DNA of 64,000 nucleotides from an uncultured virus (IMG/VR IMGVR_UViG_3300046557_000419) (lineage: Duplodnaviria; Heunggongvirae; Uroviricota; Caudoviricetes), in the IMG/VR virus record IMGVR_UViG_3300046557_000419, positions 1 to 64,000 of that record; one strand, written 5' to 3'. The position numbers were made by a program, and so were the translations under genes. The notes beneath the pieces were generated by a model. The model did not search any database and was not told where the DNA came from. It was given only the letters and a program-made list of their open reading frames with translations. Each line of letters opens with the position of its first letter. The stretch's first letter is position 1. Below, in pieces: positions 1 to 64,000 of the stretch.

Positions 1-389
1 TGTCGGCTGACACCTCAAAACTTCGAACCGCTAAAAGGGCCTTTTCCCAACGGGGGCAGGGACATGGGGCGAAACCCCTCGGCATCAGGGAGGCGCAGGG
101 GCTGTGTGCGTTAAAACGGGCGGCCCGCGTATCGGGAGCCTGGACTGGCAGGCCGCTCCTGGGGCTTCCCTGGCGTTTGCATTGGGGAGGGCTGTCCGAA
201 GAACGTATACAAATTCGGGACAGGGGTGGCCTCGGAAATCGGGCGGCCCTGTTTTGGGGCCCCATCCCGCGCCGCGCCGCCTAAAAGGCCATTTGCTGGC
301 CGATCCTCAGCTCAGGGTCCGGCCTGATATTCCCGGCGGCGGGTGAGGCTGCGGCTTGATCCTGGCCGATCTGCTGGCCGATCTTCGGA

Positions 390-416
390 GGCCGTGGGTA
401 GCGAGGGCTTCGCCCT
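390..416. repeat. Hairpin repeat copy 1 (AGGGC-TTC-GCCCT)
   Basis: GGCCGTGGGTAGCG flank shared with copy 2; compensatory stem changes. Confidence 0.85.
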
Positions 417-428
417 GGAGAAGAGTCC

Positions 429-626
429 CTAGTGACCGCGTGGCGTCCCGGGGAATGGGACGACGTCGCCGTCCGCCGCCCGGATCACCGCCTTTGCCAT
501 CGGCATCGGGTCGAACCCGAGATCGGCGACCGCGTCGGCCACGCCCTGGCGCTCCAGCTCGGCGACGATCGCCTCGACCACCTTCATCAGCCTGGCCATG
601 TCGGCCGCGCTGTCGCTCATGATCAT
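429..626 (-). CDS. Small hypothetical protein
   Basis: 65-aa ORF with GAGG upstream and plausible helical composition. Confidence 0.6.
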   Translation of the reverse strand: MIMSDSAADMARLMKVVEAIVAELERQGVADAVADLGFDPMPMAKAVIRAADGDVVPFPGTPRGH

Positions 627-663
627 GCCCTCGGTAATACCGAGACCATCGTACCACGGTGGC

Positions 664-687
664 CGTGGGTAGCGAGCGCTCCGCGCT
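664..687. repeat. Hairpin repeat copy 2 (CGTGGGTAGCGAGCGCTCCGCGCT)
   Basis: Exact 24-bp direct repeat of 1112-1135. Confidence 0.95.
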
Positions 688-706
688 GATGATAGTCACA
701 CCGGCC

Positions 707-1120
707 ATGACGCCGAAGCAATGCAAGCACTGCCAGCGAGACTTCTACCGGTCCGGCCGCCCCGAGCAGCGGTTCTGCTCTCACGACTGCCACCGCGCCG
801 ATCGCTACAGGGTCCGCCCGACGAGCCGCCGCTGCGAGTGCTGCCCGACCGTGTTCTCGACCGAGGGCCGGCGGAAGCACAAGCGCTTCTGCTCCCCGAG
901 TTGCGTGGCCACCTGGCGCGAGCGCGAGAAGCGCCTGAACCGTCCTTCCCCGCCGCCGAGAACCGGCCGCCGGAAGCCGGGCCGCCTGGAATGGACGCTC
1001 TCCGGCATGCAGCGAAGCCGGGGGATGGCGCCGAGCCCGCGGCCACTGTCGTCACCGCCGGCCTGGGTCGACCTCCTGACCCGCCTCGGCTATGCCCGGG
1101 TTCGAACCGGGCGTGGGTAG
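707..1120 (+). CDS. Zinc-ribbon repeat protein
   Basis: Two CxxC...FCSxxC units; the stop codon lies inside repeat copy 3. Confidence 0.6.
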   Translation: MTPKQCKHCQRDFYRSGRPEQRFCSHDCHRADRYRVRPTSRRCECCPTVFSTEGRRKHKRFCSPSCVATWREREKRLNRPSPPPRTGRRKPGRLEWTLSGMQRSRGMAPSPRPLSSPPAWVDLLTRLGYARVRTGRG

Positions 1121-1135
1121 CGAGCGCTCCGCGCT
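1112..1135. repeat. Hairpin repeat copy 3
   Basis: Identical to 664-687. Confidence 0.95.
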
Positions 1136-1304
1136 ACTGACCTACACCACGGCTGGCGCGGCGCACGCGGCCGGCCTGATGGAGCTTCAGCTTCCGCACC
1201 AGCTCCTGCAGCTTCTCGGCGTCCTCCGGGCTCATCTTCTTCGGGCCGCGATTGGCTCTGATCGGTCCCTCGAAGGGGATGTAGTCGTCATCGTCGATGG
1301 TCAT
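1134..1304 (-). CDS. Small hypothetical protein (MTIDDDDY...)
   Basis: ATG just after repeat copy 4; the TAG stop overlaps copy 3. Confidence 0.6.
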   Translation of the reverse strand: MTIDDDDYIPFEGPIRANRGPKKMSPEDAEKLQELVRKLKLHQAGRVRRASRGVGQ

Positions 1305-1332
1305 GGCCGGCGAGCGCTCCGCGCTAGAGTCA
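1305..1332. repeat. Hairpin repeat copy 4 (GGCCGGCGAGCGCTCCGCGCTAGAGTCA)
   Basis: 25/28 match to 2901-2928. Confidence 0.9.
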
Positions 1333-1668
1333 GACATTGCCGCCGCAGTGCCGGCACTGGCGATGCTCGACCGGCCGGAATGCGTCCTTGATCGGGTGGT
1401 CGGGGTCCTCGTACAGGCCGCCGCTGATGACGCTGATGTTCGTGTCGAACTCGGGGTGCTCCCAGTCGGGGCGGGCCGTGTGCGCGTAGCGGGCGCCCGG
1501 GAAGATGGGCTCGCCTTTCGGGGCCGGCTGCTCCTTCGAGCACGTCGGCTTCATCACCACGCGGTGACGACGGAGGAACTCTTCGGTCGTGCAGCCGGCG
1601 ACGCCCTCGTTCTTGAGCACGATCGGCACGGCGATGATGCGGCTGGTCTTCGGGTCGAAGGTGGTCAT
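1330..1668 (-). CDS. Hypothetical protein (MTTFDPK..., C-terminal CxxC)
   Basis: Bounded by repeat copies 4 and 5. Confidence 0.6.
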   Translation of the reverse strand: MTTFDPKTSRIIAVPIVLKNEGVAGCTTEEFLRRHRVVMKPTCSKEQPAPKGEPIFPGARYAHTARPDWEHPEFDTNISVISGGLYEDPDHPIKDAFRPVEHRQCRHCGGNV

Positions 1669-1672
1669 GGGC

Positions 1673-1693
1673 AGCGAGCGCTCCGCGCTAGAG
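1673..1693. repeat. Hairpin repeat copy 5
   Basis: AGCGAGCGCTCCGCGCTAGAG. Confidence 0.9.
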
Positions 1694-1785
1694 AAGAACA
1701 CACAGGACCGCGGCCACGATCCAGATCAAGCCGATCGGGTACACTGTCACCCGGATGGTGCGCTGGCCTACGCGCTTGACACTGA

Positions 1786-2058
1786 TCACAGCCGCACCAC
1801 GATCAGGTCGTCGACCGAGAAGCCGTCCGTCCAGCCGTGCCGATTGATGATCTCGTCGTCGCTGGCGATGCCGACGTTGATCTCGTGGCCGCTGCCGTCC
1901 TGGTATTCCCAGACCATGGACACGACGACGTACTCGGCGGGCCACTCCGCGGCATACTGGGCGGCCGGCGATACGGTCACGCGGCTGCCGATACGGATCG
2001 GGGAGACCTCGATCATCTGGCGCATCAGGATTTCGTGGCGGGGCAGGGCGGCGTTCAT
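1786..2058 (-). CDS. Hypothetical protein
   Basis: 90-aa ORF with GGAG RBS in a leftward operon. Confidence 0.65.
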   Translation of the reverse strand: MNAALPRHEILMRQMIEVSPIRIGSRVTVSPAAQYAAEWPAEYVVVSMVWEYQDGSGHEINVGIASDDEIINRHGWTDGFSVDDLIVVRL

Positions 2059-2062
2059 CAGG

Positions 2063-2188
2063 TCACTCTCCGGAGAAATACCAGTCGGCCGCCTTGCGGA
2101 GGAGGCCAGTGTTGTTGGCGATGACGAGGCTGCCGATCAGCGCCAGCGCCACGACGATGCCGGTGAAGGCAGCGGTCCTGATCGACAT
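2063..2188 (-). CDS. Small membrane protein
   Basis: MSIRTAAFTGIVVALALIGSLVIA hydrophobic segment; coupled to the upstream stop. Confidence 0.55.
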   Translation of the reverse strand: MSIRTAAFTGIVVALALIGSLVIANNTGLLRKAADWYFSGE

Positions 2189-2508
2189 CACGGCAGCTCC
2201 GTGGGCCGCTTGGTCAGCAGGCCTTGTCGGATCCGCCACCACAGGCCGGCCCCGCTCTCGCATTCCGAGACTGGCGGCACTGCATCGAGGCCGTGCTTGC
2301 GCTGAAGCAGCTTGCCGGTGTCGTGATCGCCGTCCCGCCAGGTGGCTCCCTGGCTCAGCCGGTGAAGCACGAAGGGCCGCGCCAGCTCGGGAGCATCCCT
2401 CAGGGCCGCCATGAGTCCGAACTGGAACTCGAGAGCGTCGACCAGCTCGCGGCGCAGGTCCGCGATCGAGAGCCGGTTGATGTAGGACTCATCGACGAGG
2501 TCGCTCAC
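2188..2508 (-). CDS. Hypothetical protein
   Basis: 106-aa ORF, translationally coupled. Confidence 0.6.
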   Translation of the reverse strand: MSDLVDESYINRLSIADLRRELVDALEFQFGLMAALRDAPELARPFVLHRLSQGATWRDGDHDTGKLLQRKHGLDAVPPVSECESGAGLWWRIRQGLLTKRPTELP

Positions 2509-2855
2509 ATGTGGTCTCCCAGGTTACGCTTGAACTCGCGCAGGAAGGCGTTCGCCTCGTTGAGATCGGCCGGCAGGTCGGTCGCCCACGACACCGAGAC
2601 TCGAGCGATCGGCGTCGGGATCATGCGGAAGAGCCAGAGGAACTGGCGGCGGCTCTGGAACGGACGGAAGGTCCGGCCACGGATCTTGCGCTGCTCACCG
2701 GGGAGGGGATGTCGCCACTGGCGGCTGCTGAGCTGGGCGCCGAAGCCACCGATCCAGGTGTAGAGCCGGCCGCTCAGCCAGTAGAACCGGTCGTCGAAGT
2801 AGGGCGACGCGAGTCCGTGGCCGTTGCCGAAGATCAAATGGTCGAGGAAAAGCAT
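2505..2855 (-). CDS. Hypothetical protein
   Basis: 116-aa ORF, 4-bp overlap with the next gene. Confidence 0.55.
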   Translation of the reverse strand: MLFLDHLIFGNGHGLASPYFDDRFYWLSGRLYTWIGGFGAQLSSRQWRHPLPGEQRKIRGRTFRPFQSRRQFLWLFRMIPTPIARVSVSWATDLPADLNEANAFLREFKRNLGDHM

Positions 2856-2900
2856 CCGGCTTGACTAGCACGAATGCAAATGCGATGCAAATATTCGCGG

Positions 2901-2928
2901 GGCCGGCGGGCGCTTCGCGCCAGAGTCA
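2901..2928. repeat. Hairpin repeat copy 6 (GGCGC-TTC-GCGCC)
   Basis: Covariant version of copy 4 with the same flanks. Confidence 0.85.
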
Positions 2929-2948
2929 TAACCAAACCGCCCGCAGCG

Positions 2949-3221
2949 TCACCCGTCGCGGAGGTTCATCGCTTTGTAGGCCTTGAGCAGCTGGTCCGGA
3001 GGCGTCTTGGCTTTCAGGGCTTCCCAGGCCATCTTGAAGTCGATCTTCGCCTGGTCGAGGCTGCCGGCCGTGCCGATGGGGAGACCTCCGGTGAGGTGGA
3101 CGATGACGTTCCAGATCCAGATCCCGGGCGTGCGCTCGCTGGCGTATCTGATCCGGCCGACCAGCTGCTTGTCGTCGAGCACGGAATAGTCGCGGCGTCC
3201 GATTGGTCGCAGGCTGAGCAC
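2949..3221 (-). CDS. Hypothetical protein of a type seen in Rhizobiales
   Basis: VGRIR...WxWNV...G.AGSLDQAK.DFKxAW pattern. Confidence 0.7.
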   Translation of the reverse strand: MLSLRPIGRRDYSVLDDKQLVGRIRYASERTPGIWIWNVIVHLTGGLPIGTAGSLDQAKIDFKMAWEALKAKTPPDQLLKAYKAMNLRDG

Positions 3222-3244
3222 GAAATCGGCCTCGTGAGGGGGGG

Positions 3245-3370
3245 TGTCAACCAGGATGACAGGGGGGGGGGTGTAATCCTGGTTGACAGGGGTGTCATCC
3301 GAGTTGACAGGGGTGTCATCCGAGTTGACACCTTAAACCACCACTATAACCACCACTTGAACCACCAACT
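3245..3370. repeat. Four 17-bp iteron-like palindromes plus three AACCACCA repeats; candidate replication origin
   Basis: TGTCA-N7-TGACA units at 3245, 3272 (one mismatch), 3293 and 3314. Confidence 0.75.
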
Positions 3371-3528
3371 CTTAGACTCTCGTCCCTTTTCGGGCCGAGG
3401 CGCTGGCTTTTGGCTTCGGCCGCAGGTTCCGGTCAGGAACTCCAGCCGGCAAGTTTCCACAGTTCGGGCGGAAAGGTGCCCAGGTGTTGAAACCGGGAAC
3501 CCGTTTGCATTTTTGCAGGGAACAACCA

Positions 3529-3593
3529 GAGAGGGGTTGACAGAACGGGGGTACCTACTGTAGGACTTGCTGTAGCGTTAGCATTCGTGCAAA
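3529..3593 (+). promoter_or_regulatory. Putative rightward promoter flanked by TTGCA operators
   Basis: GAGAGGGGTTGACAGAAnGGGGGTACCT is repeated at 22617-22644. Confidence 0.6.
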
Positions 3594-3761
3594 CGTAACC
3601 AAGCCCCCAGGATGCGGCCCGGACAATCAGCCGGGACATTGGGCGGTGCCCGGACCCACTAACCCCATGCTGCGACCCCCGCCTCAGGCGGCGGCGCCCG
3701 GCCAGGCGATAGGAGTTCGGCGTGTCCAGGGGCTTGCTTGAATGCAAACGGAGGAACGCGC

Positions 3762-3887
3762 GTGAGCCATGAGCTGATCCAGTATCTCGCCTATGTGGCC
3801 GCGATCGTCCTGACCCCTGCAGTCGGCTTTGCCGTCCTCGGCCTGTTCTGGTGCGTCCGATCCCTAAAGGAGATCGTCTGGCCATGA
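3762..3887 (+). CDS. Small membrane protein
   Basis: GTG start after GGAGG; hydrophobic 41 aa; ATGA overlap with the next gene. Confidence 0.55.
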   Translation: MSHELIQYLAYVAAIVLTPAVGFAVLGLFWCVRSLKEIVWP

Positions 3888-4018
3888 CTGCTGACATCGA
3901 ATTTCTCGCCGTGCTCAGCAGAGCCATCCTCGCATTGATGATCCTGAGCGGCGGCGCCATCGCAACGATCCTGGTCGTGATCCTCATCCTGAAGCTCTTT
4001 GGGTGCCTCGATGACTGA
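3884..4018 (+). CDS. Small membrane protein
   Basis: AAGGAG RBS; hydrophobic 44 aa. Confidence 0.6.
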   Translation: MTADIEFLAVLSRAILALMILSGGAIATILVVILILKLFGCLDD

Positions 4019-4295
4019 CCGCGCAGACGAAATCATCGCTGCCGCCGAGCAGGCGCTGCGTGAGCGACGCGGGCGCTCCGCGCCAGAGACAAACCAAACA
4101 GCTCCCGACTGGGGCCCGCTGTACCGCTACCTGCAAGGTGTGGTGCTCGGCTGCGTCGCCGGCCTGATCATCGGCTACATCTGCGGCGCCTTCATCGGAC
4201 CGGGTCGTGACACCTGCAAGGTGCGCGCCTCCACGGCTCACATGGCGGTCTGTCTCGATGACTCGATCGCAAAAGCCAAGGGGCTGATGCGGTGA
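4011..4295 (+). CDS. Membrane protein
   Basis: TM segment GVVLGCVAGLIIGYICGAFI; contains hairpin repeat copy 7. Confidence 0.6.
   Translation: MTDRADEIIAAAEQALRERRGRSAPETNQTAPDWGPLYRYLQGVVLGCVAGLIIGYICGAFIGPGRDTCKVRASTAHMAVCLDDSIAKAKGLMR
4069..4088. repeat. Hairpin repeat copy 7 (GCG GGCGC-TCC-GCGCC AGAG)
   Basis: Matches the consensus flanks and stem. Confidence 0.6.
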
Positions 4296-4630
4296 GCGAG
4301 AACCCTGGGAAGTGGCGAGACATCGAACAGCACGCTGACAGCATGACGCTCTTCGGCCGCGACTTCACGCTGCTGGTCGACGGCAAGCCGCTCGACAGCA
4401 TCCCGACGAAGCTCTTCGTCAACGAGATCGACGTCGTGACCGGCGCGATCACTGAGGTCACCTACACGACCCAGCTCGCGATCGACGAGCCGATCGAGCC
4501 GCTCAGCGAGACAGAGCAGAAGCTCTGCGATTGGTGGGCCAAGCGGATCGAGGAAGATCTGCTCCGCCAGCTCTGCGGCGCGTCCAGTGAATACGAACAA
4601 AGCCTGCGTGCGGCAGGAGCCAAAGTTTAA
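4292..4630 (+). CDS. Hypothetical protein
   Basis: 112-aa coupled ORF. Confidence 0.65.
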   Translation: MSENPGKWRDIEQHADSMTLFGRDFTLLVDGKPLDSIPTKLFVNEIDVVTGAITEVTYTTQLAIDEPIEPLSETEQKLCDWWAKRIEEDLLRQLCGASSEYEQSLRAAGAKV

Positions 4631-4682
4631 CCAGAGCCCGTGGTCTGCCCCAGGCAGCACGGCTCACCCTTTCGAGGCCGGA

Positions 4683-4994
4683 ATGTCCAAGATCGTGCCC
4701 GACCAGCTCGTTGACCTCGCGCTCGAACATCTCGACGACGAAGTCAAGCGCTGGCGGCGCGTGCCTTGGGCTCCGGGATACATCCGCCTGATGCGGTGCC
4801 CCGACATGCCGGGCCCGGCAGAGATCACCGCTCAAGCGATGGAACAGGAGATCGTCTGCCACGACGTGCCGGCCGCTCTCGCCGACGACATGATCGTCCG
4901 CTTCGCGATGGAGAAGGCCATTGAGGCCGTCATCGGTGCCATCTCGCTCGCAGTGCCGGCGCCGAAGCCGCGCAAGCGAAAGGCCAAGTCGTGA
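4683..4994 (+). CDS. Hypothetical protein
   Basis: ORF with GAGG RBS. Confidence 0.6.
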   Translation: MSKIVPDQLVDLALEHLDDEVKRWRRVPWAPGYIRLMRCPDMPGPAEITAQAMEQEIVCHDVPAALADDMIVRFAMEKAIEAVIGAISLAVPAPKPRKRKAKS

Positions 4995-5236
4995 TCGAGT
5001 TCATCGGGCTCGCCTGCTTCTCGCTCGGCGTCGCCACGCTCTACGCCACATGGCGGCTGTGGCTCGACGAGCCTCGCCAGATCCGTTTCACGGACAAGCT
5101 GGCAGAGGCTCTGGAAATGCCACGCTACGTCCAGCGGGCGCAGATGTACTGCCGGCTCTACGGCTATCCCGAGAGCGAGTGGGAACGGTTTCAACACCGC
5201 GCCATCGCCGACATCATCATGGAGGCGTACCGCTAA
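4991..5236 (+). CDS. Membrane-anchored hypothetical protein
   Basis: N-terminal TM segment; coupled. Confidence 0.6.
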   Translation: MIEFIGLACFSLGVATLYATWRLWLDEPRQIRFTDKLAEALEMPRYVQRAQMYCRLYGYPESEWERFQHRAIADIIMEAYR

Positions 5237-5430
5237 TGGAGCAGCTCTTCAGCGCGGCCCACGCTGCATCGCGGATGTACGCCAGTAGCTGGCGCCGTGG
5301 AAACATCGTCCGCGCCCAGAACCAGCTTCGCAAGAACCTGCAGAGCAAGCGCCTCGTGGACTTCTACCTCGACGAAATCGAGCGCGAAGTCGACTTCATC
5401 ATCTTCGAGAAAGACTTCGATGCCGCCTGA
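5236..5430 (+). CDS. Hypothetical protein
   Basis: TAATG coupling, GGAGG RBS. Confidence 0.55.
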   Translation: MEQLFSAAHAASRMYASSWRRGNIVRAQNQLRKNLQSKRLVDFYLDEIEREVDFIIFEKDFDAA

Positions 5431-5503
5431 GATCGCCCAAATCCTGATCAGTATCGCGATCTCGATCGCTTTCATGGTCATCGTTGCCGGGGAGGCCTGA
5501 GAC

Positions 5504-5683
5504 ATGCCCAAGAAAATTGCTGAGAAGTCCGCCGCCATCATCACGATCAAGGATGCGCCGGAGATGACCAAGCGCGGCCGGCGCCAGATCGCCGAGTGGA
5601 TGCGCAAGCAGGCGGACTTCCTGGAGTTCGAGGGTAAGGCGCTCTCGAAGCGCTTCACCGCCCGGTACCTGTACCGCGACTGA
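5504..5683 (+). CDS. Small basic hypothetical protein (MPKKIAEK...)
   Basis: 59-aa ORF with GGAGG RBS; TGATG coupling. Confidence 0.6.
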   Translation: MPKKIAEKSAAIITIKDAPEMTKRGRRQIAEWMRKQADFLEFEGKALSKRFTARYLYRD

Positions 5684-5937
5684 TGGTTACTGACCCGATC
5701 TCAACCAGCCCGAAGGCCATGATCGCCTTCGAGCTGATGAAAATTCTGGACCCGCTCGTCGGTGTTGCTGAGGCCGCATTCTTCATGCAGCGCAGCAACG
5801 ACCTCCTCGGCGGCACGACCCCTGTCACGGCAATCAAGGATGGCCGGATCGACGAGGTGCGCCGTGCCGTCCAGGCGGTCGCGATGGAGAAGGGCGTTTT
5901 CGGCGAGCCATGGCTGCCGCCGAAGACCCGACGCTGA
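5683..5937 (+). CDS. Xre/MbcA/ParS antitoxin C-terminal-domain-like protein
   Basis: AAFFMQRSNDLLGGTTPVTAIKDGRIDEVRRAV resembles the DUF2384 signature. Confidence 0.55.
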   Translation: MVTDPISTSPKAMIAFELMKILDPLVGVAEAAFFMQRSNDLLGGTTPVTAIKDGRIDEVRRAVQAVAMEKGVFGEPWLPPKTRR

Positions 5938-5941
5938 AATT

Positions 5942-6017
5942 GCTGGGGTAGCTCAGATGGTAGAGCGCCGGATTTCCAATCCGTTGGTCGTGGGTTCGAA
6001 CCCCACCCCTCGCTCCA
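5942..6017 (+). tRNA. tRNA-Gly(TCC)
   Basis: Cloverleaf with loop TTTCCAA, GGTTCGAA T-loop, U73 and CCA. Confidence 0.9.
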
Positions 6018-6029
6018 AAGGAACCGAAC

Positions 6030-6311
6030 ATGGGTGAATACGACTACGTCCGCCTTGAGCGGGCAAAGCCGAACGTCATCGTCGCCTACAGCCGCGACGT
6101 CGCGATCCAGTACCGCGAGGCGTTCAACCTCGACGCCAGCCAGTGGGCCTGTCTTGGATATGGCGAGCGTCTTCCAGGCAAGTGGTGGCAGCGCATCGTG
6201 ATGATGCGACCGCACTGGGCGCAGTCTGTGTCTGAAGCAATCGACTTCGAGATGCGTGTGGATGACTGGCGATGCGCCACGGTCACCGACAGCGTCTTCA
6301 AGCTCATCTGA
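6030..6311 (+). CDS. Hypothetical protein (paralog of 7812-8075)
   Basis: Shared N..VA.....A......L....W....YG...RP pattern. Confidence 0.65.
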   Translation: MGEYDYVRLERAKPNVIVAYSRDVAIQYREAFNLDASQWACLGYGERLPGKWWQRIVMMRPHWAQSVSEAIDFEMRVDDWRCATVTDSVFKLI

Positions 6312-6944
6312 TGCTGCGCCTGGCCTGCATCTACATCACGGTCGCACTCGCAGCTGCGACCATCTTCTTCGTCGTCGCCACCGCTTGGTGGGAACTGACC
6401 ACATCGCCTCACGGCCTGCCGCCGGGTTGGTAAAGGACATCCAATGCCGTTTCGCGCTCGCGTTCTTCTCTTTCAGTTCAGCTGCATGATGGTCGCGTTC
6501 TGCGCCTGGCTGACCCACGTCGTCACCTGCATCCAGTCAGGTCGCTTCCTGCTGCTCATCGCGGGTGCCATCGCCTTTCCGATCGGCGTGATCCACGGCT
6601 GGGGCATCTGGCTCGGCTTTTGGCCGTGATTAGCTGGGACGCAATACTCATCGTTGCCGCCATCATCGCCGCGTCGGCGATCATCTCCAACACCATCGAG
6701 AACGTCGTGTGCGACTTCGCCGAAGACCTCTTCGAGCGATGGGACGCCATGGATGACGAGGACTGAATGCCGTTTCCCTTCTGCTTCCTGATGTTCAGCT
6801 ATGCCATCTGGCAGGCGTCCATCGAGCGGGCTTTCGATTTGAACCCGTTCGAGGTGCGCTATGAGGACAAGAACCTTTGATCTAGTCCTGGTGCCCGTGC
6901 TGTTCGTCATCTTCCTCGTTGCGATGGCGCACCTCTTTACCTGA
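6311..6944 (+). other. Run of tiny hydrophobic ORFs (6311-6433, 6444-6629, 6626-6766, 6767-6880, 6861-6944)
   Basis: Consecutive or overlapping 27-61 aa ORFs, most with a TM stretch. Confidence 0.5.
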
Positions 6945-6979
6945 CGACCAGCCGGCTCCCAAAAAACCCGAGCACGAAA

Positions 6980-7462
6980 ATGAAGGCTCTCAAAGCACTG
7001 GCCCTTGCGGGCCTGGTGATGATCTCTGCTGTGTCGCCATCACACGCACTGGTCATCACAGACGATCCCGGCGGTGTCATCGTCAACTTCGTCAAGAAGT
7101 ATGCAGACATCCGAGACAGCGGAGAGAAGGTTGTTGTCGACGGCGAGTGCGACTCGTCCTGCACGCTCTTCCTCGGCCTCGTTCCGCCGAAGAATTATTG
7201 CATCACGCTGAATGCGAAGCTTGGCTTCCACACGGCGTCGCTCAAGGTGCCTCAGTCGGATGGCACCGCCAAATACACTCACGCCGCCGAGTTCTCGGAG
7301 CTGATGTGGAACATCTACCCCGGCAACATCCGCGCGCTCATCAAGCGCATCGGCTGGAACGGTGACGATCCCAACCTCGCGCACCCGCAGATCGTCTACG
7401 TCGGCCCTCGCCAGTTGCACAAGGCCGGCGTGCGTTACTGCGAACCGGGAGACTTATCGTGA
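6980..7462 (+). CDS. Secreted ClpP/crotonase-like protein (Rhizobiales type)
   Basis: Signal peptide; DPGG...DGECDSSCT...LGFH motif. Confidence 0.7.
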   Translation: MKALKALALAGLVMISAVSPSHALVITDDPGGVIVNFVKKYADIRDSGEKVVVDGECDSSCTLFLGLVPPKNYCITLNAKLGFHTASLKVPQSDGTAKYTHAAEFSELMWNIYPGNIRALIKRIGWNGDDPNLAHPQIVYVGPRQLHKAGVRYCEPGDLS

Positions 7463-7809
7463 GCCGGAAGCTGCGTGATCGAACCAAGCTTCCGAAGATC
7501 ATCAAGATCGGGGTCCACGAGTACGAACTGATCCACCTTGATCCAGTCGTGGCGGAAGAGAAGGAGGTCTTCGGCCTCTGCAACCGCATGACGCTGAAAA
7601 TCTCAGTCCGGTCAGATCTGCCGGACTCTTCGTTCGCCGAGACCCTTGAACACGAGATCAACCATGGCTGCTGGCATGCAGCTTCTCTCGGTGACGAAGA
7701 GACGGAAGAAGAAGTCGTCCTCCGTCTGACGCCCATCATGATCATGGCGCGCCGCGACAACCCGGAAATCTACGCCTGGATCGACCGGGCTATCGCCCAG
7801 AAAGACTGA
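7459..7809 (+). CDS. HExxH metallopeptidase-like phage protein
   Basis: ETLEHEINHG followed by EEEVV. Confidence 0.7.
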   Translation: MSRKLRDRTKLPKIIKIGVHEYELIHLDPVVAEEKEVFGLCNRMTLKISVRSDLPDSSFAETLEHEINHGCWHAASLGDEETEEEVVLRLTPIMIMARRDNPEIYAWIDRAIAQKD

Positions 7810-7811
7810 CC

Positions 7812-8075
7812 ATGCTCAACGCAATGGTTGCCGCCACCAAGCGGCAAGCAGAGGCGATGATTGCCCTGCTCAAACTCAACCCGCACGAATGGCAGGCCGT
7901 CACGTACGGCCAGCCGATCAAGCAACTCTTCGGCCACGCCAAACTCATCCGCCCAAGCGAGGGCGTCGAGAAGTCGCACTGCGACTGGGTGTTGGGGAGT
8001 CTCGTCCCAAACCTGTGCCTGACGGTGACCACGGTGCCCCCGCACTGGAAGATCCCGCAAGAGCACGTCGACTAA
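7812..8075 (+). CDS. Hypothetical protein (paralog of 6030-6311)
   Basis: Motif similarity to 6030-6311. Confidence 0.6.
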   Translation: MLNAMVAATKRQAEAMIALLKLNPHEWQAVTYGQPIKQLFGHAKLIRPSEGVEKSHCDWVLGSLVPNLCLTVTTVPPHWKIPQEHVD

Positions 8076-8097
8076 TCAAAAAAAAGAAAGAACAGAC

Positions 8098-9390
8098 GTG
8101 ACCAGCAAAGCTCGCGACCTCGTCAAGCGGCTCGGCCGCCTTGGCGTTCCTACCAACTTGCGCCGTCATCCGAACACTGTCGTTGCCCTCGGCGATAGCC
8201 GCGCCGCCCAGATCCATGCGGATGGCATCTTCAAGAACAAGTCCGGCTACAACCACTTCAGTGTGGGCAACGCGCTGGCCGGCAACCGCGCCATTCTTCT
8301 GAAGAATTTCGGCGTCAGCGGCGATCGCTCCGACCAGATCCTCACCCGGCTCAAGCCGGCGATCGATACGGGCGCCTACGTCCTCTACATCATCGCTGGC
8401 GTCAACGACATCGCCCAGAACTATCCGACCGCGACCACGTCCGGTGTCACCGCCTTCGCGAACATCAAGACGATGATCGACGCTGCCGTCTCGAACGGCA
8501 TGTTGCCGCTCGTCGTCCTGGATCCCGGCGCCAACAACATGACGCCGGCCCAGATCGCCCAGCTCTACATCTTGCAGGAGTTGCTGCGAGAGTACGCTGA
8601 GATCTGCCCGCACATGGTCCTCTTCGACCTGCCGTCTGCGATCTACAACATGGCCGCCACGTCGACGACTGCGCTGGCCCTGATTGGCACGATCGACGGC
8701 GTCCATGAGGGCAGCCTTGGCGGCTATCTCGGCGGGAAGTTGTTCGCCCAGATCTTGATGGCGATCATGCCCCCGCGACCGCACGGCTTCCGCAGTGCTG
8801 TCGAGAACCCGACCACCTCGCTCATCAACCTGACCGCCAATCCGATGTTCACGGGCGGAGAGACCGGCACGGTCGGCACTGGGTTCACCGGCAAGATCGC
8901 GACAAGCTTCGTCGGCGCTCGATCTGGCGCGGCGACTGCTGTCGGATCTGTGGCGCTGTCCAATGACGGCTCCGGTCTCTGGGAGCAAGTGCTGCAGTGT
9001 ACGTTCGCGGCGGCCGGCGACGAGGTCAACCTCCACCAGGATATCCCGACCACTCTTTGGAACGCGGGCGATGTCCTTCAGTCTCACGCGGAAGTCGTCG
9101 TCGACGCCGGCAGTGTGAACCTCTGTGGTGCCTACCTCTACCTGCAGGCCAACGGCACGATTGGTGGTTCGAGCGTCGCTACCACCGCGATGGACGGTTA
9201 CGTCAACGGCACGCAGCATGGTGTCACGACCACCGAGGGCTTCAAGCTCAACTACTCGACCGAGAAGCTCTTGGTTCCGAACTACGACGTGAAGAGCTGG
9301 GTCACCGCCCATGTCAAGGTCGTCGGCGCTGGCATTGGGTCGGCAACCGTCCGTGTTCGACGCTTCGGTGTCCGCAAGCGGTTCGCCTAA
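8098..9390 (+). CDS. SGNH/GDSL hydrolase with C-terminal beta-sandwich
   Basis: LGDS, GVSG, GVND and DGVH blocks. Confidence 0.85.
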   Translation: MTSKARDLVKRLGRLGVPTNLRRHPNTVVALGDSRAAQIHADGIFKNKSGYNHFSVGNALAGNRAILLKNFGVSGDRSDQILTRLKPAIDTGAYVLYIIAGVNDIAQNYPTATTSGVTAFANIKTMIDAAVSNGMLPLVVLDPGANNMTPAQIAQLYILQELLREYAEICPHMVLFDLPSAIYNMAATSTTALALIGTIDGVHEGSLGGYLGGKLFAQILMAIMPPRPHGFRSAVENPTTSLINLTANPMFTGGETGTVGTGFTGKIATSFVGARSGAATAVGSVALSNDGSGLWEQVLQCTFAAAGDEVNLHQDIPTTLWNAGDVLQSHAEVVVDAGSVNLCGAYLYLQANGTIGGSSVATTAMDGYVNGTQHGVTTTEGFKLNYSTEKLLVPNYDVKSWVTAHVKVVGAGIGSATVRVRRFGVRKRFA

Positions 9391-9393
9391 GCC

Positions 9394-9591
9394 ATGGCGA
9401 AGAAGTGGACCCGTCGCATGTGGACCGCGATGCGGATCCACGAACATAACCAAAAGCGCCGTGCGGCCATCGCGCCAACGCCACCGGTTGGGCACTTCTC
9501 ACTGTACGTGAGCCCCAGCGAGGGGACGAAAGTAATCCTGCGCGGAAAGGCCACTGACGGCACCTACTTCACCCTGGTCGGGCACCAATGA
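9394..9591 (+). CDS. Small protein (paralog of 9588-9863)
   Basis: C-terminal PVG...RGKxxDxTYxxxxG. Confidence 0.55.
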   Translation: MAKKWTRRMWTAMRIHEHNQKRRAAIAPTPPVGHFSLYVSPSEGTKVILRGKATDGTYFTLVGHQ

Positions 9592-9863
9592 GCTCTCGAT
9601 CTCGGGTGAAGCTGTCGACGCAGCTCGATCCGACGCACGCGACATATCGCAAGAAGTCGCTTGACGTCGCCTTTCGCAGTCCGGGCAGGCCGATGCAGCT
9701 GCAATTCTACCAGCTGAAATACCCATTCCCCATCCCCGACCAGAACCCAGTCGCCCCAGTCGGGCGCGTGTTCCTGGTCGGGAGGAATGCGGACGGCTCC
9801 GCAACAATCTTCAGAGGCAAGACCTCTGACAACACCTACACGAAGATTTCAGGAAAAAAATGA
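9588..9863 (+). CDS. Small protein (paralog of 9394-9591)
   Basis: Same C-terminal motif; coupled. Confidence 0.55.
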   Translation: MSSRSRVKLSTQLDPTHATYRKKSLDVAFRSPGRPMQLQFYQLKYPFPIPDQNPVAPVGRVFLVGRNADGSATIFRGKTSDNTYTKISGKK

Positions 9864-12800
9864 CAGGTGAAATCGAACTTCTTCCGACGCGCTTGCTCGA
9901 CTATGTGATCGGGCATGATGCGGCCGGGCTCGCCGGTCGTCAGTGGCGCACCGACTTTCAGACCCTCTACAACGCAAAGCGATACGGCGCCATCGGCGAC
10001 GGCGCAGCACACCCGCTCAGCGAACGATATGCGACGCTTGCTATCGCGCAGGCAGATTATCCGAAGGCCACGGCGCTCACTGAGTCGATCGATTGGCACG
10101 CCCATCAGAAGGCTATCGACGCCGCCACCTCAGATGGAGGCGGTATCGTCCATACGCCTCGCGGCAAATTCATAATGTCGCCCTGTCCGGGGCCTCTGAA
10201 GTTCCCGCTGTCGCGCGATGAAGCCCTCACTCCGAACGGGCCGAACAATGCCCAGGTCAACTGGATGGGTGACGGCGACCTTATCTCCGTCCTCCAGTGG
10301 ACCGAAGATATGGGTGCGACACCGAACTCTGCCTATGCCGTCATGTGCGGTCAGCAGGCTGGTGACGCCATCAATCTGCAAGCTGACAGCCGCTACGGCA
10401 CCACCAACGCGAACGTCAGCTCTGGCTGGTTCAGCAATCTCTCGCTGGTCGGCCCGGCTTACACGAACCTCGGCGGTGTTCATCGCGTAGGTCAGACTGG
10501 CTGCAACATGAGCGCCATCTGCTGGGCGTCTCATCGCATGCTGCTCGACGTGAAGATCTCGTGGTTCTATGCCGGCCTCGACATCGTTGGCGATCACACG
10601 ACTCTGAAGCACGTTCAGCTTAATCGCAACTACTACGGCATGTATATCAACCACAATTCGCCGTACCTCTACGGCGACTTGACCATCGACGACAAGTTTG
10701 CGAACGGCAACAACCGGTTCGCCTGTGTCGGCTTCGCCTATGGCGGCGCGATGGGAACTTGGCACATCCGTGGACGACCCTTCTTCGGTACCTCGCCATT
10801 CGTCTTCTTCAAGGAGGCGACGCCGTCAAACTGGTCTTCCGGCACCATGCCGCCGCCCCAGCCGGGCTTCCTGTCCGGCTGTCAGGTGGACAGCCTGTTC
10901 ACGGAAGGCGTGGGCAACGCCGTCATCTGGGACGACAACATCCGCGCCTACGGGTCGACGAATACCTCGACGATCGACAGGTGCAGCTTCAAGCATTTGA
11001 CCCTCCCGGGTTGGAATGACCAGCTGCGTCTGCCGGCCTACGACCGCTGCTTCATGCTGGTCTGCAATCTCAACGGCGTGACGTTCGAGAACATCACGAA
11101 GTGGGAGGCGACGGGCTGCACCCGACCGCTGTTCGACGTCGTTGGAACGATGTACGGCGAGAGCAAGATCACGGGCAACATCGAAGCGCTGATCACCAGC
11201 GCGGCGAACGCCGGCCAAGCGCTGCTCTATGCGACGGTTGCGAACGGCGGCTCCGGTCATGCTGTTGGCGACGTGTTGCCGATCTCTGGCGGAACGCCAT
11301 ACGCGGCTGCCACAGTGGCGACCGTTAAGGTGACTGCCGTCAGTGCCGGCGTCATCACCGGCATCGCGGTGCTTAGCAACGGCCTCTATTCGGCTTCGCC
11401 GTCTGCAACGTCTGGACAGGGTGTCAGCTCCGGCACAGGCACGGGCGCGACCTTCAACCTGACGATGGCGCCGCAGCAGATCTTCCGCGCGTCGAGCGAC
11501 TCGAACCTCAAGCGCATGGCGGTTGAGCATATCGGTGGCGACGGCTCAGTTGGCTGCTGGAAGGGACGTTTCTACAGCGTCTACAACGGCAACCCCGTTG
11601 TGTCTGGCCACGCCCTGTGCGAGGTGTTCAACGGCGCCAAGCCGGGTCGCGAAAGCGACAACAGTCCGTTCCTGGGCTTCTGCCGCATCACCGCGACCAG
11701 CCCGACCAGTGCGATCAACGTTTCGACGATCGCCGCGGATGAGGGAGAGGATCTGCCGTACTTCCCGGCCGGCCCGACGACCCTTCAGACGCTGCACAAG
11801 CTGTCAGAGGTCGGTGGCTGCATCACCAACGCCCAGAACATGGGTGACGGTCGTGTCGTCGCTTACCGAACCAGCTCGCTCATGTCCACCCACAAGGGGT
11901 ATCGTGGCAGCACGTCTCCCAACGGGCGGACCCGCTTCGCCGAAGCTACTGGCGGACCGGCCTATACGTTGGTCTCCAACGACCGCGGTAAGATCAAGCG
12001 TCTGAACAGCGCGTCAGTGCAGGTCGCAGGTGGCGGCTTGGGCTCTGGTGGAACCGGTCATTCGGCCGGAGACATTCTGACTGTTGTCGGAGGCACGCTT
12101 GCTTCTGGCGGTACCGCCGCGACCCTTATCGTCAAGACGGTATCTGCTGGAGTCGTGACCGAGACGGCTGTCCTCAGCCCCGGAAACTACACCGCGTTGC
12201 CGGCCAACCCGGCTGCAACGACCAGCTCCGGCGCAGGAACTGGCGCAACTATCTTCCTGGTGTCGGAGTCTGCTCCGATCGTCGTCACGCTGCCGTCAAC
12301 CTTTCTGGTCGGGTTCGAAACCGAGCTGTGGCAGGGCTACCTCGGCTCGGTGAGCTGGGTCGGCGCGGCCGGAGCGACCGTTACGGCTGCGGCTGGCGTC
12401 ACCTCGACCGATGGTCCGAACACGTCAGTGATTGCGACCGTGGTGAACTACGGCGTCGCGGGTATCACGATCGTCAACGGCGGCTCAGGCCACGCTGTCA
12501 ACGATATCGTGACGATCGGCGGCGGCACGACCGCGCTTAACGGCGTGGCTGCACAGGGCAAGGTCACGAGCGTCAGTGGCGGCGTCATCACGGGTATCGT
12601 TCCGTTCACGATGGGCAACTACTGGACCGGTCCGACCGGAACCGTTGCGCAGTCCGCAACGACCGGCTCTGGCACGGGCTTCACCTGCACGGTGACGCTG
12701 GGCAACGAGTGGTTCATCCGCCCGTCAGCTCCGCGTCGGCGGACGGTGAACAACCAGACCGCGCCCTACACGCTGCAGCTGGCTGACGATGCCAACACGG

Positions 12801-13042
12801 TCAATGTGAACGTGGCAGCAGCGGCCAAGGTCTACGTTCGTCCGGATGCTCCGGTCGGGTTCAAGGTCACGATCATCCAGGGCGGCGCAGGTCAGATTAC
12901 GCCTGCACTGGTCAACGGCGGATCGATCGTCAGCTACACGGGTCTGACGAAGACTGCCGGCCAGTACGCCAAGATCGAACTGGAAGTCTTGAGCAATCCC
13001 GGCTCCGCGCCGGTTGTCCAGATTTCCGGGCAGCTCGCCTAA
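9860..13042 (+). CDS. Tailspike/fibre-like protein with beta-helix and Gly/Thr repeats
   Basis: YGAIGDG...QKAIDAA...GGIVHTPRGKF beta-helix cap; three GGSGH.VGD repeats. Confidence 0.8.
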   Translation: MTGEIELLPTRLLDYVIGHDAAGLAGRQWRTDFQTLYNAKRYGAIGDGAAHPLSERYATLAIAQADYPKATALTESIDWHAHQKAIDAATSDGGGIVHTPRGKFIMSPCPGPLKFPLSRDEALTPNGPNNAQVNWMGDGDLISVLQWTEDMGATPNSAYAVMCGQQAGDAINLQADSRYGTTNANVSSGWFSNLSLVGPAYTNLGGVHRVGQTGCNMSAICWASHRMLLDVKISWFYAGLDIVGDHTTLKHVQLNRNYYGMYINHNSPYLYGDLTIDDKFANGNNRFACVGFAYGGAMGTWHIRGRPFFGTSPFVFFKEATPSNWSSGTMPPPQPGFLSGCQVDSLFTEGVGNAVIWDDNIRAYGSTNTSTIDRCSFKHLTLPGWNDQLRLPAYDRCFMLVCNLNGVTFENITKWEATGCTRPLFDVVGTMYGESKITGNIEALITSAANAGQALLYATVANGGSGHAVGDVLPISGGTPYAAATVATVKVTAVSAGVITGIAVLSNGLYSASPSATSGQGVSSGTGTGATFNLTMAPQQIFRASSDSNLKRMAVEHIGGDGSVGCWKGRFYSVYNGNPVVSGHALCEVFNGAKPGRESDNSPFLGFCRITATSPTSAINVSTIAADEGEDLPYFPAGPTTLQTLHKLSEVGGCITNAQNMGDGRVVAYRTSSLMSTHKGYRGSTSPNGRTRFAEATGGPAYTLVSNDRGKIKRLNSASVQVAGGGLGSGGTGHSAGDILTVVGGTLASGGTAATLIVKTVSAGVVTETAVLSPGNYTALPANPAATTSSGAGTGATIFLVSESAPIVVTLPSTFLVGFETELWQGYLGSVSWVGAAGATVTAAAGVTSTDGPNTSVIATVVNYGVAGITIVNGGSGHAVNDIVTIGGGTTALNGVAAQGKVTSVSGGVITGIVPFTMGNYWTGPTGTVAQSATTGSGTGFTCTVTLGNEWFIRPSAPRRRTVNNQTAPYTLQLADDANTVNVNVAAAAKVYVRPDAPVGFKVTIIQGGAGQITPALVNGGSIVSYTGLTKTAGQYAKIELEVLSNPGSAPVVQISGQLA

Positions 13043-13047
13043 CGGCA

Positions 13048-13155
13048 ATGGCCAAGAAGCAGAAGCACGTCAAGCAGGTGTCTAAGAGCACCAAGCTGAC
13101 CGAGCTGCGGCTTGAGCGCAAGCGGCGACGCAAGCGCAAAGCCGCGGCCGGCTAA
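13048..13155 (+). CDS. 35-aa Lys/Arg-rich peptide
   Basis: MAKKQKHVKQVSKSTKLTELRLERKRRRKRKAAAG. Confidence 0.45.
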   Translation: MAKKQKHVKQVSKSTKLTELRLERKRRRKRKAAAG

Positions 13156-13159
13156 CCAC

Positions 13160-13301
13160 ACCATCCCGGAGCACAGAACAGGGAGCAGGGTAATGAAGCC
13201 CTGACCGTCTGCTAGGCCCGGCTGCCAGCGGGGAGTTTCCCTCCTTTCCTTCCCGCTGGCGCCCGACGACAAATCAGCAAGCTGCAAAACGTCGGGCACC
13301 A
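13160..13301 (+). ncRNA. Candidate structured RNA ending in hairpin + ACCA
   Basis: Stems CAGGG/CCCTG, GCCAGCGGG/CCCGCTGGC, GCCCGACG/CGTCGGGC then ACCA. Confidence 0.45.
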
Positions 13302-13335
13302 TTTCCTTTTCACATACACGAAAGGCCCAGGGCCA

Positions 13336-13902
13336 ATGAAACTCCAATACCTCATCACTCCTGTTGCAGGTCCATCCATTGCCAATCGCTGGATCTTCTC
13401 GATCCTGAAGGACGCCGAGGGGAAGCGCCGCATCAGCTTGCTGCCAGAAGTGGCGCAGGATTACGTCGATCGTGGCTGGCTTGTTCTCGATGACGCTTCT
13501 CCGCCCGTTGTCATCCCCCCGGCAGAGCAGGCTCCGGAATACGACTTCAAGGGATCGACCGTCCGGAACGCGCGACCGCCGATCAATCGCTACTCCGCAA
13601 ACCACACCTTGGCGAGTCCGACTGTCGGATCGGACAAGGGCGCCATACTCATCTTCAACAGCGCCTCGGCTGTTGTCGCCACTCTCCCGAAGGATTGGAA
13701 AGAGGGCGACGGGTGCGTCATCCGCCGCGCCGGGGCCGGCGATGTTTCCTTCGCGCTTGAGAGCGGAGCCACCAAGGTTCTTCCAGCGTCCCGGAGCGCA
13801 CACACCAAGGTCGCCGAGCAGCATGGCGAGGTGATGGTTCGCGTCCTCGGCAACGCGGACGGCGCCTCTGCAGTTTGGTCCATCGAAGGGGCGACGGCAT
13901 GA
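13336..13902 (+). CDS. Virion fibre/adaptor protein
   Basis: C-terminal domain resembles that of 9860-13042. Confidence 0.65.
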   Translation: MKLQYLITPVAGPSIANRWIFSILKDAEGKRRISLLPEVAQDYVDRGWLVLDDASPPVVIPPAEQAPEYDFKGSTVRNARPPINRYSANHTLASPTVGSDKGAILIFNSASAVVATLPKDWKEGDGCVIRRAGAGDVSFALESGATKVLPASRSAHTKVAEQHGEVMVRVLGNADGASAVWSIEGATA

Positions 13903-15029
13903 TCATCTTGCCGAACTTTGGGATATCCCGGAGCGCAGGCAATCTGGCACCGGCTATCGCACTCACCTACATGACGCGCCTACAGGACAGCCCGGCTGCG
14001 CCGTCCGTCAACCTGGATATCGTGGGGAACTATCTCTACACGATCAACCAGAACAAGAAGCTGCTGATCTATGATCTCTCGACGCCGGCAAACCCGACGC
14101 TCGTGGGATCAGTGACCGACACCACTAACCTGAATGGAGCAGGCGGCGTCCGCGTCTCGCCGGACGGCACTCGTGCCTACGTGAGCAACGAAGCCGGCGC
14201 CTCGATGACTGTCTGGAACGTCAGCAACAAGGCTGCGCCAACGTTCGTTGCCACCCAGCGCGGCCCGACTCCCGGCACCTCGCTCGCTGGTGCATCAAAC
14301 CTTCGCCTGAACGCCGCCGGCACGCTGTGCCTTGTGACTACGATCACCCGCAACTCGCTCGCTCTGATCAACGTCTCAAACCCGGCAGTTCCAACCTGGC
14401 TCGCTGAAGTGACCGGCCTCAACGGCGCCCGTGACGTCTACCTCTCGAAGGATGAGAAGACGGCGTACGTGACCTGCGACTCGTCCGGCGTCATGGGCGT
14501 GGTCGACATCACGAACCCGGCTGCTCCGGTGCTGGTCCGAACCGTCACTGACGCGGCTTACGGCACGTTTGCACGCGGCATCACCATGAACGCGGCCGGG
14601 ACCAGGCTCTACACCATGGGTCCGAGCACCGCAGGCCTTGGTTGGAAGGGTTCGATCGGCATCTGGGATATCTTGGGCGCCAAGCAGAACAGTCCAACAC
14701 AAATCTCGGCGTACGTCGGCACTGCCAGCGGCACGCCCGGATATCTTGCAGGCGGTCGCGGAATGGTGCTCTCGCCTGACGAGAAGTATCTGTATGCGGC
14801 CTCCGAAGCCGGTGACAGCTTCTCGCTGTTCAACATCAGCAATGAGGCCGCAATTCAGCTCATCGAGATCAATAGGGGCGCTGTGCCTGGAACTGACCTG
14901 GACGCGGCGATGGGTCTGAAGGTCAAGGCCGGATACGCCTACATCTCGTGCTACGGGCAGGCGGCTTCTCCGGCTGGCCGCGGCATCGCAATCGTCAAGG
15001 TGGACCCGTACTACGGGACGCCAAACTAA
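13899..15029 (+). CDS. LVIVD-repeat beta-propeller protein
   Basis: Repeated LxIxDxSxPAxPxLV units. Confidence 0.8.
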   Translation: MIILPNFGISRSAGNLAPAIALTYMTRLQDSPAAPSVNLDIVGNYLYTINQNKKLLIYDLSTPANPTLVGSVTDTTNLNGAGGVRVSPDGTRAYVSNEAGASMTVWNVSNKAAPTFVATQRGPTPGTSLAGASNLRLNAAGTLCLVTTITRNSLALINVSNPAVPTWLAEVTGLNGARDVYLSKDEKTAYVTCDSSGVMGVVDITNPAAPVLVRTVTDAAYGTFARGITMNAAGTRLYTMGPSTAGLGWKGSIGIWDILGAKQNSPTQISAYVGTASGTPGYLAGGRGMVLSPDEKYLYAASEAGDSFSLFNISNEAAIQLIEINRGAVPGTDLDAAMGLKVKAGYAYISCYGQAASPAGRGIAIVKVDPYYGTPN

Positions 15030-15030
15030 T

Positions 15031-15385
15031 AGGTGGCATACGGCTCCGGTAACGGATGTCCGCTCTAACGGGTAAGCCAGCAGTCCCGTAGTCCTCGTAA
15101 TTCCGCACCCGCGCAAACCCGACTGATCCTCGGAACGCATGCGGTCGAGGCATAGGATGATCGACTTCTGGATTGGATCATCCCCACCTCAGCGCCGTCC
15201 GTAGCAGGCATCCCCAGCGACCGTAAGGGCAGGGGACCAAAGCGCGGACGGCGCGCTACTTTCCTCGGTCCAGCCGAACGTCACCTGATGACATAGGGGT
15301 GGCTGGTTAAACAGGAGCCATGCGTCCAACCGAGCGCTCGCGCGAGCGAGCATCGCCCGTCATCGTATTCCGGTGACGGGCACCA
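15031..15385 (+). ncRNA. Candidate large structured ncRNA (~355 nt)
   Basis: Multiple stems, GTAA tetraloops, long-range pairings, terminal hairpin + ACCA. Confidence 0.55.
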
Positions 15386-15401
15386 ATTCAGGAGACATCT
15401 C

Positions 15402-15581
15402 ATGGGGCGCAGAGCCCGCGGACGCTATCGATGCAAGTGCGCTCACTGCCTCGGCATCGATCGCACGAAGCTCATAAAGCGCTTCGAAGCAAAACTCGTC
15501 GAAGAGGCTCTCCTCCCCGACGAAGAGAACATCTTCGACTCCTGGTACGACTGGGAGAAACACTACGATCTGCCTGGGTAG
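15402..15581 (+). CDS. Small CxxC protein (MGRRARGRYRCKCAHC...)
   Basis: AGGAG RBS; 59 aa; overlaps the tRNA by 10 nt. Confidence 0.5.
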   Translation: MGRRARGRYRCKCAHCLGIDRTKLIKRFEAKLVEEALLPDEENIFDSWYDWEKHYDLPG

Positions 15582-15646
15582 CTCAGTGGTAGAGCAGCGG
15601 GGTCATAATCCGCATGTCGCAAGTTCAACTCTTGCCCCCGGCACCA
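15572..15646 (+). tRNA. tRNA with CAT anticodon (elongator Met or Ile2)
   Basis: Cloverleaf with GCGGG-GTCATAA-TCCGC and CCA end. Confidence 0.88.
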
Positions 15647-15801
15647 TCTACGGCTCCCCGATAGGCTCTGCCTGGGGGATGGAAAAAGGCGCACCGTATG
15701 GGCGCCGGCCGCATCTAAGCCGCAAGGCGCACGCTCCCCGCGTCCCGACGACTGGTCAGTCCGTCGCTTGAAGAAATCGGGTGGGGACAAATTCAACTTG
15801 C

Positions 15802-15874
15802 GTCGGTGAGCCCGCGGGGGTGGCCTGGTCTCCAAAACCAAGGTCCGAGAGTTCAACTCCCTACACCGGCGCCA
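15802..15874 (+). tRNA. Atypical or degenerate tRNA-Trp(CCA)
   Basis: Acceptor GTCGGTG/CACCGGC + GCCA; loop CTCCAAA; weak D and T arms. Confidence 0.6.
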
Positions 15875-15889
15875 ACATTCAGGACCGTC

Positions 15890-16306
15890 ATGTTTTTCTC
15901 TATCCTGCTGGGCCTCGTGCCCAAGCTCGGGTCGTGGTTTGTCGACTATCTGGGTAAGCGGTCCGACAACGAACTCGAGAAAATCAAGGCCACGATCGGC
16001 GGCGACGTCCAGCTGAACGTTGCCGAGCTGCGCTACAAAGTCGAGATCGCCCGGATGGCGGCCGACATGCGCAAGGACGATCGCGAGCACTGGTTCACCG
16101 CGTGGATGGTGCCGTGCGCCTTCTCGATCTTCATCATCCACATCGCCGCTGTCGTGTTCGATAGCATCCCTCTGTTCGGTCACGAGGTCGGAAGCTGGCA
16201 GGTCGCCAAGCTGCCGGGCCTGTATGCCGACATGCAGTACAACATCGTGATGACGATCTGCGGCGTCGCCGGGGTCGCGTCAATCAAGAAGATTTTCTCC
16301 CGATGA
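15890..16306 (+). CDS. Holin-like membrane protein (3TM type)
   Basis: Amphipathic N-terminus plus two TM segments. Confidence 0.55.
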   Translation: MFFSILLGLVPKLGSWFVDYLGKRSDNELEKIKATIGGDVQLNVAELRYKVEIARMAADMRKDDREHWFTAWMVPCAFSIFIIHIAAVVFDSIPLFGHEVGSWQVAKLPGLYADMQYNIVMTICGVAGVASIKKIFSR

Positions 16307-16638
16307 AAGCCATCACCGACTCCACCGCGGTCTCCGACGTATTCGAGGCCGGAAGGCCTGTGGTCATCAAGTTCGAAGCAAAGTGGTGTGCGCCATGCAA
16401 GGCAATGACTCCCGTCCTCCTCGACATCGAGAAGGAATACGGCCAGCGCGTTCCATTCTTCACGGCCAACGTGGAGCATTGCCAGAGCGTGGCACAGCTG
16501 CTGCAGGTCTCCCAAATCCCGGCTCTTTTGGTGGTCGCAAACAGAACAGTCCTGGCCAAGCGCGTCGGCTCCGCTTCCAAGCAGGAAATCGTGCAGTGGC
16601 TACGTCAGGCAATTCCAGGCCTAAGAGATGACCGCTGA
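16303..16638 (+). CDS. trxA: Thioredoxin
   Basis: WCAPCK active site and IP motif. Confidence 0.9.
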   Translation: MKAITDSTAVSDVFEAGRPVVIKFEAKWCAPCKAMTPVLLDIEKEYGQRVPFFTANVEHCQSVAQLLQVSQIPALLVVANRTVLAKRVGSASKQEIVQWLRQAIPGLRDDR

Positions 16639-16858
16639 GCACAGGGAGAGGTTCGTCGTCGACTTCGAGTCGATGTCGATCGTCTACGAGGGCGGCTTCT
16701 CGGTTCCGATCGTCGGCATGATCGACCGGTTCGACATGGAAACCGACGACCCCGATGAAGCTGAGGAAATCCTCATCAAGATGCCGCCCGATGGGTTGGT
16801 CTTCGTCATGCTGATGGACGACATCAACGCGGTGATCGACCGCACCGGAACGGCCTAA
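16628..16858 (+). CDS. Acidic hypothetical protein
   Basis: 76-aa ORF. Confidence 0.6.
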   Translation: MTAEHRERFVVDFESMSIVYEGGFSVPIVGMIDRFDMETDDPDEAEEILIKMPPDGLVFVMLMDDINAVIDRTGTA

Positions 16859-16876
16859 CAAACAAGAAGAAGAACA

Positions 16877-17434
16877 ATGACCGATTTACCGCCGCGTCGC
16901 CGAGGACGGCCGACGAATGAGGAGAAGGCTGCCCGCGAGGCTGCAGTCAAGGCGAAGTCCGAAAAGGACGCTCAGGAAACTGAGTTCCTGGACGATGTTC
17001 TCGCCCAACCAATCAAGCGCCGCGCCCCGCAGGCGAGGATCCAGCCGGACGACGAAACGCTCCGCACCATCGGTGAGCTTGGCAAGTTGTTCTGTACCCA
17101 AGAGGAGGTTGCCGCGGTGCTCGGCGTGTCCCGGCGGACATTCCAGACGTTCATCTCGGAGTGCCAAGAGGCTCGTGACGTTTGGGATGACGGCCTGATG
17201 CACGCCAAGGTCTCGCTGCGCCGCAAGCAGCTCGCGCTCGCCGACAAGAACGCGCCGGCCGCGATCTTCCTCGGCAAGAACTACCTCGGCCAGAAGGACG
17301 AGAGCACCACCAACATGAACATCTCCAAGCCCGTCGCGGAAATGAGCGAAGCGGAGCTGATGGAAATCGCCATGCGAAAGTCTGGCTCGGCGCCGCCGTC
17401 CAAGCCTGAGACCAAGACGGAGCGCGTCCACTGA
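16877..17434 (+). CDS. Terminase small subunit
   Basis: HTH (EEVAAVLGVSRRTF) and AAIFLGKNYLGQKD motif. Confidence 0.75.
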   Translation: MTDLPPRRRGRPTNEEKAAREAAVKAKSEKDAQETEFLDDVLAQPIKRRAPQARIQPDDETLRTIGELGKLFCTQEEVAAVLGVSRRTFQTFISECQEARDVWDDGLMHAKVSLRRKQLALADKNAPAAIFLGKNYLGQKDESTTNMNISKPVAEMSEAELMEIAMRKSGSAPPSKPETKTERVH

Positions 17435-17453
17435 CAATGCAAGGGACTGACCG

Positions 17454-18365
17454 ATGATCAAAGACCAGAAGCGGTCCCGCGCAATGATCGAGGATATCCG
17501 AAGACAACGCCAGGGGGTGATTGAGCAACGCCTTTGGCAGTCGAAAAACTTCTCTGAGGGCAAGCGTGAGGTTCCGGTTGATCCGGCGCCCGCGCCTGCA
17601 CCGGAGTCGGAGCTACCCGAACCAGACCTCGTCGAGGTCGAACCACCGAAAGAGGAAAAATTCACCATGGGTCTCCCCCATCTCGTTATCGTCGGCGCTG
17701 ACAAAGGCGGCGTTGGCAAGACCACCGTTTCTGACACCGTTCTCGGCTACTTCGCCGCACAGGGCGTGGACGCTCGCGCGATCGACACCCAGATGCCCGC
17801 TGGCAATCTGATCCGCCGCTACCCCGCCGTCACCGAGGTCATCGACCTGGCCAGCTCAGACGGCCAGATCAAGGTCTTCGACTCTCTTGGCAAACATGCC
17901 GTCACCGTGATCGACATCCAGGCGGGCTTGCTCTCGCCGACGCTGACCCTGCTCAGCGAGATCGGTCTGCTGTCCATGGTCCAGGACGGCAAGATGAATG
18001 TGACCGTGATGCACGTCATCGGCAGCACGGTGCAGTCGCTCAGCGAGATCGAAGGCGCCGCCAAGATCATCGCCGGCTCGCGCCACTTCATCGTCAAGAA
18101 CCACTCGAACGACGCCGCGTTCTTCGACGGCCTCAACGTGTCGACCGAAGCTCTGAAGATCGGCACAGCTCTGATCGACATCCCGAAGCTCGACCCCCGC
18201 GCCACCGAGTACGTGGACGCCGCAGTCGAGAAGGGACTGACCGACGCGACCTCATTCGCCGGCTACGCCAAGAGCGGAGACTCCTTCGTGATGAAGGGCA
18301 AGGTCGGTCACTGGCTGAAGGGCGTGTTCGCCCAATACGATACGGCCAAGCTGAACATCGCTTAA
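17454..18365 (+). CDS. ParA/MinD-like P-loop ATPase with N-terminal extension
   Basis: Deviant Walker A DKGGVGKTT; VIDI Walker B. Confidence 0.75.
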   Translation: MIKDQKRSRAMIEDIRRQRQGVIEQRLWQSKNFSEGKREVPVDPAPAPAPESELPEPDLVEVEPPKEEKFTMGLPHLVIVGADKGGVGKTTVSDTVLGYFAAQGVDARAIDTQMPAGNLIRRYPAVTEVIDLASSDGQIKVFDSLGKHAVTVIDIQAGLLSPTLTLLSEIGLLSMVQDGKMNVTVMHVIGSTVQSLSEIEGAAKIIAGSRHFIVKNHSNDAAFFDGLNVSTEALKIGTALIDIPKLDPRATEYVDAAVEKGLTDATSFAGYAKSGDSFVMKGKVGHWLKGVFAQYDTAKLNIA

Positions 18366-18379
18366 GCCTTAACGAGAAC

Positions 18380-18562
18380 AAGCCCCCTGACGGGATCGAC
18401 CGCGGCAGCCGGAAGCGCAAGTTACCCGGTGGCGGTCGACCGCAACACTAAGTCCTGAATTAACAGGACGATCCGCTAGGCCAGCGGGCGTGGGGTCCTC
18501 CTTTTCGCGCTTCGGCGCACGCACGGGTGAAAGCCCGTGGGCTGCTCCTGTGGGACAGCCCT
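18380..18562 (+). ncRNA. Candidate structured RNA upstream of tRNA-Cys
   Basis: About six abutting hairpins. Confidence 0.45.
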
Positions 18563-18568
18563 CAAACT

Positions 18569-18642
18569 GACGCGGTGGCCGAGCGGCCAGGCAGCGGATT
18601 GCAACCCCGCGGAGGCTGGTTCGACTCCGGCCCGCGTCTCCA
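18569..18642 (+). tRNA. tRNA-Cys(GCA)
   Basis: Cloverleaf with TTGCAAC loop, U73 and CCA. Confidence 0.92.
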
Positions 18643-18673
18643 GTCACACCCAACAACAAGAAGAACAAAGAGC

Positions 18674-18895
18674 ATGTCAACGCTGACGACGCAGTACCAA
18701 AAGATGCAGATCGACGACGCCCGACTGATCACCGTGTCTGACCTGGTTCAGGGTACGGATGGCGTCTGGGTTCGCACCATCCGCTTCTATGGCGATCCCA
18801 TCACCAACGGCGCGCCCACTGCGTTCGCCGAGATCGTGATGCGCTCGGACAACCAGGTGGACCTGGAGATCCAGGCCCCGGGCTTCAAGTACTGA
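18674..18895 (+). CDS. Small hypothetical protein
   Basis: 73-aa ORF after an A/C-rich leader. Confidence 0.65.
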   Translation: MSTLTTQYQKMQIDDARLITVSDLVQGTDGVWVRTIRFYGDPITNGAPTAFAEIVMRSDNQVDLEIQAPGFKY

Positions 18896-18978
18896 TCCTT
18901 TTTCACTCTGGTCGAGTTGCCGCTTCGGGGGCATTAGCGCGCAGCGCCTCGACCGGAGTCTAAACTCCGGAAATCATT

Positions 18979-20442
18979 GTGAACGACCTAATCGACGTGT
19001 CCCCTGAGGATGCGGCGGCCGAAATCCTGCGTCGTAGGAGGGGCCGCGAACGCCTCATCCCCTTCACAGAATACACGCTACCCAAATACAAGGCTGACCC
19101 CTTCCACAATCTCGTTGCCGACAAGCTTGAGGCTGTCGAGCGCGGCGAGATCAAGCGGCTGATGCTGTTCGCTCCGCCGCGGCACGGCAAGTCGGAACTG
19201 TCGACCAGGCGTTTCCCGGCCTACTTCATGGCCAGGAACCCAGACAAGAACGTGATCTCGGCGTCGTACAACGGCGACTTCGCGACCACGTTCGGACGCG
19301 ACGTCCGCAACATCGTCAAGGGCAAGGAGTTCGCGACACTCTTTCCGGACACCAAGATCCGCAGCGACAACCGCGCTGCTGACGAGTGGGAGCTGGAGCA
19401 GGGCGGCAAATACTTCGCGGTCGGCGTCGGCACCGGCACCACTGGTAAGGGCGCCCATCTCTTCCTGATCGACGATCCGATCAAGGACCGCAAAGAGGTC
19501 AACTCCGCCAACTTCCGTCAGGACCAGTGGGACTGGTACCGCGACGTCGTTTACACCCGTCTCGAAGAGGACGCCGCAATCGTCCTCACGCTGACGCGGT
19601 GGCACTACGACGACATCGCCGGCCGCCTCATCGAGCTGATGAACGACAAGAAGGGTCTCCCTTGGGAAATCCTCTATCTTCCGGCGCTGCCCTACACCAC
19701 CAAGATCAAACGCGAAGATGGCACTGAAGAGCTGATCCTCAACGAGGATGGCACGGTCCCTGGCGATCCTCTCGGCCGAAAGCCGAAAGAGCCGCTCGCG
19801 CCGCGACGCTTCTCCTACAACGCGCTGATGGACCGCCAGGACGTTCTTGGCGAGAGGTCATTCGCTGCGCTGTATCAGCAGAAGCCGATGGCTGACGACG
19901 GCGGCATGTTCAACGCCGCGTGGTTCGAGAACCCGGCTGAGCTGCCCGCCAAGCGTGTCCGCGTGCGTGCGTGGGATTTGGCGGCATCAGCTGATGGCGA
20001 CTACACGGTCGGCGTCCTGATGTCGAAGGACTCCAACGGCATCTTCTACATCGAGAACGTGGTCCGCATGCGCGGCACCCCACTCGAAGTCGAGAAACTG
20101 ATCTTCGACACCGCCAAGAACGACGGCCGGTCTGTCCAGATCATCCTCCCGCAAGACCCTGGCCAGGCTGGCAAAGCCCAGGTGCAGAGCTTCATTCGCC
20201 GGCTCGCCGGCTACATCGTCAAGGCCGTCCGCCCTACCGGACCAAAGGAAACCCGTGCTGCCGCATTCGCTGCGCAGTGCGAGGCAAAGAACGTGAAGAT
20301 GGTGAAGGCTCGTTGGAACGACTGTTTCACCGATGAGCTGGAGACGTTTCCGCTTGGTGTCAATGACGACCAAGTGGACGCAGCCGCCGACGCATTCAAC
20401 GCACTCCTCGGTCCGCGCAAGGCCGCGGTCCTTGACTGGTAA
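18979..20442 (+). CDS. terL: Terminase large subunit
   Basis: PPRHGKS Walker A, LIDDP Walker B, AWDLA and DDQVDA nuclease motifs. Confidence 0.97.
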   Translation: MNDLIDVSPEDAAAEILRRRRGRERLIPFTEYTLPKYKADPFHNLVADKLEAVERGEIKRLMLFAPPRHGKSELSTRRFPAYFMARNPDKNVISASYNGDFATTFGRDVRNIVKGKEFATLFPDTKIRSDNRAADEWELEQGGKYFAVGVGTGTTGKGAHLFLIDDPIKDRKEVNSANFRQDQWDWYRDVVYTRLEEDAAIVLTLTRWHYDDIAGRLIELMNDKKGLPWEILYLPALPYTTKIKREDGTEELILNEDGTVPGDPLGRKPKEPLAPRRFSYNALMDRQDVLGERSFAALYQQKPMADDGGMFNAAWFENPAELPAKRVRVRAWDLAASADGDYTVGVLMSKDSNGIFYIENVVRMRGTPLEVEKLIFDTAKNDGRSVQIILPQDPGQAGKAQVQSFIRRLAGYIVKAVRPTGPKETRAAAFAAQCEAKNVKMVKARWNDCFTDELETFPLGVNDDQVDAAADAFNALLGPRKAAVLDW

Positions 20443-20462
20443 CGTCAGGACCACCCCGCCAA

Positions 20463-22076
20463 ATGGCTGCTACCCAACAGATCAAATACACCCCGTCCCC
20501 CAAGACGGGTAACCCCGGCATTTTGTCTTCGGCTGCCGACACGATGCAGACGCGGACGGCCATGCTGCGTGCCGTCTATGGCGGCACCGAGACCATGCGT
20601 GCAAAGGGCGCAGAGTTCCTTCCGCAGTACGAGAAGGAGTCGGACACCCGATACGCTGCGCGCCTGGCTTCGACCTTCGCGTTGAACAAGCTGCGTGAGG
20701 CCGTCGACGCTGCGTCGGCGAAGCCGTTCCGCACGCTGCTCAAGCTGGTCGACAACACCGACCAGAACCTCGACGCCTGGGTGCAGGACATCGACTTGCA
20801 GGGCAATCACCTGCACGTCTTTGCCCACCAATTCTTCAACAACGCTCTGCTCGACGGCATGTGCCACATCATGGTGGACCATCCGGATACCTACAACATG
20901 AAGAGCCTCGCCGACCAGAAGGCGTCCGGCGCTCGCCCGTTCATGAAGATGTACAAGGTCGACGATGTGGCCGCTGCCTATGACATGTATGTCGGCGGCG
21001 ACACCAAGACCGTCCACGTCCGCATCCGCAGCCAGCGCGCTGACCGCGAGGGCTTCAAGGAGGTCCTCTACAATCAGATCCGAGTGATCGAGATTGACCC
21101 CGGAAAGACGTCCGGCATCGTGCAGCTCTGGGAGCAGAAGGCTACCTCGGGTGGTTCGAACTGGGACTTCGTCGAAGAGACCCCTCTGCCGAACATGGCG
21201 GAAGTGCCGTTCGTGACCATGTTTGCCGGTGAAAAGGAAGCCGACTATCAGGTCCGGCCGACCTTCATCGATCTCGCCTACAAGCAGATCGAGCACTGGA
21301 TCTCTTCCTCGGACCAGCGTTCGATCCTCTCGGCGGCGCGCTTCCCGATGCTCGCTTGCTCGGGCGTGCAGATCGACCCCGATGAAGAGTCGCAGTTCGC
21401 GATCGGACCGTACAAGGTGCTCTACTCGCCGGAGGCCAATGGTCGCTGGTATTACGTCGAGCCCCGCGGCACGGCGATCGAGAGCGGCTTCAAGGATCTC
21501 GACCGGCTCGAAATGCAGATGGACATGATGGCGCTCAACCCGGTCACGGGCACGCACCGTCAGTACGTTCCGCAGAACGAGCGAGACATCCAGGAGACCC
21601 GCGTTCACTCGGTCGTCCACGACTTGGCGATCGGCTGCCAGGACGCGCTCGAACGCTGCATCCAGTTCATGGGGCAGTGGACCGGCTCCGACTACAGCCA
21701 GGTCAAGGCCATCCTGAACACCGAGTTCTCGAACACAAAGGACCGCCTGCTCGAAGTCGCTCAGCTGGTCAAAATGTGGGAGGAGCGCGGTCTGTCCCGT
21801 GAAGTGCTGCTCACCGAGGTTCGCAATCGCAACCTCTTGGGCGACGACTTCAATCTGCAGGACGAGCTGGCATTCTGGAAGGTCGTCGACGAGGCGAATA
21901 TGTCCGCGGCGGACGGCATGCTGCCCGGCCGGTGGACCCAGGCCGACCCGACGAAGGAGCCGGCTGGCGGATCGACACCCGCGACCCCTGCAAATGCAAA
22001 GGGCACCGGAACTCCGGCCGCTCCCAAGACGTTCGACTTCCCGAACGGCCAGACCCGGCCCACGAAGCAGATCTAG
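20463..22076 (+). CDS. Portal protein (DUF4055-like)
   Basis: Follows TerL; GAEFLP...ES...Y..RL pattern. Confidence 0.85.
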   Translation: MAATQQIKYTPSPKTGNPGILSSAADTMQTRTAMLRAVYGGTETMRAKGAEFLPQYEKESDTRYAARLASTFALNKLREAVDAASAKPFRTLLKLVDNTDQNLDAWVQDIDLQGNHLHVFAHQFFNNALLDGMCHIMVDHPDTYNMKSLADQKASGARPFMKMYKVDDVAAAYDMYVGGDTKTVHVRIRSQRADREGFKEVLYNQIRVIEIDPGKTSGIVQLWEQKATSGGSNWDFVEETPLPNMAEVPFVTMFAGEKEADYQVRPTFIDLAYKQIEHWISSSDQRSILSAARFPMLACSGVQIDPDEESQFAIGPYKVLYSPEANGRWYYVEPRGTAIESGFKDLDRLEMQMDMMALNPVTGTHRQYVPQNERDIQETRVHSVVHDLAIGCQDALERCIQFMGQWTGSDYSQVKAILNTEFSNTKDRLLEVAQLVKMWEERGLSREVLLTEVRNRNLLGDDFNLQDELAFWKVVDEANMSAADGMLPGRWTQADPTKEPAGGSTPATPANAKGTGTPAAPKTFDFPNGQTRPTKQI

Positions 22077-22155
22077 CTTCGTTTCCACCAAGTTTGCACT
22101 GCGAAAGCAAATATCGTTGACTCAGTGCAAACGATCATGCTACCAGCCCCGTCCC

Positions 22156-22431
22156 ATGGCCGACCTGACCCTGAAGCTCGAAGCGACCGAATACCGGTGC
22201 GAACCCTGCACGTTGCAGCAGGGCACGCCCGTGCGGGAACTCGTGCGGATGATCCCCAAGTCGGTTGTGGTTTTCGGGAAGCTGGTAGGGCCGGAGTATT
22301 TCTGTTGCCCGATCTGCTTCGAGCCCAAGTTCGACGTGAAGACGAGGAAGCCGGTCAGTGCAAAAGCCAAGGTGGCAGAGGATTCTGGAGCTGGAGGACG
22401 CGGCAAGGAACGGATCCATGTCGTCAAGTGA
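22156..22431 (+). CDS. Small zinc-binding protein
   Basis: CEPC and CPIC pairs. Confidence 0.55.
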   Translation: MADLTLKLEATEYRCEPCTLQQGTPVRELVRMIPKSVVVFGKLVGPEYFCCPICFEPKFDVKTRKPVSAKAKVAEDSGAGGRGKERIHVVK

Positions 22432-22582
22432 CATCCCCCCGCCGATGCCGGCTCAGTCGCTTGTGCCGCAGACCGATCCCGTCGTTCGTCTGGCGGCTAA
22501 GGTCTACCTGGCCCAAGCTCTGGCTCCTGTCATAACGCTGGTCCTGGTCGCGGGCTTAGTGATCTGGTTCCTCCGCTCCTGA
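22418..22582 (+). CDS. Small membrane protein
   Basis: C-terminal TM segment. Confidence 0.5.
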   Translation: MSSSDIPPPMPAQSLVPQTDPVVRLAAKVYLAQALAPVITLVLVAGLVIWFLRS

Positions 22583-22616
22583 AGGGGCCGAACCGGCCCA
22601 TTTGCATTTTCTTGAA

Positions 22617-22671
22617 GAGAGGGGTTGACAGAAGGGGGGTACCTGTGCTTAATCATTTGCTTGAATGCAAA
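22617..22671 (+). promoter_or_regulatory. Putative promoter (TTGACA-N17-CTTAAT) plus operator
   Basis: Duplicate of the 3529 element; TTTGCTTGAATGCAAA at 22656. Confidence 0.65.
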
Positions 22672-22681
22672 TGGAGTGACC

Positions 22682-22975
22682 GTGAAGCTCTTCACCCGCC
22701 GCAGCGCCCTCGCCGAAGCATTTCACCTGCCTCTTTGGGGTCAGGCGGCTGAGGAGGTTCCGCCCCATTGGCTGATCTCGCGACTGCAAACGGGTGATCT
22801 GGCGATCAATCGCCTGGGCGGCATGACCATGCACACGCAGTGGGGCGTGCAAGAGAGCGCCGCAGGAGACTACGTGCTCCTGTTTGCCGACAATTCCATC
22901 GGGTTCGAAAAGCCCGAGACGTTCGAACGAGACTTCGAACCCTTCACGTCCGAGCAGCTCAAAGCCGCCGCGTGA
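22682..22975 (+). CDS. Hypothetical phage protein
   Basis: GDYV...KPETFERDFEP pattern; GGAG RBS. Confidence 0.65.
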   Translation: MKLFTRRSALAEAFHLPLWGQAAEEVPPHWLISRLQTGDLAINRLGGMTMHTQWGVQESAAGDYVLLFADNSIGFEKPETFERDFEPFTSEQLKAAA

Positions 22976-23020
22976 CCACACACTGACAGCACCGTCGCAA
23001 GGCGCTGCTTCCCCTACAGA

Positions 23021-23055
23021 GCCCGCTCAGGACCGTCCTGGGCGGGTTTTTCTTT
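23021..23055 (+). terminator. Rho-independent terminator
   Basis: CCCGCTCAGGAC/GTCCTGGGCGGG followed by a T tract. Confidence 0.75.
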
Positions 23056-23213
23056 GGGCCTGCGCCTTCGTGGCTGCGGCCGAGAACCCTATCCAATCGC
23101 GCTCCCACTTCGGTAGAGCGCGGTTTCAGCGGTCTCAGTTCGCATCCCGCACAAGACGAACAGAGATACCCAAGAGCGCGCCGCACGCCCGCGCCACCGC
23201 AGAACAATTCCTT

Positions 23214-23289
23214 TGGAGAGTAGCCAAGTAGGTAAGGCAGCGCACTGTTACTGCGCCTACCGCAGGTTCGAATCCTGCCTCTTCAGCCA
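23214..23289 (+). tRNA. tRNA-Asn(GTT)
   Basis: GCGCA-CTGTTAC-TGCGC; U1-A72, G73, CCA. Confidence 0.9.
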
Positions 23290-23461
23290 CCAACACCAAT
23301 TCGCCAGCAATGACCAACCGACGCCGGGACGGCTTCGGACGGTCGCTGCCGGCAACTCTGATTCCCCGAGTCCTCGGGGATATCACCGGCCCACCAGGCG
23401 GGACGCTTGGACGGGCCTTTTATCACGAGGGGCGGGATGCCCCGCATTTCCCGGGATGGGT

Positions 23462-24349
23462 ATGCTCAAAGCAGTCGTTAAAGATCTCAATGAACTCGAT
23501 GAGGGCCTCCGCGGCTATTACGTGCAGAAGGACAACCAGTTCTTCCTGAACGTGACGGCGGTCGACGGTTTCCAACTCGACAACACCACCGGCCTGAAAA
23601 CCGCCTTGGGCAACGAGCGTAACAACGTCTCGATCCTCAAGGAGCAGCTCAAGCCGTATGAAGGCCTGGACGCTACCGCGGCTCGCACCGCGATCGAGCG
23701 TATCGGCGCTTTCGGTGAAATCACGCCCGAGGCCGCCAAGACGGCGCTCGAAACGGCACAACGACTGTCAGCTCTCGATCCCACGAAAGAGGCTGAGACG
23801 ATCGCTGCCACCAAGGTCGAGACCCTGAAAGGTCAGCTCACCGCGCAGTTCAATCTGCGTGAGACCGAGCTGGTCGGACAGGTCAACGGCCAGAAGGCGA
23901 CGATCGAAAGCCTGACGGGGCAGCTTCAGACGGTGATGGCCGATGGCCAGATCAAGTCCGAAGTCGCCAAATCCAACCCACTGGACGACGCGCGGGATGC
24001 CGTCGAGCTTCTGGTGAGCAAGTACGTCCGCACGTCCATGAAGGACGGGAAGGTCGTCGTCGAGGTCATTGACCAGAACGGCGTCCCCCGCATCAAGGAC
24101 CACACGGGCGCCGCGTTCGAAGTCGCCGATCTCGTCGCTGAGATCCGCGAGAGCCGCGCAGGTCTCTTCAAGCCTGACGAGAAGCGCGGTCTGGGGACCA
24201 ACCCCGGTTCGGGTACCAATCCGCCGGCAGGTGGGGTCGTGAACCCCTGGGCCGCGGAGACCCGAAACATGACCCAGCAAATGTTGCTGGAAAACACCAA
24301 ACCCGAATTGGCCAAGCAGCTCAAAGCAGCGGCCGGCGTGAAGGACTAA
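23462..24349 (+). CDS. Capsid scaffolding protein
   Basis: Coiled-coil protein with C-terminal NPW motif, directly before the MCP. Confidence 0.8.
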   Translation: MLKAVVKDLNELDEGLRGYYVQKDNQFFLNVTAVDGFQLDNTTGLKTALGNERNNVSILKEQLKPYEGLDATAARTAIERIGAFGEITPEAAKTALETAQRLSALDPTKEAETIAATKVETLKGQLTAQFNLRETELVGQVNGQKATIESLTGQLQTVMADGQIKSEVAKSNPLDDARDAVELLVSKYVRTSMKDGKVVVEVIDQNGVPRIKDHTGAAFEVADLVAEIRESRAGLFKPDEKRGLGTNPGSGTNPPAGGVVNPWAAETRNMTQQMLLENTKPELAKQLKAAAGVKD

Positions 24350-24446
24350 GTCCTCCCGCCTTCCCAACATGCAGGCGCCCGGATTCTGTCCGGGCGTTTG
24401 CTTGAATGCAAAAGCTGCAGCCAGTCCACAACAACAAGAGTGAGAA

Positions 24447-25427
24447 ATGACTGCAACTGCTCTCGCGGACATGATCGTCCCGACCAAGTTCAACAAGTAC
24501 GTCCAGGTTCTTTCGACGCAGAAGTCGGAACTGTTCACGTCGGGGATCATCACCGACCTGTCCAGCGTCATCGACGCCGAGATCGAAGGCAAGACGGTCA
24601 ACATGCCGTTCTTCAACGACCTCGACGCCTCCGACGCCGAGCAGGTGCTCGACGACACCACCGACCTGACCGTTGGTCACATGACGACCGGCCAGGACGT
24701 GGCCGTGAAGCTGCTGCGCGGTAAGGCCTTCGGCTCGACCGACCTGGCGGCCGACCTGTCCGGCGCCGACCCGATCGATGCCATCGCGAACCGTTTCGCC
24801 GACTGGTGGAACAAGCGCATGCAGACCGCTCTGCTCTCGACCCTCACGGGCGCGATGGGCTCGGCCGGCATGGCTGCGAACGTCAACGACATCTCCGCGC
24901 TGACCGGTGGTGCCCAGTACTTCGACGCCGACTCCTTCATCGACGCGGCCTTCTTGCTCGGTGACGAGCAGGGCGGTCTGAACGCCGTCGCGGTCCACTC
25001 CCTGACCCTCAAGGCGATGGTGAAGGCCGACCTGATCGACTTCGTGCCCGACAGCCAGGGCAAGCTGACGGTCCCGACCTACCTCGGCAAGACTGTCATC
25101 GTCGACGACGGCATGCCCGTCTCGGGTTCGGGCGCGACCCGCGTGTTCACCTCCTACATCTTCGGCCCCGGCGCGATCGGCTACGGCGAGCGCTCCCCGA
25201 AGGTTCCGGTGGAGGTCGAGCGCCAGGCTCTGAAGGGCATGGGCCAGGAGTACATCGTGAACCGCCGTCAGTGGGTCATGCATCCCCGCGGCGTGAAGTG
25301 GCTGGGCGGCACCCAGGCCGGCGTGACGCCGTCCAACGCCGAGCTGGCGACCACGACCAACTGGCAGCGCGTCTACGATCCGAAGATCGTCCGCATCGTC
25401 GCCTTCAAGCACATGCTGGCGTCGTAA
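24447..25427 (+). CDS. Major capsid protein
   Basis: GKTVNMPFFNDL, YLGKTVIVDD and HPRGVKW coat-protein motifs. Confidence 0.92.
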   Translation: MTATALADMIVPTKFNKYVQVLSTQKSELFTSGIITDLSSVIDAEIEGKTVNMPFFNDLDASDAEQVLDDTTDLTVGHMTTGQDVAVKLLRGKAFGSTDLAADLSGADPIDAIANRFADWWNKRMQTALLSTLTGAMGSAGMAANVNDISALTGGAQYFDADSFIDAAFLLGDEQGGLNAVAVHSLTLKAMVKADLIDFVPDSQGKLTVPTYLGKTVIVDDGMPVSGSGATRVFTSYIFGPGAIGYGERSPKVPVEVERQALKGMGQEYIVNRRQWVMHPRGVKWLGGTQAGVTPSNAELATTTNWQRVYDPKIVRIVAFKHMLAS

Positions 25428-25454
25428 TCGTCTCTGACGGTTAGCTGAAACACA

Positions 25455-25487
25455 AGACCCTCCTCGGGAAACCGGGGAGGGCTCTTT
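25455..25487 (+). terminator. Terminator after MCP
   Basis: CCCTCCTCGG/CCGGGGAGGG followed by CTCTTT. Confidence 0.65.
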
Positions 25488-25505
25488 GTGACTCTGGAGA
25501 CATTC

Positions 25506-25907
25506 ATGATTGGAACGAAGGGTTTTCGCACCCGCGAGGCAGCTGCGTATCGCAAGAACCGAACGCATCGGCTGACTTCGGAAGAGGTCAGAGAGGCCCG
25601 CTTCGCCAACCTGCACGGCAATGTCGAGCAGTCTGAAGCGACGGTAGCGCCCGCCGCTGAGCCGGTCGAACCCAAAACGGCCGAGGTCGTGGAAGCGACC
25701 GATCAGACCGAGCAGACCGACACCACTGACGAAGTGGCCGGCGACGAGAACGCCGACGAAGCTGGTGACGAAGCCGGCGACGAAACCGGTGACGAGGCTG
25801 GCGACGAAGACGGGGACGAAGACGAAGGCGAGGCTGATGCCGGCGCCGACAAGTCCAAGACGACCGCTTCGAAGAAGAAGAAGGCCAAAGGCAAGGCCAA
25901 GAAGTAA
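25506..25907 (+). CDS. Acidic low-complexity protein with basic tail
   Basis: AGDE repeats; KKKKAKGKAKK C-terminus. Confidence 0.7.
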   Translation: MIGTKGFRTREAAAYRKNRTHRLTSEEVREARFANLHGNVEQSEATVAPAAEPVEPKTAEVVEATDQTEQTDTTDEVAGDENADEAGDEAGDETGDEAGDEDGDEDEGEADAGADKSKTTASKKKKAKGKAKK

Positions 25908-25916
25908 GGACCTGTG

Positions 25917-26345
25917 ATGGGCTACGCGACCAAAGAGGACATCGACGAGCTTTACGGCACCGACCTCCTAGTGCGCGTAGCCGATTACGACCGAGACGGA
26001 ACGCCGGACCCTGCCGTTGTGGCGAAGGGGCTGGAGGGCGCCGACGAGATCTGCGACGCCTATCTGTCCGCTCAGTATACGATCCCAGTCGTCCCCACGC
26101 CCGGCGTGGTGAGGAACTGTGCGATCGACATCGCCATCTACAAGATGGCGCTGGGCCGCACCAGCCGCACCGACGAGATGCGGGTGCGATATGAGGACGC
26201 TCTGGCTCTGCTGGAGAAGATTTCAACCGGCAAGGTTGGCCTCGGCCTGCCGCCGACGACCGTCGACAATGGCGACGGCACGACCACAACGACCGATCCG
26301 AACGTCAAGCGCTCGGGAGGCTCGTTCGACTGCGGGAGGGCCTGA
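25917..26345 (+). CDS. Head-tail adaptor (Mu gp36/DUF1320-like)
   Basis: YAT..D; DAYL...Y.IP; RYEDAL..LE.I..GK. Confidence 0.85.
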   Translation: MGYATKEDIDELYGTDLLVRVADYDRDGTPDPAVVAKGLEGADEICDAYLSAQYTIPVVPTPGVVRNCAIDIAIYKMALGRTSRTDEMRVRYEDALALLEKISTGKVGLGLPPTTVDNGDGTTTTTDPNVKRSGGSFDCGRA

Positions 26346-26833
26346 TGGCCGACCTGCAAGTCAAGATCGACTCCGGCGACCTCCGCAAGCTCAACAAGCG
26401 GATCGCCGGCCTGCTGCATGACACGCTCCACCTGGAGGAAGTCTACGCAGCAGCTGCCGAGTACATGAAGCGATCAACGGTCAACCGCATCGTGCGGAGC
26501 AAGACCGGGCCTGACGGCGAACGTTGGGCGGCGCTCCGCGACGTCACCATCAAGCTCCGGAACGGAAGCGACAGCGTCCTGTTCGACAGCGGTGAGTTGT
26601 CCAGGGGCATTCAGATCCAAGACATCAGCCACGACGGCTTCGTGCTCAGCTCCACGGCCCTGAACAAGCAAGGCGAGTCCTACTCGTCCTACCTGCAGGA
26701 CGGTGTGAAGCGGACGCGAGGCATGATCAAGGGCAAGCGGATCCCGCCGCGCCCGTTCATGGGCTTCTCGGACGAGAACAAGCGACGGATCTCCAAGATG
26801 ATCCGCGATTATCTGGCGCATGGAGGCGACTGA
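26345..26833 (+). CDS. Virion morphogenesis protein (Mu gpG-like)
   Basis: PDGERW..L; LFDSGEL; IPPRPFMGFS. Confidence 0.85.
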   Translation: MADLQVKIDSGDLRKLNKRIAGLLHDTLHLEEVYAAAAEYMKRSTVNRIVRSKTGPDGERWAALRDVTIKLRNGSDSVLFDSGELSRGIQIQDISHDGFVLSSTALNKQGESYSSYLQDGVKRTRGMIKGKRIPPRPFMGFSDENKRRISKMIRDYLAHGGD

Positions 26834-27417
26834 TGAGCAAGATCGTCGACTTCCGCAACCGGATCATCGACTTTGTCAAAGCCCTGTACCCCGACATGGA
26901 TGTCGACTGGTACGACGGCCAATTCGACGAGCACGACATCGCAGAGTGGACGGTAAAGACGCCGTCCGCCCGTGTCGCTGTGATGAACTCGACCGGAGAC
27001 CACGAGGTTACCGGAGAGTTGAACGCGCGGCTCCGTGTCGTGATCGTCATCATCGACGAGAACAGGTTTGTCGCCCTTGATGGCGACGCCCGTGCCTGGG
27101 AATACGTCGAGACCATCGCCATCGAGGCGAACCTCAATAAATTCGGCGACCCGAATGCGGCGCCGGCAACCATGGTCAAGTTCCGCAGGCTCAGCCAGCC
27201 AGTCCTCCGCCGCGAAGGCGTGTCGATCGGCGTCGTGGAATGGGAGAGCGATCTCACCATCGGCCATAACCGAGTCCTCGCCCGCGACTTTTTCTACGAC
27301 CCTGCCACCGGACAGCGCATCAACCAGCTGCCGCGGTCCAATCACACGCGCGGCCACGTCCACATGGCGGACGGCAAGCAGAACGACGAGCAGACGGACT
27401 TCACTGTCGAGGAGTAA
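26833..27417 (+). CDS. Probable tail terminator protein
   Basis: Position and size. Confidence 0.55.
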   Translation: MSKIVDFRNRIIDFVKALYPDMDVDWYDGQFDEHDIAEWTVKTPSARVAVMNSTGDHEVTGELNARLRVVIVIIDENRFVALDGDARAWEYVETIAIEANLNKFGDPNAAPATMVKFRRLSQPVLRREGVSIGVVEWESDLTIGHNRVLARDFFYDPATGQRINQLPRSNHTRGHVHMADGKQNDEQTDFTVEE

Positions 27418-27419
27418 CA

Positions 27420-28847
27420 ATGAGGGCACTTCTGTCGATCGAGCGACGCATGCAGGATCTCGAACGCAAGTTCGAGAACAAGGAGCGCCTCGGTAAGGTC
27501 GTCCAAGTCAAGTACGAGAAGGACCGCTGGTACGTCAAAATGAATGACGGCCAGGACCAGACCCCGAGCGGGTCTCAGTCCAACGCTGACCCCATGGGCG
27601 GCGAGGGCACTGTCCGCAGCGACTGGCAGCCGTGGCAGAGCTTCTCTCACGGCACTATGAAGTTCTCCGTGCCCCCGAAGGTTGGTCAGGAAGTCCTGAT
27701 GCGGTCTGTCGGCGGACAGGCTGAGCTATCGACCGTCGAGCCCTTCCACTACGGTCCGAAGACCCCGTCCCCGCACGGCAAGCAGGACGAGTCAGTCGGC
27801 CTGATCCACGAGAAAGAGGATCAGCAGCACTGGCAGCACCAGACCAAAGACACCAATCATCTGATCATCAAGTCCAAGAAGAAGTCCGGCGGCATTGGCG
27901 GCCTGGGCGACATCGGCGGGCTCGGTGACCTGGCCGGCATGGGTCAGCTGGCAGGCCTGAGCGGCATGGACTTCTCCAGCATGCTCAGCGGCCTCGGCGG
28001 CCTGGACCTCGGTGCGCTTGGCAACATCGCCTCGCTTTCCAGCCTGGGCAACCTCGCGAACCTCGATATCTCGAGCCTGGCGAACCTCTCGCAGCTGGCG
28101 AGTGTTGTGCCGCAGCTCGGCAATCTGTCGCAGCTCACCAACATCGCCAGCATCGGCAACATCGCGAAAATGTCGGGCCTCCCCGACCTCGCCCAGCTCG
28201 GCAACATCCAGGGCATCGCAAGCCAAGTCACTTCCGGCAACCTTCTAGGTTCGGTCGGGAGCATGATTGGCGGCGGCGCTGGTGGCGGTGCCGGAGTCCC
28301 GGCGGCGATGGGCGGCCAGCAGAAAGAAGACGCGCCCAAGCTTCCCGAAGTGCCGGAAGAGGGCGACGACGGCGTCACGCAGATCAAGTCGACAAAGGAG
28401 TTCATCCTCAAGACGGTCGGCAAGAGCAAGTCGTACTACCGGCAGGACGAGAAGCTGGTCCACATTCGGTTCGGTGAGGACAAGGCCAAGGCCGACATTC
28501 TCATGGACGAGAACCAGGTCAAGATCCAGTTCAAGGACAAGAAGGCCGTCGTCACCTGGAAAGAGGACCAGCTGAACGTCACCTACGGCGAAGACCAGTC
28601 GAACATCAAACTGTCCGACGAGGAGATCGTCATCACCCAGGGCAAGGACGCCTCACGGGTCACGATCCAGCAGGAATACGTCGAAGTGAAGGGCGCCAAT
28701 GAGTGCGCTGTCGGCGTGGACGGTCGCTGGGTCAACATCAGTCAAACGCGAGTCAATCTCGGAGTGAGCGGCCCGAAAGAGCAGGCTCAATTCAAGGTCA
28801 TGACGGAGGGTGGTCCATCCGAAAGGGTCTGGGCCAACATCTCCTAA
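27420..28847 (+). CDS. Baseplate spike gpV with low-complexity insertion
   Basis: SDWQPW...PPKVGQEV OB-fold; C-terminal beta repeats. Confidence 0.8.
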   Translation: MRALLSIERRMQDLERKFENKERLGKVVQVKYEKDRWYVKMNDGQDQTPSGSQSNADPMGGEGTVRSDWQPWQSFSHGTMKFSVPPKVGQEVLMRSVGGQAELSTVEPFHYGPKTPSPHGKQDESVGLIHEKEDQQHWQHQTKDTNHLIIKSKKKSGGIGGLGDIGGLGDLAGMGQLAGLSGMDFSSMLSGLGGLDLGALGNIASLSSLGNLANLDISSLANLSQLASVVPQLGNLSQLTNIASIGNIAKMSGLPDLAQLGNIQGIASQVTSGNLLGSVGSMIGGGAGGGAGVPAAMGGQQKEDAPKLPEVPEEGDDGVTQIKSTKEFILKTVGKSKSYYRQDEKLVHIRFGEDKAKADILMDENQVKIQFKDKKAVVTWKEDQLNVTYGEDQSNIKLSDEEIVITQGKDASRVTIQQEYVEVKGANECAVGVDGRWVNISQTRVNLGVSGPKEQAQFKVMTEGGPSERVWANIS

Positions 28848-28859
28848 CGAAAGAGACCA

Positions 28860-29114
28860 ATGATCAAGAAAAAGAAAAAGTACGTGGTCGCTGCGCCGTT
28901 TTGGCACGACGGCATCCTTCTCGCGAAGGACTCCGTTATCTGGCTCTTCCCCAAGGAAGCCAAGTACCGGGCGCACGCGCTGACCGAGGAGCAGACGACC
29001 GCATCCTCGGAGCCCGCCGCTCCCGCTGCCGAGGCCAAGCCAGTCAAGCGCAAGCCCTCCACGGCTGTTGTTGTGGAGGAGGCGCCGGCCAATGGCGACG
29101 ACAACGTCAACTGA
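28860..29114 (+). CDS. Hypothetical protein
   Basis: 84-aa ORF in the baseplate operon. Confidence 0.6.
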   Translation: MIKKKKKYVVAAPFWHDGILLAKDSVIWLFPKEAKYRAHALTEEQTTASSEPAAPAAEAKPVKRKPSTAVVVEEAPANGDDNVN

Positions 29115-29454
29115 GCACCTCATCGACGTCGACCGCTTCACAGGGGCGTTGATCCAAGGCTGGGATCGTATCAGCCAGAGCATTTACGTCATCCTCACCA
29201 CCAGGCTGCGCACCAGGTTGATGCGCCAGTGGTGGGGATCGAAGTTCATCGACATGCAGGACAAGCCTGGCAACCAGGAAGTCCTGATGGCCGGCATGAT
29301 GGCGGCGATTGCCGCGATCAACAGCTATGAGCCCGAGTTCAAGGTGACGCGGGTCTCGATCGATGAGTTCGATGCTTCAGGGGAGATCACGATCACCATC
29401 GAGGGTGTCGACCTCGTTGATGCCGCACTCAAGCGGGTCAAAGTAAACATCTAG
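29092..29454 (+). CDS. Baseplate protein gpW/gp25
   Basis: ISQSI..ILTT...TRLMR..WGS; YEP. Confidence 0.9.
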   Translation: MATTTSTEHLIDVDRFTGALIQGWDRISQSIYVILTTRLRTRLMRQWWGSKFIDMQDKPGNQEVLMAGMMAAIAAINSYEPEFKVTRVSIDEFDASGEITITIEGVDLVDAALKRVKVNI

Positions 29455-29464
29455 CGAGGGTCCA

Positions 29465-30343
29465 ATGCCCAACTACACGTCGCCCGCGCTGTACATCGAC
29501 TTCGCGCGACTGCCGCCCCCGGACGTCATTGAGACGATCGAATACGAGAGCCTGGTCCAAACCTATAAGGACCAGGTCCTCGCCAAGAACAGCAAGCTCG
29601 CGGCGGCTCTGAACCTGGAGCAGTCACCCACCAACATCATCCTGGAGGCTGAGGCCTACGGCGAAATGCTGGTGCGGGCCCGCGTCAACGCGGCGGCTCG
29701 CGCCGTCATGCTGGCCTTCTCCAAGGGGGCAGACCTCGACAATCTTTCCGCATTCTTCGGCGTCGAGCGCGCCGCGGGCGAGACTGACGACAGCCTCCGC
29801 CGCCGCGCGCAGATGGCCCCTGAGGCCTTCACGACCGCCGGCTCGGAAGGTGCCTACATCTTTCAGGGCCTGACCGCCGATCCCGTCAATGTTCGGGACA
29901 TCACCGCGGTCAAGATGAACGACAAGGGCGGCGTCAGGATCTGCGTAATGGCCTCCGGAAGCAATCCGGTGCCGGCCACCGACGTCATCCTGAAGGTCCG
30001 CGACCGCCTCAATTCGAAGGGCATCAAGCCGCTCACCGACGTGATCAGCGTCGTGCCGGTCAAGGTGATCCGTACAAAGATCGTCGCGAACATCTCGCTC
30101 TATCCCGGCCCGGACGCAGCATTGGTCATGGCAGACATCGGCACCGCCCTGAGCAAGGTGCGCGCTAACGTCTCGCTGATCGGCCGCGATCTCACCCGGT
30201 CCGCAGTCATTTCAGCCCTCAACCAGGAGGGTGTTCAGTCCGTCGATCTGATCTCGCCGGCCGAAAACGTCGTGATCGACACTGACCAGTGCGCCCTCAT
30301 CGAGAGCGCCGCGATTACGCCGCTTCAGCTCAGGGTGGAGTAA
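29465..30343 (+). CDS. Baseplate J protein
   Basis: LPPP; RVNAAA...MLAF..GADLD; TAGS.GAY; PLTD. Confidence 0.93.
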   Translation: MPNYTSPALYIDFARLPPPDVIETIEYESLVQTYKDQVLAKNSKLAAALNLEQSPTNIILEAEAYGEMLVRARVNAAARAVMLAFSKGADLDNLSAFFGVERAAGETDDSLRRRAQMAPEAFTTAGSEGAYIFQGLTADPVNVRDITAVKMNDKGGVRICVMASGSNPVPATDVILKVRDRLNSKGIKPLTDVISVVPVKVIRTKIVANISLYPGPDAALVMADIGTALSKVRANVSLIGRDLTRSAVISALNQEGVQSVDLISPAENVVIDTDQCALIESAAITPLQLRVE

Positions 30344-30346
30344 GTC

Positions 30347-31564
30347 ATGGCGACGTTTCCGACGCGCCGGATGGATCACATCCTGGCGCCGAACGCTACC
30401 GAGTACGAGCGCACGCTGGCTTCTCAGGTCGATCGTCTGCTCGATCTGAACATTCCGATCCGGCTCCTTTGGAACCCTTGGGAATGTCCGGAGCACCTGC
30501 TGCCTTATCTGGCATGGGCTCTCTCGGTCGATCTCTGGGACTCTTCTTGGCCGATCACCAAACGTCGAAGCGTCGTCGCGAACGCCATCAAGCATCATCG
30601 CCTGAAGGGCACGCTGCAAGGCATTGAGACCTATCTCGATCTCGTGGACAGCAAGCTGCTGAAAGCAACCACGCCGCCGGCCACACTGTTCTCCGGCCCG
30701 TCGCTGACGAAAGATCAGCGCGAAGCCTGGCTCGCCAAGCTGCCGCAGGTGAGGGTGTGGAATGAGTACGAAAATTCGACTGACGGCTATCGGATGTTCA
30801 TGGGCGGTCAACGCGCCCATCGCTTCCTGAACGGCAAGTTCCCATATCCGAATGGAGCTGAAAGCCGCGCCGCTCGCCGAGCGCGTTGGGTCGTTAACGG
30901 CACAGAGACAGACACCAAGGTCGACAATTTCGGGGCCTACTTCCGGCTCTTCATCAAGACCCGGTTGCCTTACTCTCTCTTCTGCAACACTCCAATGCGG
31001 CAGAAGAAGAAGTTCCCGATCCCGTCCACCGCTTTCAAGCGGGTGGTGACGATCGAGCCGATCCAAACGGCGCCATGGCGTAGCACGGTCGGCCCTCAAT
31101 TGGAGCCGGTCCAGGCGCAAGCCGAAATGGTCACGCAGCCCGGTCACGACACCGGGGTCGCAGTTTACTCCAACAGGGTGAACTACAAGAAGCATTTCGT
31201 CCCGTCTCGCGCCGGCACCCGCGTTTTCCTGCGCTACCCGGTGTACGACGCTTCGGTCGAATACCCGGCAAAACGACCCTCGATCCAGTTCATGGGCGTT
31301 GGCCGATACGGCATCAAGCCGAAGACGGCCGAGTTGAAGGTCGCGATGTCAACGAAGTGGAGCCGGTACAAGGCTCGCCTCAACGACACCTTCGTGCCCA
31401 GGTCCCGCTTCTGGACTCCGCATGATGGAACGCTGATGGCGAAGAACAGGCAGGCGATCATCGCCGCCAAGCGCCTCTCCGACCAGATCGTGCTCGACAC
31501 CAACACCAAGCCTGGGTTTATCGCCGGCCTGCCTCGCTGGGCAGGCGATCCCATCGTCATCTGA
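30347..31564 (+). CDS. Tail protein I (P2 gpI-like, extended)
   Basis: CPEHLLPYLAWALSVD.W; HRLKGT. Confidence 0.9.
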   Translation: MATFPTRRMDHILAPNATEYERTLASQVDRLLDLNIPIRLLWNPWECPEHLLPYLAWALSVDLWDSSWPITKRRSVVANAIKHHRLKGTLQGIETYLDLVDSKLLKATTPPATLFSGPSLTKDQREAWLAKLPQVRVWNEYENSTDGYRMFMGGQRAHRFLNGKFPYPNGAESRAARRARWVVNGTETDTKVDNFGAYFRLFIKTRLPYSLFCNTPMRQKKKFPIPSTAFKRVVTIEPIQTAPWRSTVGPQLEPVQAQAEMVTQPGHDTGVAVYSNRVNYKKHFVPSRAGTRVFLRYPVYDASVEYPAKRPSIQFMGVGRYGIKPKTAELKVAMSTKWSRYKARLNDTFVPRSRFWTPHDGTLMAKNRQAIIAAKRLSDQIVLDTNTKPGFIAGLPRWAGDPIVI

Positions 31565-31639
31565 TCATAAACCGATGCACATAGGCCCATCCTTCCGCGG
31601 GGGAGGGTGGGCGTCTTCGTGCGCAACGAGAGACCTTCA

Positions 31640-33907
31640 ATGGACCGCAAAGTAATCTTCCGCGACTATCAGGAGCAGGTCGCGACCGACCACAATAACC
31701 TGCAGGACTACGTGCAGGCGGCGATGGACAACATCGTTTCCGACGCGGTGAGCGCCAGCCGGAAGTATTCCGGCCTGATGGTCTCCAAGACCGGCCAGGT
31801 CGAAGTCACCATCGGTGCAGGTCGCATTTACGACATGGGCGCAGTCTACGGACGCCGCTCTGTCCTGACGCAGTCGCTCGCCACCTACGTGGCCGCCGCT
31901 GCCCGCCGCATCGTCACCGTCTCGGCCTTTGGCCAGGAAACGGAGACGGACATCGAGACGCGAGACTACCTGACCGACGTCGACACCGGCACGGTTGAGC
32001 CGCGCGCTGTGTCCATGACGGACTCCCGCGACGTCCAGTTGGTCTTCACGGCCGGCGCAGAGGCTGCTGACCCGGTCCCCCCGGCAATTCCCGCGACCCA
32101 CGTCGTGATCGCCAATGTGATGCTGGACACCACGCAGGTCATCTCGATCGACATGCAGGACCAGAACGCGGTCGTTTCGACCGACGCTCTCGACCTCCGC
32201 ACCGATCTGCTGGAAGCCTTCCGCTCCATCATCGAGCCGCGCGTTACCTCGCTTGCGTCCGATCTTGCGGACCTCGCCAACCGCGTCACCGGCCTGAGCA
32301 GCCAATCCGATCTGTCCCGCGTGTACCTCGATCTGGCGCGCGTGAAGGAGAGCCTGCGCTATCCGGACGACGCTTCCGGCTTCGACGCTGACTTCTTCCT
32401 GCTGCCGAACAAGTCGGACTACAACAACACCAAGCTGCTCGGATACGACGCGAAGGTCCAGGAGGGCATTCGCTTCAACGATGCCAACGCCAACCAGTTC
32501 GAAATTTCGCTGTTCTCGGCGAACGACCCGAACGCGGCGGCGGCCGGCGGCTATCTGATGCCGAAGTACAGCAACGTGCTGAAGATCCAGACCGGTTCCT
32601 ACACCGAGTCGCTCGGCATCGCGCAGTACGGCTACCAGGTGCATTCGATGAAGGTGGGCTACATGGCCCGCTCGCGCATCCGCTACGGCGGCAGCTACAC
32701 GGTCTGCACCAACGGCAACAGCTACGGCACGCCCGGTGAAGCTGTCCCGGCGACCAATTTGTACGACTTCTCCTCGGTGGAGTTCTCGACGGTTCAGAAC
32801 AACGGCGCGACCTGGGATCATCCCTACGCCTGGTCCCGCACCGACTACTACTGGCTCGACACCTGGCAAGAGCCGTTCATGTACGAGGTCACCACGAACC
32901 TCAACATCACGGGCGCCCAGGTTGCGCAGACCTTCCTGGTCTCGAACGACATCATCGCGACCCAGATCGGCTTCTACATCTCGGCCAAGGCCGCGAACGA
33001 AGACATCCACATCGCGCTGTGCGAAGTGACTGCCGGTCAGCCTGACCTCGAAAAGGTCTGTCTGAAGACGACCTACGCTCAGGCAAACATCGTCACGGGT
33101 TGGAACCTGTGCCCGATCCAGCCGACCTTCCTCGCGAAGGGCAAGCGGTATGCCTTCGTGTTCATTTCGAACGCGAACCACCAGATCGGCATGACCTCGG
33201 GTCAGTCCTATCTGGACGGCACGTTCTTCTACTCGACCGATGGCATCTACTACATGGGCGACCTGACCAAGGACATGATGCTCCAGGTCTACGGCGCTCA
33301 GTTCGCTTCGTCTCAGGTCGCGATCGAGTTCGCTCCGATCAACCTCGATGGCGGCTTCCGGGATATCGACATCCTGGCTGAACAGTGGGTGCCCGGATCG
33401 TGCGAGCTGATCTACGAAATGCGGCCGAACGGTACCGGTCAGTGGCAGCCTCTGATCTCCGACAATGCCGGAGTTCTCGCAGTCGCTCCGCCGCTCGCTC
33501 AGTTCAGGGCTCGCTTCGTCGGCACCACCGACATGATGCCGATCCTGCATCTGACCGGATCGCGCGTCAGCGTGTCGCGGCCGAAGACGGTGTTCAAGCA
33601 CGTCTCGACCACGATGACCGTGCCGGCGATGTCTGCCGTCGCGAACAACCTGACCTTCGTCAACTTGCTCGAAATGTTCGATCCGACGCCGCACACCTAC
33701 GGCATCACGGTTCGAGTCGGATCGACGGATTACAACCCCGTCACGACCGTTTCGAAGGTCAAGGACACGACGGCGAAGCGCTACGAGAAGACCTACACGT
33801 TCAGTCTTCCCGGAGGCACCACGCAGTTCACGGTCTCGCAGACGGGAACCACCAACTCTCCGCAGGTGACGTACCACGTCGCCGAGCGGACCTTCTACAC
33901 CAAGTAA
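31640..33907 (+). CDS. Baseplate/tail structural protein
   Basis: 755-aa ORF in the tail operon. Confidence 0.65.
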   Translation: MDRKVIFRDYQEQVATDHNNLQDYVQAAMDNIVSDAVSASRKYSGLMVSKTGQVEVTIGAGRIYDMGAVYGRRSVLTQSLATYVAAAARRIVTVSAFGQETETDIETRDYLTDVDTGTVEPRAVSMTDSRDVQLVFTAGAEAADPVPPAIPATHVVIANVMLDTTQVISIDMQDQNAVVSTDALDLRTDLLEAFRSIIEPRVTSLASDLADLANRVTGLSSQSDLSRVYLDLARVKESLRYPDDASGFDADFFLLPNKSDYNNTKLLGYDAKVQEGIRFNDANANQFEISLFSANDPNAAAAGGYLMPKYSNVLKIQTGSYTESLGIAQYGYQVHSMKVGYMARSRIRYGGSYTVCTNGNSYGTPGEAVPATNLYDFSSVEFSTVQNNGATWDHPYAWSRTDYYWLDTWQEPFMYEVTTNLNITGAQVAQTFLVSNDIIATQIGFYISAKAANEDIHIALCEVTAGQPDLEKVCLKTTYAQANIVTGWNLCPIQPTFLAKGKRYAFVFISNANHQIGMTSGQSYLDGTFFYSTDGIYYMGDLTKDMMLQVYGAQFASSQVAIEFAPINLDGGFRDIDILAEQWVPGSCELIYEMRPNGTGQWQPLISDNAGVLAVAPPLAQFRARFVGTTDMMPILHLTGSRVSVSRPKTVFKHVSTTMTVPAMSAVANNLTFVNLLEMFDPTPHTYGITVRVGSTDYNPVTTVSKVKDTTAKRYEKTYTFSLPGGTTQFTVSQTGTTNSPQVTYHVAERTFYTK

Positions 33908-33916
33908 GAGGCCACC

Positions 33917-34093
33917 ATGGCAGACACCCAAACGACCCCGCAGATCGATCCGGACAAGCAGTATCGCATCAAGCTGGCTCGCGCGGTCGAGGTCGCTCCC
34001 AAGATTTGGGCGCGCCCCGGCAACGAGGTCACCCTCAAGGGCTCCGAGATCGCCCAGCACGGGGACGCAATCACCAGCTTCGAAGAGGTCTAA
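33917..34093 (+). CDS. Small tail-associated protein
   Basis: GAGG RBS; MADTQTTPQIDPDKQYRIKL. Confidence 0.6.
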   Translation: MADTQTTPQIDPDKQYRIKLARAVEVAPKIWARPGNEVTLKGSEIAQHGDAITSFEEV

Positions 34094-34096
34094 GCC

Positions 34097-35422
34097 ATGG
34101 CGCGCCGGTACGATCAGTACTACCGGGTAAAGCCGAGGGATAACCTCGGCGACCCCGATTATTGGAACCGGCGTTTCGAGGATATCGATCGTCGAGTTTC
34201 TTTCAACGAAGATGGGCTCGACGCCATCGACGGATTGACGGCGTACATTGAGGGCCTCGCCCTTAACCGCCTCGATCTCGTCCTGGCGCCGGCCCTCGAC
34301 AAGATCACGTTGGTGTCCGAGCAGGGGTTCCTGCTCGCTCACTCCAACTCCACGGTAACGCTCGACCTTGCCACGTCGCAGACGTTTGCAATCAGCAACG
34401 CCGCCGAGCGCGAGCTGTTTGCGCCGTCGCCGTATCTGACGATCTGCCGGGAAGGAAGCATGACGGACTATGCGTTCGCCAAGCTTCTGTCATGGGACAG
34501 GAACAGTGGCCAGCTCGTCGTTCAGCCACTGCAGATCTATGGCAGCGCAGGCCCGTTCTCGGACTGGATCATCTATGTCGGAACGGCAGTCTCTCAGGCT
34601 GTTGCTGACGCTCTGACCCAGGCTAAAGCCGCGCGTGACGCAGCGCTCGGTTATCGCGATCAGGCCAGTACGAACGCCGGTCTCACTTCGGCTGATAAGA
34701 CTGACATTGCCCAAATGAAGGCTGACACCCTCGCGGCTCGCGATGCGGCACAGCTTGCAGCGGACAACGCCGGGACGTTCGATCCGACCAACTACGCGAA
34801 CAAGACGTACGTCGACGGGAAGATCGCCAACCTGATCAATGCTGCGCCTGCCGCACTCGATACGCTCAAGGAGCTGTCTGACGCACTCGGTGGCGACGCA
34901 AGCTTCTCTGCAACCATCACGGCATCGCTTGGCAATCGACTCCGCGTCGACGTCAACACGCAGGGTCTGACCACGACCCAACAGGGGAATGGCCGGACTA
35001 ACCTTGGTCTCGGAACGATCTCGACGAAGAACGTCGCAACCACTGCTGAAATTCGCAGCAATACCAACGCTGGTGCTGTGACGGTCGACGGAGCATGGGC
35101 CGCGGCTGGCTTCGTCGAACTTGGAAACAGTGGTTCGGGCAACCTGAACATCGACTGTAGCCAGGGCAGCCGCTTCAGGGTTTTCCTGACTGGCAACGTG
35201 ACGGTGAATTTCATCAACGCGAAGGATGGTCAGACCGTCGATATCCACTTCATCCAAGACGCGACTGGCTCTCGCACGTTGAGCTGGAACGGGAACATTC
35301 AGTTTCCGAACGGGGTGGTCCCCACCGTGTACACGTCGGCTAGTGCCTACGCGCTAATCTTCACGGGCATCTATTCTGCGATCAATACGCGGTGGCTCGC
35401 CGCGGGCTGGAAGGTCAACTGA
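34097..35422 (+). CDS. Tail fibre protein
   Basis: APAALDTLKELSDALG.D and QQGNGRTNLG motifs. Confidence 0.85.
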   Translation: MARRYDQYYRVKPRDNLGDPDYWNRRFEDIDRRVSFNEDGLDAIDGLTAYIEGLALNRLDLVLAPALDKITLVSEQGFLLAHSNSTVTLDLATSQTFAISNAAERELFAPSPYLTICREGSMTDYAFAKLLSWDRNSGQLVVQPLQIYGSAGPFSDWIIYVGTAVSQAVADALTQAKAARDAALGYRDQASTNAGLTSADKTDIAQMKADTLAARDAAQLAADNAGTFDPTNYANKTYVDGKIANLINAAPAALDTLKELSDALGGDASFSATITASLGNRLRVDVNTQGLTTTQQGNGRTNLGLGTISTKNVATTAEIRSNTNAGAVTVDGAWAAAGFVELGNSGSGNLNIDCSQGSRFRVFLTGNVTVNFINAKDGQTVDIHFIQDATGSRTLSWNGNIQFPNGVVPTVYTSASAYALIFTGIYSAINTRWLAAGWKVN

Positions 35423-36000
35423 TGCTGCTTCCATTCCTCAACCGTCTTCGGGTCGGGTCACTGAAGCCGCAGGTTTTCCCTGGCAGCCAGAGCTTCGGCT
35501 ATGGCTCCTATGCTCCTGTCATCCAGGAATACAACACTCTGGTGTTGGAAATCTGGGGTGCAGGCGGTGGCGGCGGCAGATCCACCTACGGGCCCGGAAG
35601 CGCCGCAACGGCTGGCGGAACAAGTTACTTCGCTGGCCCCTCGACGATCTACGCCTATGGCGGACAGCCTGGCAGCGACGGTTATGATCGAGGCGATGGC
35701 AGCGTTTATGGAGACCCTGGTGCTGCCGGTGGAGCAAGCGGTGGCGACATCAACACCGCGGGCGCCGGCAATCCTGGTGGCGCCGGAGGTGCGTACAACG
35801 ACTCCTTCTTCGGAGGAGCTGGTGGTTACGGCGGCTACGTCAGAAAGACGTGGACGTGGGGACAGCCAGGCGCACCGGTCGTCGGAGTTGCCTACGGCCT
35901 TGTCTGTCAGGCAGGCGGCGCGGGCGGAATCTACGACATTAACGGGCAGCTGAACGGCTACGGCGGCGCAAACGCTTCCGCCAGACTCACATGGAGCTAA
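35422..36000 (+). CDS. Glycine-rich fibre tip/adhesin
   Basis: WGAGGGGG and many Gly-rich loops. Confidence 0.7.
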   Translation: MLLPFLNRLRVGSLKPQVFPGSQSFGYGSYAPVIQEYNTLVLEIWGAGGGGGRSTYGPGSAATAGGTSYFAGPSTIYAYGGQPGSDGYDRGDGSVYGDPGAAGGASGGDINTAGAGNPGGAGGAYNDSFFGGAGGYGGYVRKTWTWGQPGAPVVGVAYGLVCQAGGAGGIYDINGQLNGYGGANASARLTWS

Positions 36001-36001
36001 C

Positions 36002-36481
36002 GTGGAAATCATAGTTGTCCGCGAGACGTCATCCAACGTTTTCGAGGAGCTGCCTTGGGGTGCAACCATCGTCAATGGCGATGTTCTGCACCCGTGGCAG
36101 ATCATTGAACTTTGGAGTGATGCAGATCTCGCTGCCGAAAATATCTACCGGGTCGAACGAGCCCCGGTCCCATCGGACAAGAAGCTGATCAGCTCGACCT
36201 TTGTGCGAAACGCGCAAGGCGTCGTCGAAAATGTGTTGACGCTGGAGGACTTGCCTCCGCCGTCTGTCTCTCCTTGGCAGATCCGGAAGGCGTTGACTGC
36301 AACTGGGCTCAGGCAAGCCGTCGAAGACTTCGTCGCCAGCCAAGATCAGGACGTGCAGGACGCTTGGCAGTACGCCTCTTCGTTCGAGTTCGACAACCCG
36401 TTCTGGGAAGCGGGAATGGCGGCGCTCGGCAAGACCCACGACGACCTCGTGGCTCTCTTCCGCTTGGCCGCATCGCTCTGA
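36002..36481 (+). CDS. Tail fibre assembly-like protein
   Basis: VSPWQIRKAL...WQYA..F...NP...LFRLAASL. Confidence 0.7.
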   Translation: MEIIVVRETSSNVFEELPWGATIVNGDVLHPWQIIELWSDADLAAENIYRVERAPVPSDKKLISSTFVRNAQGVVENVLTLEDLPPPSVSPWQIRKALTATGLRQAVEDFVASQDQDVQDAWQYASSFEFDNPFWEAGMAALGKTHDDLVALFRLAASL

Positions 36482-36520
36482 CCTGATCCTCCGCCCGTAA
36501 CCATCAACATCCACCCCTTC

Positions 36521-36547
36521 GGCCGCCCCTAACCGGGCGGCTTTTTT
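36521..36547 (+). terminator. Rho-independent terminator
   Basis: GCCGCCC-CTAACC-GGGCGGC followed by T6. Confidence 0.85.
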
Positions 36548-36565
36548 CGTTTGGGAGAACCCTAC

Positions 36566-38002
36566 GTGACTGTTCAATATCTCCACGGCATCGAGACGAT
36601 CGAGCTCGATAGCCCCTCCGGCCCGGTCGAGACCGTCAAGTCCAACGTGATCGGCCTCGTCGGCACGGCGCCGGATGCTGACCCGGATATCTTCCCGCTC
36701 AACACTCCGGTGCCGGTGTTCGCCGACGCACTGAAGGCGGGTCAGCTGAAGTCGACCGGCACGCTGCTGGACGGCGTCGACGCGATCTACAGCCAGAAGT
36801 CGGCTGTCGTGGTCGTGGTCCGCGTCGCTGAAGGCGAGAGCCAGGAAGAGACCTGGTCCAATGCCGTGGGCTCGCCCAGCGGCAAGACCGGCATCTGGTC
36901 CCTGCTCAAGTCCCGTCCGATGCTCGGCCTCGTGCCGAAGCTTCTGGTCGCCCCCGGCCTCACCTCCGGCCGCCCGACCAATGGCGTGAAGGGCTTCGTC
37001 ATCGGCACCCAGGGCGCCGGCTACGTGCTCTCCACCACGAGCGTGACCATCGCTGCTCCCCCGACCGGTGGTCGTCAGGCAACGGCTGTGCCCCAGGTTG
37101 TCGGCGGCAAGCTGACCGGCATCATCCTCACCGACCCGGGTTACGGCTACGACACCGTTCCGGCGATCACCATCACGGGCGCGGGCACGGGCGCTGCGGC
37201 GACCGCAACCCTCGGCCACGTTGCCAACCCCGTTGGCGTCGCCTTCGCCTCGATCGTCGACCGCCTCCGCGCGGTGGCGTTCCTCGACGGCCCCGGCACC
37301 TCGTATGAGGACGCGGTCGAGTACCGCCAGGACTACGGCAGCCAGCGTATCTCGATCGTCGACCCCGGCGTTCTGAGCTGGGATACCGAGAACTCCATCT
37401 ACACGACCAAGCCCGCCTCCGCTTACGCGGCCGGCATCCAGGCTCGGATCGATGAGGAGAAGGGCTTCTGGTACTCGTTCTCGAACGAGCTGATCCAGAA
37501 CATCGGTGGCCCCGGCCGCCCGGTGGACTTCATGCCGAACGATCGCGACTGCGAAGCCAACCAGCTGAACAGCCAGCAGATCACGACCATCATCCACGAT
37601 GACGGTTTCCGGTTCTGGGGTCTGCGTGGCACCGGTACCGATCCGCTCTGGGCCCAGCTCTCCGTGCGCCGCACGGCGGACATGGTCTACGAGAGCTTGG
37701 AGCGCGCTGAGCGTTCGCGCCTCGACAAGCCGTTCAGCCTTCAGCTGCTGTCGGGCATCGAGGGCGACGTCAACAAGTACCTCCGCTTGCTCCGCGCTCG
37801 CGGCGCTCTGATCGGTGGCAAGGCCTGGATCGACCCGACCATCAACACCCCGGCGACGTTCGCTGCGGGCGAGTTGACCGTGGACTTCGATCTCGAGCCC
37901 CCGGCGTGCTTGGAGCACCTCCAGTTCCGCGCCTCGCGAAATCCGAACTACTACACGGACTTCATCGAGGAGTTCAACCGCACGATCGCCAACAACGGCT
38001 AA
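36566..38002 (+). CDS. Tail sheath protein
   Basis: YLHGIETIE, VIGLVGTAP, GFRFWG and SVRRTAD motifs. Confidence 0.95.
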   Translation: MTVQYLHGIETIELDSPSGPVETVKSNVIGLVGTAPDADPDIFPLNTPVPVFADALKAGQLKSTGTLLDGVDAIYSQKSAVVVVVRVAEGESQEETWSNAVGSPSGKTGIWSLLKSRPMLGLVPKLLVAPGLTSGRPTNGVKGFVIGTQGAGYVLSTTSVTIAAPPTGGRQATAVPQVVGGKLTGIILTDPGYGYDTVPAITITGAGTGAAATATLGHVANPVGVAFASIVDRLRAVAFLDGPGTSYEDAVEYRQDYGSQRISIVDPGVLSWDTENSIYTTKPASAYAAGIQARIDEEKGFWYSFSNELIQNIGGPGRPVDFMPNDRDCEANQLNSQQITTIIHDDGFRFWGLRGTGTDPLWAQLSVRRTADMVYESLERAERSRLDKPFSLQLLSGIEGDVNKYLRLLRARGALIGGKAWIDPTINTPATFAAGELTVDFDLEPPACLEHLQFRASRNPNYYTDFIEEFNRTIANNG

Positions 38003-38098
38003 GGCCGCGGCGCTCCACGGCATCCACAACAACAAAGCTAGTCATGAGCCGCTCGGTCCATATGGGTCGGGCGCGCTCTGGCTTGGCCGGAGACCTAC

Positions 38099-38623
38099 AT
38101 GGCAAACCTTCGCGACAGCAACATTTTCCAGGACTTCACGGTCTGGATCGACGACATCGGCAAGATCGGCGAAGCGCCGAACTTCCAGCCGCCCGAAATC
38201 AACATCCAGACGGAAGAGTTCCGCGGTGGTGGTATGGACGGCACGGCTGAGATCCCGATGGGGATCGACAAGATCGAGTTCGACTTCAGCCTTCACACCT
38301 GGGACGAGCAGATCTGGCAGAACCTCGGCTACGGCCCGGGCTCGCTCGATGTGCCGATCACTTTCCGCGGCTATCTGCTCACCGCGAGCGGCGCCGAGAA
38401 GGGCGTCGTCATCGACACCCACTGCCTGATCAAGGCCATCAAGCCGAGCAAAGTCGAAGCCGGCAAGAAGGCTGACGTCACGGTCAGCCTGGTGGCGAAC
38501 TATTACAAGCATACCATCGACGGCACCGTCGTCACCGAGATCGACGTGTTCAACAAGATCACGATCATCGGCGGTACGGACCAGAGCGCAAACGCTCGGC
38601 GGATCCTCGGCTTCACCTACTAA
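38099..38623 (+). CDS. Tail tube protein (P2 FII-like)
   Basis: EEFRGGGMDG; YYK..IDG....EID. Confidence 0.93.
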   Translation: MANLRDSNIFQDFTVWIDDIGKIGEAPNFQPPEINIQTEEFRGGGMDGTAEIPMGIDKIEFDFSLHTWDEQIWQNLGYGPGSLDVPITFRGYLLTASGAEKGVVIDTHCLIKAIKPSKVEAGKKADVTVSLVANYYKHTIDGTVVTEIDVFNKITIIGGTDQSANARRILGFTY

Positions 38624-38653
38624 GGCGTAGCCGGAGAGATCATTCTACCCACT

Positions 38654-38688
38654 GGCCTCGCCCTAACCGGCGGGGCCTTTTTCTTTCT
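38654..38688 (+). terminator. Rho-independent terminator
   Basis: GGCCTCGCC-CTAACC-GGCGGGGCC followed by a T tract. Confidence 0.8.
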
Positions 38689-38716
38689 GTGCAAGATACA
38701 AGGCGTGCAAACCAAA

Positions 38717-38998
38717 ATGGCTACCGAGAAAAAGAAGTTCGACCTCAAGTTCCCCTTCGAATACCGCGGCGCGACCTACGTCGAGTTCAATGCTCGTCGT
38801 CCGAAGGTCCGCGACATCCGCAACTTCATCAAGAACGTCGAGAAAGACGGCATGGGCGCGATGGAGAAGGCGCTGGCCGACCTGTTCGAGGTCGACAACG
38901 TCATCATCGCCGAGATCGACTCCGAAGACTTCGGCCCGATGAAGATCTGGTTCGAAAGTTTTTTGGAGAAAATGACGAACGGATCGGACGAATCCTAA
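38717..38998 (+). CDS. Tail assembly chaperone (gpE-like)
   Basis: LKFP...RRPKVRD...ID.EDF. Confidence 0.85.
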   Translation: MATEKKKFDLKFPFEYRGATYVEFNARRPKVRDIRNFIKNVEKDGMGAMEKALADLFEVDNVIIAEIDSEDFGPMKIWFESFLEKMTNGSDES

Positions 38999-39156
38999 TC
39001 GACAGCTTCCCGATCTTCGAGCGCTTCCACTGGACGCTCGAAGACGTGGAGCAGTTGGAATGGGACGACTTCGTCCTCATCGCTGAAGGCGTCAAGGCGC
39101 TCAACCAGCGAGACGCTGACGAAATAGCGCGGCTACGCGCGGCTCAGGGCAAATAG
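38958..39156 (+). CDS. -1 frameshift extension of the chaperone (E+E')
   Basis: GTTTTTTG slippery site; the -1 frame encodes FHWTLEDVEQL. Confidence 0.75.
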
Positions 39157-39195
39157 CCCTGGGCCTTCTTTTTTTTGTGACTCCGGGGAGCGGCA

Positions 39196-42100
39196 ATGTC
39201 CGACAACAATCTCGACATCAGGGCCCGCCTTACTGGCGAAGATCGGCTGTCCCCGACCGTCGTGAAGCTCATGGCCAAGATCAAGAGCCTCGAAGACCAG
39301 ATGAAGCGGTTCGGTGACAAGGCGCGGGCCTCGATCACCGACATCCCTATGGAAGGCTACGTCAAGAAGCTCACCAAGGCCGGGACCGAGCTGAATGGTC
39401 TGACGAAAAAGCACATGGAGTGGGCCAAGGCGAACGGCGTCGGCAACAAGGATGCCGCCCTGTCCTGGGGCAAGCTCACCAACGAAATCATCCGCCTGAA
39501 GGGCGAGCACGAGAAATTCACCAACTCTTCGGCGAAGGGCGCCAAGACGCGAGCGGCGAACGCCGAGAAGGAGCTGAAGCTCCAGTACAAGAACGCGGTC
39601 GCGTTCAAGTATCTCTACAACAAGGTCGGCGACCAGCGCCTCGACATTGCTCGCCGCGTGACCGAGCAAGAGGGCAACCTCGAAGCGGCCCACCTGCGCA
39701 ACCAGGAGCGCCGGCACCAGCGCTACCTTGGAAATGTCGCCAAGATGCGCCGCGATGCGATGCGCAGCTTTGGCATGATGTCAAACATCGGCAGTCGAGC
39801 CGGTCCATACGCGGCTGCCACAGCTGCTGCGACCGGATACGCCGGAGTCAGCGCCTTCAAGGCTCGTATGAAGGTCGACACGGCCGAGACGAACATGCGG
39901 ATGTTCGCGGAAATGTCTCAGGACCAGGTCAAAGACCTGCGCAAGAACTGGGGCAACAAGGCCGCCATCCGGTACGGCATGGGTCCGGCTGAGACGCTCG
40001 ACGCCTACACGGAAACCCGGAAAGCAGGCATCCCGGAGAAGTACGCCCAGAGCGTCACTGACACCATTATGAAGGCTGGTGCTGGCCTCGATCTGGATCT
40101 CAAGGAGACGACCCGCTTCGCCACCAGATTGGCGACCCTGACGCAGGATATGACCAACCTCGATCCTGCAAAGCTGAAGTCGATGCTCAACTCGGTTGCC
40201 ATCGCTGGTATCGCGACAGCTGCCGACCCGAACGAAATCATCGCCGCCAACCGGCGCGCGTCGGGCGCATTCTCATCTTCCAAGATGAGCCCGAATGACC
40301 TGTCTGCGTTCACTGGCGCCGGCATCTCGGCCGGTTTGCCTTCGTCCAAAACCGGCACCTTCATAGGCTTCCTCGTCAACGAATTGGTCGGCGGCAAGTT
40401 TGCCCGCGGCCAGCGAGCCCAAGACCTTGGCAAGGCTTCGAACATGCTCGGCCTCGGTGGTCGTCAGGCGATGTCTTCCAAGATGGCATCCAACCCGACC
40501 GAAACGCTGCTCCAAATCTTCGAAAAGATGGGCGGCATGTCTGAGGAGAAGAGGTCTCAGGTTGCGACGTTGCTCGGTATGAGGGAGTGGCGCGACGAGT
40601 TGCAAACCTTCGTTCAGGTCCGCGACGACGTGCGTCGCACGCTGACGGAGATCCAAGACCCGAAGAATGCGAACAGGCTCGACGATATCAGCGACTCGAA
40701 GCTGAAGTCGTTGTCTGGCCGTTGGAAGTCGCTCGTTGCAGCTCTCACCATCGTGTGGGAGTCGGTCGGCGCCGGCTTCGAGAAGGCGTTCGGTCAGATC
40801 ACCGACTTCTTCACCGACTATCTCGGCAGGCTTGACACCAAAAAGATCAGCGACACCGTCGAGGCGTTCACGGACGGCCTGGTGGAAGGTCTCGGCTTTA
40901 ACAATTGGACCGAGATGCTCAAGGCAGCCTTCGGTGATCCCTCGACCGTTAAGGGTGCTGCCAAGGAGGTCGGAGGCTTCACGAAGGGTTTCATGACCTC
41001 AATGAAGGACATGTGGACCACCTTCAAGATGATCTGGGAGGGCATGATGAAGGTCGCAGGCGTTGTGCCTGGCGACCCGGAGTCGATCGGCCGTTTCACC
41101 GGCAAGATGGTCGAGCTGGCTGTGGCAATGAAGGCGATCGGCACGTTGGCCGACTCGCTTGCAGGCATCGTGACCTTCGTAAAGGGTCTCGTTTCTGCTG
41201 TCATGGTTGCTCCGGAGTTCTTTGCTGCCATCTCTGGCGGCACTCTCGGAGCCTACCTCGGCAAGAAGGCCCGTGAGTACGTGGATGGCGGCGGCTCCGC
41301 TCCGGAGCGCAAGCCCGGCGAGCGCCATATGGGGAGCACTCCTCCCTCCATGCAGAAAAGGATCGACGATTATACGCTCAAGCAGCTGTATCACCCGTCG
41401 AACTACACCGGGGCGACTGACTTCTCGGGTCGGCGCCGCACGGGCGATCTGTCTGACAGCCTGAACAAGTTCACCGGCAAGGTCGAGCTTGCTGCTTTCC
41501 GCAACGGAAGCGGCGGGCTGCAATACGCGGCGGTCGGCGGCGGCTCAGGACGCGGTCTGTCCTCCTCTGGAGGCGGCGGCTTCAGCGGCGGCCTTCTCGG
41601 TGGTGTCCCGAGTTTGCTCAAGAGCACGCCGGGTTCGGCTCTCCCCGATTTCGGGGTGGGTCGAAGCGGCAGCATCATCGGTCGCGACAAGGTCGGCGCT
41701 CTCACGGGCGCGAACAAGTCCCCGTCCTTCGGAGCCTCTCCTGGCGGTGTTGCCGACATGAGCGTTGGGCAAGGACTCGCTGGAAATGCGTTCCTCGCTG
41801 CGCGTCGTGCCAAGTTTGCTGAGGAGATCAAGAACGATCCGACCTTGGCGATGCACCTTGCTGCCATGCAGGCGACTGAGGGCGCGAGCAAGGGTGGGAC
41901 GATCGAGAGTCTGATGAACCGTGCAGACATGCAGGGCAAGTCTCTCCGGCAAATGCTCGGCTACAGCGCTGATGGCGTAAGCAGCACGGACAGCAGGGGC
42001 CGGCAGAACAGCTTCTACGGTCCCATTCGTCGTCAAGAACTGCCGGCTGCGATCCGCAGACTGCAGAACAACCCGAAAGAGTTCGCGAAGTACAACGCGC

Positions 42101-42561
42101 TCACTCAGAGGGCTCTTGCTGGCGGTCACGTCATCGGTGGCTATACCGACCAAGGCTTGCCCACCGATCCCAACGGATCGGCAAGGACCGGCATCGCGGG
42201 CTTCAAGATCAGCCCGAAGGATGGCAACGAGTTCACGGACTGGGTTGGTCCCGGATCGAAATTCGGTCGCGGACGCAACGGTGCGATGAACTATCGCAAG
42301 TTCATCGAGCAGGGCATTGCTGGAAGTAACAGCAGCCCGATCGGCAACGTTCCGACGCCGAGTCAGTCCATCCAGAACGTTCCATTGCCTTCGTCAGGTG
42401 CTGGAGCAGGGGCGGGCGACGTCAGGTCCTCCTCGGGACCGGTGGCGATCCACATCAATGGAAGCAGCCACGATCCGGAAGCACTGGCAACCCTGGTGCA
42501 GCGTCGGATCGACGAGAGCATGAACTGGCGCACTCACGACACCAGCAGCGAATACACCTAA
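39196..42561 (+). CDS. Tape measure protein
   Basis: 1121-aa helical protein after the chaperones. Confidence 0.9.
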   Translation: MSDNNLDIRARLTGEDRLSPTVVKLMAKIKSLEDQMKRFGDKARASITDIPMEGYVKKLTKAGTELNGLTKKHMEWAKANGVGNKDAALSWGKLTNEIIRLKGEHEKFTNSSAKGAKTRAANAEKELKLQYKNAVAFKYLYNKVGDQRLDIARRVTEQEGNLEAAHLRNQERRHQRYLGNVAKMRRDAMRSFGMMSNIGSRAGPYAAATAAATGYAGVSAFKARMKVDTAETNMRMFAEMSQDQVKDLRKNWGNKAAIRYGMGPAETLDAYTETRKAGIPEKYAQSVTDTIMKAGAGLDLDLKETTRFATRLATLTQDMTNLDPAKLKSMLNSVAIAGIATAADPNEIIAANRRASGAFSSSKMSPNDLSAFTGAGISAGLPSSKTGTFIGFLVNELVGGKFARGQRAQDLGKASNMLGLGGRQAMSSKMASNPTETLLQIFEKMGGMSEEKRSQVATLLGMREWRDELQTFVQVRDDVRRTLTEIQDPKNANRLDDISDSKLKSLSGRWKSLVAALTIVWESVGAGFEKAFGQITDFFTDYLGRLDTKKISDTVEAFTDGLVEGLGFNNWTEMLKAAFGDPSTVKGAAKEVGGFTKGFMTSMKDMWTTFKMIWEGMMKVAGVVPGDPESIGRFTGKMVELAVAMKAIGTLADSLAGIVTFVKGLVSAVMVAPEFFAAISGGTLGAYLGKKAREYVDGGGSAPERKPGERHMGSTPPSMQKRIDDYTLKQLYHPSNYTGATDFSGRRRTGDLSDSLNKFTGKVELAAFRNGSGGLQYAAVGGGSGRGLSSSGGGGFSGGLLGGVPSLLKSTPGSALPDFGVGRSGSIIGRDKVGALTGANKSPSFGASPGGVADMSVGQGLAGNAFLAARRAKFAEEIKNDPTLAMHLAAMQATEGASKGGTIESLMNRADMQGKSLRQMLGYSADGVSSTDSRGRQNSFYGPIRRQELPAAIRRLQNNPKEFAKYNALTQRALAGGHVIGGYTDQGLPTDPNGSARTGIAGFKISPKDGNEFTDWVGPGSKFGRGRNGAMNYRKFIEQGIAGSNSSPIGNVPTPSQSIQNVPLPSSGAGAGAGDVRSSSGPVAIHINGSSHDPEALATLVQRRIDESMNWRTHDTSSEYT

Positions 42562-42620
42562 CAAACTCAACCCTGGCCCTACGGGGCCGGGGCTTCTTTC
42601 CCCAACATCAGAGGAAATCA

Positions 42621-43127
42621 ATGGCTGACGTTCTACTCGGGCTTGGCTCGCAAGACCCCAATGCGACTGACGAGACCGGTCTGATCCTCTTCTACGTGCC
42701 AGCGAAGGGCATCGACACCCCAAACTTCGAGTCAATTCAGCGCGACGCGCAATACACCTGGACCTCGGCCGATCGCCTCTCGCGCGATCCTGCGATGCAG
42801 TTCACCGGCCCGGGCGAAGATAACGTGGTCATCGATGGCCGCATGTTCCCCTACCACTTCGGTGGCCTCTCCACGCTGGAGCGACTGCGTGCGGCCGGCC
42901 GCGCCGGCAAGCCGATGCTCCTGGTGCGCTTCTATCCGCTGACCAATCCGGACGGGTACGGCTCCGAGGTCATCGGCAACTACGCGATCAAGCGGGTCCG
43001 CACCGTGGAGTCGAAGATCGGCAGGATCGGTATCGCTCACAAAGTCGAGTTCACCGTCGAGCTTCAGCGCTATGGCGACGATCTCTCCTCGACAACCGAT
43101 CTGCTCCAGGAAGTGGTGAACAGCTAA
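42621..43127 (+). CDS. Tail protein U (P2 gpU-like)
   Basis: PAMQFTGPGED; EFTVELQRY. Confidence 0.88.
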   Translation: MADVLLGLGSQDPNATDETGLILFYVPAKGIDTPNFESIQRDAQYTWTSADRLSRDPAMQFTGPGEDNVVIDGRMFPYHFGGLSTLERLRAAGRAGKPMLLVRFYPLTNPDGYGSEVIGNYAIKRVRTVESKIGRIGIAHKVEFTVELQRYGDDLSSTTDLLQEVVNS

Positions 43128-43348
43128 TGTCGACGTACATCACCAAGCTCTACGATCGGCTCGATAAGATCTGCTACGCCCGATACGGTTCCACCGACAA
43201 CGACATTGTCGAGTGGGTCATCGAGCAGAATTACGGCATCGAGCTGCATGGGGTCCTGCTGCCAATTGGCGTCACGATCAATCTGCCGGAAGCGCCGCGA
43301 CAGCTGACGCAGGCTCCGGTCGTCCCACAGCTCTTCCTCTGGAAATAA
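43127..43348 (+). CDS. Tail protein X (LysM-like)
   Basis: DRLDKICYARYG...LPIGVTINLP...LW. Confidence 0.9.
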   Translation: MSTYITKLYDRLDKICYARYGSTDNDIVEWVIEQNYGIELHGVLLPIGVTINLPEAPRQLTQAPVVPQLFLWK

Positions 43349-43375
43349 TTCCCCCTGGCTCCGAGAGAGTCAGAC

Positions 43376-43408
43376 AGGGCCGTCCTTCGGGGCGGCCTTT
43401 TGCTTTTT
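43376..43408 (+). terminator. Rho-independent terminator
   Basis: GGCCGTCC-TTCG-GGGCGGCC followed by a T tract. Confidence 0.7.
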
Positions 43409-43419
43409 AGGAGGCATGC

Positions 43420-44595
43420 GTGACCACCGGCTACACCCCGATCTTCCGGGTATTCAAGGGCGGAGAGGATATCACTGGTCGACTCAATGACCGGACGCTC
43501 CAGATCAAGGTCGACCTCCAGTCCGGCAATGGCAACGACGACCAATGCACCATCCTCCTCGACGACCGCGACTGGCGCATCGCTCGGCCGCTGGTTGGTG
43601 AGGATCTTCAGATCTGGCTCGGCTACACCGAGGTCGGGCTCGCTTATATGGGGACGTTCGAGATTGACGACGTCACGTTCCTTGGGCCGCCCAGGAACAT
43701 CAAGCTGGTCGGCAAATCGACCGGGTCCAGCAACATCCAGAAGGCTCCCGCGATCCGGGAGTTTGCCAACGCGACGGTTAGCCAAATCCTTGGTCACATG
43801 GCTGGGCAGACCGGACTCGGCACGGCGATCTCTGGCGGGCTCGGAGACATCCAAATCCCGTTCAAGAACCAGATCACCAGCAACCTGCACATGATCCACG
43901 AGCTGGAGCGCCTCACGGGCGCGGTAGCCAAGGTCGTGGATGGCAAGCTGATGTTCGTCAAGCGCGACGGTGCCGAGTCGGCAAGCGGAGTGGCCATGCC
44001 CACGCTCGTCCTGCACCCGGAACACTTCGGCACCTGGCAGGTCCGCTACACCAGCAAGCCTGGTTACGGAGAGGTCAAGGCCGCGTGGTTCGACAAAGAC
44101 GAGATGGTCCGGAAATGGGTCGGCTCGGCCGTGAGCAGCGGCGATGGTGGCGTCGGTCTGGCTAAGAAATTCGGCGGCGCATTCAACATTGGCCAGCTCT
44201 TCAACTCTGAAGCGGAGGCGAAGGCCGCTGCTGGATCACAGGCAGAGAATTTCAAGCGTGCAGAAGTTCAGGCGACCTTCGATCTCGCCAAGGGAGACCC
44301 TTGGATCAGGGATCAGCAGACGCTGCTGGTGACCGGAATGCGCGACGGCATCGACGGATCGTACGTCATCGACAAAGTCACCCACACCTACATCAAGAGC
44401 ACCGGCATTAAATCTCAGATGGAGTGCAAGGCGCCGGGTGACGGCTCGAATTACGAGGAAGCGTCCAAGGAGTTCATGCGGCCAGGTCCGGGCGAGTTGC
44501 TCGGCGAATACCTCCGCACCCACCCCAACATCAACCCCGGCGATCTGTCGCAGAGCGACATCGATGCGATCAGCCAGGGCGGGTTCGCCCGATAA
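43420..44595 (+). CDS. Baseplate hub / late control D protein
   Basis: DIT..LNDR; WLGY...MG.F.ID; IDG.Y.I..VTH. Confidence 0.9.
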   Translation: MTTGYTPIFRVFKGGEDITGRLNDRTLQIKVDLQSGNGNDDQCTILLDDRDWRIARPLVGEDLQIWLGYTEVGLAYMGTFEIDDVTFLGPPRNIKLVGKSTGSSNIQKAPAIREFANATVSQILGHMAGQTGLGTAISGGLGDIQIPFKNQITSNLHMIHELERLTGAVAKVVDGKLMFVKRDGAESASGVAMPTLVLHPEHFGTWQVRYTSKPGYGEVKAAWFDKDEMVRKWVGSAVSSGDGGVGLAKKFGGAFNIGQLFNSEAEAKAAAGSQAENFKRAEVQATFDLAKGDPWIRDQQTLLVTGMRDGIDGSYVIDKVTHTYIKSTGIKSQMECKAPGDGSNYEEASKEFMRPGPGELLGEYLRTHPNINPGDLSQSDIDAISQGGFAR

Positions 44596-44610
44596 ACCAA
44601 CGAGTATCAC

Positions 44611-45783
44611 ATGTTCAGTCAAGAGATCATCGACGCCATCGTGCAGGCGGCGAAGGCCAAGGGTTGGCCTGCTTCTGCGCTGCTTGCGGTCGTGGAATGC
44701 GAGACGTCCGGCAAGCCGTTCGAGCAGGACAATCACACGCCCTCGCTGCTGTTCGAGCGCCACAAGTTCTATTCGGAACTCACGAAGCATCAGCCCAGCA
44801 AGCTGAAGGCCGCCATCATGGCAGGTCTCGCGATCCCGAAGTGGAGTCGCAACACCCAGTACAAGGACCAGGGCACGTCGGCCGGCCGCCTGAACGTCAT
44901 CGCCAAAGCGCGAGCGATCGACGAGGAGGTCGCCAACCGCGCGGCATCCTGGGGCCTCGGTCAGACCATGGGCTTCAACGCCGAGAGTCTGCACTATCCC
45001 AACGCGACCGAAATGGTCGACGAGCTGTCGAAAGGCATCGCCGAGCAGGTCGACGCGCTGGTGCGGGAGATCTCGGTGAACCACCTGGACAAGTTCCTGG
45101 TGGCCAAGAACTTCGCCTCGTTTGCTCGCGGCTACAATGGCGCCGGCTACAAGCAGAACAACTACGACACCCGCATGAAGACTGCAGATGAGCGCTGGCA
45201 GCGGCGCCTGGAGCAGATCGCGGGCGGCGAGTTCTATCCCAAGCCCGGCAAGACCATCACGCTGGTCTACCAGACCAAACTGAAGGAGCTGGGGTTCAGC
45301 ATCGGCAAGGTCGATGGCGATTGGGGTGACCTGACCACGGGTGCTTGCTCCGCCTTCCAGCGGCGTGAGGGCCTGAAGATCACGGGCCATCCGAACGATG
45401 AGACCACTGCTGTCCTCGACAAGACCGAGGACAAGCGTGAGGTCTCCCCCGAGCGATCCTCGGCCACTGTCGATGACCTGCGCTCTGCGGGCTCGCAGAC
45501 GGTCGCCACGGCCGACAAGGGTTCGCTGATGTCGAAGATCATGGTCGGCGCGGGCGCACTCGGCGGCGCGTCGCAAAGCGGCCTGCTCGATAAGGCGCAG
45601 GGTGTGGTCGACAAGGTCCAGCAGTTCCAGGGGATCATGGACAGCGTCCACAACCTAGCAACTGCGCTGGCTCCCTACTGGTGGGTCGGAGTGATCGTGG
45701 TCGGCTTCGTCACCTGGAAGCTCTACGGCGACGTCATCAAGCATCGCCTGCAAGACCACCAAACCGGAGTTCATCTTGGATAA
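44611..45783 (+). CDS. Endolysin: N-acetylmuramidase (DUF3380-like) + PG-binding domain + C-terminal TM
   Basis: LFERHKF, SWGLGQTMGFN, YNG..Y..N.YD; DGDWG..T..A...FQ. Confidence 0.9.
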   Translation: MFSQEIIDAIVQAAKAKGWPASALLAVVECETSGKPFEQDNHTPSLLFERHKFYSELTKHQPSKLKAAIMAGLAIPKWSRNTQYKDQGTSAGRLNVIAKARAIDEEVANRAASWGLGQTMGFNAESLHYPNATEMVDELSKGIAEQVDALVREISVNHLDKFLVAKNFASFARGYNGAGYKQNNYDTRMKTADERWQRRLEQIAGGEFYPKPGKTITLVYQTKLKELGFSIGKVDGDWGDLTTGACSAFQRREGLKITGHPNDETTAVLDKTEDKREVSPERSSATVDDLRSAGSQTVATADKGSLMSKIMVGAGALGGASQSGLLDKAQGVVDKVQQFQGIMDSVHNLATALAPYWWVGVIVVGFVTWKLYGDVIKHRLQDHQTGVHLG

Positions 45784-45787
45784 CGTA

Positions 45788-46267
45788 ATGGAGAAAGCCG
45801 CAGCCCTCAGGGCAGCGGTCGGGTTCTATTGGGCAAAAGCCCAGGGACTGTTCATCGGCTGGAAGGGCAAGGCCATCGCGGCCTCGCTCGTTCTGGTCAT
45901 CGTCGCTGGCTACGCTCACCACCTGGGCGCCGCCGGCAAGGCCGACCTGAAGGCTCAGGTCAGGCAGCTCAAAGAAGATCTCGCTCAAGCTGACGAGAGG
46001 GCGGCCAAACCGGCCCCGCAGCCCGAGATCCCGTACTGGCAGTGCAATGGTCCGAAAGAGACCCGCCACCCGAAGTGTCCGGACGACAGCGCAGCCGATC
46101 AGCGCGCAGTCGAGCTGAAAACCCAGCTCGCTGAGTCCGAAGAGGCGAAAGCCAATCTCGAAAAAAAGGTCAAGGACTATGAAACGCAGCTGGCTCACCG
46201 GCCTGCGAAGGGCGGCTCTCATAAGCTGTCTCCCGCTGACGCTCGCAGCCTGTCAAACATCCGGTAA
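45788..46267 (+). CDS. Putative i-spanin
   Basis: TM segment plus coiled coil after the endolysin. Confidence 0.6.
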   Translation: MEKAAALRAAVGFYWAKAQGLFIGWKGKAIAASLVLVIVAGYAHHLGAAGKADLKAQVRQLKEDLAQADERAAKPAPQPEIPYWQCNGPKETRHPKCPDDSAADQRAVELKTQLAESEEAKANLEKKVKDYETQLAHRPAKGGSHKLSPADARSLSNIR

Positions 46268-46475
46268 CAAAGCTCCCATCGAGAGCCGGATGGACGTCAC
46301 GCCCTGTCTGAGGGTCGCACAGACGGTCCCCATGCCACCCATCAAGGCCGGCATGGACTCCCGCGCTGTGCTCGCCCGGTATCGACAGGCGCTCATCAAC
46401 GCAAACACAAACATCGACGACACGAAGGCCTGCATGGCCATGCTCGATCGAGCGGAACAGGAAGGCTACTTCTAA
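46179..46475 (+). CDS. Putative o-spanin lipoprotein
   Basis: Lipobox LAAC; overlaps the i-spanin. Confidence 0.65.
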   Translation: MKRSWLTGLRRAALISCLPLTLAACQTSGNKAPIESRMDVTPCLRVAQTVPMPPIKAGMDSRAVLARYRQALINANTNIDDTKACMAMLDRAEQEGYF

Positions 46476-46810
46476 TGGACTTCACGCAAGCACTCCCTTA
46501 CGTGATGCCCTTCGTGGGTCTATTCGGCCTCATCTCGGGCATCTGGTACCGGGTCGAGGGCAAGATCAACGCTGGCGTCGCTGACGCCAAGGCCGCAGGC
46601 CTCGCTGCTCAGAAGCGGGCAGAGGAGGCTGACAAGGCTCTCTCCAGCTTCAAGCTGGAAGTCGTGCGAGAGTACGCCTCCTGGGACACCGTCAAGGCGA
46701 TCGAGTCCAGGTTGACCGAGCGCATGGACAATCTCTCGGAGCAGGTGATGAAGATGCCCGACCAGATCGTCAACCGAATGGTGGACATGATCAAGCTCTC
46801 CAACAAATAA
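46475..46810 (+). CDS. Membrane protein (holin-like)
   Basis: N-terminal TM segment plus coiled coil. Confidence 0.55.
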   Translation: MDFTQALPYVMPFVGLFGLISGIWYRVEGKINAGVADAKAAGLAAQKRAEEADKALSSFKLEVVREYASWDTVKAIESRLTERMDNLSEQVMKMPDQIVNRMVDMIKLSNK

Positions 46811-46936
46811 GGCTTGACCGTCTCGTTTGCATTCTGATATTTGCATGAATGCAAAAGTTGTGCTATCCCCGAGGCCGAAATCTCGGGGGTAGGCACTCCC
46901 TCGTGGTTCCGGGTTCCCAACCAACCACAGGGCAAA

Positions 46937-48928
46937 ATGACTTTTCAACCGCTCGCCACCGAAGAACGCGCTCGCAGAAAGCAGGTCATCGAAGATCTGC
47001 TGAAGCAGGGCTATCATCCGCAGGGCTCGCGTGGAGGCATTGCCTCCGCGACCAAGACTGCGGAGCGCGTCGAAGGCCTGAACTATCCGAACTGGGTCCG
47101 CGCCGAAGAGGCGCTGAAGCGCAAGCGCAAAGAGAACTTCGCGATCGACTGGTCGCTGTACGTTCCGCCTGTCCCGCAGGCTACCGTCACCTCAGGTGGC
47201 GAAGAACTGTCCGCCGAAGAAGTCGACCCATTGATCCGGGCGAAGACGCTCTCGGCCGAGGTTACCCAACTCATCACCCGATCGAAATACCCCGTCATCA
47301 ACCCGGAAGCCGTCATCGTCGACACGCCGATGCTGCGACGCTGGTCCACGAAGCATCGTCGCTACGAGGAGACCGAAGGCAAGCCGCGGACCTGGATGGT
47401 CGACACCCTGAAGGTCGAGGCCATTAAGGACTCGCGGAATCGGAACTTCATCTTCACGGGCGCGCAGAACGATGCGCTCCTGCACGAGGAGTTCTGGGTC
47501 AATCTCCAGGCCTATGCCGCCTATATCGACGCCGAGATCATCGTCGGCCCCTGGACCTACGAGACCCAGTGGTGGTCCGAGAACGACCCGCAGGCGCGCG
47601 AGTATGCCCCTGAGCTGGCTGAGCACCTGTGCTTCGGCCAGATGAAGATCGGCACCAACTTCATGTTCTGCGGCGAGATGAACACGCTGCCGACCGCGTC
47701 GCAGCCGATCTCGGACCTGGTGACCTACAGCCGGGGCCGCTGGGCCGTGTTCCCGCACGCCAAGCGCCAGCTGAAGTCCGTCCCCTCGACCGATCCCAAC
47801 ATCCAGGCCCACCAGGTCATGACGTCGGGCGCCTGCACGCGGCCGAAGATCATCCCCCGCAAGGCGGGCGTGAAGTCGATCTTCCATCAGATCATCGGCG
47901 CCACCGTGGTGCAGTTCGACGAGGATGGCGACATCTTCTGTCGGCAGATCACGGCCAACGACGACGACGGCTCGTTCTACGACCTCGACGCCTATGTGGC
48001 GAACGCTGAGGTCACGACCGGTCACCGCGTCAAGGCGATCACCATGCCGGACCTCCACGTCCGCAAGATGGACCAGACCAACTGCATGGCCATCTTCGGG
48101 TGGGATATGCGGGGCGGCCGGGCGCAGTACCGCAACAGCATCATGGATGTCCTCGATCCCGAGAACGTCATCGGTCACGACATCTTCGACAACGAAGCGC
48201 GGAACCACCATCACGTCCACGACAACGCCTACAGCTACGAGATGGCCATCCGTGGCCGCGACAGCGTGGAGGAGGAAGTCGACCAGTGCGGCCGATTCCT
48301 GCTGACGGCTGTCGGTCTGAGCGACCTTCTGCCGATGGTCACGGTCGGCGACCGCACCTTCATCGTTGCTGAGGGCAACCACGATATCGCGCTTGAGAAG
48401 TACGCCCGAGAAGGCCGGTACCGGAACGACGGCCGGAACGTCCGCTTCGGTCTGCAGCTCGAAGACGCATACCTGGATCACGTCGAGCGTCGCTCATTCG
48501 CGATCGACAACGAGCTGCCGGTGCCGCGTTTCTCGCTGCTGGAGCACGCCATCCGGATGAAATATCCGCAGCTCGGCAACAAGGTGGTCTGGTGCCATGA
48601 CGGCTACAGCCACCTGCTCGACGGCATCGAGGTCGGCAACCACGGCTTCCGCGGCGCGAACGGCGCCAAGGGAACGGTGGCGGGCTTCGCGCGGGCAGGG
48701 CGCAAGATGTCGATCGGCGACAAGCACAGCCCCGAGATCATGGAGGGTGTGTACGTGGCCGGCGTCATCAACCTGCGCCACGGCTACAACAAGGGCCTGT
48801 CGGGTTGGGCGGTCACCGTGATCATCCAGTATCCGGACGGGAAGCGCTCGCTGTTGACCCTGCAGAAGGGCAAGTGGCGTCCGGGACGGCGGGTCATCCG
48901 CGTGCCGGCCCCGTCTTTGGCTGCCTGA
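46937..48928 (+). CDS. Metallophosphoesterase, T5 A1-like
   Basis: FTGAQN; DLH, GHDIFD, GNHD, HG and GDKHSP calcineurin-type motifs. Confidence 0.7.
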   Translation: MTFQPLATEERARRKQVIEDLLKQGYHPQGSRGGIASATKTAERVEGLNYPNWVRAEEALKRKRKENFAIDWSLYVPPVPQATVTSGGEELSAEEVDPLIRAKTLSAEVTQLITRSKYPVINPEAVIVDTPMLRRWSTKHRRYEETEGKPRTWMVDTLKVEAIKDSRNRNFIFTGAQNDALLHEEFWVNLQAYAAYIDAEIIVGPWTYETQWWSENDPQAREYAPELAEHLCFGQMKIGTNFMFCGEMNTLPTASQPISDLVTYSRGRWAVFPHAKRQLKSVPSTDPNIQAHQVMTSGACTRPKIIPRKAGVKSIFHQIIGATVVQFDEDGDIFCRQITANDDDGSFYDLDAYVANAEVTTGHRVKAITMPDLHVRKMDQTNCMAIFGWDMRGGRAQYRNSIMDVLDPENVIGHDIFDNEARNHHHVHDNAYSYEMAIRGRDSVEEEVDQCGRFLLTAVGLSDLLPMVTVGDRTFIVAEGNHDIALEKYAREGRYRNDGRNVRFGLQLEDAYLDHVERRSFAIDNELPVPRFSLLEHAIRMKYPQLGNKVVWCHDGYSHLLDGIEVGNHGFRGANGAKGTVAGFARAGRKMSIGDKHSPEIMEGVYVAGVINLRHGYNKGLSGWAVTVIIQYPDGKRSLLTLQKGKWRPGRRVIRVPAPSLAA

Positions 48929-48958
48929 TCGCTTGCACGAATGCAAAGGGGGAGTTCC

Positions 48959-49420
48959 ATGCTCGTCTATCTCGCCGGTCCGATTTCGGGCCTGAACTTC
49001 GACGGCGCAACCAACTGGCGCGAATACGCGAAGGCGGAACTCGGCCAGTTCAGCATCAAGGCGCTCTCGCCCCTGCGCGAGCAGGAGCACATGCGCGAGA
49101 TCGGGGTCTTCACCGACGCCTCGAAAGAGACGGCCAGGCTGAAGTCTCCGATGTCGACCCCGAAGGGGCTCACGATCCGTGACCGTTGGGACGCGCGGCG
49201 CTGCAACGTCCTGCTGGTGAACCTGCTTGGCGCCACGAAGGTCTCGGTCGGCACGGTGATGGAGGTCGCCTGGGCTGACGGCGAGGGCATCCCGATCGTC
49301 TGCGCGATCGAGCCGGAGGGAAACATCCACGAGCACGCCATGCTGATGCACTGCATCGGCTACCGCGTCCCGACGCTCTGGGACGCCTGCGACATCACCC
49401 GGCAGCTGCTGGCTGTCTGA
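48959..49420 (+). CDS. Nucleoside 2-deoxyribosyltransferase-like protein
   Basis: VYLAGPI; D..D...C..LLVNL; SVGTVMEVAWA. Confidence 0.85.
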   Translation: MLVYLAGPISGLNFDGATNWREYAKAELGQFSIKALSPLREQEHMREIGVFTDASKETARLKSPMSTPKGLTIRDRWDARRCNVLLVNLLGATKVSVGTVMEVAWADGEGIPIVCAIEPEGNIHEHAMLMHCIGYRVPTLWDACDITRQLLAV

Positions 49421-49450
49421 ACGTTTGTTTGAATGCAAAAGGAGAATGCA

Positions 49451-50131
49451 ATGACGGTTATCGGTCTCGGGGGGTTCGCGCAGTCGGGCAAGACGACGGC
49501 GGCGCTGTACCTGGAGAAGAAGTACGGCGTGCGGCGCAAGCACATCGCCGAGCCGCTGCGGGCCATGCTCGCGGTGTTGCTGACGGCGAACGGCATGAAG
49601 GCCGACGAGATCACCGACTATCTGGAGGGCTCGAAGAAGGAGCAGGTCATCCCCTGCCTGGGCGTCACCTCGCGCTACGCGCAGATCACCATCGGCACCG
49701 AGTGGGGTCGTGAGCTGATCGGCGAGGACCTGTGGGCCAACACCTGGGCTGCCGGCGTCAAGGACGGCGAGTCCGTGATGAACGACTCCGTGCGCTTCCC
49801 GAACGAGGCGGCTGCGATCCGCGGTCTCGGCGGCGTGGTCATCATGATCAAGCGCCCAGGCACGCGGCCGGCGAAGTTCAAGAACAAGCTGGGCGAGTTC
49901 CTGTTCGACAAGTTCGGCATCATGTGGGGGGTGCATCCGAGCGAGCGCATCGACCTGATCAAGCCGGACTTCATCATCCACAACGATGCGGACGTGGAGA
50001 CGCTCTACGCTGACCTGGACAAGGCCATGGCCGCGCATTTCAGCCGCGTCCAGCAGACGAGCTTCGCCAACTCCAAGAAGGCCGTCGCAGCGGCCACGGG
50101 GCTGGCGCTGGCGGTGGGGCTCGGCCGCTGA
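49451..50131 (+). CDS. Deoxynucleoside monophosphate kinase
   Basis: GFAQSGKTT; GTEWGR; VRFPNE; HPSE. Confidence 0.9.
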   Translation: MTVIGLGGFAQSGKTTAALYLEKKYGVRRKHIAEPLRAMLAVLLTANGMKADEITDYLEGSKKEQVIPCLGVTSRYAQITIGTEWGRELIGEDLWANTWAAGVKDGESVMNDSVRFPNEAAAIRGLGGVVIMIKRPGTRPAKFKNKLGEFLFDKFGIMWGVHPSERIDLIKPDFIIHNDADVETLYADLDKAMAAHFSRVQQTSFANSKKAVAAATGLALAVGLGR

Positions 50132-50409
50132 TGGAGCTTCGCTGGAAGGACGACAAGCGGCCCCAGCGCTTCGGCTGGGCGCCAGGGGGATATCTGAACC
50201 ACTGTCACGGCGCGGGGTGCAAGGAGCTGGAAGACAAGACCTTCATCGGCGACAAGCGGGCGGTCATCTGCGCCGACTGTGCCTACGCGCTGCCGGACCC
50301 GGAGCCGGAGCCGCCATTCGAGGTGACCATGCGCGCGAAGGTCAGGGACATGCTCCGGCGCATCAGGGAGCTGGAGATCGAGCTGGAAAAGCACCAGGAG
50401 GGGAAATGA
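50131..50409 (+). CDS. Cys-containing hypothetical protein
   Basis: WAPGGY...FIGDKRA..C.DCA. Confidence 0.65.
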   Translation: MELRWKDDKRPQRFGWAPGGYLNHCHGAGCKELEDKTFIGDKRAVICADCAYALPDPEPEPPFEVTMRAKVRDMLRRIRELEIELEKHQEGK

Positions 50410-50585
50410 GGCTGATCAACATGAAGCTGACCCGGGGTGACGCAGAGGTCATCACCCCGGAGCAGGTATGGGCAGAGATCGGCAAGATCTTCGTGCAGCG
50501 CGCGACCGGAGAGCTGAAGCCCACGGGACCGGTCAGAAGCAACCGGCCCCAGGTCGACGTGCGGGAGCTGTTGAAGGACCTGTAG
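50406..50585 (+). CDS. Hypothetical protein
   Basis: ATGA coupling, GGAGG RBS. Confidence 0.55.
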   Translation: MRLINMKLTRGDAEVITPEQVWAEIGKIFVQRATGELKPTGPVRSNRPQVDVRELLKDL

Positions 50586-50590
50586 GAAGA

Positions 50591-50854
50591 TCAGGCGTAG
50601 ATGGAGGGGGCGGTGACCTGCGGCTTCACGGTCGTCCGCACCCCGGCCCGGACATGCCGGCCGCCGATCTCTTCAACGACAGCACGCACCTCCTTGCCGA
50701 ACAGGCGGCGCATGCCGTGCGAGAGAACACCGAAACGGTCGGTGATCAAGAGGTCAAGTTCACGCAACGGCGAGCGATTCTGCCGGCGAGATGCCTCGAT
50801 GATCGTGAGGCAAGCGGTCTCACGGAGGAAGGCGCGAATTTGCAGAGACGTCAT
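50591..50854 (-). CDS. Hypothetical protein
   Basis: 87-aa ORF. Confidence 0.5.
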   Translation of the reverse strand: MTSLQIRAFLRETACLTIIEASRRQNRSPLRELDLLITDRFGVLSHGMRRLFGKEVRAVVEEIGGRHVRAGVRTTVKPQVTAPSIYA

Positions 50855-50963
50855 GGGGGGGGATTCCTTGTGGCGGGACGCTCACATACCCCTTTTCAAG
50901 ATGCGTAAAAGGGGGTCAGCCAAGTATTTCAGCTAGAACCCCCACCGTTTGCCCGCGCGGAGC

Positions 50964-51206
50964 CTACACCGCCGTCACTTCAAGGCCCTTTTCCAGCATC
51001 TCGATGGCATATTTCCGGTCGCGGGTGTGAGCGCCGCTCGCCTCGCTGTCCTTGAAGGTCTTGACCACGGTCTCGACCCACCAGCGGAGTCCGCCGTGCC
51101 TGGTTCGCGAGACCTCGTAGCCGTGATCCCCCAGGATCTTGATCACGTCGACCAGCGGGTAGCCGTAGACGGTCTTGCGATGCTCTCCGTTTCGTTCGGT
51201 GCTCAT
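50964..51206 (-). CDS. Hypothetical protein
   Basis: Coupled ORF. Confidence 0.55.
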   Translation of the reverse strand: MSTERNGEHRKTVYGYPLVDVIKILGDHGYEVSRTRHGGLRWWVETVVKTFKDSEASGAHTRDRKYAIEMLEKGLEVTAV

Positions 51207-51451
51207 GCTGCTAGGTTCCATTTTTCGATTGCGGTGATGTGCCGGTGGTAATAGTCGTCGGGCCCCCGCGTCCGTGAGAGCGGACCATCGGCGCCGCAGG
51301 CCAGACAGGTGACGTGCGGGTGCGGCCCCATATAGAGTCCGACGTGGGACGTTTTGCAGAACGGGCACCACTTGATCTTCCGGCCGAAGCGGTGCTCGAC
51401 CTCCTCGGGTCTCATGACGTTGCGGGCGTCGTATTGGGTCCAGCTGCTCAT
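51203..51451 (-). CDS. Lar-like restriction alleviation protein
   Basis: CPFC...VTC..CGA.GP...AIEKWN. Confidence 0.75.
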   Translation of the reverse strand: MSSWTQYDARNVMRPEEVEHRFGRKIKWCPFCKTSHVGLYMGPHPHVTCLACGADGPLSRTRGPDDYYHRHITAIEKWNLAA

Positions 51452-51624
51452 GACAGTTTCAAAATCCCCATCTCGTAAAGCTCGCGACGGTCCATGCTGT
51501 TGTGGACCAGAACATCAATCCATTTGCTCGGGTTGCACCAGCACGGCTTGTCGGAGTCCGTGCTGTGCGGTTTCAGGTCGTCGATCGGGACGACGTGGTG
51601 TTCATCCGACTCCCAGCCGATCAA
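51448..51624 (-). CDS. Small His/Cys protein
   Basis: HVVP.DDL.PH...CWCNP...VHNS.D.RE. Confidence 0.6.
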   Translation of the reverse strand: MIGWESDEHHVVPIDDLKPHSTDSDKPCWCNPSKWIDVLVHNSMDRRELYEMGILKLS

Positions 51625-51998
51625 GCTGCGCGCTCCTTGAACCAGGCCTTGATGAAGGCATCGAGCTTCGGAGCCCGGCGCGGCAGCTGAGCCAGGCCGG
51701 TCCCTATCCCGTCTTCCGGGACCACGACGGTGTGGCCAACTGCGAGAAGCAGGTCGATCTTCCCCAGATCGAATCCGACATGAGCCCAACAGTCGGGCTC
51801 GTCGTCGAGAAAGAAGGCGCTGTTGTCATTGCTCGGCGCCCATTTGGTCACGACGCCGATCGCGTTCGGCTCCCCCCGCATTTCTCGAGCCTGGCCGCCG
51901 TAGCCGACGCGCTGCATGTTGTCGCCGAAGACGTAGAATTGATCGCGGTTGTTGCGCAGGTCCTGCCTGCGGATGAACTTCTGGTAACGAATGCCCAT
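51621..51998 (-). CDS. Conserved phage protein (FGDN...GGQA...GIGTGLA family)
   Basis: Motif pattern. Confidence 0.7.
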   Translation of the reverse strand: MGIRYQKFIRRQDLRNNRDQFYVFGDNMQRVGYGGQAREMRGEPNAIGVVTKWAPSNDNSAFFLDDEPDCWAHVGFDLGKIDLLLAVGHTVVVPEDGIGTGLAQLPRRAPKLDAFIKAWFKERAA

Positions 51999-52633
51999 CA
52001 CGCCTCCGCTGTCGTGTGGTTGCGCTCGACGCTGCGGGGCACGTACTTCCAACTCGGGAAGGCGTGATTGATCGAGTTGCCTTCGAGGTTGTAGCGGGAC
52101 TCGGAAATCGAGATCTTCACGAAGGTGCGGACACCCGGCGTCTGCTCGGCGACGCGATGGATGACAGCCTCGTCCAGGCGCAGCAGGTGCTTGTCGGGGT
52201 AGGTCACGATCGGCCCGCTGGATGCGACTTCCATCTCAGCCAGGGAAGCGTGATGGTGCTGCGTGAACTCGATCAGATCAGCCGGCTGCCAGAACTCGGT
52301 GCCGTTGCGGTCAGACCAGACGTAGTTGAGGTCTTCGGTCATGAAGCCATCAGAGTGCCAGCCCGGGCGATTGCCGGGGCTCTCCTTGCAGACCCACAGC
52401 GTCTTGGCCGTGACGTAGACGTAGCTGTCCAGCCACAGCGAGACGTTGCCAGCAATGTTCTGCAGGTCGCGGAACACAGCCTCGACAATCGGCTGAAACT
52501 GCCGGAGGTTGCTCGGGATCCTCTCTCCGTACTGTCCCGGCTCCTTGATCGGGCAGTACATCCAGAACATCATCTCCTTCGGAGACAGGTCGACGAGTCC
52601 GAGATCGACGGGTGGGGTGCCGTAAAGCGTCAT
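51998..52633 (-). CDS. 2OG-Fe(II) dioxygenase-like protein
   Basis: RPGWHSD...IHRV...RTFVKI. Confidence 0.6.
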   Translation of the reverse strand: MTLYGTPPVDLGLVDLSPKEMMFWMYCPIKEPGQYGERIPSNLRQFQPIVEAVFRDLQNIAGNVSLWLDSYVYVTAKTLWVCKESPGNRPGWHSDGFMTEDLNYVWSDRNGTEFWQPADLIEFTQHHHASLAEMEVASSGPIVTYPDKHLLRLDEAVIHRVAEQTPGVRTFVKISISESRYNLEGNSINHAFPSWKYVPRSVERNHTTAEA

Positions 52634-53190
52634 CGGACGATCTCCTCGAAGATGTAGAGGCCCAGCTCCTGCTGGACGAACACGGCGCAGAAGCCGACGT
52701 ACGTGAGGTTCAGGTCGTCGGGAATCTTGCCGCCGCACTTGAAGGCATAGAACTTGCGCTCCTCGTCCGGCACGTCGGTCCGCACCATGGCCCACATCCA
52801 GAACATGCCGCCCTGGTCCTGCACGCGGAGGATCTCGGCGCCCTTCGGCAGCTTCATCGTGAAGCTCTCCAGCACCGGCATCTGGTATTTGAAGATCACG
52901 CGGCCCGTTGCGTCGGACATCTTCTTGCCGCGGGTCTTTTCGTCCCACTGGTCGACCTGAACGGTCTCGCGTCGGGCCGATCCATCGAGATTTTCGCCGC
53001 GCTGTCGCGCCTGAGCGTCCATCGTCAGAAGCTGCTCCTTGCAACGCCGACACTTGCCGCAGCCGCTGCCGATGCTCATGTCGCCCTTGCACATTGCTGT
53101 GCCCTCTTCGAGGCTGTCCTTGCGGACTTCCCCGGTCAGCCCGTATCCCGACTTGTCCCGCAGGTCATCGTGATCCCAGCTCGCCATCAT
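52630..53190 (-). CDS. Hypothetical protein
   Basis: N-terminal Cys cluster; IFKY...LPKGAEIL.V..Q domain. Confidence 0.6.
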   Translation of the reverse strand: MMASWDHDDLRDKSGYGLTGEVRKDSLEEGTAMCKGDMSIGSGCGKCRRCKEQLLTMDAQARQRGENLDGSARRETVQVDQWDEKTRGKKMSDATGRVIFKYQMPVLESFTMKLPKGAEILRVQDQGGMFWMWAMVRTDVPDEERKFYAFKCGGKIPDDLNLTYVGFCAVFVQQELGLYIFEEIVR

Positions 53191-53420
53191 CACCCTCCAA
53201 ATTCGTCTTTGAGTTTCTCTCTGGCCTCGTCCCGGAAAGCCTCTGCTGCCGACAGCGCCTCTCTGCTGGTGCGGTAGCAGTGCTCTTCTTCTTCCGAGAG
53301 TTGGCAGATCATCCCGCCGATCGAGGGCAGGAACTTTGTCCGCCCCTCGAAGCTGCGTGCCACAGAGCGAACTTTGCCCTGTGACACGATCCGCAAGCGT
53401 GCTTCTCGCGAGTCCGTCAC
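53190..53420 (-). CDS. Hypothetical protein
   Basis: Coupled ORF. Confidence 0.55.
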   Translation of the reverse strand: MTDSREARLRIVSQGKVRSVARSFEGRTKFLPSIGGMICQLSEEEEHCYRTSREALSAAEAFRDEAREKLKDEFGG

Positions 53421-53920
53421 GTCGGCGACAGCCAGGCGCGAATGCGGGAGCGCGGATAGACGCTCTCGGCCACACGGTGACCGTGGTTGCCGCTGATCAC
53501 GATCGGGTCGCCCTTGGCGGTGAAGCCAGAGACGACGCCGACATGTCCGCCACCGCGACGACCCATGGTCACGACTGCGCCGACCTGCGGAGCAATGTGC
53601 TGATGCTTCTCCCAGGAGAGAGCACGGTCATCGACGTCCTGAGCACCTGTGACCTTGCGCAGGAATGCGGAGCACCACAGGGTCGAACGCACACCGACCT
53701 GGTGCGCCGACTCTCCAACGAATTGGCGAGCGCGACCGACGACGTCGCTGCTGGCGCTCCGGAAGCTGCCGAAGAACGACTGCTCCTGGGGCTCGGTGAC
53801 GTTGATCTTGGCCACGCGGGCGTGGTGGTGATGATGGTGGTGCCTCGGTCGGGCCTCAGCAGCCGAAAAGGACAAAGCGAGGATCGCGGCGCCAATGAGC
53901 GCCGTGTTCAGGTTCTTCAA
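53417..53920 (-). CDS. Secreted CHAP/TIGR02594-like peptidoglycan peptidase
   Basis: Signal peptide, His tract, WCSAF, GGGHVG, ISGN. Confidence 0.75.
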   Translation of the reverse strand: MKNLNTALIGAAILALSFSAAEARPRHHHHHHHARVAKINVTEPQEQSFFGSFRSASSDVVGRARQFVGESAHQVGVRSTLWCSAFLRKVTGAQDVDDRALSWEKHQHIAPQVGAVVTMGRRGGGHVGVVSGFTAKGDPIVISGNHGHRVAESVYPRSRIRAWLSPT

Positions 53921-53933
53921 GATACTTCTCCTG

Positions 53934-54254
53934 TTATGCGAGGTGGTCGGGCCAGCCGGCCTGCGATGCCGCCTCGTTGGATTGGCGCCGTGCAGCGACG
54001 GCGCGACGATCAGCCTCGACGGCTGCGTAGGTCGGCAGACGGGTCCACTCGTCGTCGTATTCGCGAGCGAGGGTCTGCTGGACCTGGGAGGCAAAGAAGC
54101 GCGCGGCTTCTTCACCCATGTCTGCGAGGACGGTGTCCCCGAAGACCATTCGGAATTTGATGTTGGTCTGCTCGCCCTCGTTCTCGATCTTCGTGGCGGC
54201 GAAGGCGATCGGACCCGCGCGGACGACGGTGAGGTTCGTAATCTTCTGGGTCAT
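53934..54254 (-). CDS. Hypothetical protein
   Basis: 106-aa ORF. Confidence 0.6.
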   Translation of the reverse strand: MTQKITNLTVVRAGPIAFAATKIENEGEQTNIKFRMVFGDTVLADMGEEAARFFASQVQQTLAREYDDEWTRLPTYAAVEADRRAVAARRQSNEAASQAGWPDHLA

Positions 54255-54886
54255 GCTGCGATCTCCGTGGCTTGGACGTTGTCGTTGTCGAACTTGCTTA
54301 TCTCGTTGCCCCAGGCGTCCCAGCCGGGGCGCTGCACGCGGGCGAAGATGTCGGCCTTCGGATATGGCCCAGCCATCTTCGCGGCATCGACGTAGCCTTG
54401 CTCGGGCTTGCGCGAGTGCTCGCGGCGCGTCTCAAGGATTGCGGAGCGGATGTTGCGAGAGTGAATGCGGGGCTTGCCGATCTTCCCGATCAGGAAAGGC
54501 TCATGGCAGTTGCGCAGGACGTAGCCCGTGCCGAAGGTCGGCCGGCTCATATCCTTGACCATCTTCACCCACACGCCCTGGGTCACGTAGGTGACGTTCC
54601 ACTGGCGGAAGCACTCGCGAGCGGCGTCGTACATCGGCGCGGTGGCGTAGAGCCAAACCCACATGCCATCGCGATGGGCGAGGCGATCAACGTCGAGCGC
54701 GAAGATGTCGTCGAGCGTCATGCAGTCGTAGTGCTGCTCAGCCGACTTGCCCTTGCCGGCGTCGGAGTAGGTCTTGAAGGTCCACGGCGGGTCGATCTTC
54801 GCGAGGCCGTAATGGTTCTCCTTCAGCGGAGCGAGATTGAATGTCGGTGCCGGGATGATCGGCATGGGGCTGACGAGCATTTGCAT
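54251..54886 (-). CDS. MT-A70 family adenine methyltransferase
   Basis: DPPW; GTGY.LR...E; REHSRKP; IFAR..R.GWD.WGNE. Confidence 0.92.
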   Translation of the reverse strand: MQMLVSPMPIIPAPTFNLAPLKENHYGLAKIDPPWTFKTYSDAGKGKSAEQHYDCMTLDDIFALDVDRLAHRDGMWVWLYATAPMYDAARECFRQWNVTYVTQGVWVKMVKDMSRPTFGTGYVLRNCHEPFLIGKIGKPRIHSRNIRSAILETRREHSRKPEQGYVDAAKMAGPYPKADIFARVQRPGWDAWGNEISKFDNDNVQATEIAA

Positions 54887-55114
54887 TCAAGCAAGCCTCC
54901 GGGTACGACTCGACTTCACCTCGTCCTTCGTGGCTTCGAGGTAAGCGGCCATGCCGGACTCGGTGATCTTGAATTGGTCGCCGTAGGAGGGGTGCTTCTC
55001 CTTCACGAAGAGGCCTTGCTCCGCCAGCTTCTCGGTCGTCTTGCGCATGAAGAGGCCCCAACCACCGGGGCGGGTTGCCGCATCTCTCAGCGCGTCGATC
55101 TCTCTCTTCTTCAT
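54887..55114 (-). CDS. Small winged-helix-like protein
   Basis: LAEQGL...FKITESG. Confidence 0.55.
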   Translation of the reverse strand: MKKREIDALRDAATRPGGWGLFMRKTTEKLAEQGLFVKEKHPSYGDQFKITESGMAAYLEATKDEVKSSRTRRLA

Positions 55115-55413
55115 CACTTCCCCGATTTCTCTTTCCACTCGCGGGCCTCAGCCAGCAGTCGTTGGTCGATCACCTTGGTCTCGTCCGTCTCCATGATCGC
55201 CTGCACCAGCAGGGCGTCAGGCAGGATGGACATGCACGGCTGCTTCTTGTCCGGCCGCTTGCACGAGGTCTCGGTCAGCTTCTCGCGGACGACGAACATC
55301 TCGCGATCGGCGCCGAAGCGCTCAATCAGGCCGTCGATCTTCAGACGGCCCTCTCGATCACAGTTGCCGCACTTCACGCGCACATAGGGCAGGGGCCATT
55401 CAGCGAGCCGCAT
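55114..55413 (-). CDS. Zinc-binding hypothetical protein
   Basis: VRVKC..C.REGR.....LIERFG. Confidence 0.65.
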   Translation of the reverse strand: MRLAEWPLPYVRVKCGNCDREGRLKIDGLIERFGADREMFVVREKLTETSCKRPDKKQPCMSILPDALLVQAIMETDETKVIDQRLLAEAREWKEKSGK

Positions 55414-55883
55414 CAGACCTCGGCCGGCTTGGTCGTATCGATCAGGTCGCAGGTCACGCCAACCTCGGCGTAGACAGCCTGAGCCTCAGCAAGCGAGTCC
55501 TTCCATCTCTCCTTCAGCTCCTCGGGCAGCTCCGGCGCGACCACGCGGGTGATGCCGGTCTGGATGACGTGGAGAGAGCAGCGCTTGCAGGTCAGGAACG
55601 GCCAGGTGTAGAGCGTGTAGCCATGCAGGGGCTCGCGAGCGGTCAGGATCGCGTTGATCTCGCCGTGGATCACGAGGTCGTACTTGATCTCGCGGGTCGT
55701 CAGGCGGTGCTCCGTGTCCGCAATGCCGCGGGGAAAGCCGTTGTAGCCGAGCGACGCCACTGTGCGGTCCGGCCGGGTGATGACGGCGCCGACCTTGGTG
55801 CTCGGGTCCTTGGAGGCCGCTGCGGTCGACTTCGCCAGACCCAGGAAATACTGGTCCCACCAGAGCTGAGAACGCTTCGTCAT
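55413..55883 (-). CDS. dCMP deaminase
   Basis: SKDPSTKVGA; GYNGFP; HGEINA; TCKRC. Confidence 0.92.
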   Translation of the reverse strand: MTKRSQLWWDQYFLGLAKSTAAASKDPSTKVGAVITRPDRTVASLGYNGFPRGIADTEHRLTTREIKYDLVIHGEINAILTAREPLHGYTLYTWPFLTCKRCSLHVIQTGITRVVAPELPEELKERWKDSLAEAQAVYAEVGVTCDLIDTTKPAEV

Positions 55884-56146
55884 GCGATCACCTTCAGGCT
55901 GAGGATGCAGTAGCCGGGCGACAGGACTGCGCTGGAGAACGCGCACGGCACGGTGCGATTGGTGATGTAGGTGACTTCCACGTTGATCTCCTCGCCCGTG
56001 TAGAGGCCGTTGATGTTGTCGTATTCCTGGAGCACCAGGACGTCGCCGATCTGGAAGCCTTCATCCTCGCGCACGTCGTGGAGCTTGCGGCCGGCCTTGA
56101 TCGCCTGGAAGAAATGGGTCCAGGACTTCTTGCGGTGGACCGCCAT
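55880..56146 (-). CDS. ASCH/PUA (DUF3850-like) protein
   Basis: H..KSW..FF.AI..G.K..DVR...F..GD.L.L.EY...YTG. Confidence 0.85.
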   Translation of the reverse strand: MAVHRKKSWTHFFQAIKAGRKLHDVREDEGFQIGDVLVLQEYDNINGLYTGEEINVEVTYITNRTVPCAFSSAVLSPGYCILSLKVIA

Positions 56147-56829
56147 TACTTGGCGTCCTCCTGCGTAAAGTGGTTGAAGCCATCAGCGCCGACGAAGGGC
56201 TCGCACTTGGTGACCTTGCCCTCCTTCACCGCGCGCTCGACCAGATCGAGCATCTCGGAGGTGACCACGCCCTGATGCCCCTTGGCGCGGTAGCTCGAAA
56301 CAGCACGAGCCCGGAGCTGGATGCGGGGCGAGAGCGTCTCGATCAGGTTGTCGGTCTTGACGGGCTGAACCTCGACCTTGCGCTCGACGTAGATCTTCTT
56401 GGGCTGCTGCGGCGCGGAGACTGCGACGCCACGGGCTGCCGCTGCCTGCTCGATGGAGAGACCGGCCTCGATCTCCGCAGGCGTGCGACGGAACCGCTTC
56501 GCCTTAATCTCGACGGGTTTCTCCGCTTTCACGGTCCTCGGCCGACCGCGGGCCTTCTTCACCTTCTGTGGCAAGCTGGCACGAGCTGCCATGGCCTGCT
56601 CGATGGTGAGGCCGAGTTCGATCTCCTGCATGTTCCGCTTGAACCGCTTCGTGGCGGCCTGCGGAGCAATGATCGTTGCGAGTTCGTTAACAACTTGGGT
56701 TGTCACGACCGGGGCCGTCATGGCGATCGGCGCAGCGGTATCCTTTGCCGGAAAAACAGGCAAAACCCTCTTAAAAAAAGCTCTCAGGCTCGATCCAAGC
56801 ACGTTCGGAAATCCCTTCATCGTTTGCAT
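56146..56829 (-). CDS. Basic protein with internal duplication
   Basis: KRF.R...EIE.GL.IEQA.AAR occurs twice. Confidence 0.65.
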   Translation of the reverse strand: MQTMKGFPNVLGSSLRAFFKRVLPVFPAKDTAAPIAMTAPVVTTQVVNELATIIAPQAATKRFKRNMQEIELGLTIEQAMAARASLPQKVKKARGRPRTVKAEKPVEIKAKRFRRTPAEIEAGLSIEQAAAARGVAVSAPQQPKKIYVERKVEVQPVKTDNLIETLSPRIQLRARAVSSYRAKGHQGVVTSEMLDLVERAVKEGKVTKCEPFVGADGFNHFTQEDAK

Positions 56830-57069
56830 TCGGCATTTGCATTAAAGCAAATAGAGAGGAAAAGCAAGAAGTAGGAGGGGAGCCCACTCCGTTCCATTTT
56901 GAACGGTTGTTCAGGCGCCAACCCTGCGCGGAATAGAAGGTTTTGCTATCTGGTTAATCCAATTGCCGTATTTCTACGGAACCGAAATCAGGCTTGCATT
57001 TTGATGCAAATAGCGTTAGCTCACGGTCAAGAGGCGCCTGGCGGCAGGCTGCAGGGAATGAGAACAATA

Positions 57070-57378
57070 ATGAACACGTCCTTCGAGTATCGGTCCTATC
57101 AAGTCAGCCACGACGGCGTCGCTTTCACCGCCGAACCCCAGGACGGGGAACCCTTCCAGCTCAGATCGAAGAACATGCTTCGCGTCACTCGGGCGATCGA
57201 TACCCTTTGGAATGCCCTCGAAGGAACCGTTGCCGCCCCGGCCTGGCTGTTTGAAGAGACCAGTTCCGTCGATCTCGATGCGGCCTCGGAGGCTATGCTG
57301 ATCGTTGACCGTCCGAAGTCGGTGACCTACTTCCCTTTAGGGCCCATGGCTGGGATGCCCGCCCGCGCCGCAGCCTGA
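57070..57378 (+). CDS. Hypothetical protein (paralog of the next gene's N-terminus)
   Basis: YR.Y.V...F.A...AID.LW..LE...PAW...DLD. Confidence 0.7.
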   Translation: MNTSFEYRSYQVSHDGVAFTAEPQDGEPFQLRSKNMLRVTRAIDTLWNALEGTVAAPAWLFEETSSVDLDAASEAMLIVDRPKSVTYFPLGPMAGMPARAAA

Positions 57379-57383
57379 GGCTC

Positions 57384-57995
57384 GTGATGACGACGATCTA
57401 CCGGAACTACGTTGTCGCTCGTGTGGGCGACAAGTTTGTTGCTAAGTCGCCGGATGATGAATGCCTGCTGGTGTCATCACAGCAGCAACGCCTTCACGCA
57501 GCGATCGACGACCTCTGGGATTCTTTGGAGAAGGGGGGCGAGCCTGCGTGGTTCTCCGGCAGCTCTGCCATCGATCTCGACACATTCGGGCCGGAAGCGG
57601 TGCCGTCGAGTTCTGACCCCCCTGAGTCGACGCCGAGGCCGGTTCTGAGGATCAGCTACGTCGCCTTCGTCGCCACGGCGGTAGCTGTGTCTGCGCCGGT
57701 CTCTTATTTCATGGAGACGATGTGCTGGCCGATGCGGGTCGACGTCCTGTTGACCCTCGGGGTTTGTGCGGTCGCGGTGGCCTTCGGTAGGCGCTACGCA
57801 CTGATCGCGGCCGGGATCGCAGCAGTCGTATTCAACTTTTGCGCCGTGGAGCCTCTATTGGCGTTCACGGTTCCTACGACGAGTGAGATTGTCCTGATGG
57901 CGTTCAATCTCATCGCCGCTCTCGGCATTCCCGAGTTGCTCAAGCTGCGATGTCTTCAGGCCGCACAAGGGAAAGGCCGAACTCGGCGCATCTGA
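57384..57995 (+). CDS. Paralog domain fused to a DUF4118 (KdpD-type) membrane domain
   Basis: 4 TM segments; AVAFGRRYAL.A...FNF..VEP...F. Confidence 0.7.
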   Translation: MMTTIYRNYVVARVGDKFVAKSPDDECLLVSSQQQRLHAAIDDLWDSLEKGGEPAWFSGSSAIDLDTFGPEAVPSSSDPPESTPRPVLRISYVAFVATAVAVSAPVSYFMETMCWPMRVDVLLTLGVCAVAVAFGRRYALIAAGIAAVVFNFCAVEPLLAFTVPTTSEIVLMAFNLIAALGIPELLKLRCLQAAQGKGRTRRI

Positions 57996-58593
57996 TCATC
58001 ATGTCTTGTGTCCCTGTCCCGCCAGGACACGCGACAGCAAGCTGCGGGCGACCTTCGCGCAGCATTTGTTCATTTCGTACGTGGCCGGCAAGCACATCGT
58101 AGAGCTTGCCATATTTGTTCTTTTTCACCACGGCGCCCGGCCGATCGATGTTATCCCAGTCGGCCGGGTAGGGATCAAACGCGACACCACGATCCTCAGC
58201 CCATTTGCGAGCCAGCCTGTCAGCTCCAGACGCCTCCCCCTCAACGATGCATGTGATCCGCCTACGCGCATCGAGCGCGTCCAGACCGCGATACAGCGTA
58301 TCTCTGTCGGCGTAGTTGCGGCCACCGAACACGACCACGCGGAAGTTCGCCTTCAGCAGGATCGAGTCACCGTGGCAGCGGTGCGGCGCGCAGTAGCACT
58401 TCAGGTTACTGCCGGTCAGCGCCGAGACATCCATGTCCGGCAGCTGCTCGCAGTCGAACATATTGCAGACCTGGTCGCGGTCGCCGTGCGCCCCGATGAC
58501 GAACCGGTTGCCATAGGGCGAGCCGCGGCCGATGTAGACCGCGTCTGCTGGGGCGTCCTGGTGGTGGACGTTGTAGACTCGAGGCGCCGGCAT
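57940..58593 (-). CDS. DUF4326 + SLOG (DUF2493-like) fusion
   Basis: YIGRGS.YGN.F...C.CAP..CHGD; GGR.Y...GAD..A...RN..M...PGG.GT. Confidence 0.8.
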   Translation of the reverse strand: MPAPRVYNVHHQDAPADAVYIGRGSPYGNRFVIGAHGDRDQVCNMFDCEQLPDMDVSALTGSNLKCYCAPHRCHGDSILLKANFRVVVFGGRNYADRDTLYRGLDALDARRRITCIVEGEASGADRLARKWAEDRGVAFDPYPADWDNIDRPGAVVKKNKYGKLYDVLAGHVRNEQMLREGRPQLAVACPGGTGTQDMMIRCAEFGLSLVRPEDIAA

Positions 58594-58946
58594 CAGTTCA
58601 TACCCTTTGGTCCGATCCCGATCGCGGTCAGCCTTGCCTTGAGCTGCTCATCGGTCTCGCCATCCTGCCGCTCCGTGAGGTAGCACTTCGCGGCATAGTT
58701 CAGCTTCTCGTCACGCAACGGTTCGAGCTGCCCCTGAATAGTCTCGGGCTTGATCTGTTGCAAAAGCTGCTCCGCCGGGATGGTGCGGGTCAGGCTTGCC
58801 ATGCCTGGATTGGTGCAGACTGCCTTCAGTTGGCCTGGACCTTCGACGGAGGTGATCTTGAAGTACACCCCGTGAGCAAACCCCACCCCGTTGAACTGGG
58901 TCATCGCAATGCCGGCAATCCGGCCGATCAGATCATCATCGTTCAT
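58593..58946 (-). CDS. Hypothetical protein
   Basis: Coupled ORF. Confidence 0.55.
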   Translation of the reverse strand: MNDDDLIGRIAGIAMTQFNGVGFAHGVYFKITSVEGPGQLKAVCTNPGMASLTRTIPAEQLLQQIKPETIQGQLEPLRDEKLNYAAKCYLTERQDGETDEQLKARLTAIGIGPKGMN

Positions 58947-59362
58947 GTCGTCTTTCCTTTCATCCAGCTCAGCTGCTGGCCCATCATCAGACCTTCCATA
59001 GGCACCTCGACATCCCCGAACAAGAGTCTGAAGGTCGGCATCAGGAACTCGCGATAGCTGACGCCTGCGAGCACGATCGCCTTCGTGCCCATGATGCGTT
59101 GGCGCTCCAGTTGTTCCTGGACCATGGCCGTCCAGTCCTTTCGGAGTTTGACGCCGAGGCCATTGAGCGTGAGATCGTACGGGTCCGTGACACGGTACGG
59201 ATGGAGCAGGCCAGCGCTGGCCGACAGGATGAACCACCGGTCGGCGTTGCGGCGGGCGTACTCCTTCGCCATCTGGAACCACGGGGAGATGTAGAGGTCC
59301 TGCGCCGGAAGCGGTCGGTCCGCCTTGGTCTTCACGCAGGATACGAATGCGACTCGGGTCAT
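58943..59362 (-). CDS. DUF6884-like protein
   Basis: VSC.K.K...A.DLY.S..F; ILSA..GL; PYD.TL; G.QL.W. Confidence 0.8.
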   Translation of the reverse strand: MTRVAFVSCVKTKADRPLPAQDLYISPWFQMAKEYARRNADRWFILSASAGLLHPYRVTDPYDLTLNGLGVKLRKDWTAMVQEQLERQRIMGTKAIVLAGVSYREFLMPTFRLLFGDVEVPMEGLMMGQQLSWMKGKTT

Positions 59363-59745
59363 GATGCCAATCCTGCCCAGTGAAGTTGATGGGTGTCGTC
59401 GAAGATCCAGCCGGAGATGCGGCCGACCTGCGATGGCGACGCGCGGTTCTGACGCATCCAGGCGTAGGCGCCGTTCTCGGCCGCGTGCGTGACCTTCACA
59501 TGGTAGCCGCTCGACCTGATCTCGCCCGGCGAGCCCAACATGAACTTCCGCAGAGGCGAGAGCCCGCTCCAGGCGCCTGCAACACGGCTGCACATCAGGT
59601 CGAAGGTTTCGTCGGTCATGAACGACTGGTCGTGGCGATAGTAGAGCAGGGACGCGACGACGATCTGCCGAGCACAGAGGTCGAGCGATGGCCCAGCCTC
59701 CTTCGCGGGCGGCAGGTCGGCAAACAGATCCAGCGTCTCGCTCAT
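59359..59745 (-). CDS. Protein resembling the NAD-ligase N-terminal (Ia) subdomain
   Basis: SLLYY..D.S.MTD..FD. Confidence 0.6.
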   Translation of the reverse strand: MSETLDLFADLPPAKEAGPSLDLCARQIVVASLLYYRHDQSFMTDETFDLMCSRVAGAWSGLSPLRKFMLGSPGEIRSSGYHVKVTHAAENGAYAWMRQNRASPSQVGRISGWIFDDTHQLHWAGLAS

Positions 59746-60047
59746 TGTGACCTCTTCGGCGGTGCCGGCCGGCGCATCCAGTGCGTCGCCTTAACCTCTG
59801 GGGATAGCGCGTAGCCGGGAGGCAGACCTCCGGACGGGTACCAGCCCGGTCGGTTCGGCGGGAAGTGCCGCCACCGCACGTCTGTCACCCGGCCCTGGAG
59901 CATCGGCTGACCACGCTTCACCTGGTAGGCACCGGGGCAGTAGAACTTGACCATGCTGTGGTCGACGTCCGGGCCGGCGCTCTCGATCCAGAGATCCACC
60001 ACTGACCCATCTGTCGGCGCGCTGTCGATCGCCTCCCACTCGCTCAT
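59742..60047 (-). CDS. DUF551-like protein
   Basis: W..I.SAP.DG...THWM..P.PP. Confidence 0.75.
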   Translation of the reverse strand: MSEWEAIDSAPTDGSVVDLWIESAGPDVDHSMVKFYCPGAYQVKRGQPMLQGRVTDVRWRHFPPNRPGWYPSGGLPPGYALSPEVKATHWMRRPAPPKRSQ

Positions 60048-60298
60048 CGGAACGCCTTGCATGCGTCGCCGCTCCGGAAGGTGCCGGAGGGGCAGGCCGT
60101 GCCGGGGATGTACGGGTATGCGCGCGGGGTGTCCTTGTGGAGCGCCTCGCACTTGTCGCCGAGTCCGACGTAACCCGTGGGGCACGTTCCAGTGCGCTGG
60201 ATGCGCTCCCTGCCATCTGGAGTCGGTGTGGGATATTTGGTCTCGGCGAGCGCAGGGGCTGCCAGGGTAAGCAAGACGAGGGCGATGATCTTCTTCAT
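60044..60298 (-). CDS. Small secreted Cys-rich protein
   Basis: Signal peptide; G.CP.G....GD.C occurs twice. Confidence 0.7.
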   Translation of the reverse strand: MKKIIALVLLTLAAPALAETKYPTPTPDGRERIQRTGTCPTGYVGLGDKCEALHKDTPRAYPYIPGTACPSGTFRSGDACKAFR

Positions 60299-61548
60299 GG
60301 CTGATCTCCAATGATCTTTTTCAGTTCCTGACTGAGCAGTATTGAAACCGCCCGCTTCTCGGGCAGCATGTCGTATTTGTCGTAGACGGCGGTGACGTCG
60401 CCATCGATGTGGTCGAGCATTGCCTTGACGTCCGGTCGCGGGGCGCCGCAGCGCCGGGCAAGAGTGGCCGCGGTGCGCCGGAGGTCGTGCGGGGTGAAGT
60501 GTTCCATCTTGAGGAATGACCGAATGCCGACCCGGTTCGAGCGCTCCTTGTCGTTCAAAGCCTGAGACAAAGAGCTGCGCTTGATCTCGACCTTCTCCCC
60601 GTACTTGGATGGGAAAAGACAGACCTGCTTCTCGTCCTTGATGGCGGCCTTGATGACCTCCGTTGCCAGCGGCGAGACAGGCACGATCACCTCGCGCCGG
60701 CCCTTCACCCTGATAGGAGGCATCTGGTACTGGGCATGCTCCGTGCCGAGCCCGCTGATCTCCGACAGGAGGGCGCCGGCCGCCTGGTATGGTCGGACCA
60801 TGGTGGCCAGAACCATCTTCAGCGCGAGCGCCACCTGGCGATCACAGGGCACGTCCGGATGCTCCAGACCCCACCAGAGCGTCCTAATCTCGTCGTCGGA
60901 TAGGACCCTGTTCCGAGCCTTCTCCGATCCGCCGCGGCGCTCCATGCCGGTGATCGGATTGGAGGGCACGTATTTCCGGCCGGGCTGCCTGGCCCATTCG
61001 AACATCTTGTGGATAACCGACTGCGTCCGGTTGGCGCTGATCGGGGCATCCTCGGCGATCTCGTCGAGGACATCGGCAATGTCGTCGTCCGTCACCGTGT
61101 GCGCTGGCATGTGCCCCAGGGCGACCTTGGGGCGTTTCAGGTAGCCCTCGTCGTTCTTCCAGGAGGACTTGTTCGGCTTTGCGTACTCCTCCATGTAGGC
61201 GTCGCAGAGAGCTTCGAACGAGAGATCCTCTGCACGGGCCGCAGCACGCCGCTCGCGCCGCTGTTCGGATCGGGGGTCCTTGTCGTCGCCGATCTTCTTG
61301 CGCTGCTCGGCGGCCTTCTCTCGGGCCAAGGCGAGGGAAATGTCCGGATACCGACCGAGCGATATCCGGACCGCCCGCGAGAGCAGGGGCGACCAATAGG
61401 TGAGCGCGAAGGACTTGGCGCCGGACTTGAACACCCGGACCTTGAGCCCGGGGCAGGCATCGTCCGCGACGTCGATCTGCTCTTTTTCTTGGGGGCATTT
61501 GAGCCCTGTGATATGCTTGTCAGTGAGCCTTGGCACCCTAGTCTCCAA
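60295..61548 (-). CDS. int: Tyrosine integrase with arm-binding domain
   Basis: CPGL.VRV..SG.KSF; catalytic R, HDLRRT, LDH and Y. Confidence 0.95.
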   Translation of the reverse strand: METRVPRLTDKHITGLKCPQEKEQIDVADDACPGLKVRVFKSGAKSFALTYWSPLLSRAVRISLGRYPDISLALAREKAAEQRKKIGDDKDPRSEQRRERRAAARAEDLSFEALCDAYMEEYAKPNKSSWKNDEGYLKRPKVALGHMPAHTVTDDDIADVLDEIAEDAPISANRTQSVIHKMFEWARQPGRKYVPSNPITGMERRGGSEKARNRVLSDDEIRTLWWGLEHPDVPCDRQVALALKMVLATMVRPYQAAGALLSEISGLGTEHAQYQMPPIRVKGRREVIVPVSPLATEVIKAAIKDEKQVCLFPSKYGEKVEIKRSSLSQALNDKERSNRVGIRSFLKMEHFTPHDLRRTAATLARRCGAPRPDVKAMLDHIDGDVTAVYDKYDMLPEKRAVSILLSQELKKIIGDQP

Positions 61549-61703
61549 CTTCGAAAATCCAGCAGTTTGCCTTACCTACAGTGAAGGAAAGCCTGATGCT
61601 TGGTGGACCATATTTGCATCCGTGCAAGCGTGCAAGTAGAAAGATCAATGACTTGACCTCACTCATGCGGTCCACTTGCACCATAAAGCAAATGCAAATC
61701 AGC

Positions 61704-61748
61704 CTGGGAGACTAGGGGTCGGAGGTTCAAATCCTCTCGCTCCGACCA
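61704..61748 (+). other. attP core = 3' half of tRNA-Pro(GGG)
   Basis: CTGGGAGACTAGGGGTCGGAGGTTCAAATCCTCTCGCTCCGACCA; 5' half absent; lies between int and alpA. Confidence 0.85.
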
Positions 61749-61925
61749 AAATAACCAAGTAATAACAGATACTTGGCAACTCGGTCAGAAACCCAATCTT
61801 CTCCCAAGCCGATCAAAGGTAAGGTATAGGTAAGGAAATCTCAAGACCCAGGTGAGAACGCCTGACATCGTCTGCTCCTGCCTCAACGAAAAATCGCCGG
61901 CTCTGAGGCCGACGATCCTTCAGTT

Positions 61926-62138
61926 CTAAGCAGCATTACTGAGCTGCTTCTGCCATTCGATCACCTCGTCCAGGTACCAGGCGATCCTCCCATCGGTAAT
62001 CTTCTTGGCCTTGGGGAAGGAGCCGTCGCCCGCCTTACGCAGCAGGGTGGCTTTGCTGAACGGGACCTTCCCCAGCACCTCCTTGACGCTGATCATCTGT
62101 CTCAGCTCGTTGTCCTGGGTCGTCGTCTCGGTGGTCAT
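61926..62138 (-). CDS. alpA: AlpA-family regulator / excisionase
   Basis: EV...VPFSKATL......G.FP.......RIAW..DEV..W. Confidence 0.88.
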   Translation of the reverse strand: MTTETTTQDNELRQMISVKEVLGKVPFSKATLLRKAGDGSFPKAKKITDGRIAWYLDEVIEWQKQLSNAA

Positions 62139-62415
62139 TCTGGTCGTCCTCAAAGAGTGGGTCTCGGGTCAGCTTGCAGGTCCGCCGGACCTCCTCAGCC
62201 TCGTCATTTTCGCCATAGTCGCAGTCGCCGCAGCGGGTGCATGTGTTGACCGGGATGGAGCAGCTGCAGAGGCCGCGCTCGCCATCGCAGCTGGCGCTAC
62301 ACCCGCCGATGGACTTCATGTCGCAGCCCAGCTCTCGGCAGGTAGCGGTGGCCGCGATCCTCTCCAGGTGGGCGACATGCGCCCGGGCTGTCTCCAGTTG
62401 ATCAGTCAGATTCAC
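62035..62415 (-). CDS. Cys-rich hypothetical protein
   Basis: CS.P...C.RCG.CDYG.N. Confidence 0.55.
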   Translation of the reverse strand: MNLTDQLETARAHVAHLERIAATATCRELGCDMKSIGGCSASCDGERGLCSCSIPVNTCTRCGDCDYGENDEAEEVRRTCKLTRDPLFEDDQNDHRDDDPGQRAETDDQRQGGAGEGPVQQSHPAA

Positions 62416-62788
62416 GGCCGGTCCCCGGGATCATCCAGATGCTGAACGACGGATCGCCGCAGCCGGCGCCCGATCCATTCCGTCCATAGATGACGATGTC
62501 GCCATCCACGGGATCGCCCAACCTCGGGTGATTGGGATAGAAATCAGTCTTCCAGATATTCGTCCGGTACGGACCGTTCGGCGGTCGTCCCGGCCTCCAG
62601 GCCGCAGTCAGGCCCATCATGCTGAGGGGGCGGTGGCGGTACGAGCTTTCCTTACTCATGTCGCCGCGAACATCCAGTTCCACATCCCAGCTGTCGTGGA
62701 CCGTGGTCACGTCGATCCACTCCCTGTCGTCATCGAAGTCTCGACTCGGCGCGGGTCGGCGGAGGATCATCATCGTGTCCGGTCTCAT
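62402..62788 (-). CDS. Hypothetical protein
   Basis: Coupled ORF. Confidence 0.5.
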   Translation of the reverse strand: MRPDTMMILRRPAPSRDFDDDREWIDVTTVHDSWDVELDVRGDMSKESSYRHRPLSMMGLTAAWRPGRPPNGPYRTNIWKTDFYPNHPRLGDPVDGDIVIYGRNGSGAGCGDPSFSIWMIPGTGRESD

Positions 62789-62967
62789 GCCGCTGCTCCA
62801 ATCAGGATGCGGCTCTCGTCGCGGGTGTTGCCGATCCAGCAGTTCGTGATGCCGGTGTAGCTCTTGATGTCCTGGTGATGCAGCTCGGCCTCGGCCTGAG
62901 ACTGATACGGACCAGCCTGGTAGTCCTTGCCCATGACGGTGTAGTTGACGAAGTGCTGTTTGCTCAT
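62785..62967 (-). CDS. Hypothetical protein
   Basis: 60-aa coupled ORF. Confidence 0.55.
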   Translation of the reverse strand: MSKQHFVNYTVMGKDYQAGPYQSQAEAELHHQDIKSYTGITNCWIGNTRDESRILIGAAA

Positions 62968-63287
62968 TGCTTTTTCCCAAAGACGCTGTCGACGGTCGGC
63001 GCCCGCTCATCGCTGGGGGCTATCCAGACCCTCGTCTGCCGGTTGCCGTGATTGTTGCCCTTGACGTGAAAGTCCTGCTCGTGTCGGGCTCGGTTCAGTT
63101 TTGAAACCATGACACGGAAGCCGGCGAGCATCGCTTGATCGTGATCTCGAAATGTCTCCGGCTTCCCGTCCTTGCCATTCACCCACTCTGGCGAAGATCC
63201 CGGGATGCCGTAGGTCGCGTGGTAGAGACCATCGATTTCCTTGTGGGGTACAACTGCCGAATAGTAGGAGTTGGCAATCTTGGTCAT
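62964..63287 (-). CDS. Hypothetical protein
   Basis: 107-aa coupled ORF. Confidence 0.6.
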   Translation of the reverse strand: MTKIANSYYSAVVPHKEIDGLYHATYGIPGSSPEWVNGKDGKPETFRDHDQAMLAGFRVMVSKLNRARHEQDFHVKGNNHGNRQTRVWIAPSDERAPTVDSVFGKKQ

Positions 63288-64000
63288 GCAGCTTTCCTTA
63301 AGACGTCTAGCTCGATGAATTTGCGGTTCTGGCTCCAGCCGCGGAAATTTCCGTGAAGGTGCGACTGCTGCCAGTATCCGACGCGGAACTCGCCATACGG
63401 CCCGATCTGACCCGGCACTCGGACGTCTGGCGTGGCCTGATGCTCAGCCGGTGAGGCGTGAAGCGGCCGGGCACCGACGAGGTCGTTGAACAGCGCGAGA
63501 TCCTTGTGGACCTGCGGCTGCTTGCCTTCGTGGGTCAGGTAGGAGGTGCGAGCGCAACGGGCGACGGAGATTTTCTTCTGCGTATCCAGGTCGAGCCACT
63601 CCTGCTCGAACTCCGAGACGAACGGCAAATGCCATTGGCCCGGCTGCAACAGCTGTGGCTTGCTGTCGGCAAACGCTGCCTTGATCGCGATAGCCAGCGC
63701 CTGGATCTCCGGCTGTGCATCCTTGTGGTCACGCAGCTCGAAGAAGTTGTCCCAATCGGTCGCTGTGATCAGGACGTTGATGTGGGCGTAGGGCTCGAGA
63801 ATGCGGTTGACGACCTGTTTGTGATAGCCGGCCTGGTCGTAGGCTCGTGCGAATGCGATGGCGTGGTCACGAGCCTCGCACCACATCTGCTGCGGCGACA
63901 GCAGCGATCCCATGAGGACGTTGTCGTTCGCGAAGGGATTCTTGATGTAGTCGGTCAGCTCGATGTCGGCCTGCATGCCCTTCTGGTTTTTGCCCCAGTG
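63284..64000 (-). CDS. thyX: FAD-dependent thymidylate synthase (5' partial)
   Basis: HKQ.VNR.LEP; NFF.LR....AQPEI; SVARCARTSY; HASPAEHQA. Confidence 0.9.
   Translation of the reverse strand, partial: HWGKNQKGMQADIELTDYIKNPFANDNVLMGSLLSPQQMWCEARDHAIAFARAYDQAGYHKQVVNRILEPYAHINVLITATDWDNFFELRDHKDAQPEIQALAIAIKAAFADSKPQLLQPGQWHLPFVSEFEQEWLDLDTQKKISVARCARTSYLTHEGKQPQVHKDLALFNDLVGARPLHASPAEHQATPDVRVPGQIGPYGEFRVGYWQQSHLHGNFRGWSQNRKFIELDVLRKAA

Follow-up and report, generated by a model that had tools for sequence, protein, structure and literature searches.

We found that seven copies of a short hairpin lie in one small region of a temperate phage, and from comparing sequences we tentatively propose that this mini-hairpin acts at the DNA level as the universal junction of an array of ORFan gene cassettes, which would be exchanged by recombination there. 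(We regard this as quite possible, if short of probable.) The best reading of the setting is the hypervariable early region of temperate myophages like BDU-MI-1, with its small ORFan genes. The hairpin element itself is real and is confined to one region, and it is conserved in at least nine phage genomes and in many contigs from soil metagenomes.

The window (the whole stretch of 64,000 nucleotides that we analyzed) belongs to a temperate soil myophage of ~120 kb, a relative of Bradyrhizobium phage BDU-MI-1. Among the genes of our phage are those for a Toprim+DnaB primase-helicase, an SSB, a YqaJ-type exonuclease, and a RuvC-like resolvase. Its sole integrase is of the ordinary phage kind, has an Arm-binding domain, and lies some 56 kb away from the hairpins. 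The hairpins and their neighbors are listed in Table 1. Palindromes of the TGTCA-N7-TGACA type, as in the central divergent control region, occur elsewhere only within the O-like replication initiator gene, and initiator-type iterons are sited between copies 6 and 7. Eight relatives have 3-7 hairpin copies each, in the same small region adjoining the divergent control region. BDU-MI-1 and the relative G001 have seven copies each, all within one stretch of 3.7-5.6 kb out of ~120 kb, and G002-G005 have 5-7 each.

Table 1. Hairpin copies and neighboring features in the window (positions count from its first nucleotide).
Feature	Position	Strand	Description
Copy 1	401..416 (hairpin 404-416)	-	AGGGC-GAA-GCCCT, then CGCTACCCACG; final copy before the conserved left flank
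Copy 2	672..687 (hairpin 675-687)	-	AGCGC-GGA-GCGCT, then CGCTACCCACG
Copy 3	1120..1135 (hairpin 1123-1135)	-	TAG stop of gene B overlaps the 5' stem base
Copy 4	1310..1325 (hairpin 1313-1325)	-	Junction TGA-CTCT-hairpin-CGCCGGCC-ATG, linking gene A to gene B
Copy 5	1674..1689 (hairpin 1677-1689)	-	Next comes CGCTGCCC-ATG, where gene A starts
Copy 6	2906..2921 (hairpin 2909-2921)	-	GGCGC-GAA-GCGCC
Copy 7	4069..4084 (hairpin 4072-4084)	-	GGCGC-GGA-GCGCC
Cassette gene C	429..626	-	65 aa; no family match
Candidate ORF Z	706..1120	+	138 aa, Cys-rich; strand opposite to its neighbors
Cassette gene B	1134..1304	-	56 aa; 72% identical to a gene of W01 that likewise comes after a hairpin
Cassette gene A	1330..1668	-	112 aa; 75% identical to a G001 gene with another upstream neighbor
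Four small genes between copies 5 and 6	1786..2855	-	1786-2058, 2063-2188, 2188-2508, 2505-2855; 97-100% identical in G001
Central divergent control region	3245..3367		Four TGTCA-N7-TGACA sites (3245-3330); three AACCACCA repeats (3336-3367)

We described the motif as GCG-RGSGC-TYC-GCSCY and searched the 64-kb window with the pattern GCGRGSGCTYCGCSCY, permitting up to one mismatch. There are seven matches, all exact and all on the + strand, between 401 and 4084. An earlier note on this DNA had reported seven co-oriented hairpins and had noticed none later in the window, and this is what we see. Shuffled windows had 0.35 matches on average and two at most, and none of 100 shuffles reached seven. 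The entire record (72,276 bases) has seven forward matches and no reverse ones, and the reversed-pattern control has none. We also built a covariance model from 54 hairpin copies, a scan that the earlier note had suggested. In the window, the model found the same seven copies and no others, and it had no match at E <= 1 in the last 8 kb of the record. Across 457 kb, it found the 54 seed copies and 8 weaker matches, and in three full phage genomes it had no match outside the 4-6 kb cluster at E < 0.1. The AGAG that the earlier note included in the consensus, 3' of the hairpin, is present in four of the seven copies, but one copy has GGAG instead and copies 2 and 3 deviate. Copies 1-3 share CGTGGGTAGCG upstream of the hairpin.

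The minus-strand consensus is R-G-S-G-C / G-N-A / G-C-S-C-Y and then CGC, and the motif is 13-16 nt long. As had been claimed, the stems in the window are of three types (AGCGC/GCGCT in four copies, AGGGC/GCCCT in one, and GGCGC/GCGCC in two) and the loop reads GGA (five copies) or GAA (two copies). Across the 54 copies, there is hardly any variation in the core GC-GNA-GC or the 3' CGC, and the outer stem shows covariation. (G16, C17, G18, A20, and G21 are invariant, and C22 is found in at least 90% of rows.) In the middle of the loop, 28 copies have G, 22 have A, and 4 have T, and C occurs additionally among metagenome copies. The invariant heart of the element is exactly the d(GC-GNA-GC) mini-hairpin. 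DNA that follows the GCGNAGC rule is described as melting at 76.5 C and as binding SSB poorly (PMC13037366).

Stem pairing is maintained through compensatory change. In the 54-copy alignment, 98.8% of the 260 cells are paired, although this figure is partly circular because the copies were gathered through hairpin-based filters. Compensatory changes are seen at two of the five stem pairs (AU to GC in 7 rows and CG to GC in 9). None of 500 shuffles reached the observed score, and slid controls were 10-60% paired. Filter-free counts come from the search pattern, which does not require complementarity at its two variable pairs. All 34 zero-mismatch matches from the window and its relatives are complementary at both of these pairs, as compared to 2 of 21 unselected matches from five alphaproteobacterial genomes. 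In relatives, the outer stem changes in compensatory pairs alone, and the loop retains its G and A while its middle base varies; together with these counts, this supports the claim that the structure is selected. A caveat is that perfect stems come in only three types, so the independent compensatory events may number as few as two. Also, the predicted DNA folding energy is ordinary (z of about 0 versus shuffles), so the argument for a structure is one of covariation and conservation. Wobble variants point both ways as to the folded strand: the GNA strand keeps its pairing in six copies and the other strand does in two.

The copies sit at gene borders regardless of gene direction, with flanking genes that are sense, antisense, convergent, or divergent, yet one orientation is kept within each array. 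Among 35 metagenome copies, sense and antisense neighbors are about equally common, and nine of ten metagenome loci with multiple copies are co-oriented. In the relatives G004 and L069, the hairpin strand is antisense to every flanking gene. The co-orientation can be explained by descent via homologous exchange, with no need for a strand-specific function. In the window, copies 1-5 each part single small ORFs, and copies 3, 4, and 5 each overlap a stop codon or lie directly beside one, much as the earlier note had it. Gene C starts 48 nt downstream of copy 2 on the minus strand, and the candidate ORF Z on the + strand lies 19 nt downstream of the same copy; the TAG of ORF Z is 2 nt from copy 3, on the side opposite to the stop of gene B. 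(The coding support for ORF Z is weak: its GC3 is 0.88, but a comparison to G003 does not show a concentration of substitutions at third codon positions.) Copy 6 lies between the gene at 2949-3221 and the leader of the gene at 2505-2855, and this leader contains TTTGCAT motifs. Copy 7 is antisense inside a + strand ORF (4011-4295), in a stretch that encodes G-R-S-A-P. Its position is kept in the homologous coding sequences of W01, L072, and G003 (four genomes, including the window), where the only change is in the middle loop base (Ser to Phe).

In our sequence comparisons, homology blocks between relatives start and stop at hairpins, which agrees with the earlier proposal that gene content varies in hairpin-bounded units. 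Of 278 block ends, 36 are within 25 nt of a hairpin, as compared to 11.6 +/- 4.2 for random positions (0 of 1000), and 14 of the 23 blocks that run downstream from a hairpin begin exactly at the first stem base. Alignment in part forces block ends to fall at a universally conserved motif, so what they reveal is that neighboring cassettes differ in history, rather than where crossovers took place. From 1666 rightwards, the window and G001 share 99.2% identity, with copy 5 as the left edge of this block; identity is 93% over 1-245, and the window is mosaic in between. A metagenome contig (record 17) has one difference from the window over 1110-1763 and then reaches the left flank via 287 other letters. 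Short "joints" in the metagenomes often have just 18-34 letters on one side and may reflect mapping of the motif to several copies, so we relied on long pieces only. Individual cassettes are also found in other contexts. Homologs of gene C lie between hairpins in G005, G003, L072, and G002 (five genomes in all), with differing neighbors, and gene B has a different position in G001.

If the hairpins are cassette junctions, then they would work as DNA and not as mRNA, having been extruded from supercoiled DNA or having folded in transiently single-stranded stretches. (Hairpins of the N4 type are described as extruding at physiological supercoiling; PMC4496689.) Co-infecting or resident phages might exchange cassettes through recombination within 16-35 bp that are held identical by structural constraint, and the phage's exonuclease and resolvase are candidate helpers. 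In both directions, the element's flanks appear to offer a stop codon together with either a start or an AGAG that resembles a Shine-Dalgarno sequence, so that any cassette joined there would be correctly terminated and initiated. The fixed spacing to the start codon would fit an RNA or promoter role equally well.

The element could instead be an intercistronic RNA hairpin in a polycistronic early mRNA, with recombination as a by-product of its conservation. It might couple or tune translation of the next cistron (as a start-associated element that replaces the Shine-Dalgarno sequence), or it might protect mRNA segments or mark them for processing. The arrangement of copies 4 and 5 fits this: the junction TGA-CTCT-hairpin-8 nt-ATG has no other ribosome site, and the ATG is exactly 8 nt past the stem on the minus strand. 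This spacing (ATG at +9) occurs in 14 of the 54 copies, versus about 1 expected. Furthermore, many copies are overlapped or abutted by stop codons, the GNA strand is the sense strand in most window-type copies, and in four of the six G004 copies, the hairpin lies 3-4 nt ahead of GGAGAGAG-ATG on the other strand (in the mRNA sense). Nevertheless, we consider an RNA-level role somewhat unlikely. Relative to their flanking genes, the copies point both ways, and in G004 and L069 the reversal is complete, so one RNA sequence cannot be the signal. Copy 7 is conserved although it is antisense within a coding sequence. ACG replaces ATG in 12 of the 54 copies, and 26 copies lack GGAG (with GAA or GTA as the loop); along with the two reversed relatives, the lack of GGAG also makes the earlier idea of hairpins that occlude ribosome binding sites a weak one. 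In two G004 copies, pairing holds on the template DNA strand (T.G), whereas the mRNA would have A.C. Finally, a purely structural role leaves the invariant G..A loop ends and the CGC flank unexplained.

Another candidate is a single-strand signal like that of phage N4, in which an extruded GNA hairpin would be a promoter read by a polymerase or an ssi-like start for primase near the replication control region. Promoters of the N4 virion RNA polymerase are described as having a stem of 5-7 bp, a 3-nt loop with G at its 5' end and A at its 3' end, a C:G closing pair, a purine at -11, and G at -8 (PMC4496689). These determinants match G16, C17, G18, N19, A20, and G21, which are invariant but for four GTA loops; the 5-bp stem, the G two bases before the loop, and the clustering in an early region are also described for the early promoters of coliphage N4 (PMC4496689). 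Where the GNA strand is the template (G004 and L069), the hairpin is 12-16 nt ahead of gene starts, and copy 7 has this geometry in all genomes examined. Mini-hairpins also mark the complementary-strand origins of G4, St-1, and alpha3 and RSF1010 ssiA, with a GCGNAGC-type core on one strand near initiator iterons (PMC13037366), and this phage has the primase-helicase, the SSB, and iterons between copies 6 and 7. But those signals are described as one or two sites per replicon inside larger structures (PMC13037366), while here there are 3-8 sites at the borders of accessory genes. The likeness to N4 promoters that the earlier note had pointed out is real for the hairpin determinants. However, when the phage's proteins were scanned with Pfam and PHROGs, no virion, T7-like, or other RNA polymerase was found. 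Copies in the window do not conserve the C at +1, and this is a temperate myophage rather than an N4-like podophage. (A scan for PF00940 had no match at E <= 1 in five genomes; this is a weak result, with the control genomes likewise lacking a match.) In seven of the nine genomes, the GNA strand of most copies is the coding strand, so N4-type transcripts would be antisense. We know of no precedent for seven priming sites at accessory-gene borders. Overall, we judge a signal of this kind to be distinctly unlikely.

It is highly improbable that the 13-bp palindrome is a double-stranded operator, bound by a dimeric phage regulator that silences or times the early cassettes. It would suit an operator that the motif is a palindrome spaced by 3 bp and recurs at gene borders, and only in the region adjoining the control region, and Cluster O mycobacteriophages are a precedent: they are described as having 34 copies of an inverted repeat (7 bp, with a 3-bp spacer), mostly in intergenic regions and at or near gene starts (PMC4351075). 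In that account, however, the arms are invariant, the sites are genome-wide, and their orientation has no meaning (PMC4351075), whereas our element has covarying arms, an asymmetric loop, and sites in one 4-6 kb region only. A protein that reads half-sites would not select for three symmetrically changed stem variants in one phage, and the G..A loop ends and the one-sided CGC are asymmetric yet invariant. More doubtful still is a selfish REP- or MITE-like unit that inserts at gene borders via a host or phage transposase. Copies are intergenic and co-oriented, and 23 of the 54 copies have GTAG (the head of REP elements) on the other strand, 2 nt away from the stem. But the element is not dispersed, with zero copies beyond the 4-6 kb cluster in three full phage genomes, and five alphaproteobacterial genomes have 3-8 scattered matches each, as compared to 2-6 for the reversed pattern, most of them non-complementary. 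Pfam scans named no Y1/HUH transposase, and no empty site or target duplication was seen.

Returning to the cassette-junction reading, the array is not an integron, a member of the REP family, or a PeSL array, by the defining features of those systems. The earlier note was right about selection and about hairpin-bounded units, but membership in an integron or REP family was not borne out. Like attC sites, the hairpins would be single-strand-folded sites in uniform orientation that bound promoterless cassettes. But attC sites are imperfect palindromes of 57-141 bp with extrahelical bases, which IntI recombines at attI, and here we found neither IntI nor attI, the element is perfect and just 13-16 nt, and cassettes occur in either orientation. 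On the REP side, we found no RAYT, nor is the motif a repeat dispersed in the host. Other short repeated motifs at or near gene starts in phages, with unknown or regulatory functions, include the Cluster K start-associated sequences and the Cluster A stoperators. Each PeSL of the T4-type phages RB49 and phi1 is described as combining a strong sigma-70-like promoter with a terminator stem-loop (Arbiol et al. 2010, PMC2839356), while here we found no promoter-like site in positions 1-5000 of the window, and the element has a 5-bp stem, a GNA mini-hairpin core, and no T run. Nevertheless, judging by sequence features, we would group the array with the repeats of phage "hyperplastic regions": as described for PeSL, short conserved repeats lie between small non-essential ORFans and bound the insertions, deletions, and replacements between close relatives (PMC2839356).

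The seven hairpins are real, and the finding is broader than the earlier note could see from one sequence. A conserved, structured mini-hairpin forms the seams of an array of ORFan cassettes, and this array is a trait of a family of soil temperate myophages. The note had described seven hairpins at gene junctions, in one orientation and with no later copy, and our searches by pattern, in the whole record and with a covariance model all agree with it. The pattern GCGRGSGCTYCGCSCY has seven matches in the window, each exact and each on the plus strand; the mean expectation from shuffled sequences is 0.35, and seven was reached in 0 of 100 shuffles. There are no further copies on either strand of the whole record, and the covariance-model search of the record gave no additional copy at E ≤ 1. 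Perfect 5-bp/3-nt hairpins closed by C-GRA-G occur eight times on the minus strand (the seven copies and an unrelated one at 52585) and never on the plus strand. The stem and loop sequences in the note are correct for all seven copies, but the AGAG tail that it included is present in 4 of the 7 and absent from the other 3. (Copies 1-3 share CGTGGGTAGCG on the side opposite the AGAG tail.) Rfam has no family at the hairpins and matched only a tRNA. In a scan of a genome collection with the 16-mer, the matches listed (80 of 120) are all single and mostly in unrelated GC-rich bacteria; these look like chance matches and are uninformative about hosts.

Features of the hairpin region and other features of the window
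Feature	Position	Strand	Basis or remark
Copy 1	401 (start)	+	match to GCGRGSGCTYCGCSCY
Gene C	429-626	-	codon statistics, substitution pattern
Copy 2	672 (start)	+	match to GCGRGSGCTYCGCSCY
Cys-rich ORF between copies 2 and 3	706-1120	+	coding status doubtful
T-arm-like hairpin	1083-1111
Copy 3	1120 (start)	+	match to GCGRGSGCTYCGCSCY
Gene B	1134-1304	-	codon statistics, substitution pattern
Copy 4	1310 (start)	+	match to GCGRGSGCTYCGCSCY
Gene A	1330-1668	-	codon statistics, substitution pattern
Copy 5	1674 (start)	+	match to GCGRGSGCTYCGCSCY
Small ORF	1688-1789		weakly supported
Four genes	between 1786 and 2855	-	codon statistics, substitution pattern
Copy 6	2906 (start)	+	match to GCGRGSGCTYCGCSCY
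Direct AACCACCA repeats (three)	3336-3367		12-bp spacing
Copy 7 host ORF	4011-4295	+	hairpin inside ORF
Copy 7	4069 (start)	+	match to GCGRGSGCTYCGCSCY
tRNA gene	5942-6018		Rfam, 45 bits
Integrase	60295-61548		Arm-binding domain

The parent IMG/VR record has 72,276 bases, with the window as its first 64 kb, and is about 60% complete by estimate. The window encodes terminase, portal, scaffold, a P2-type tail (sheath, tube, GpU, X), an integrase, and a class II ribonucleotide reductase. The closest named relative is Bradyrhizobium phage BDU-MI-1 (KY940711; 121 kb, circular), which covers 35% of the window's first 8 kb at 73% identity. From 1666 rightwards, the window shares 99.2% identity with a 119-kb IMG/VR contig (G001), and the region's DNA is present in rhizosphere and root metagenomes. 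Both of these ~120-kb genomes have seven co-oriented copies, within 3.7 kb in G001 and within 5.6 kb in BDU-MI-1. Copies also occur, 5-7 in each, in four other IMG/VR records of 108-128 kb, of which three are proviruses and one has terminal repeats, and three more contigs were found via proteins encoded beside the hairpin region. We collected GC-rich 5/3 hairpins with at least 4 pairs, along with three copies without the CGC flank from one-mismatch matches. This gave 54 copies from 11 loci in 9 genomes.

Several phage proteins are possibly relevant to the hairpin: a Toprim+DnaB primase-helicase, SSB, an O-like initiator, UvrD, a YqaJ exonuclease, and a DnaQ-like exonuclease. The phage also encodes a RuvC-like resolvase, a NUMOD4 protein, an MT-A70 methylase, and the integrase. 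We recognised no DNA polymerase anywhere in the phage. The replication module includes a 686-aa protein with DUF8224 and phrog_1735 and no solved relative (G001 56865-58928, or 16865-18925 of locus L012, minus strand). The window's tRNA gene follows the early rightward genes, and the equivalent region of BDU-MI-1 has a tRNA-Met and a pseudo-tRNA.

On the minus strand, which carries the GNA loop, the common form of the element is (stop)-CTCT-RGSGC-GNA-GCSCY-CGC-YRSCC-ATG. The neighbouring genes were assigned to the minus strand from codon statistics and third-position substitution patterns. At copies 4 and 5, the stem is followed by an ATG after a gap of exactly 8 nt. The upstream gene ends 4 nt ahead of the hairpin at copy 4, and the TAG of the small ORF overlaps the first stem bases at copy 5. 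Copies 1-3 have ACG at the position of the ATG. None of the cassette proteins has a match in Pfam or PHROGs. (We considered the conserved neighbours A1 and A2 as readers of the hairpin, but they are not related to each other and neither has a known function, and the "A1" of another relative, G004, is an HNH-like endonuclease that is not homologous to A1.) The Cys-rich ORF, whose stop is the TAG within GGGTAGCG, has two C-x2-C ... F-C-S-x2-C blocks, a GC3 of 0.88, and no family match. Its substitutions relative to G003 (another relative) are even across codon positions (34/22/21), and it may be a decaying gene.

We then asked if the structure is conserved. Across the 54 copies, seven positions are invariant (G16, C17, G18, A20, G21, C24, and C26), and CGC directly follows the stem in 51. 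The loop is GGA in 28 copies, GAA in 22, and GTA in 4; the stem is AGCGC/GCGCT in 31, GGCGC/GCGCC in 9, AGGGC/GCCCT in 8, and imperfect in 6. On the given structure, 98.8% of cells are paired in this partly hairpin-selected collection, versus 10-60% in slid controls. Two pairs have two-sided changes, in 7 and 9 rows, and the observed covariation score was reached by 0 of 500 shuffles. Because the collection is biased towards hairpins, a fairer test is a degenerate pattern that does not itself require complementarity. All 34 exact phage matches to this pattern are complementary at both variable pairs, versus 7 of 26 matches in five alphaproteobacterial genomes. Five of those 7 are the exact 16-mers that were used to pick these genomes, which leaves 2 of 21. 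A metagenome scan with the three outer pairs left free served as a control and not as a source of new covariation. It gave 103 distinct contexts, most of them chance matches with unpaired outer stems. About 22 had family-type stems (18 AGCGC/GCGCT, 1 AGGGC/GCCCT, and 3 AGCGC/GCGTT, with a G.T pair), and GCA loops were also present. With 34/34 complementary in the phages, 2/21 in the alphaproteobacteria, and unpaired chance matches in the metagenomes, the sequences indicate that the hairpin structure is under selection, as the note had proposed; the compensatory events behind it may number as few as two. Of the checks that the note suggested, the covariance model found only the seven copies in the record, the pattern count is far above shuffle level, and the stem covaries in the relatives. 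Predicted DNA folding energy was no better than for shuffles, so we dropped energy as evidence.

Does the element act as DNA or as RNA? Its invariant heart is GC-GNA-GC. PMC13037366 describes this DNA mini-hairpin as one of exceptional stability (Tm 76.5 C) that resists nucleases and is a poor ligand for SSB. In the window, BDU-MI-1, and four other relatives (G001, G002, G003, and G005), most neighbouring genes are sense to the GNA strand, but genes on the opposite strand also have these co-oriented copies at their borders. In G004 and L069, all of the neighbours are antisense. The neighbours of 35 metagenome copies are sense about as often as antisense, and 9 of 10 multi-copy loci are co-oriented. 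Copy 7 is retained antisense within a homologous protein in the window, BDU-MI-1, L072, and G003. The flanking residues of this protein diverge, and among the 13 nt of the hairpin only the middle loop base differs (Ser to Phe). (G004 has a similar hairpin in another reading frame.) Wobble variants are split 6 versus 2 between the strands and point to neither as the one that folds. The gene-independent orientation, the antisense copy 7, and the mini-hairpin heart favour, but do not prove, an element that acts as DNA.

The hairpin strand is opposite to the coding strand of terminase in G001, BDU-MI-1, G002, G003, and one G004 group. The second G004 group is inverted, so replication direction does not give a single rule for orientation. 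G004 is the sole relative with two hairpin clusters facing opposite ways, and an HNH/endonuclease VII-like gene lies at the inner edge of one of them (G004 75254-76021, or 9254-10021 of locus L063, minus strand).

If the hairpins bound units of exchange, then gene content should vary in those units, as the note had suggested checking. It does: homology-block ends are enriched near hairpins, and a metagenome contig breaks at one. Relative to G001, the window's left flank (1-245) is 93% identical, and from there to 1666 the two are mosaic. Gene A has 85% DNA identity to its counterpart in G001, with a different upstream neighbour. Gene B shares 42% amino-acid identity with a differently placed G001 gene and 72% identity with a BDU-MI-1 gene that follows a hairpin. 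A metagenome contig of 1,301 letters matches window 1110-1763 with 1 difference and then joins the left flank via 287 other letters instead of 885, with the break at copy 3. (Metagenome joints with 18-34 letters on one side were left out, as the motif could map to multiple places.) In an all-against-all comparison of ten cluster regions, a hairpin centre is at most 25 nt away from 36 of 278 homology-block ends, versus 11.6 ± 4.2 for random positions (0/1000). Blocks running downstream of a hairpin start at the first stem base in 14 of 23 cases and within 4 nt of it in 18 of 23. Blocks arriving from upstream pass through the hairpin, and 12 of 21 end 20-31 nt beyond the first stem base. As examples, window 386-687 (copy 1, gene C, and copy 2) is also found in G005, and window 436-1135 is also found in G003. 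These breaks imply that neighbouring cassettes have separate histories and are joined at the element. The alignments pass through a motif that is common to all copies, so they cannot show where within the element a crossover lies.

By its defining features, the element is not an integron site, a REP family, or a PeSL. The note had raised the first two. Integron attC sites span about 60-140 bp and contain paired core sites and extrahelical bases, and their cassettes are in one orientation. In contrast, our element is a perfect 13-nt hairpin plus CGC, with genes in both orientations. No IntI-type integrase with adjacent attI and Pc was found in the phage: its sole tyrosine recombinase is the phage integrase, far from the array. 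Unlike REP/BIME, the phage copies are confined to a cluster instead of being dispersed. Nor did we find dispersed host copies: the five alphaproteobacterial genomes (none of them Bradyrhizobium) have 3-8 scattered matches each, mostly non-complementary, versus 2-6 for a reversed-pattern control. Pfam scans of 152 proteins from G001 and the window found no Y1 (HUH) transposase. In behaviour, PeSLs are the closest known system; they too flank ORFans and bound the differences between relatives. But unlike PeSLs, the element has no terminator stem-loop (it has a 5-bp stem and lacks a T run), and none of 4 terminator-like sites coincides with a copy. Also unlike PeSLs, the repeat lacks a sigma-70-like early promoter; a consensus scan of window 1-5000 found 0 such sites, with the caveat that alphaproteobacterial promoters may differ.

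Our best account, which we hold tentatively, is that the hairpin is a DNA-level junction at which cassettes would be exchanged, and that its flanks would provide a stop and a start in either direction. An intercistronic role in RNA fits with the hairpin strand being the coding strand of the neighbours at window copies 1 and 3-6, but the gene-independent orientation favours DNA, and we consider an RNA role somewhat unlikely. The specific RNA elements that we considered (CsrA-type GGA loops, lambda/P22 boxB, and RegB GGAG sites) do not fit, as the loop is not GGA in 26 of 54 copies and the orientation varies. The motif is a palindrome repeated at gene borders, as an operator read as duplex might be, but its stem variants are each changed symmetrically, and a duplex operator seems very unlikely. 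A selfish mini-element is a further reading, but the phage copies are confined to the cluster, and we view this as highly improbable.

The note also pointed to the promoters of phage N4. In PMC4496689, the determinants of these promoters are a hairpin on the template strand (5-7 bp stem, 3-nt loop), a C:G closing pair, and a loop with 5'G and 3'A. The polymerase recognises A/G at -11, G at -10, G at -8, and C at +1; extrusion is driven by gyrase, and SSB spares the template-strand hairpin. By that description, all 54 copies have the stem, loop size, closure, and loop ends of an N4 promoter. The invariant G16 gives G at -8, and at the loop centre (-11) 50 of the 54 copies have a purine (G or A) and the other 4 have T. 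Unlike in N4, however, a template-strand hairpin lies upstream of genes only at copy 7, G004, and L069, and in the window T or A stands 5 nt from the stem, instead of the +1 C. (In G004, 4 of 6 copies are 3-4 nt ahead of GGAGAGAG-ATG.) No RNA polymerase was named among the phage proteins scanned with Pfam or PHROGs. PF00940 matched in 0 of 5 genomes, but control genomes were likewise without a match. A very divergent polymerase may exist, as the 686-aa DUF8224 protein and a 766-aa protein are unexplained. So the resemblance holds for the hairpin itself, but with most copies reversed and no polymerase, membership among N4 promoters fails, and working like one is a minority possibility. The element also resembles ssi/G4-type priming signals in its mini-hairpin core and in the phage's primase-helicase and SSB genes; priming is putative. 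Overall, an N4-like promoter or priming signal seems doubtful to us.

A bolder reading, which we think is quite unlikely, is that a minimal extrudable d(GC-GNA-GC) hairpin is the strand-specific site for an unrecognised protein of soil temperate phages, either a cassette-moving recombinase or nuclease or else a polymerase or primase. If the former, it would be a 13-nt counterpart of attC that moves ORFan cassettes; if the latter, synthesis would start at N4-like hairpins in a phage whose virion RNA polymerase, if any, is not recognisable. In both cases the hairpin-reading system would be new, and widespread in rhizosphere viromes.

It is rare to see the sequences that mark the seams of mosaic phage genomes, and this element is a clear case: a structured motif of 16 nt, kept in at least 9 phages and many soil metagenome contigs, beside the lysis-lysogeny control region. 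Such regions are the usual place of anti-defence and host-takeover genes. The motif is a simple handle for finding and delimiting these cassettes in metagenomes. BDU-MI-1 grows on B. diazoefficiens USDA110, so there is a defined system for asking whether N4-type DNA mini-hairpins serve recombination, priming, or transcription beyond N4. A narrow literature search, which is not proof that the element is unpublished, found no description of it.

We also noticed other motifs nearby. The palindrome TGT(C/A)A-N7-TGACA is found in only two places per genome (window 3245-3330; G001 48870-48997; BDU-MI-1 17065-17171 and 100201). Four of these palindromes are in the divergent control region that separates copies 6 and 7 (BDU-MI-1 has one in its control region), and three are inside the gene for the O-like replication initiator. 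Possibly the control region is a second origin, or the initiator acts there to control transcription. The direct AACCACCA repeats immediately follow the palindromes, and a similar AACCAAAC is shared by the sequences that follow copy 6 and copy 7. The 72-kb record has 24 occurrences of TTTGCAT (at window 176, 2874, 2885, 3504, and 3742, for example) and G001 has 44, where we would expect roughly 6 from base composition. It is often just upstream of genes (two are between copy 6 and the gene at 2505-2855), and may be a promoter or regulator motif of the phage family. On the minus strand, copy 3 is followed after 11 nt by a second hairpin, CCCGG-TTCGAAC-CCGGG, which looks like the T-arm of a tRNA; with changes, it is also beside the homologous copies in G003 and in metagenome locus L220. 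Finally, 10 of the 54 copies, and 3 of the 7 window copies, have GANTC, at which CcrM-type methylases act, no more than 12 nt from the stem (in 5' flanks, such as 417-428, 1326-1332, and 2922-2928); the phage encodes an MT-A70 methylase.
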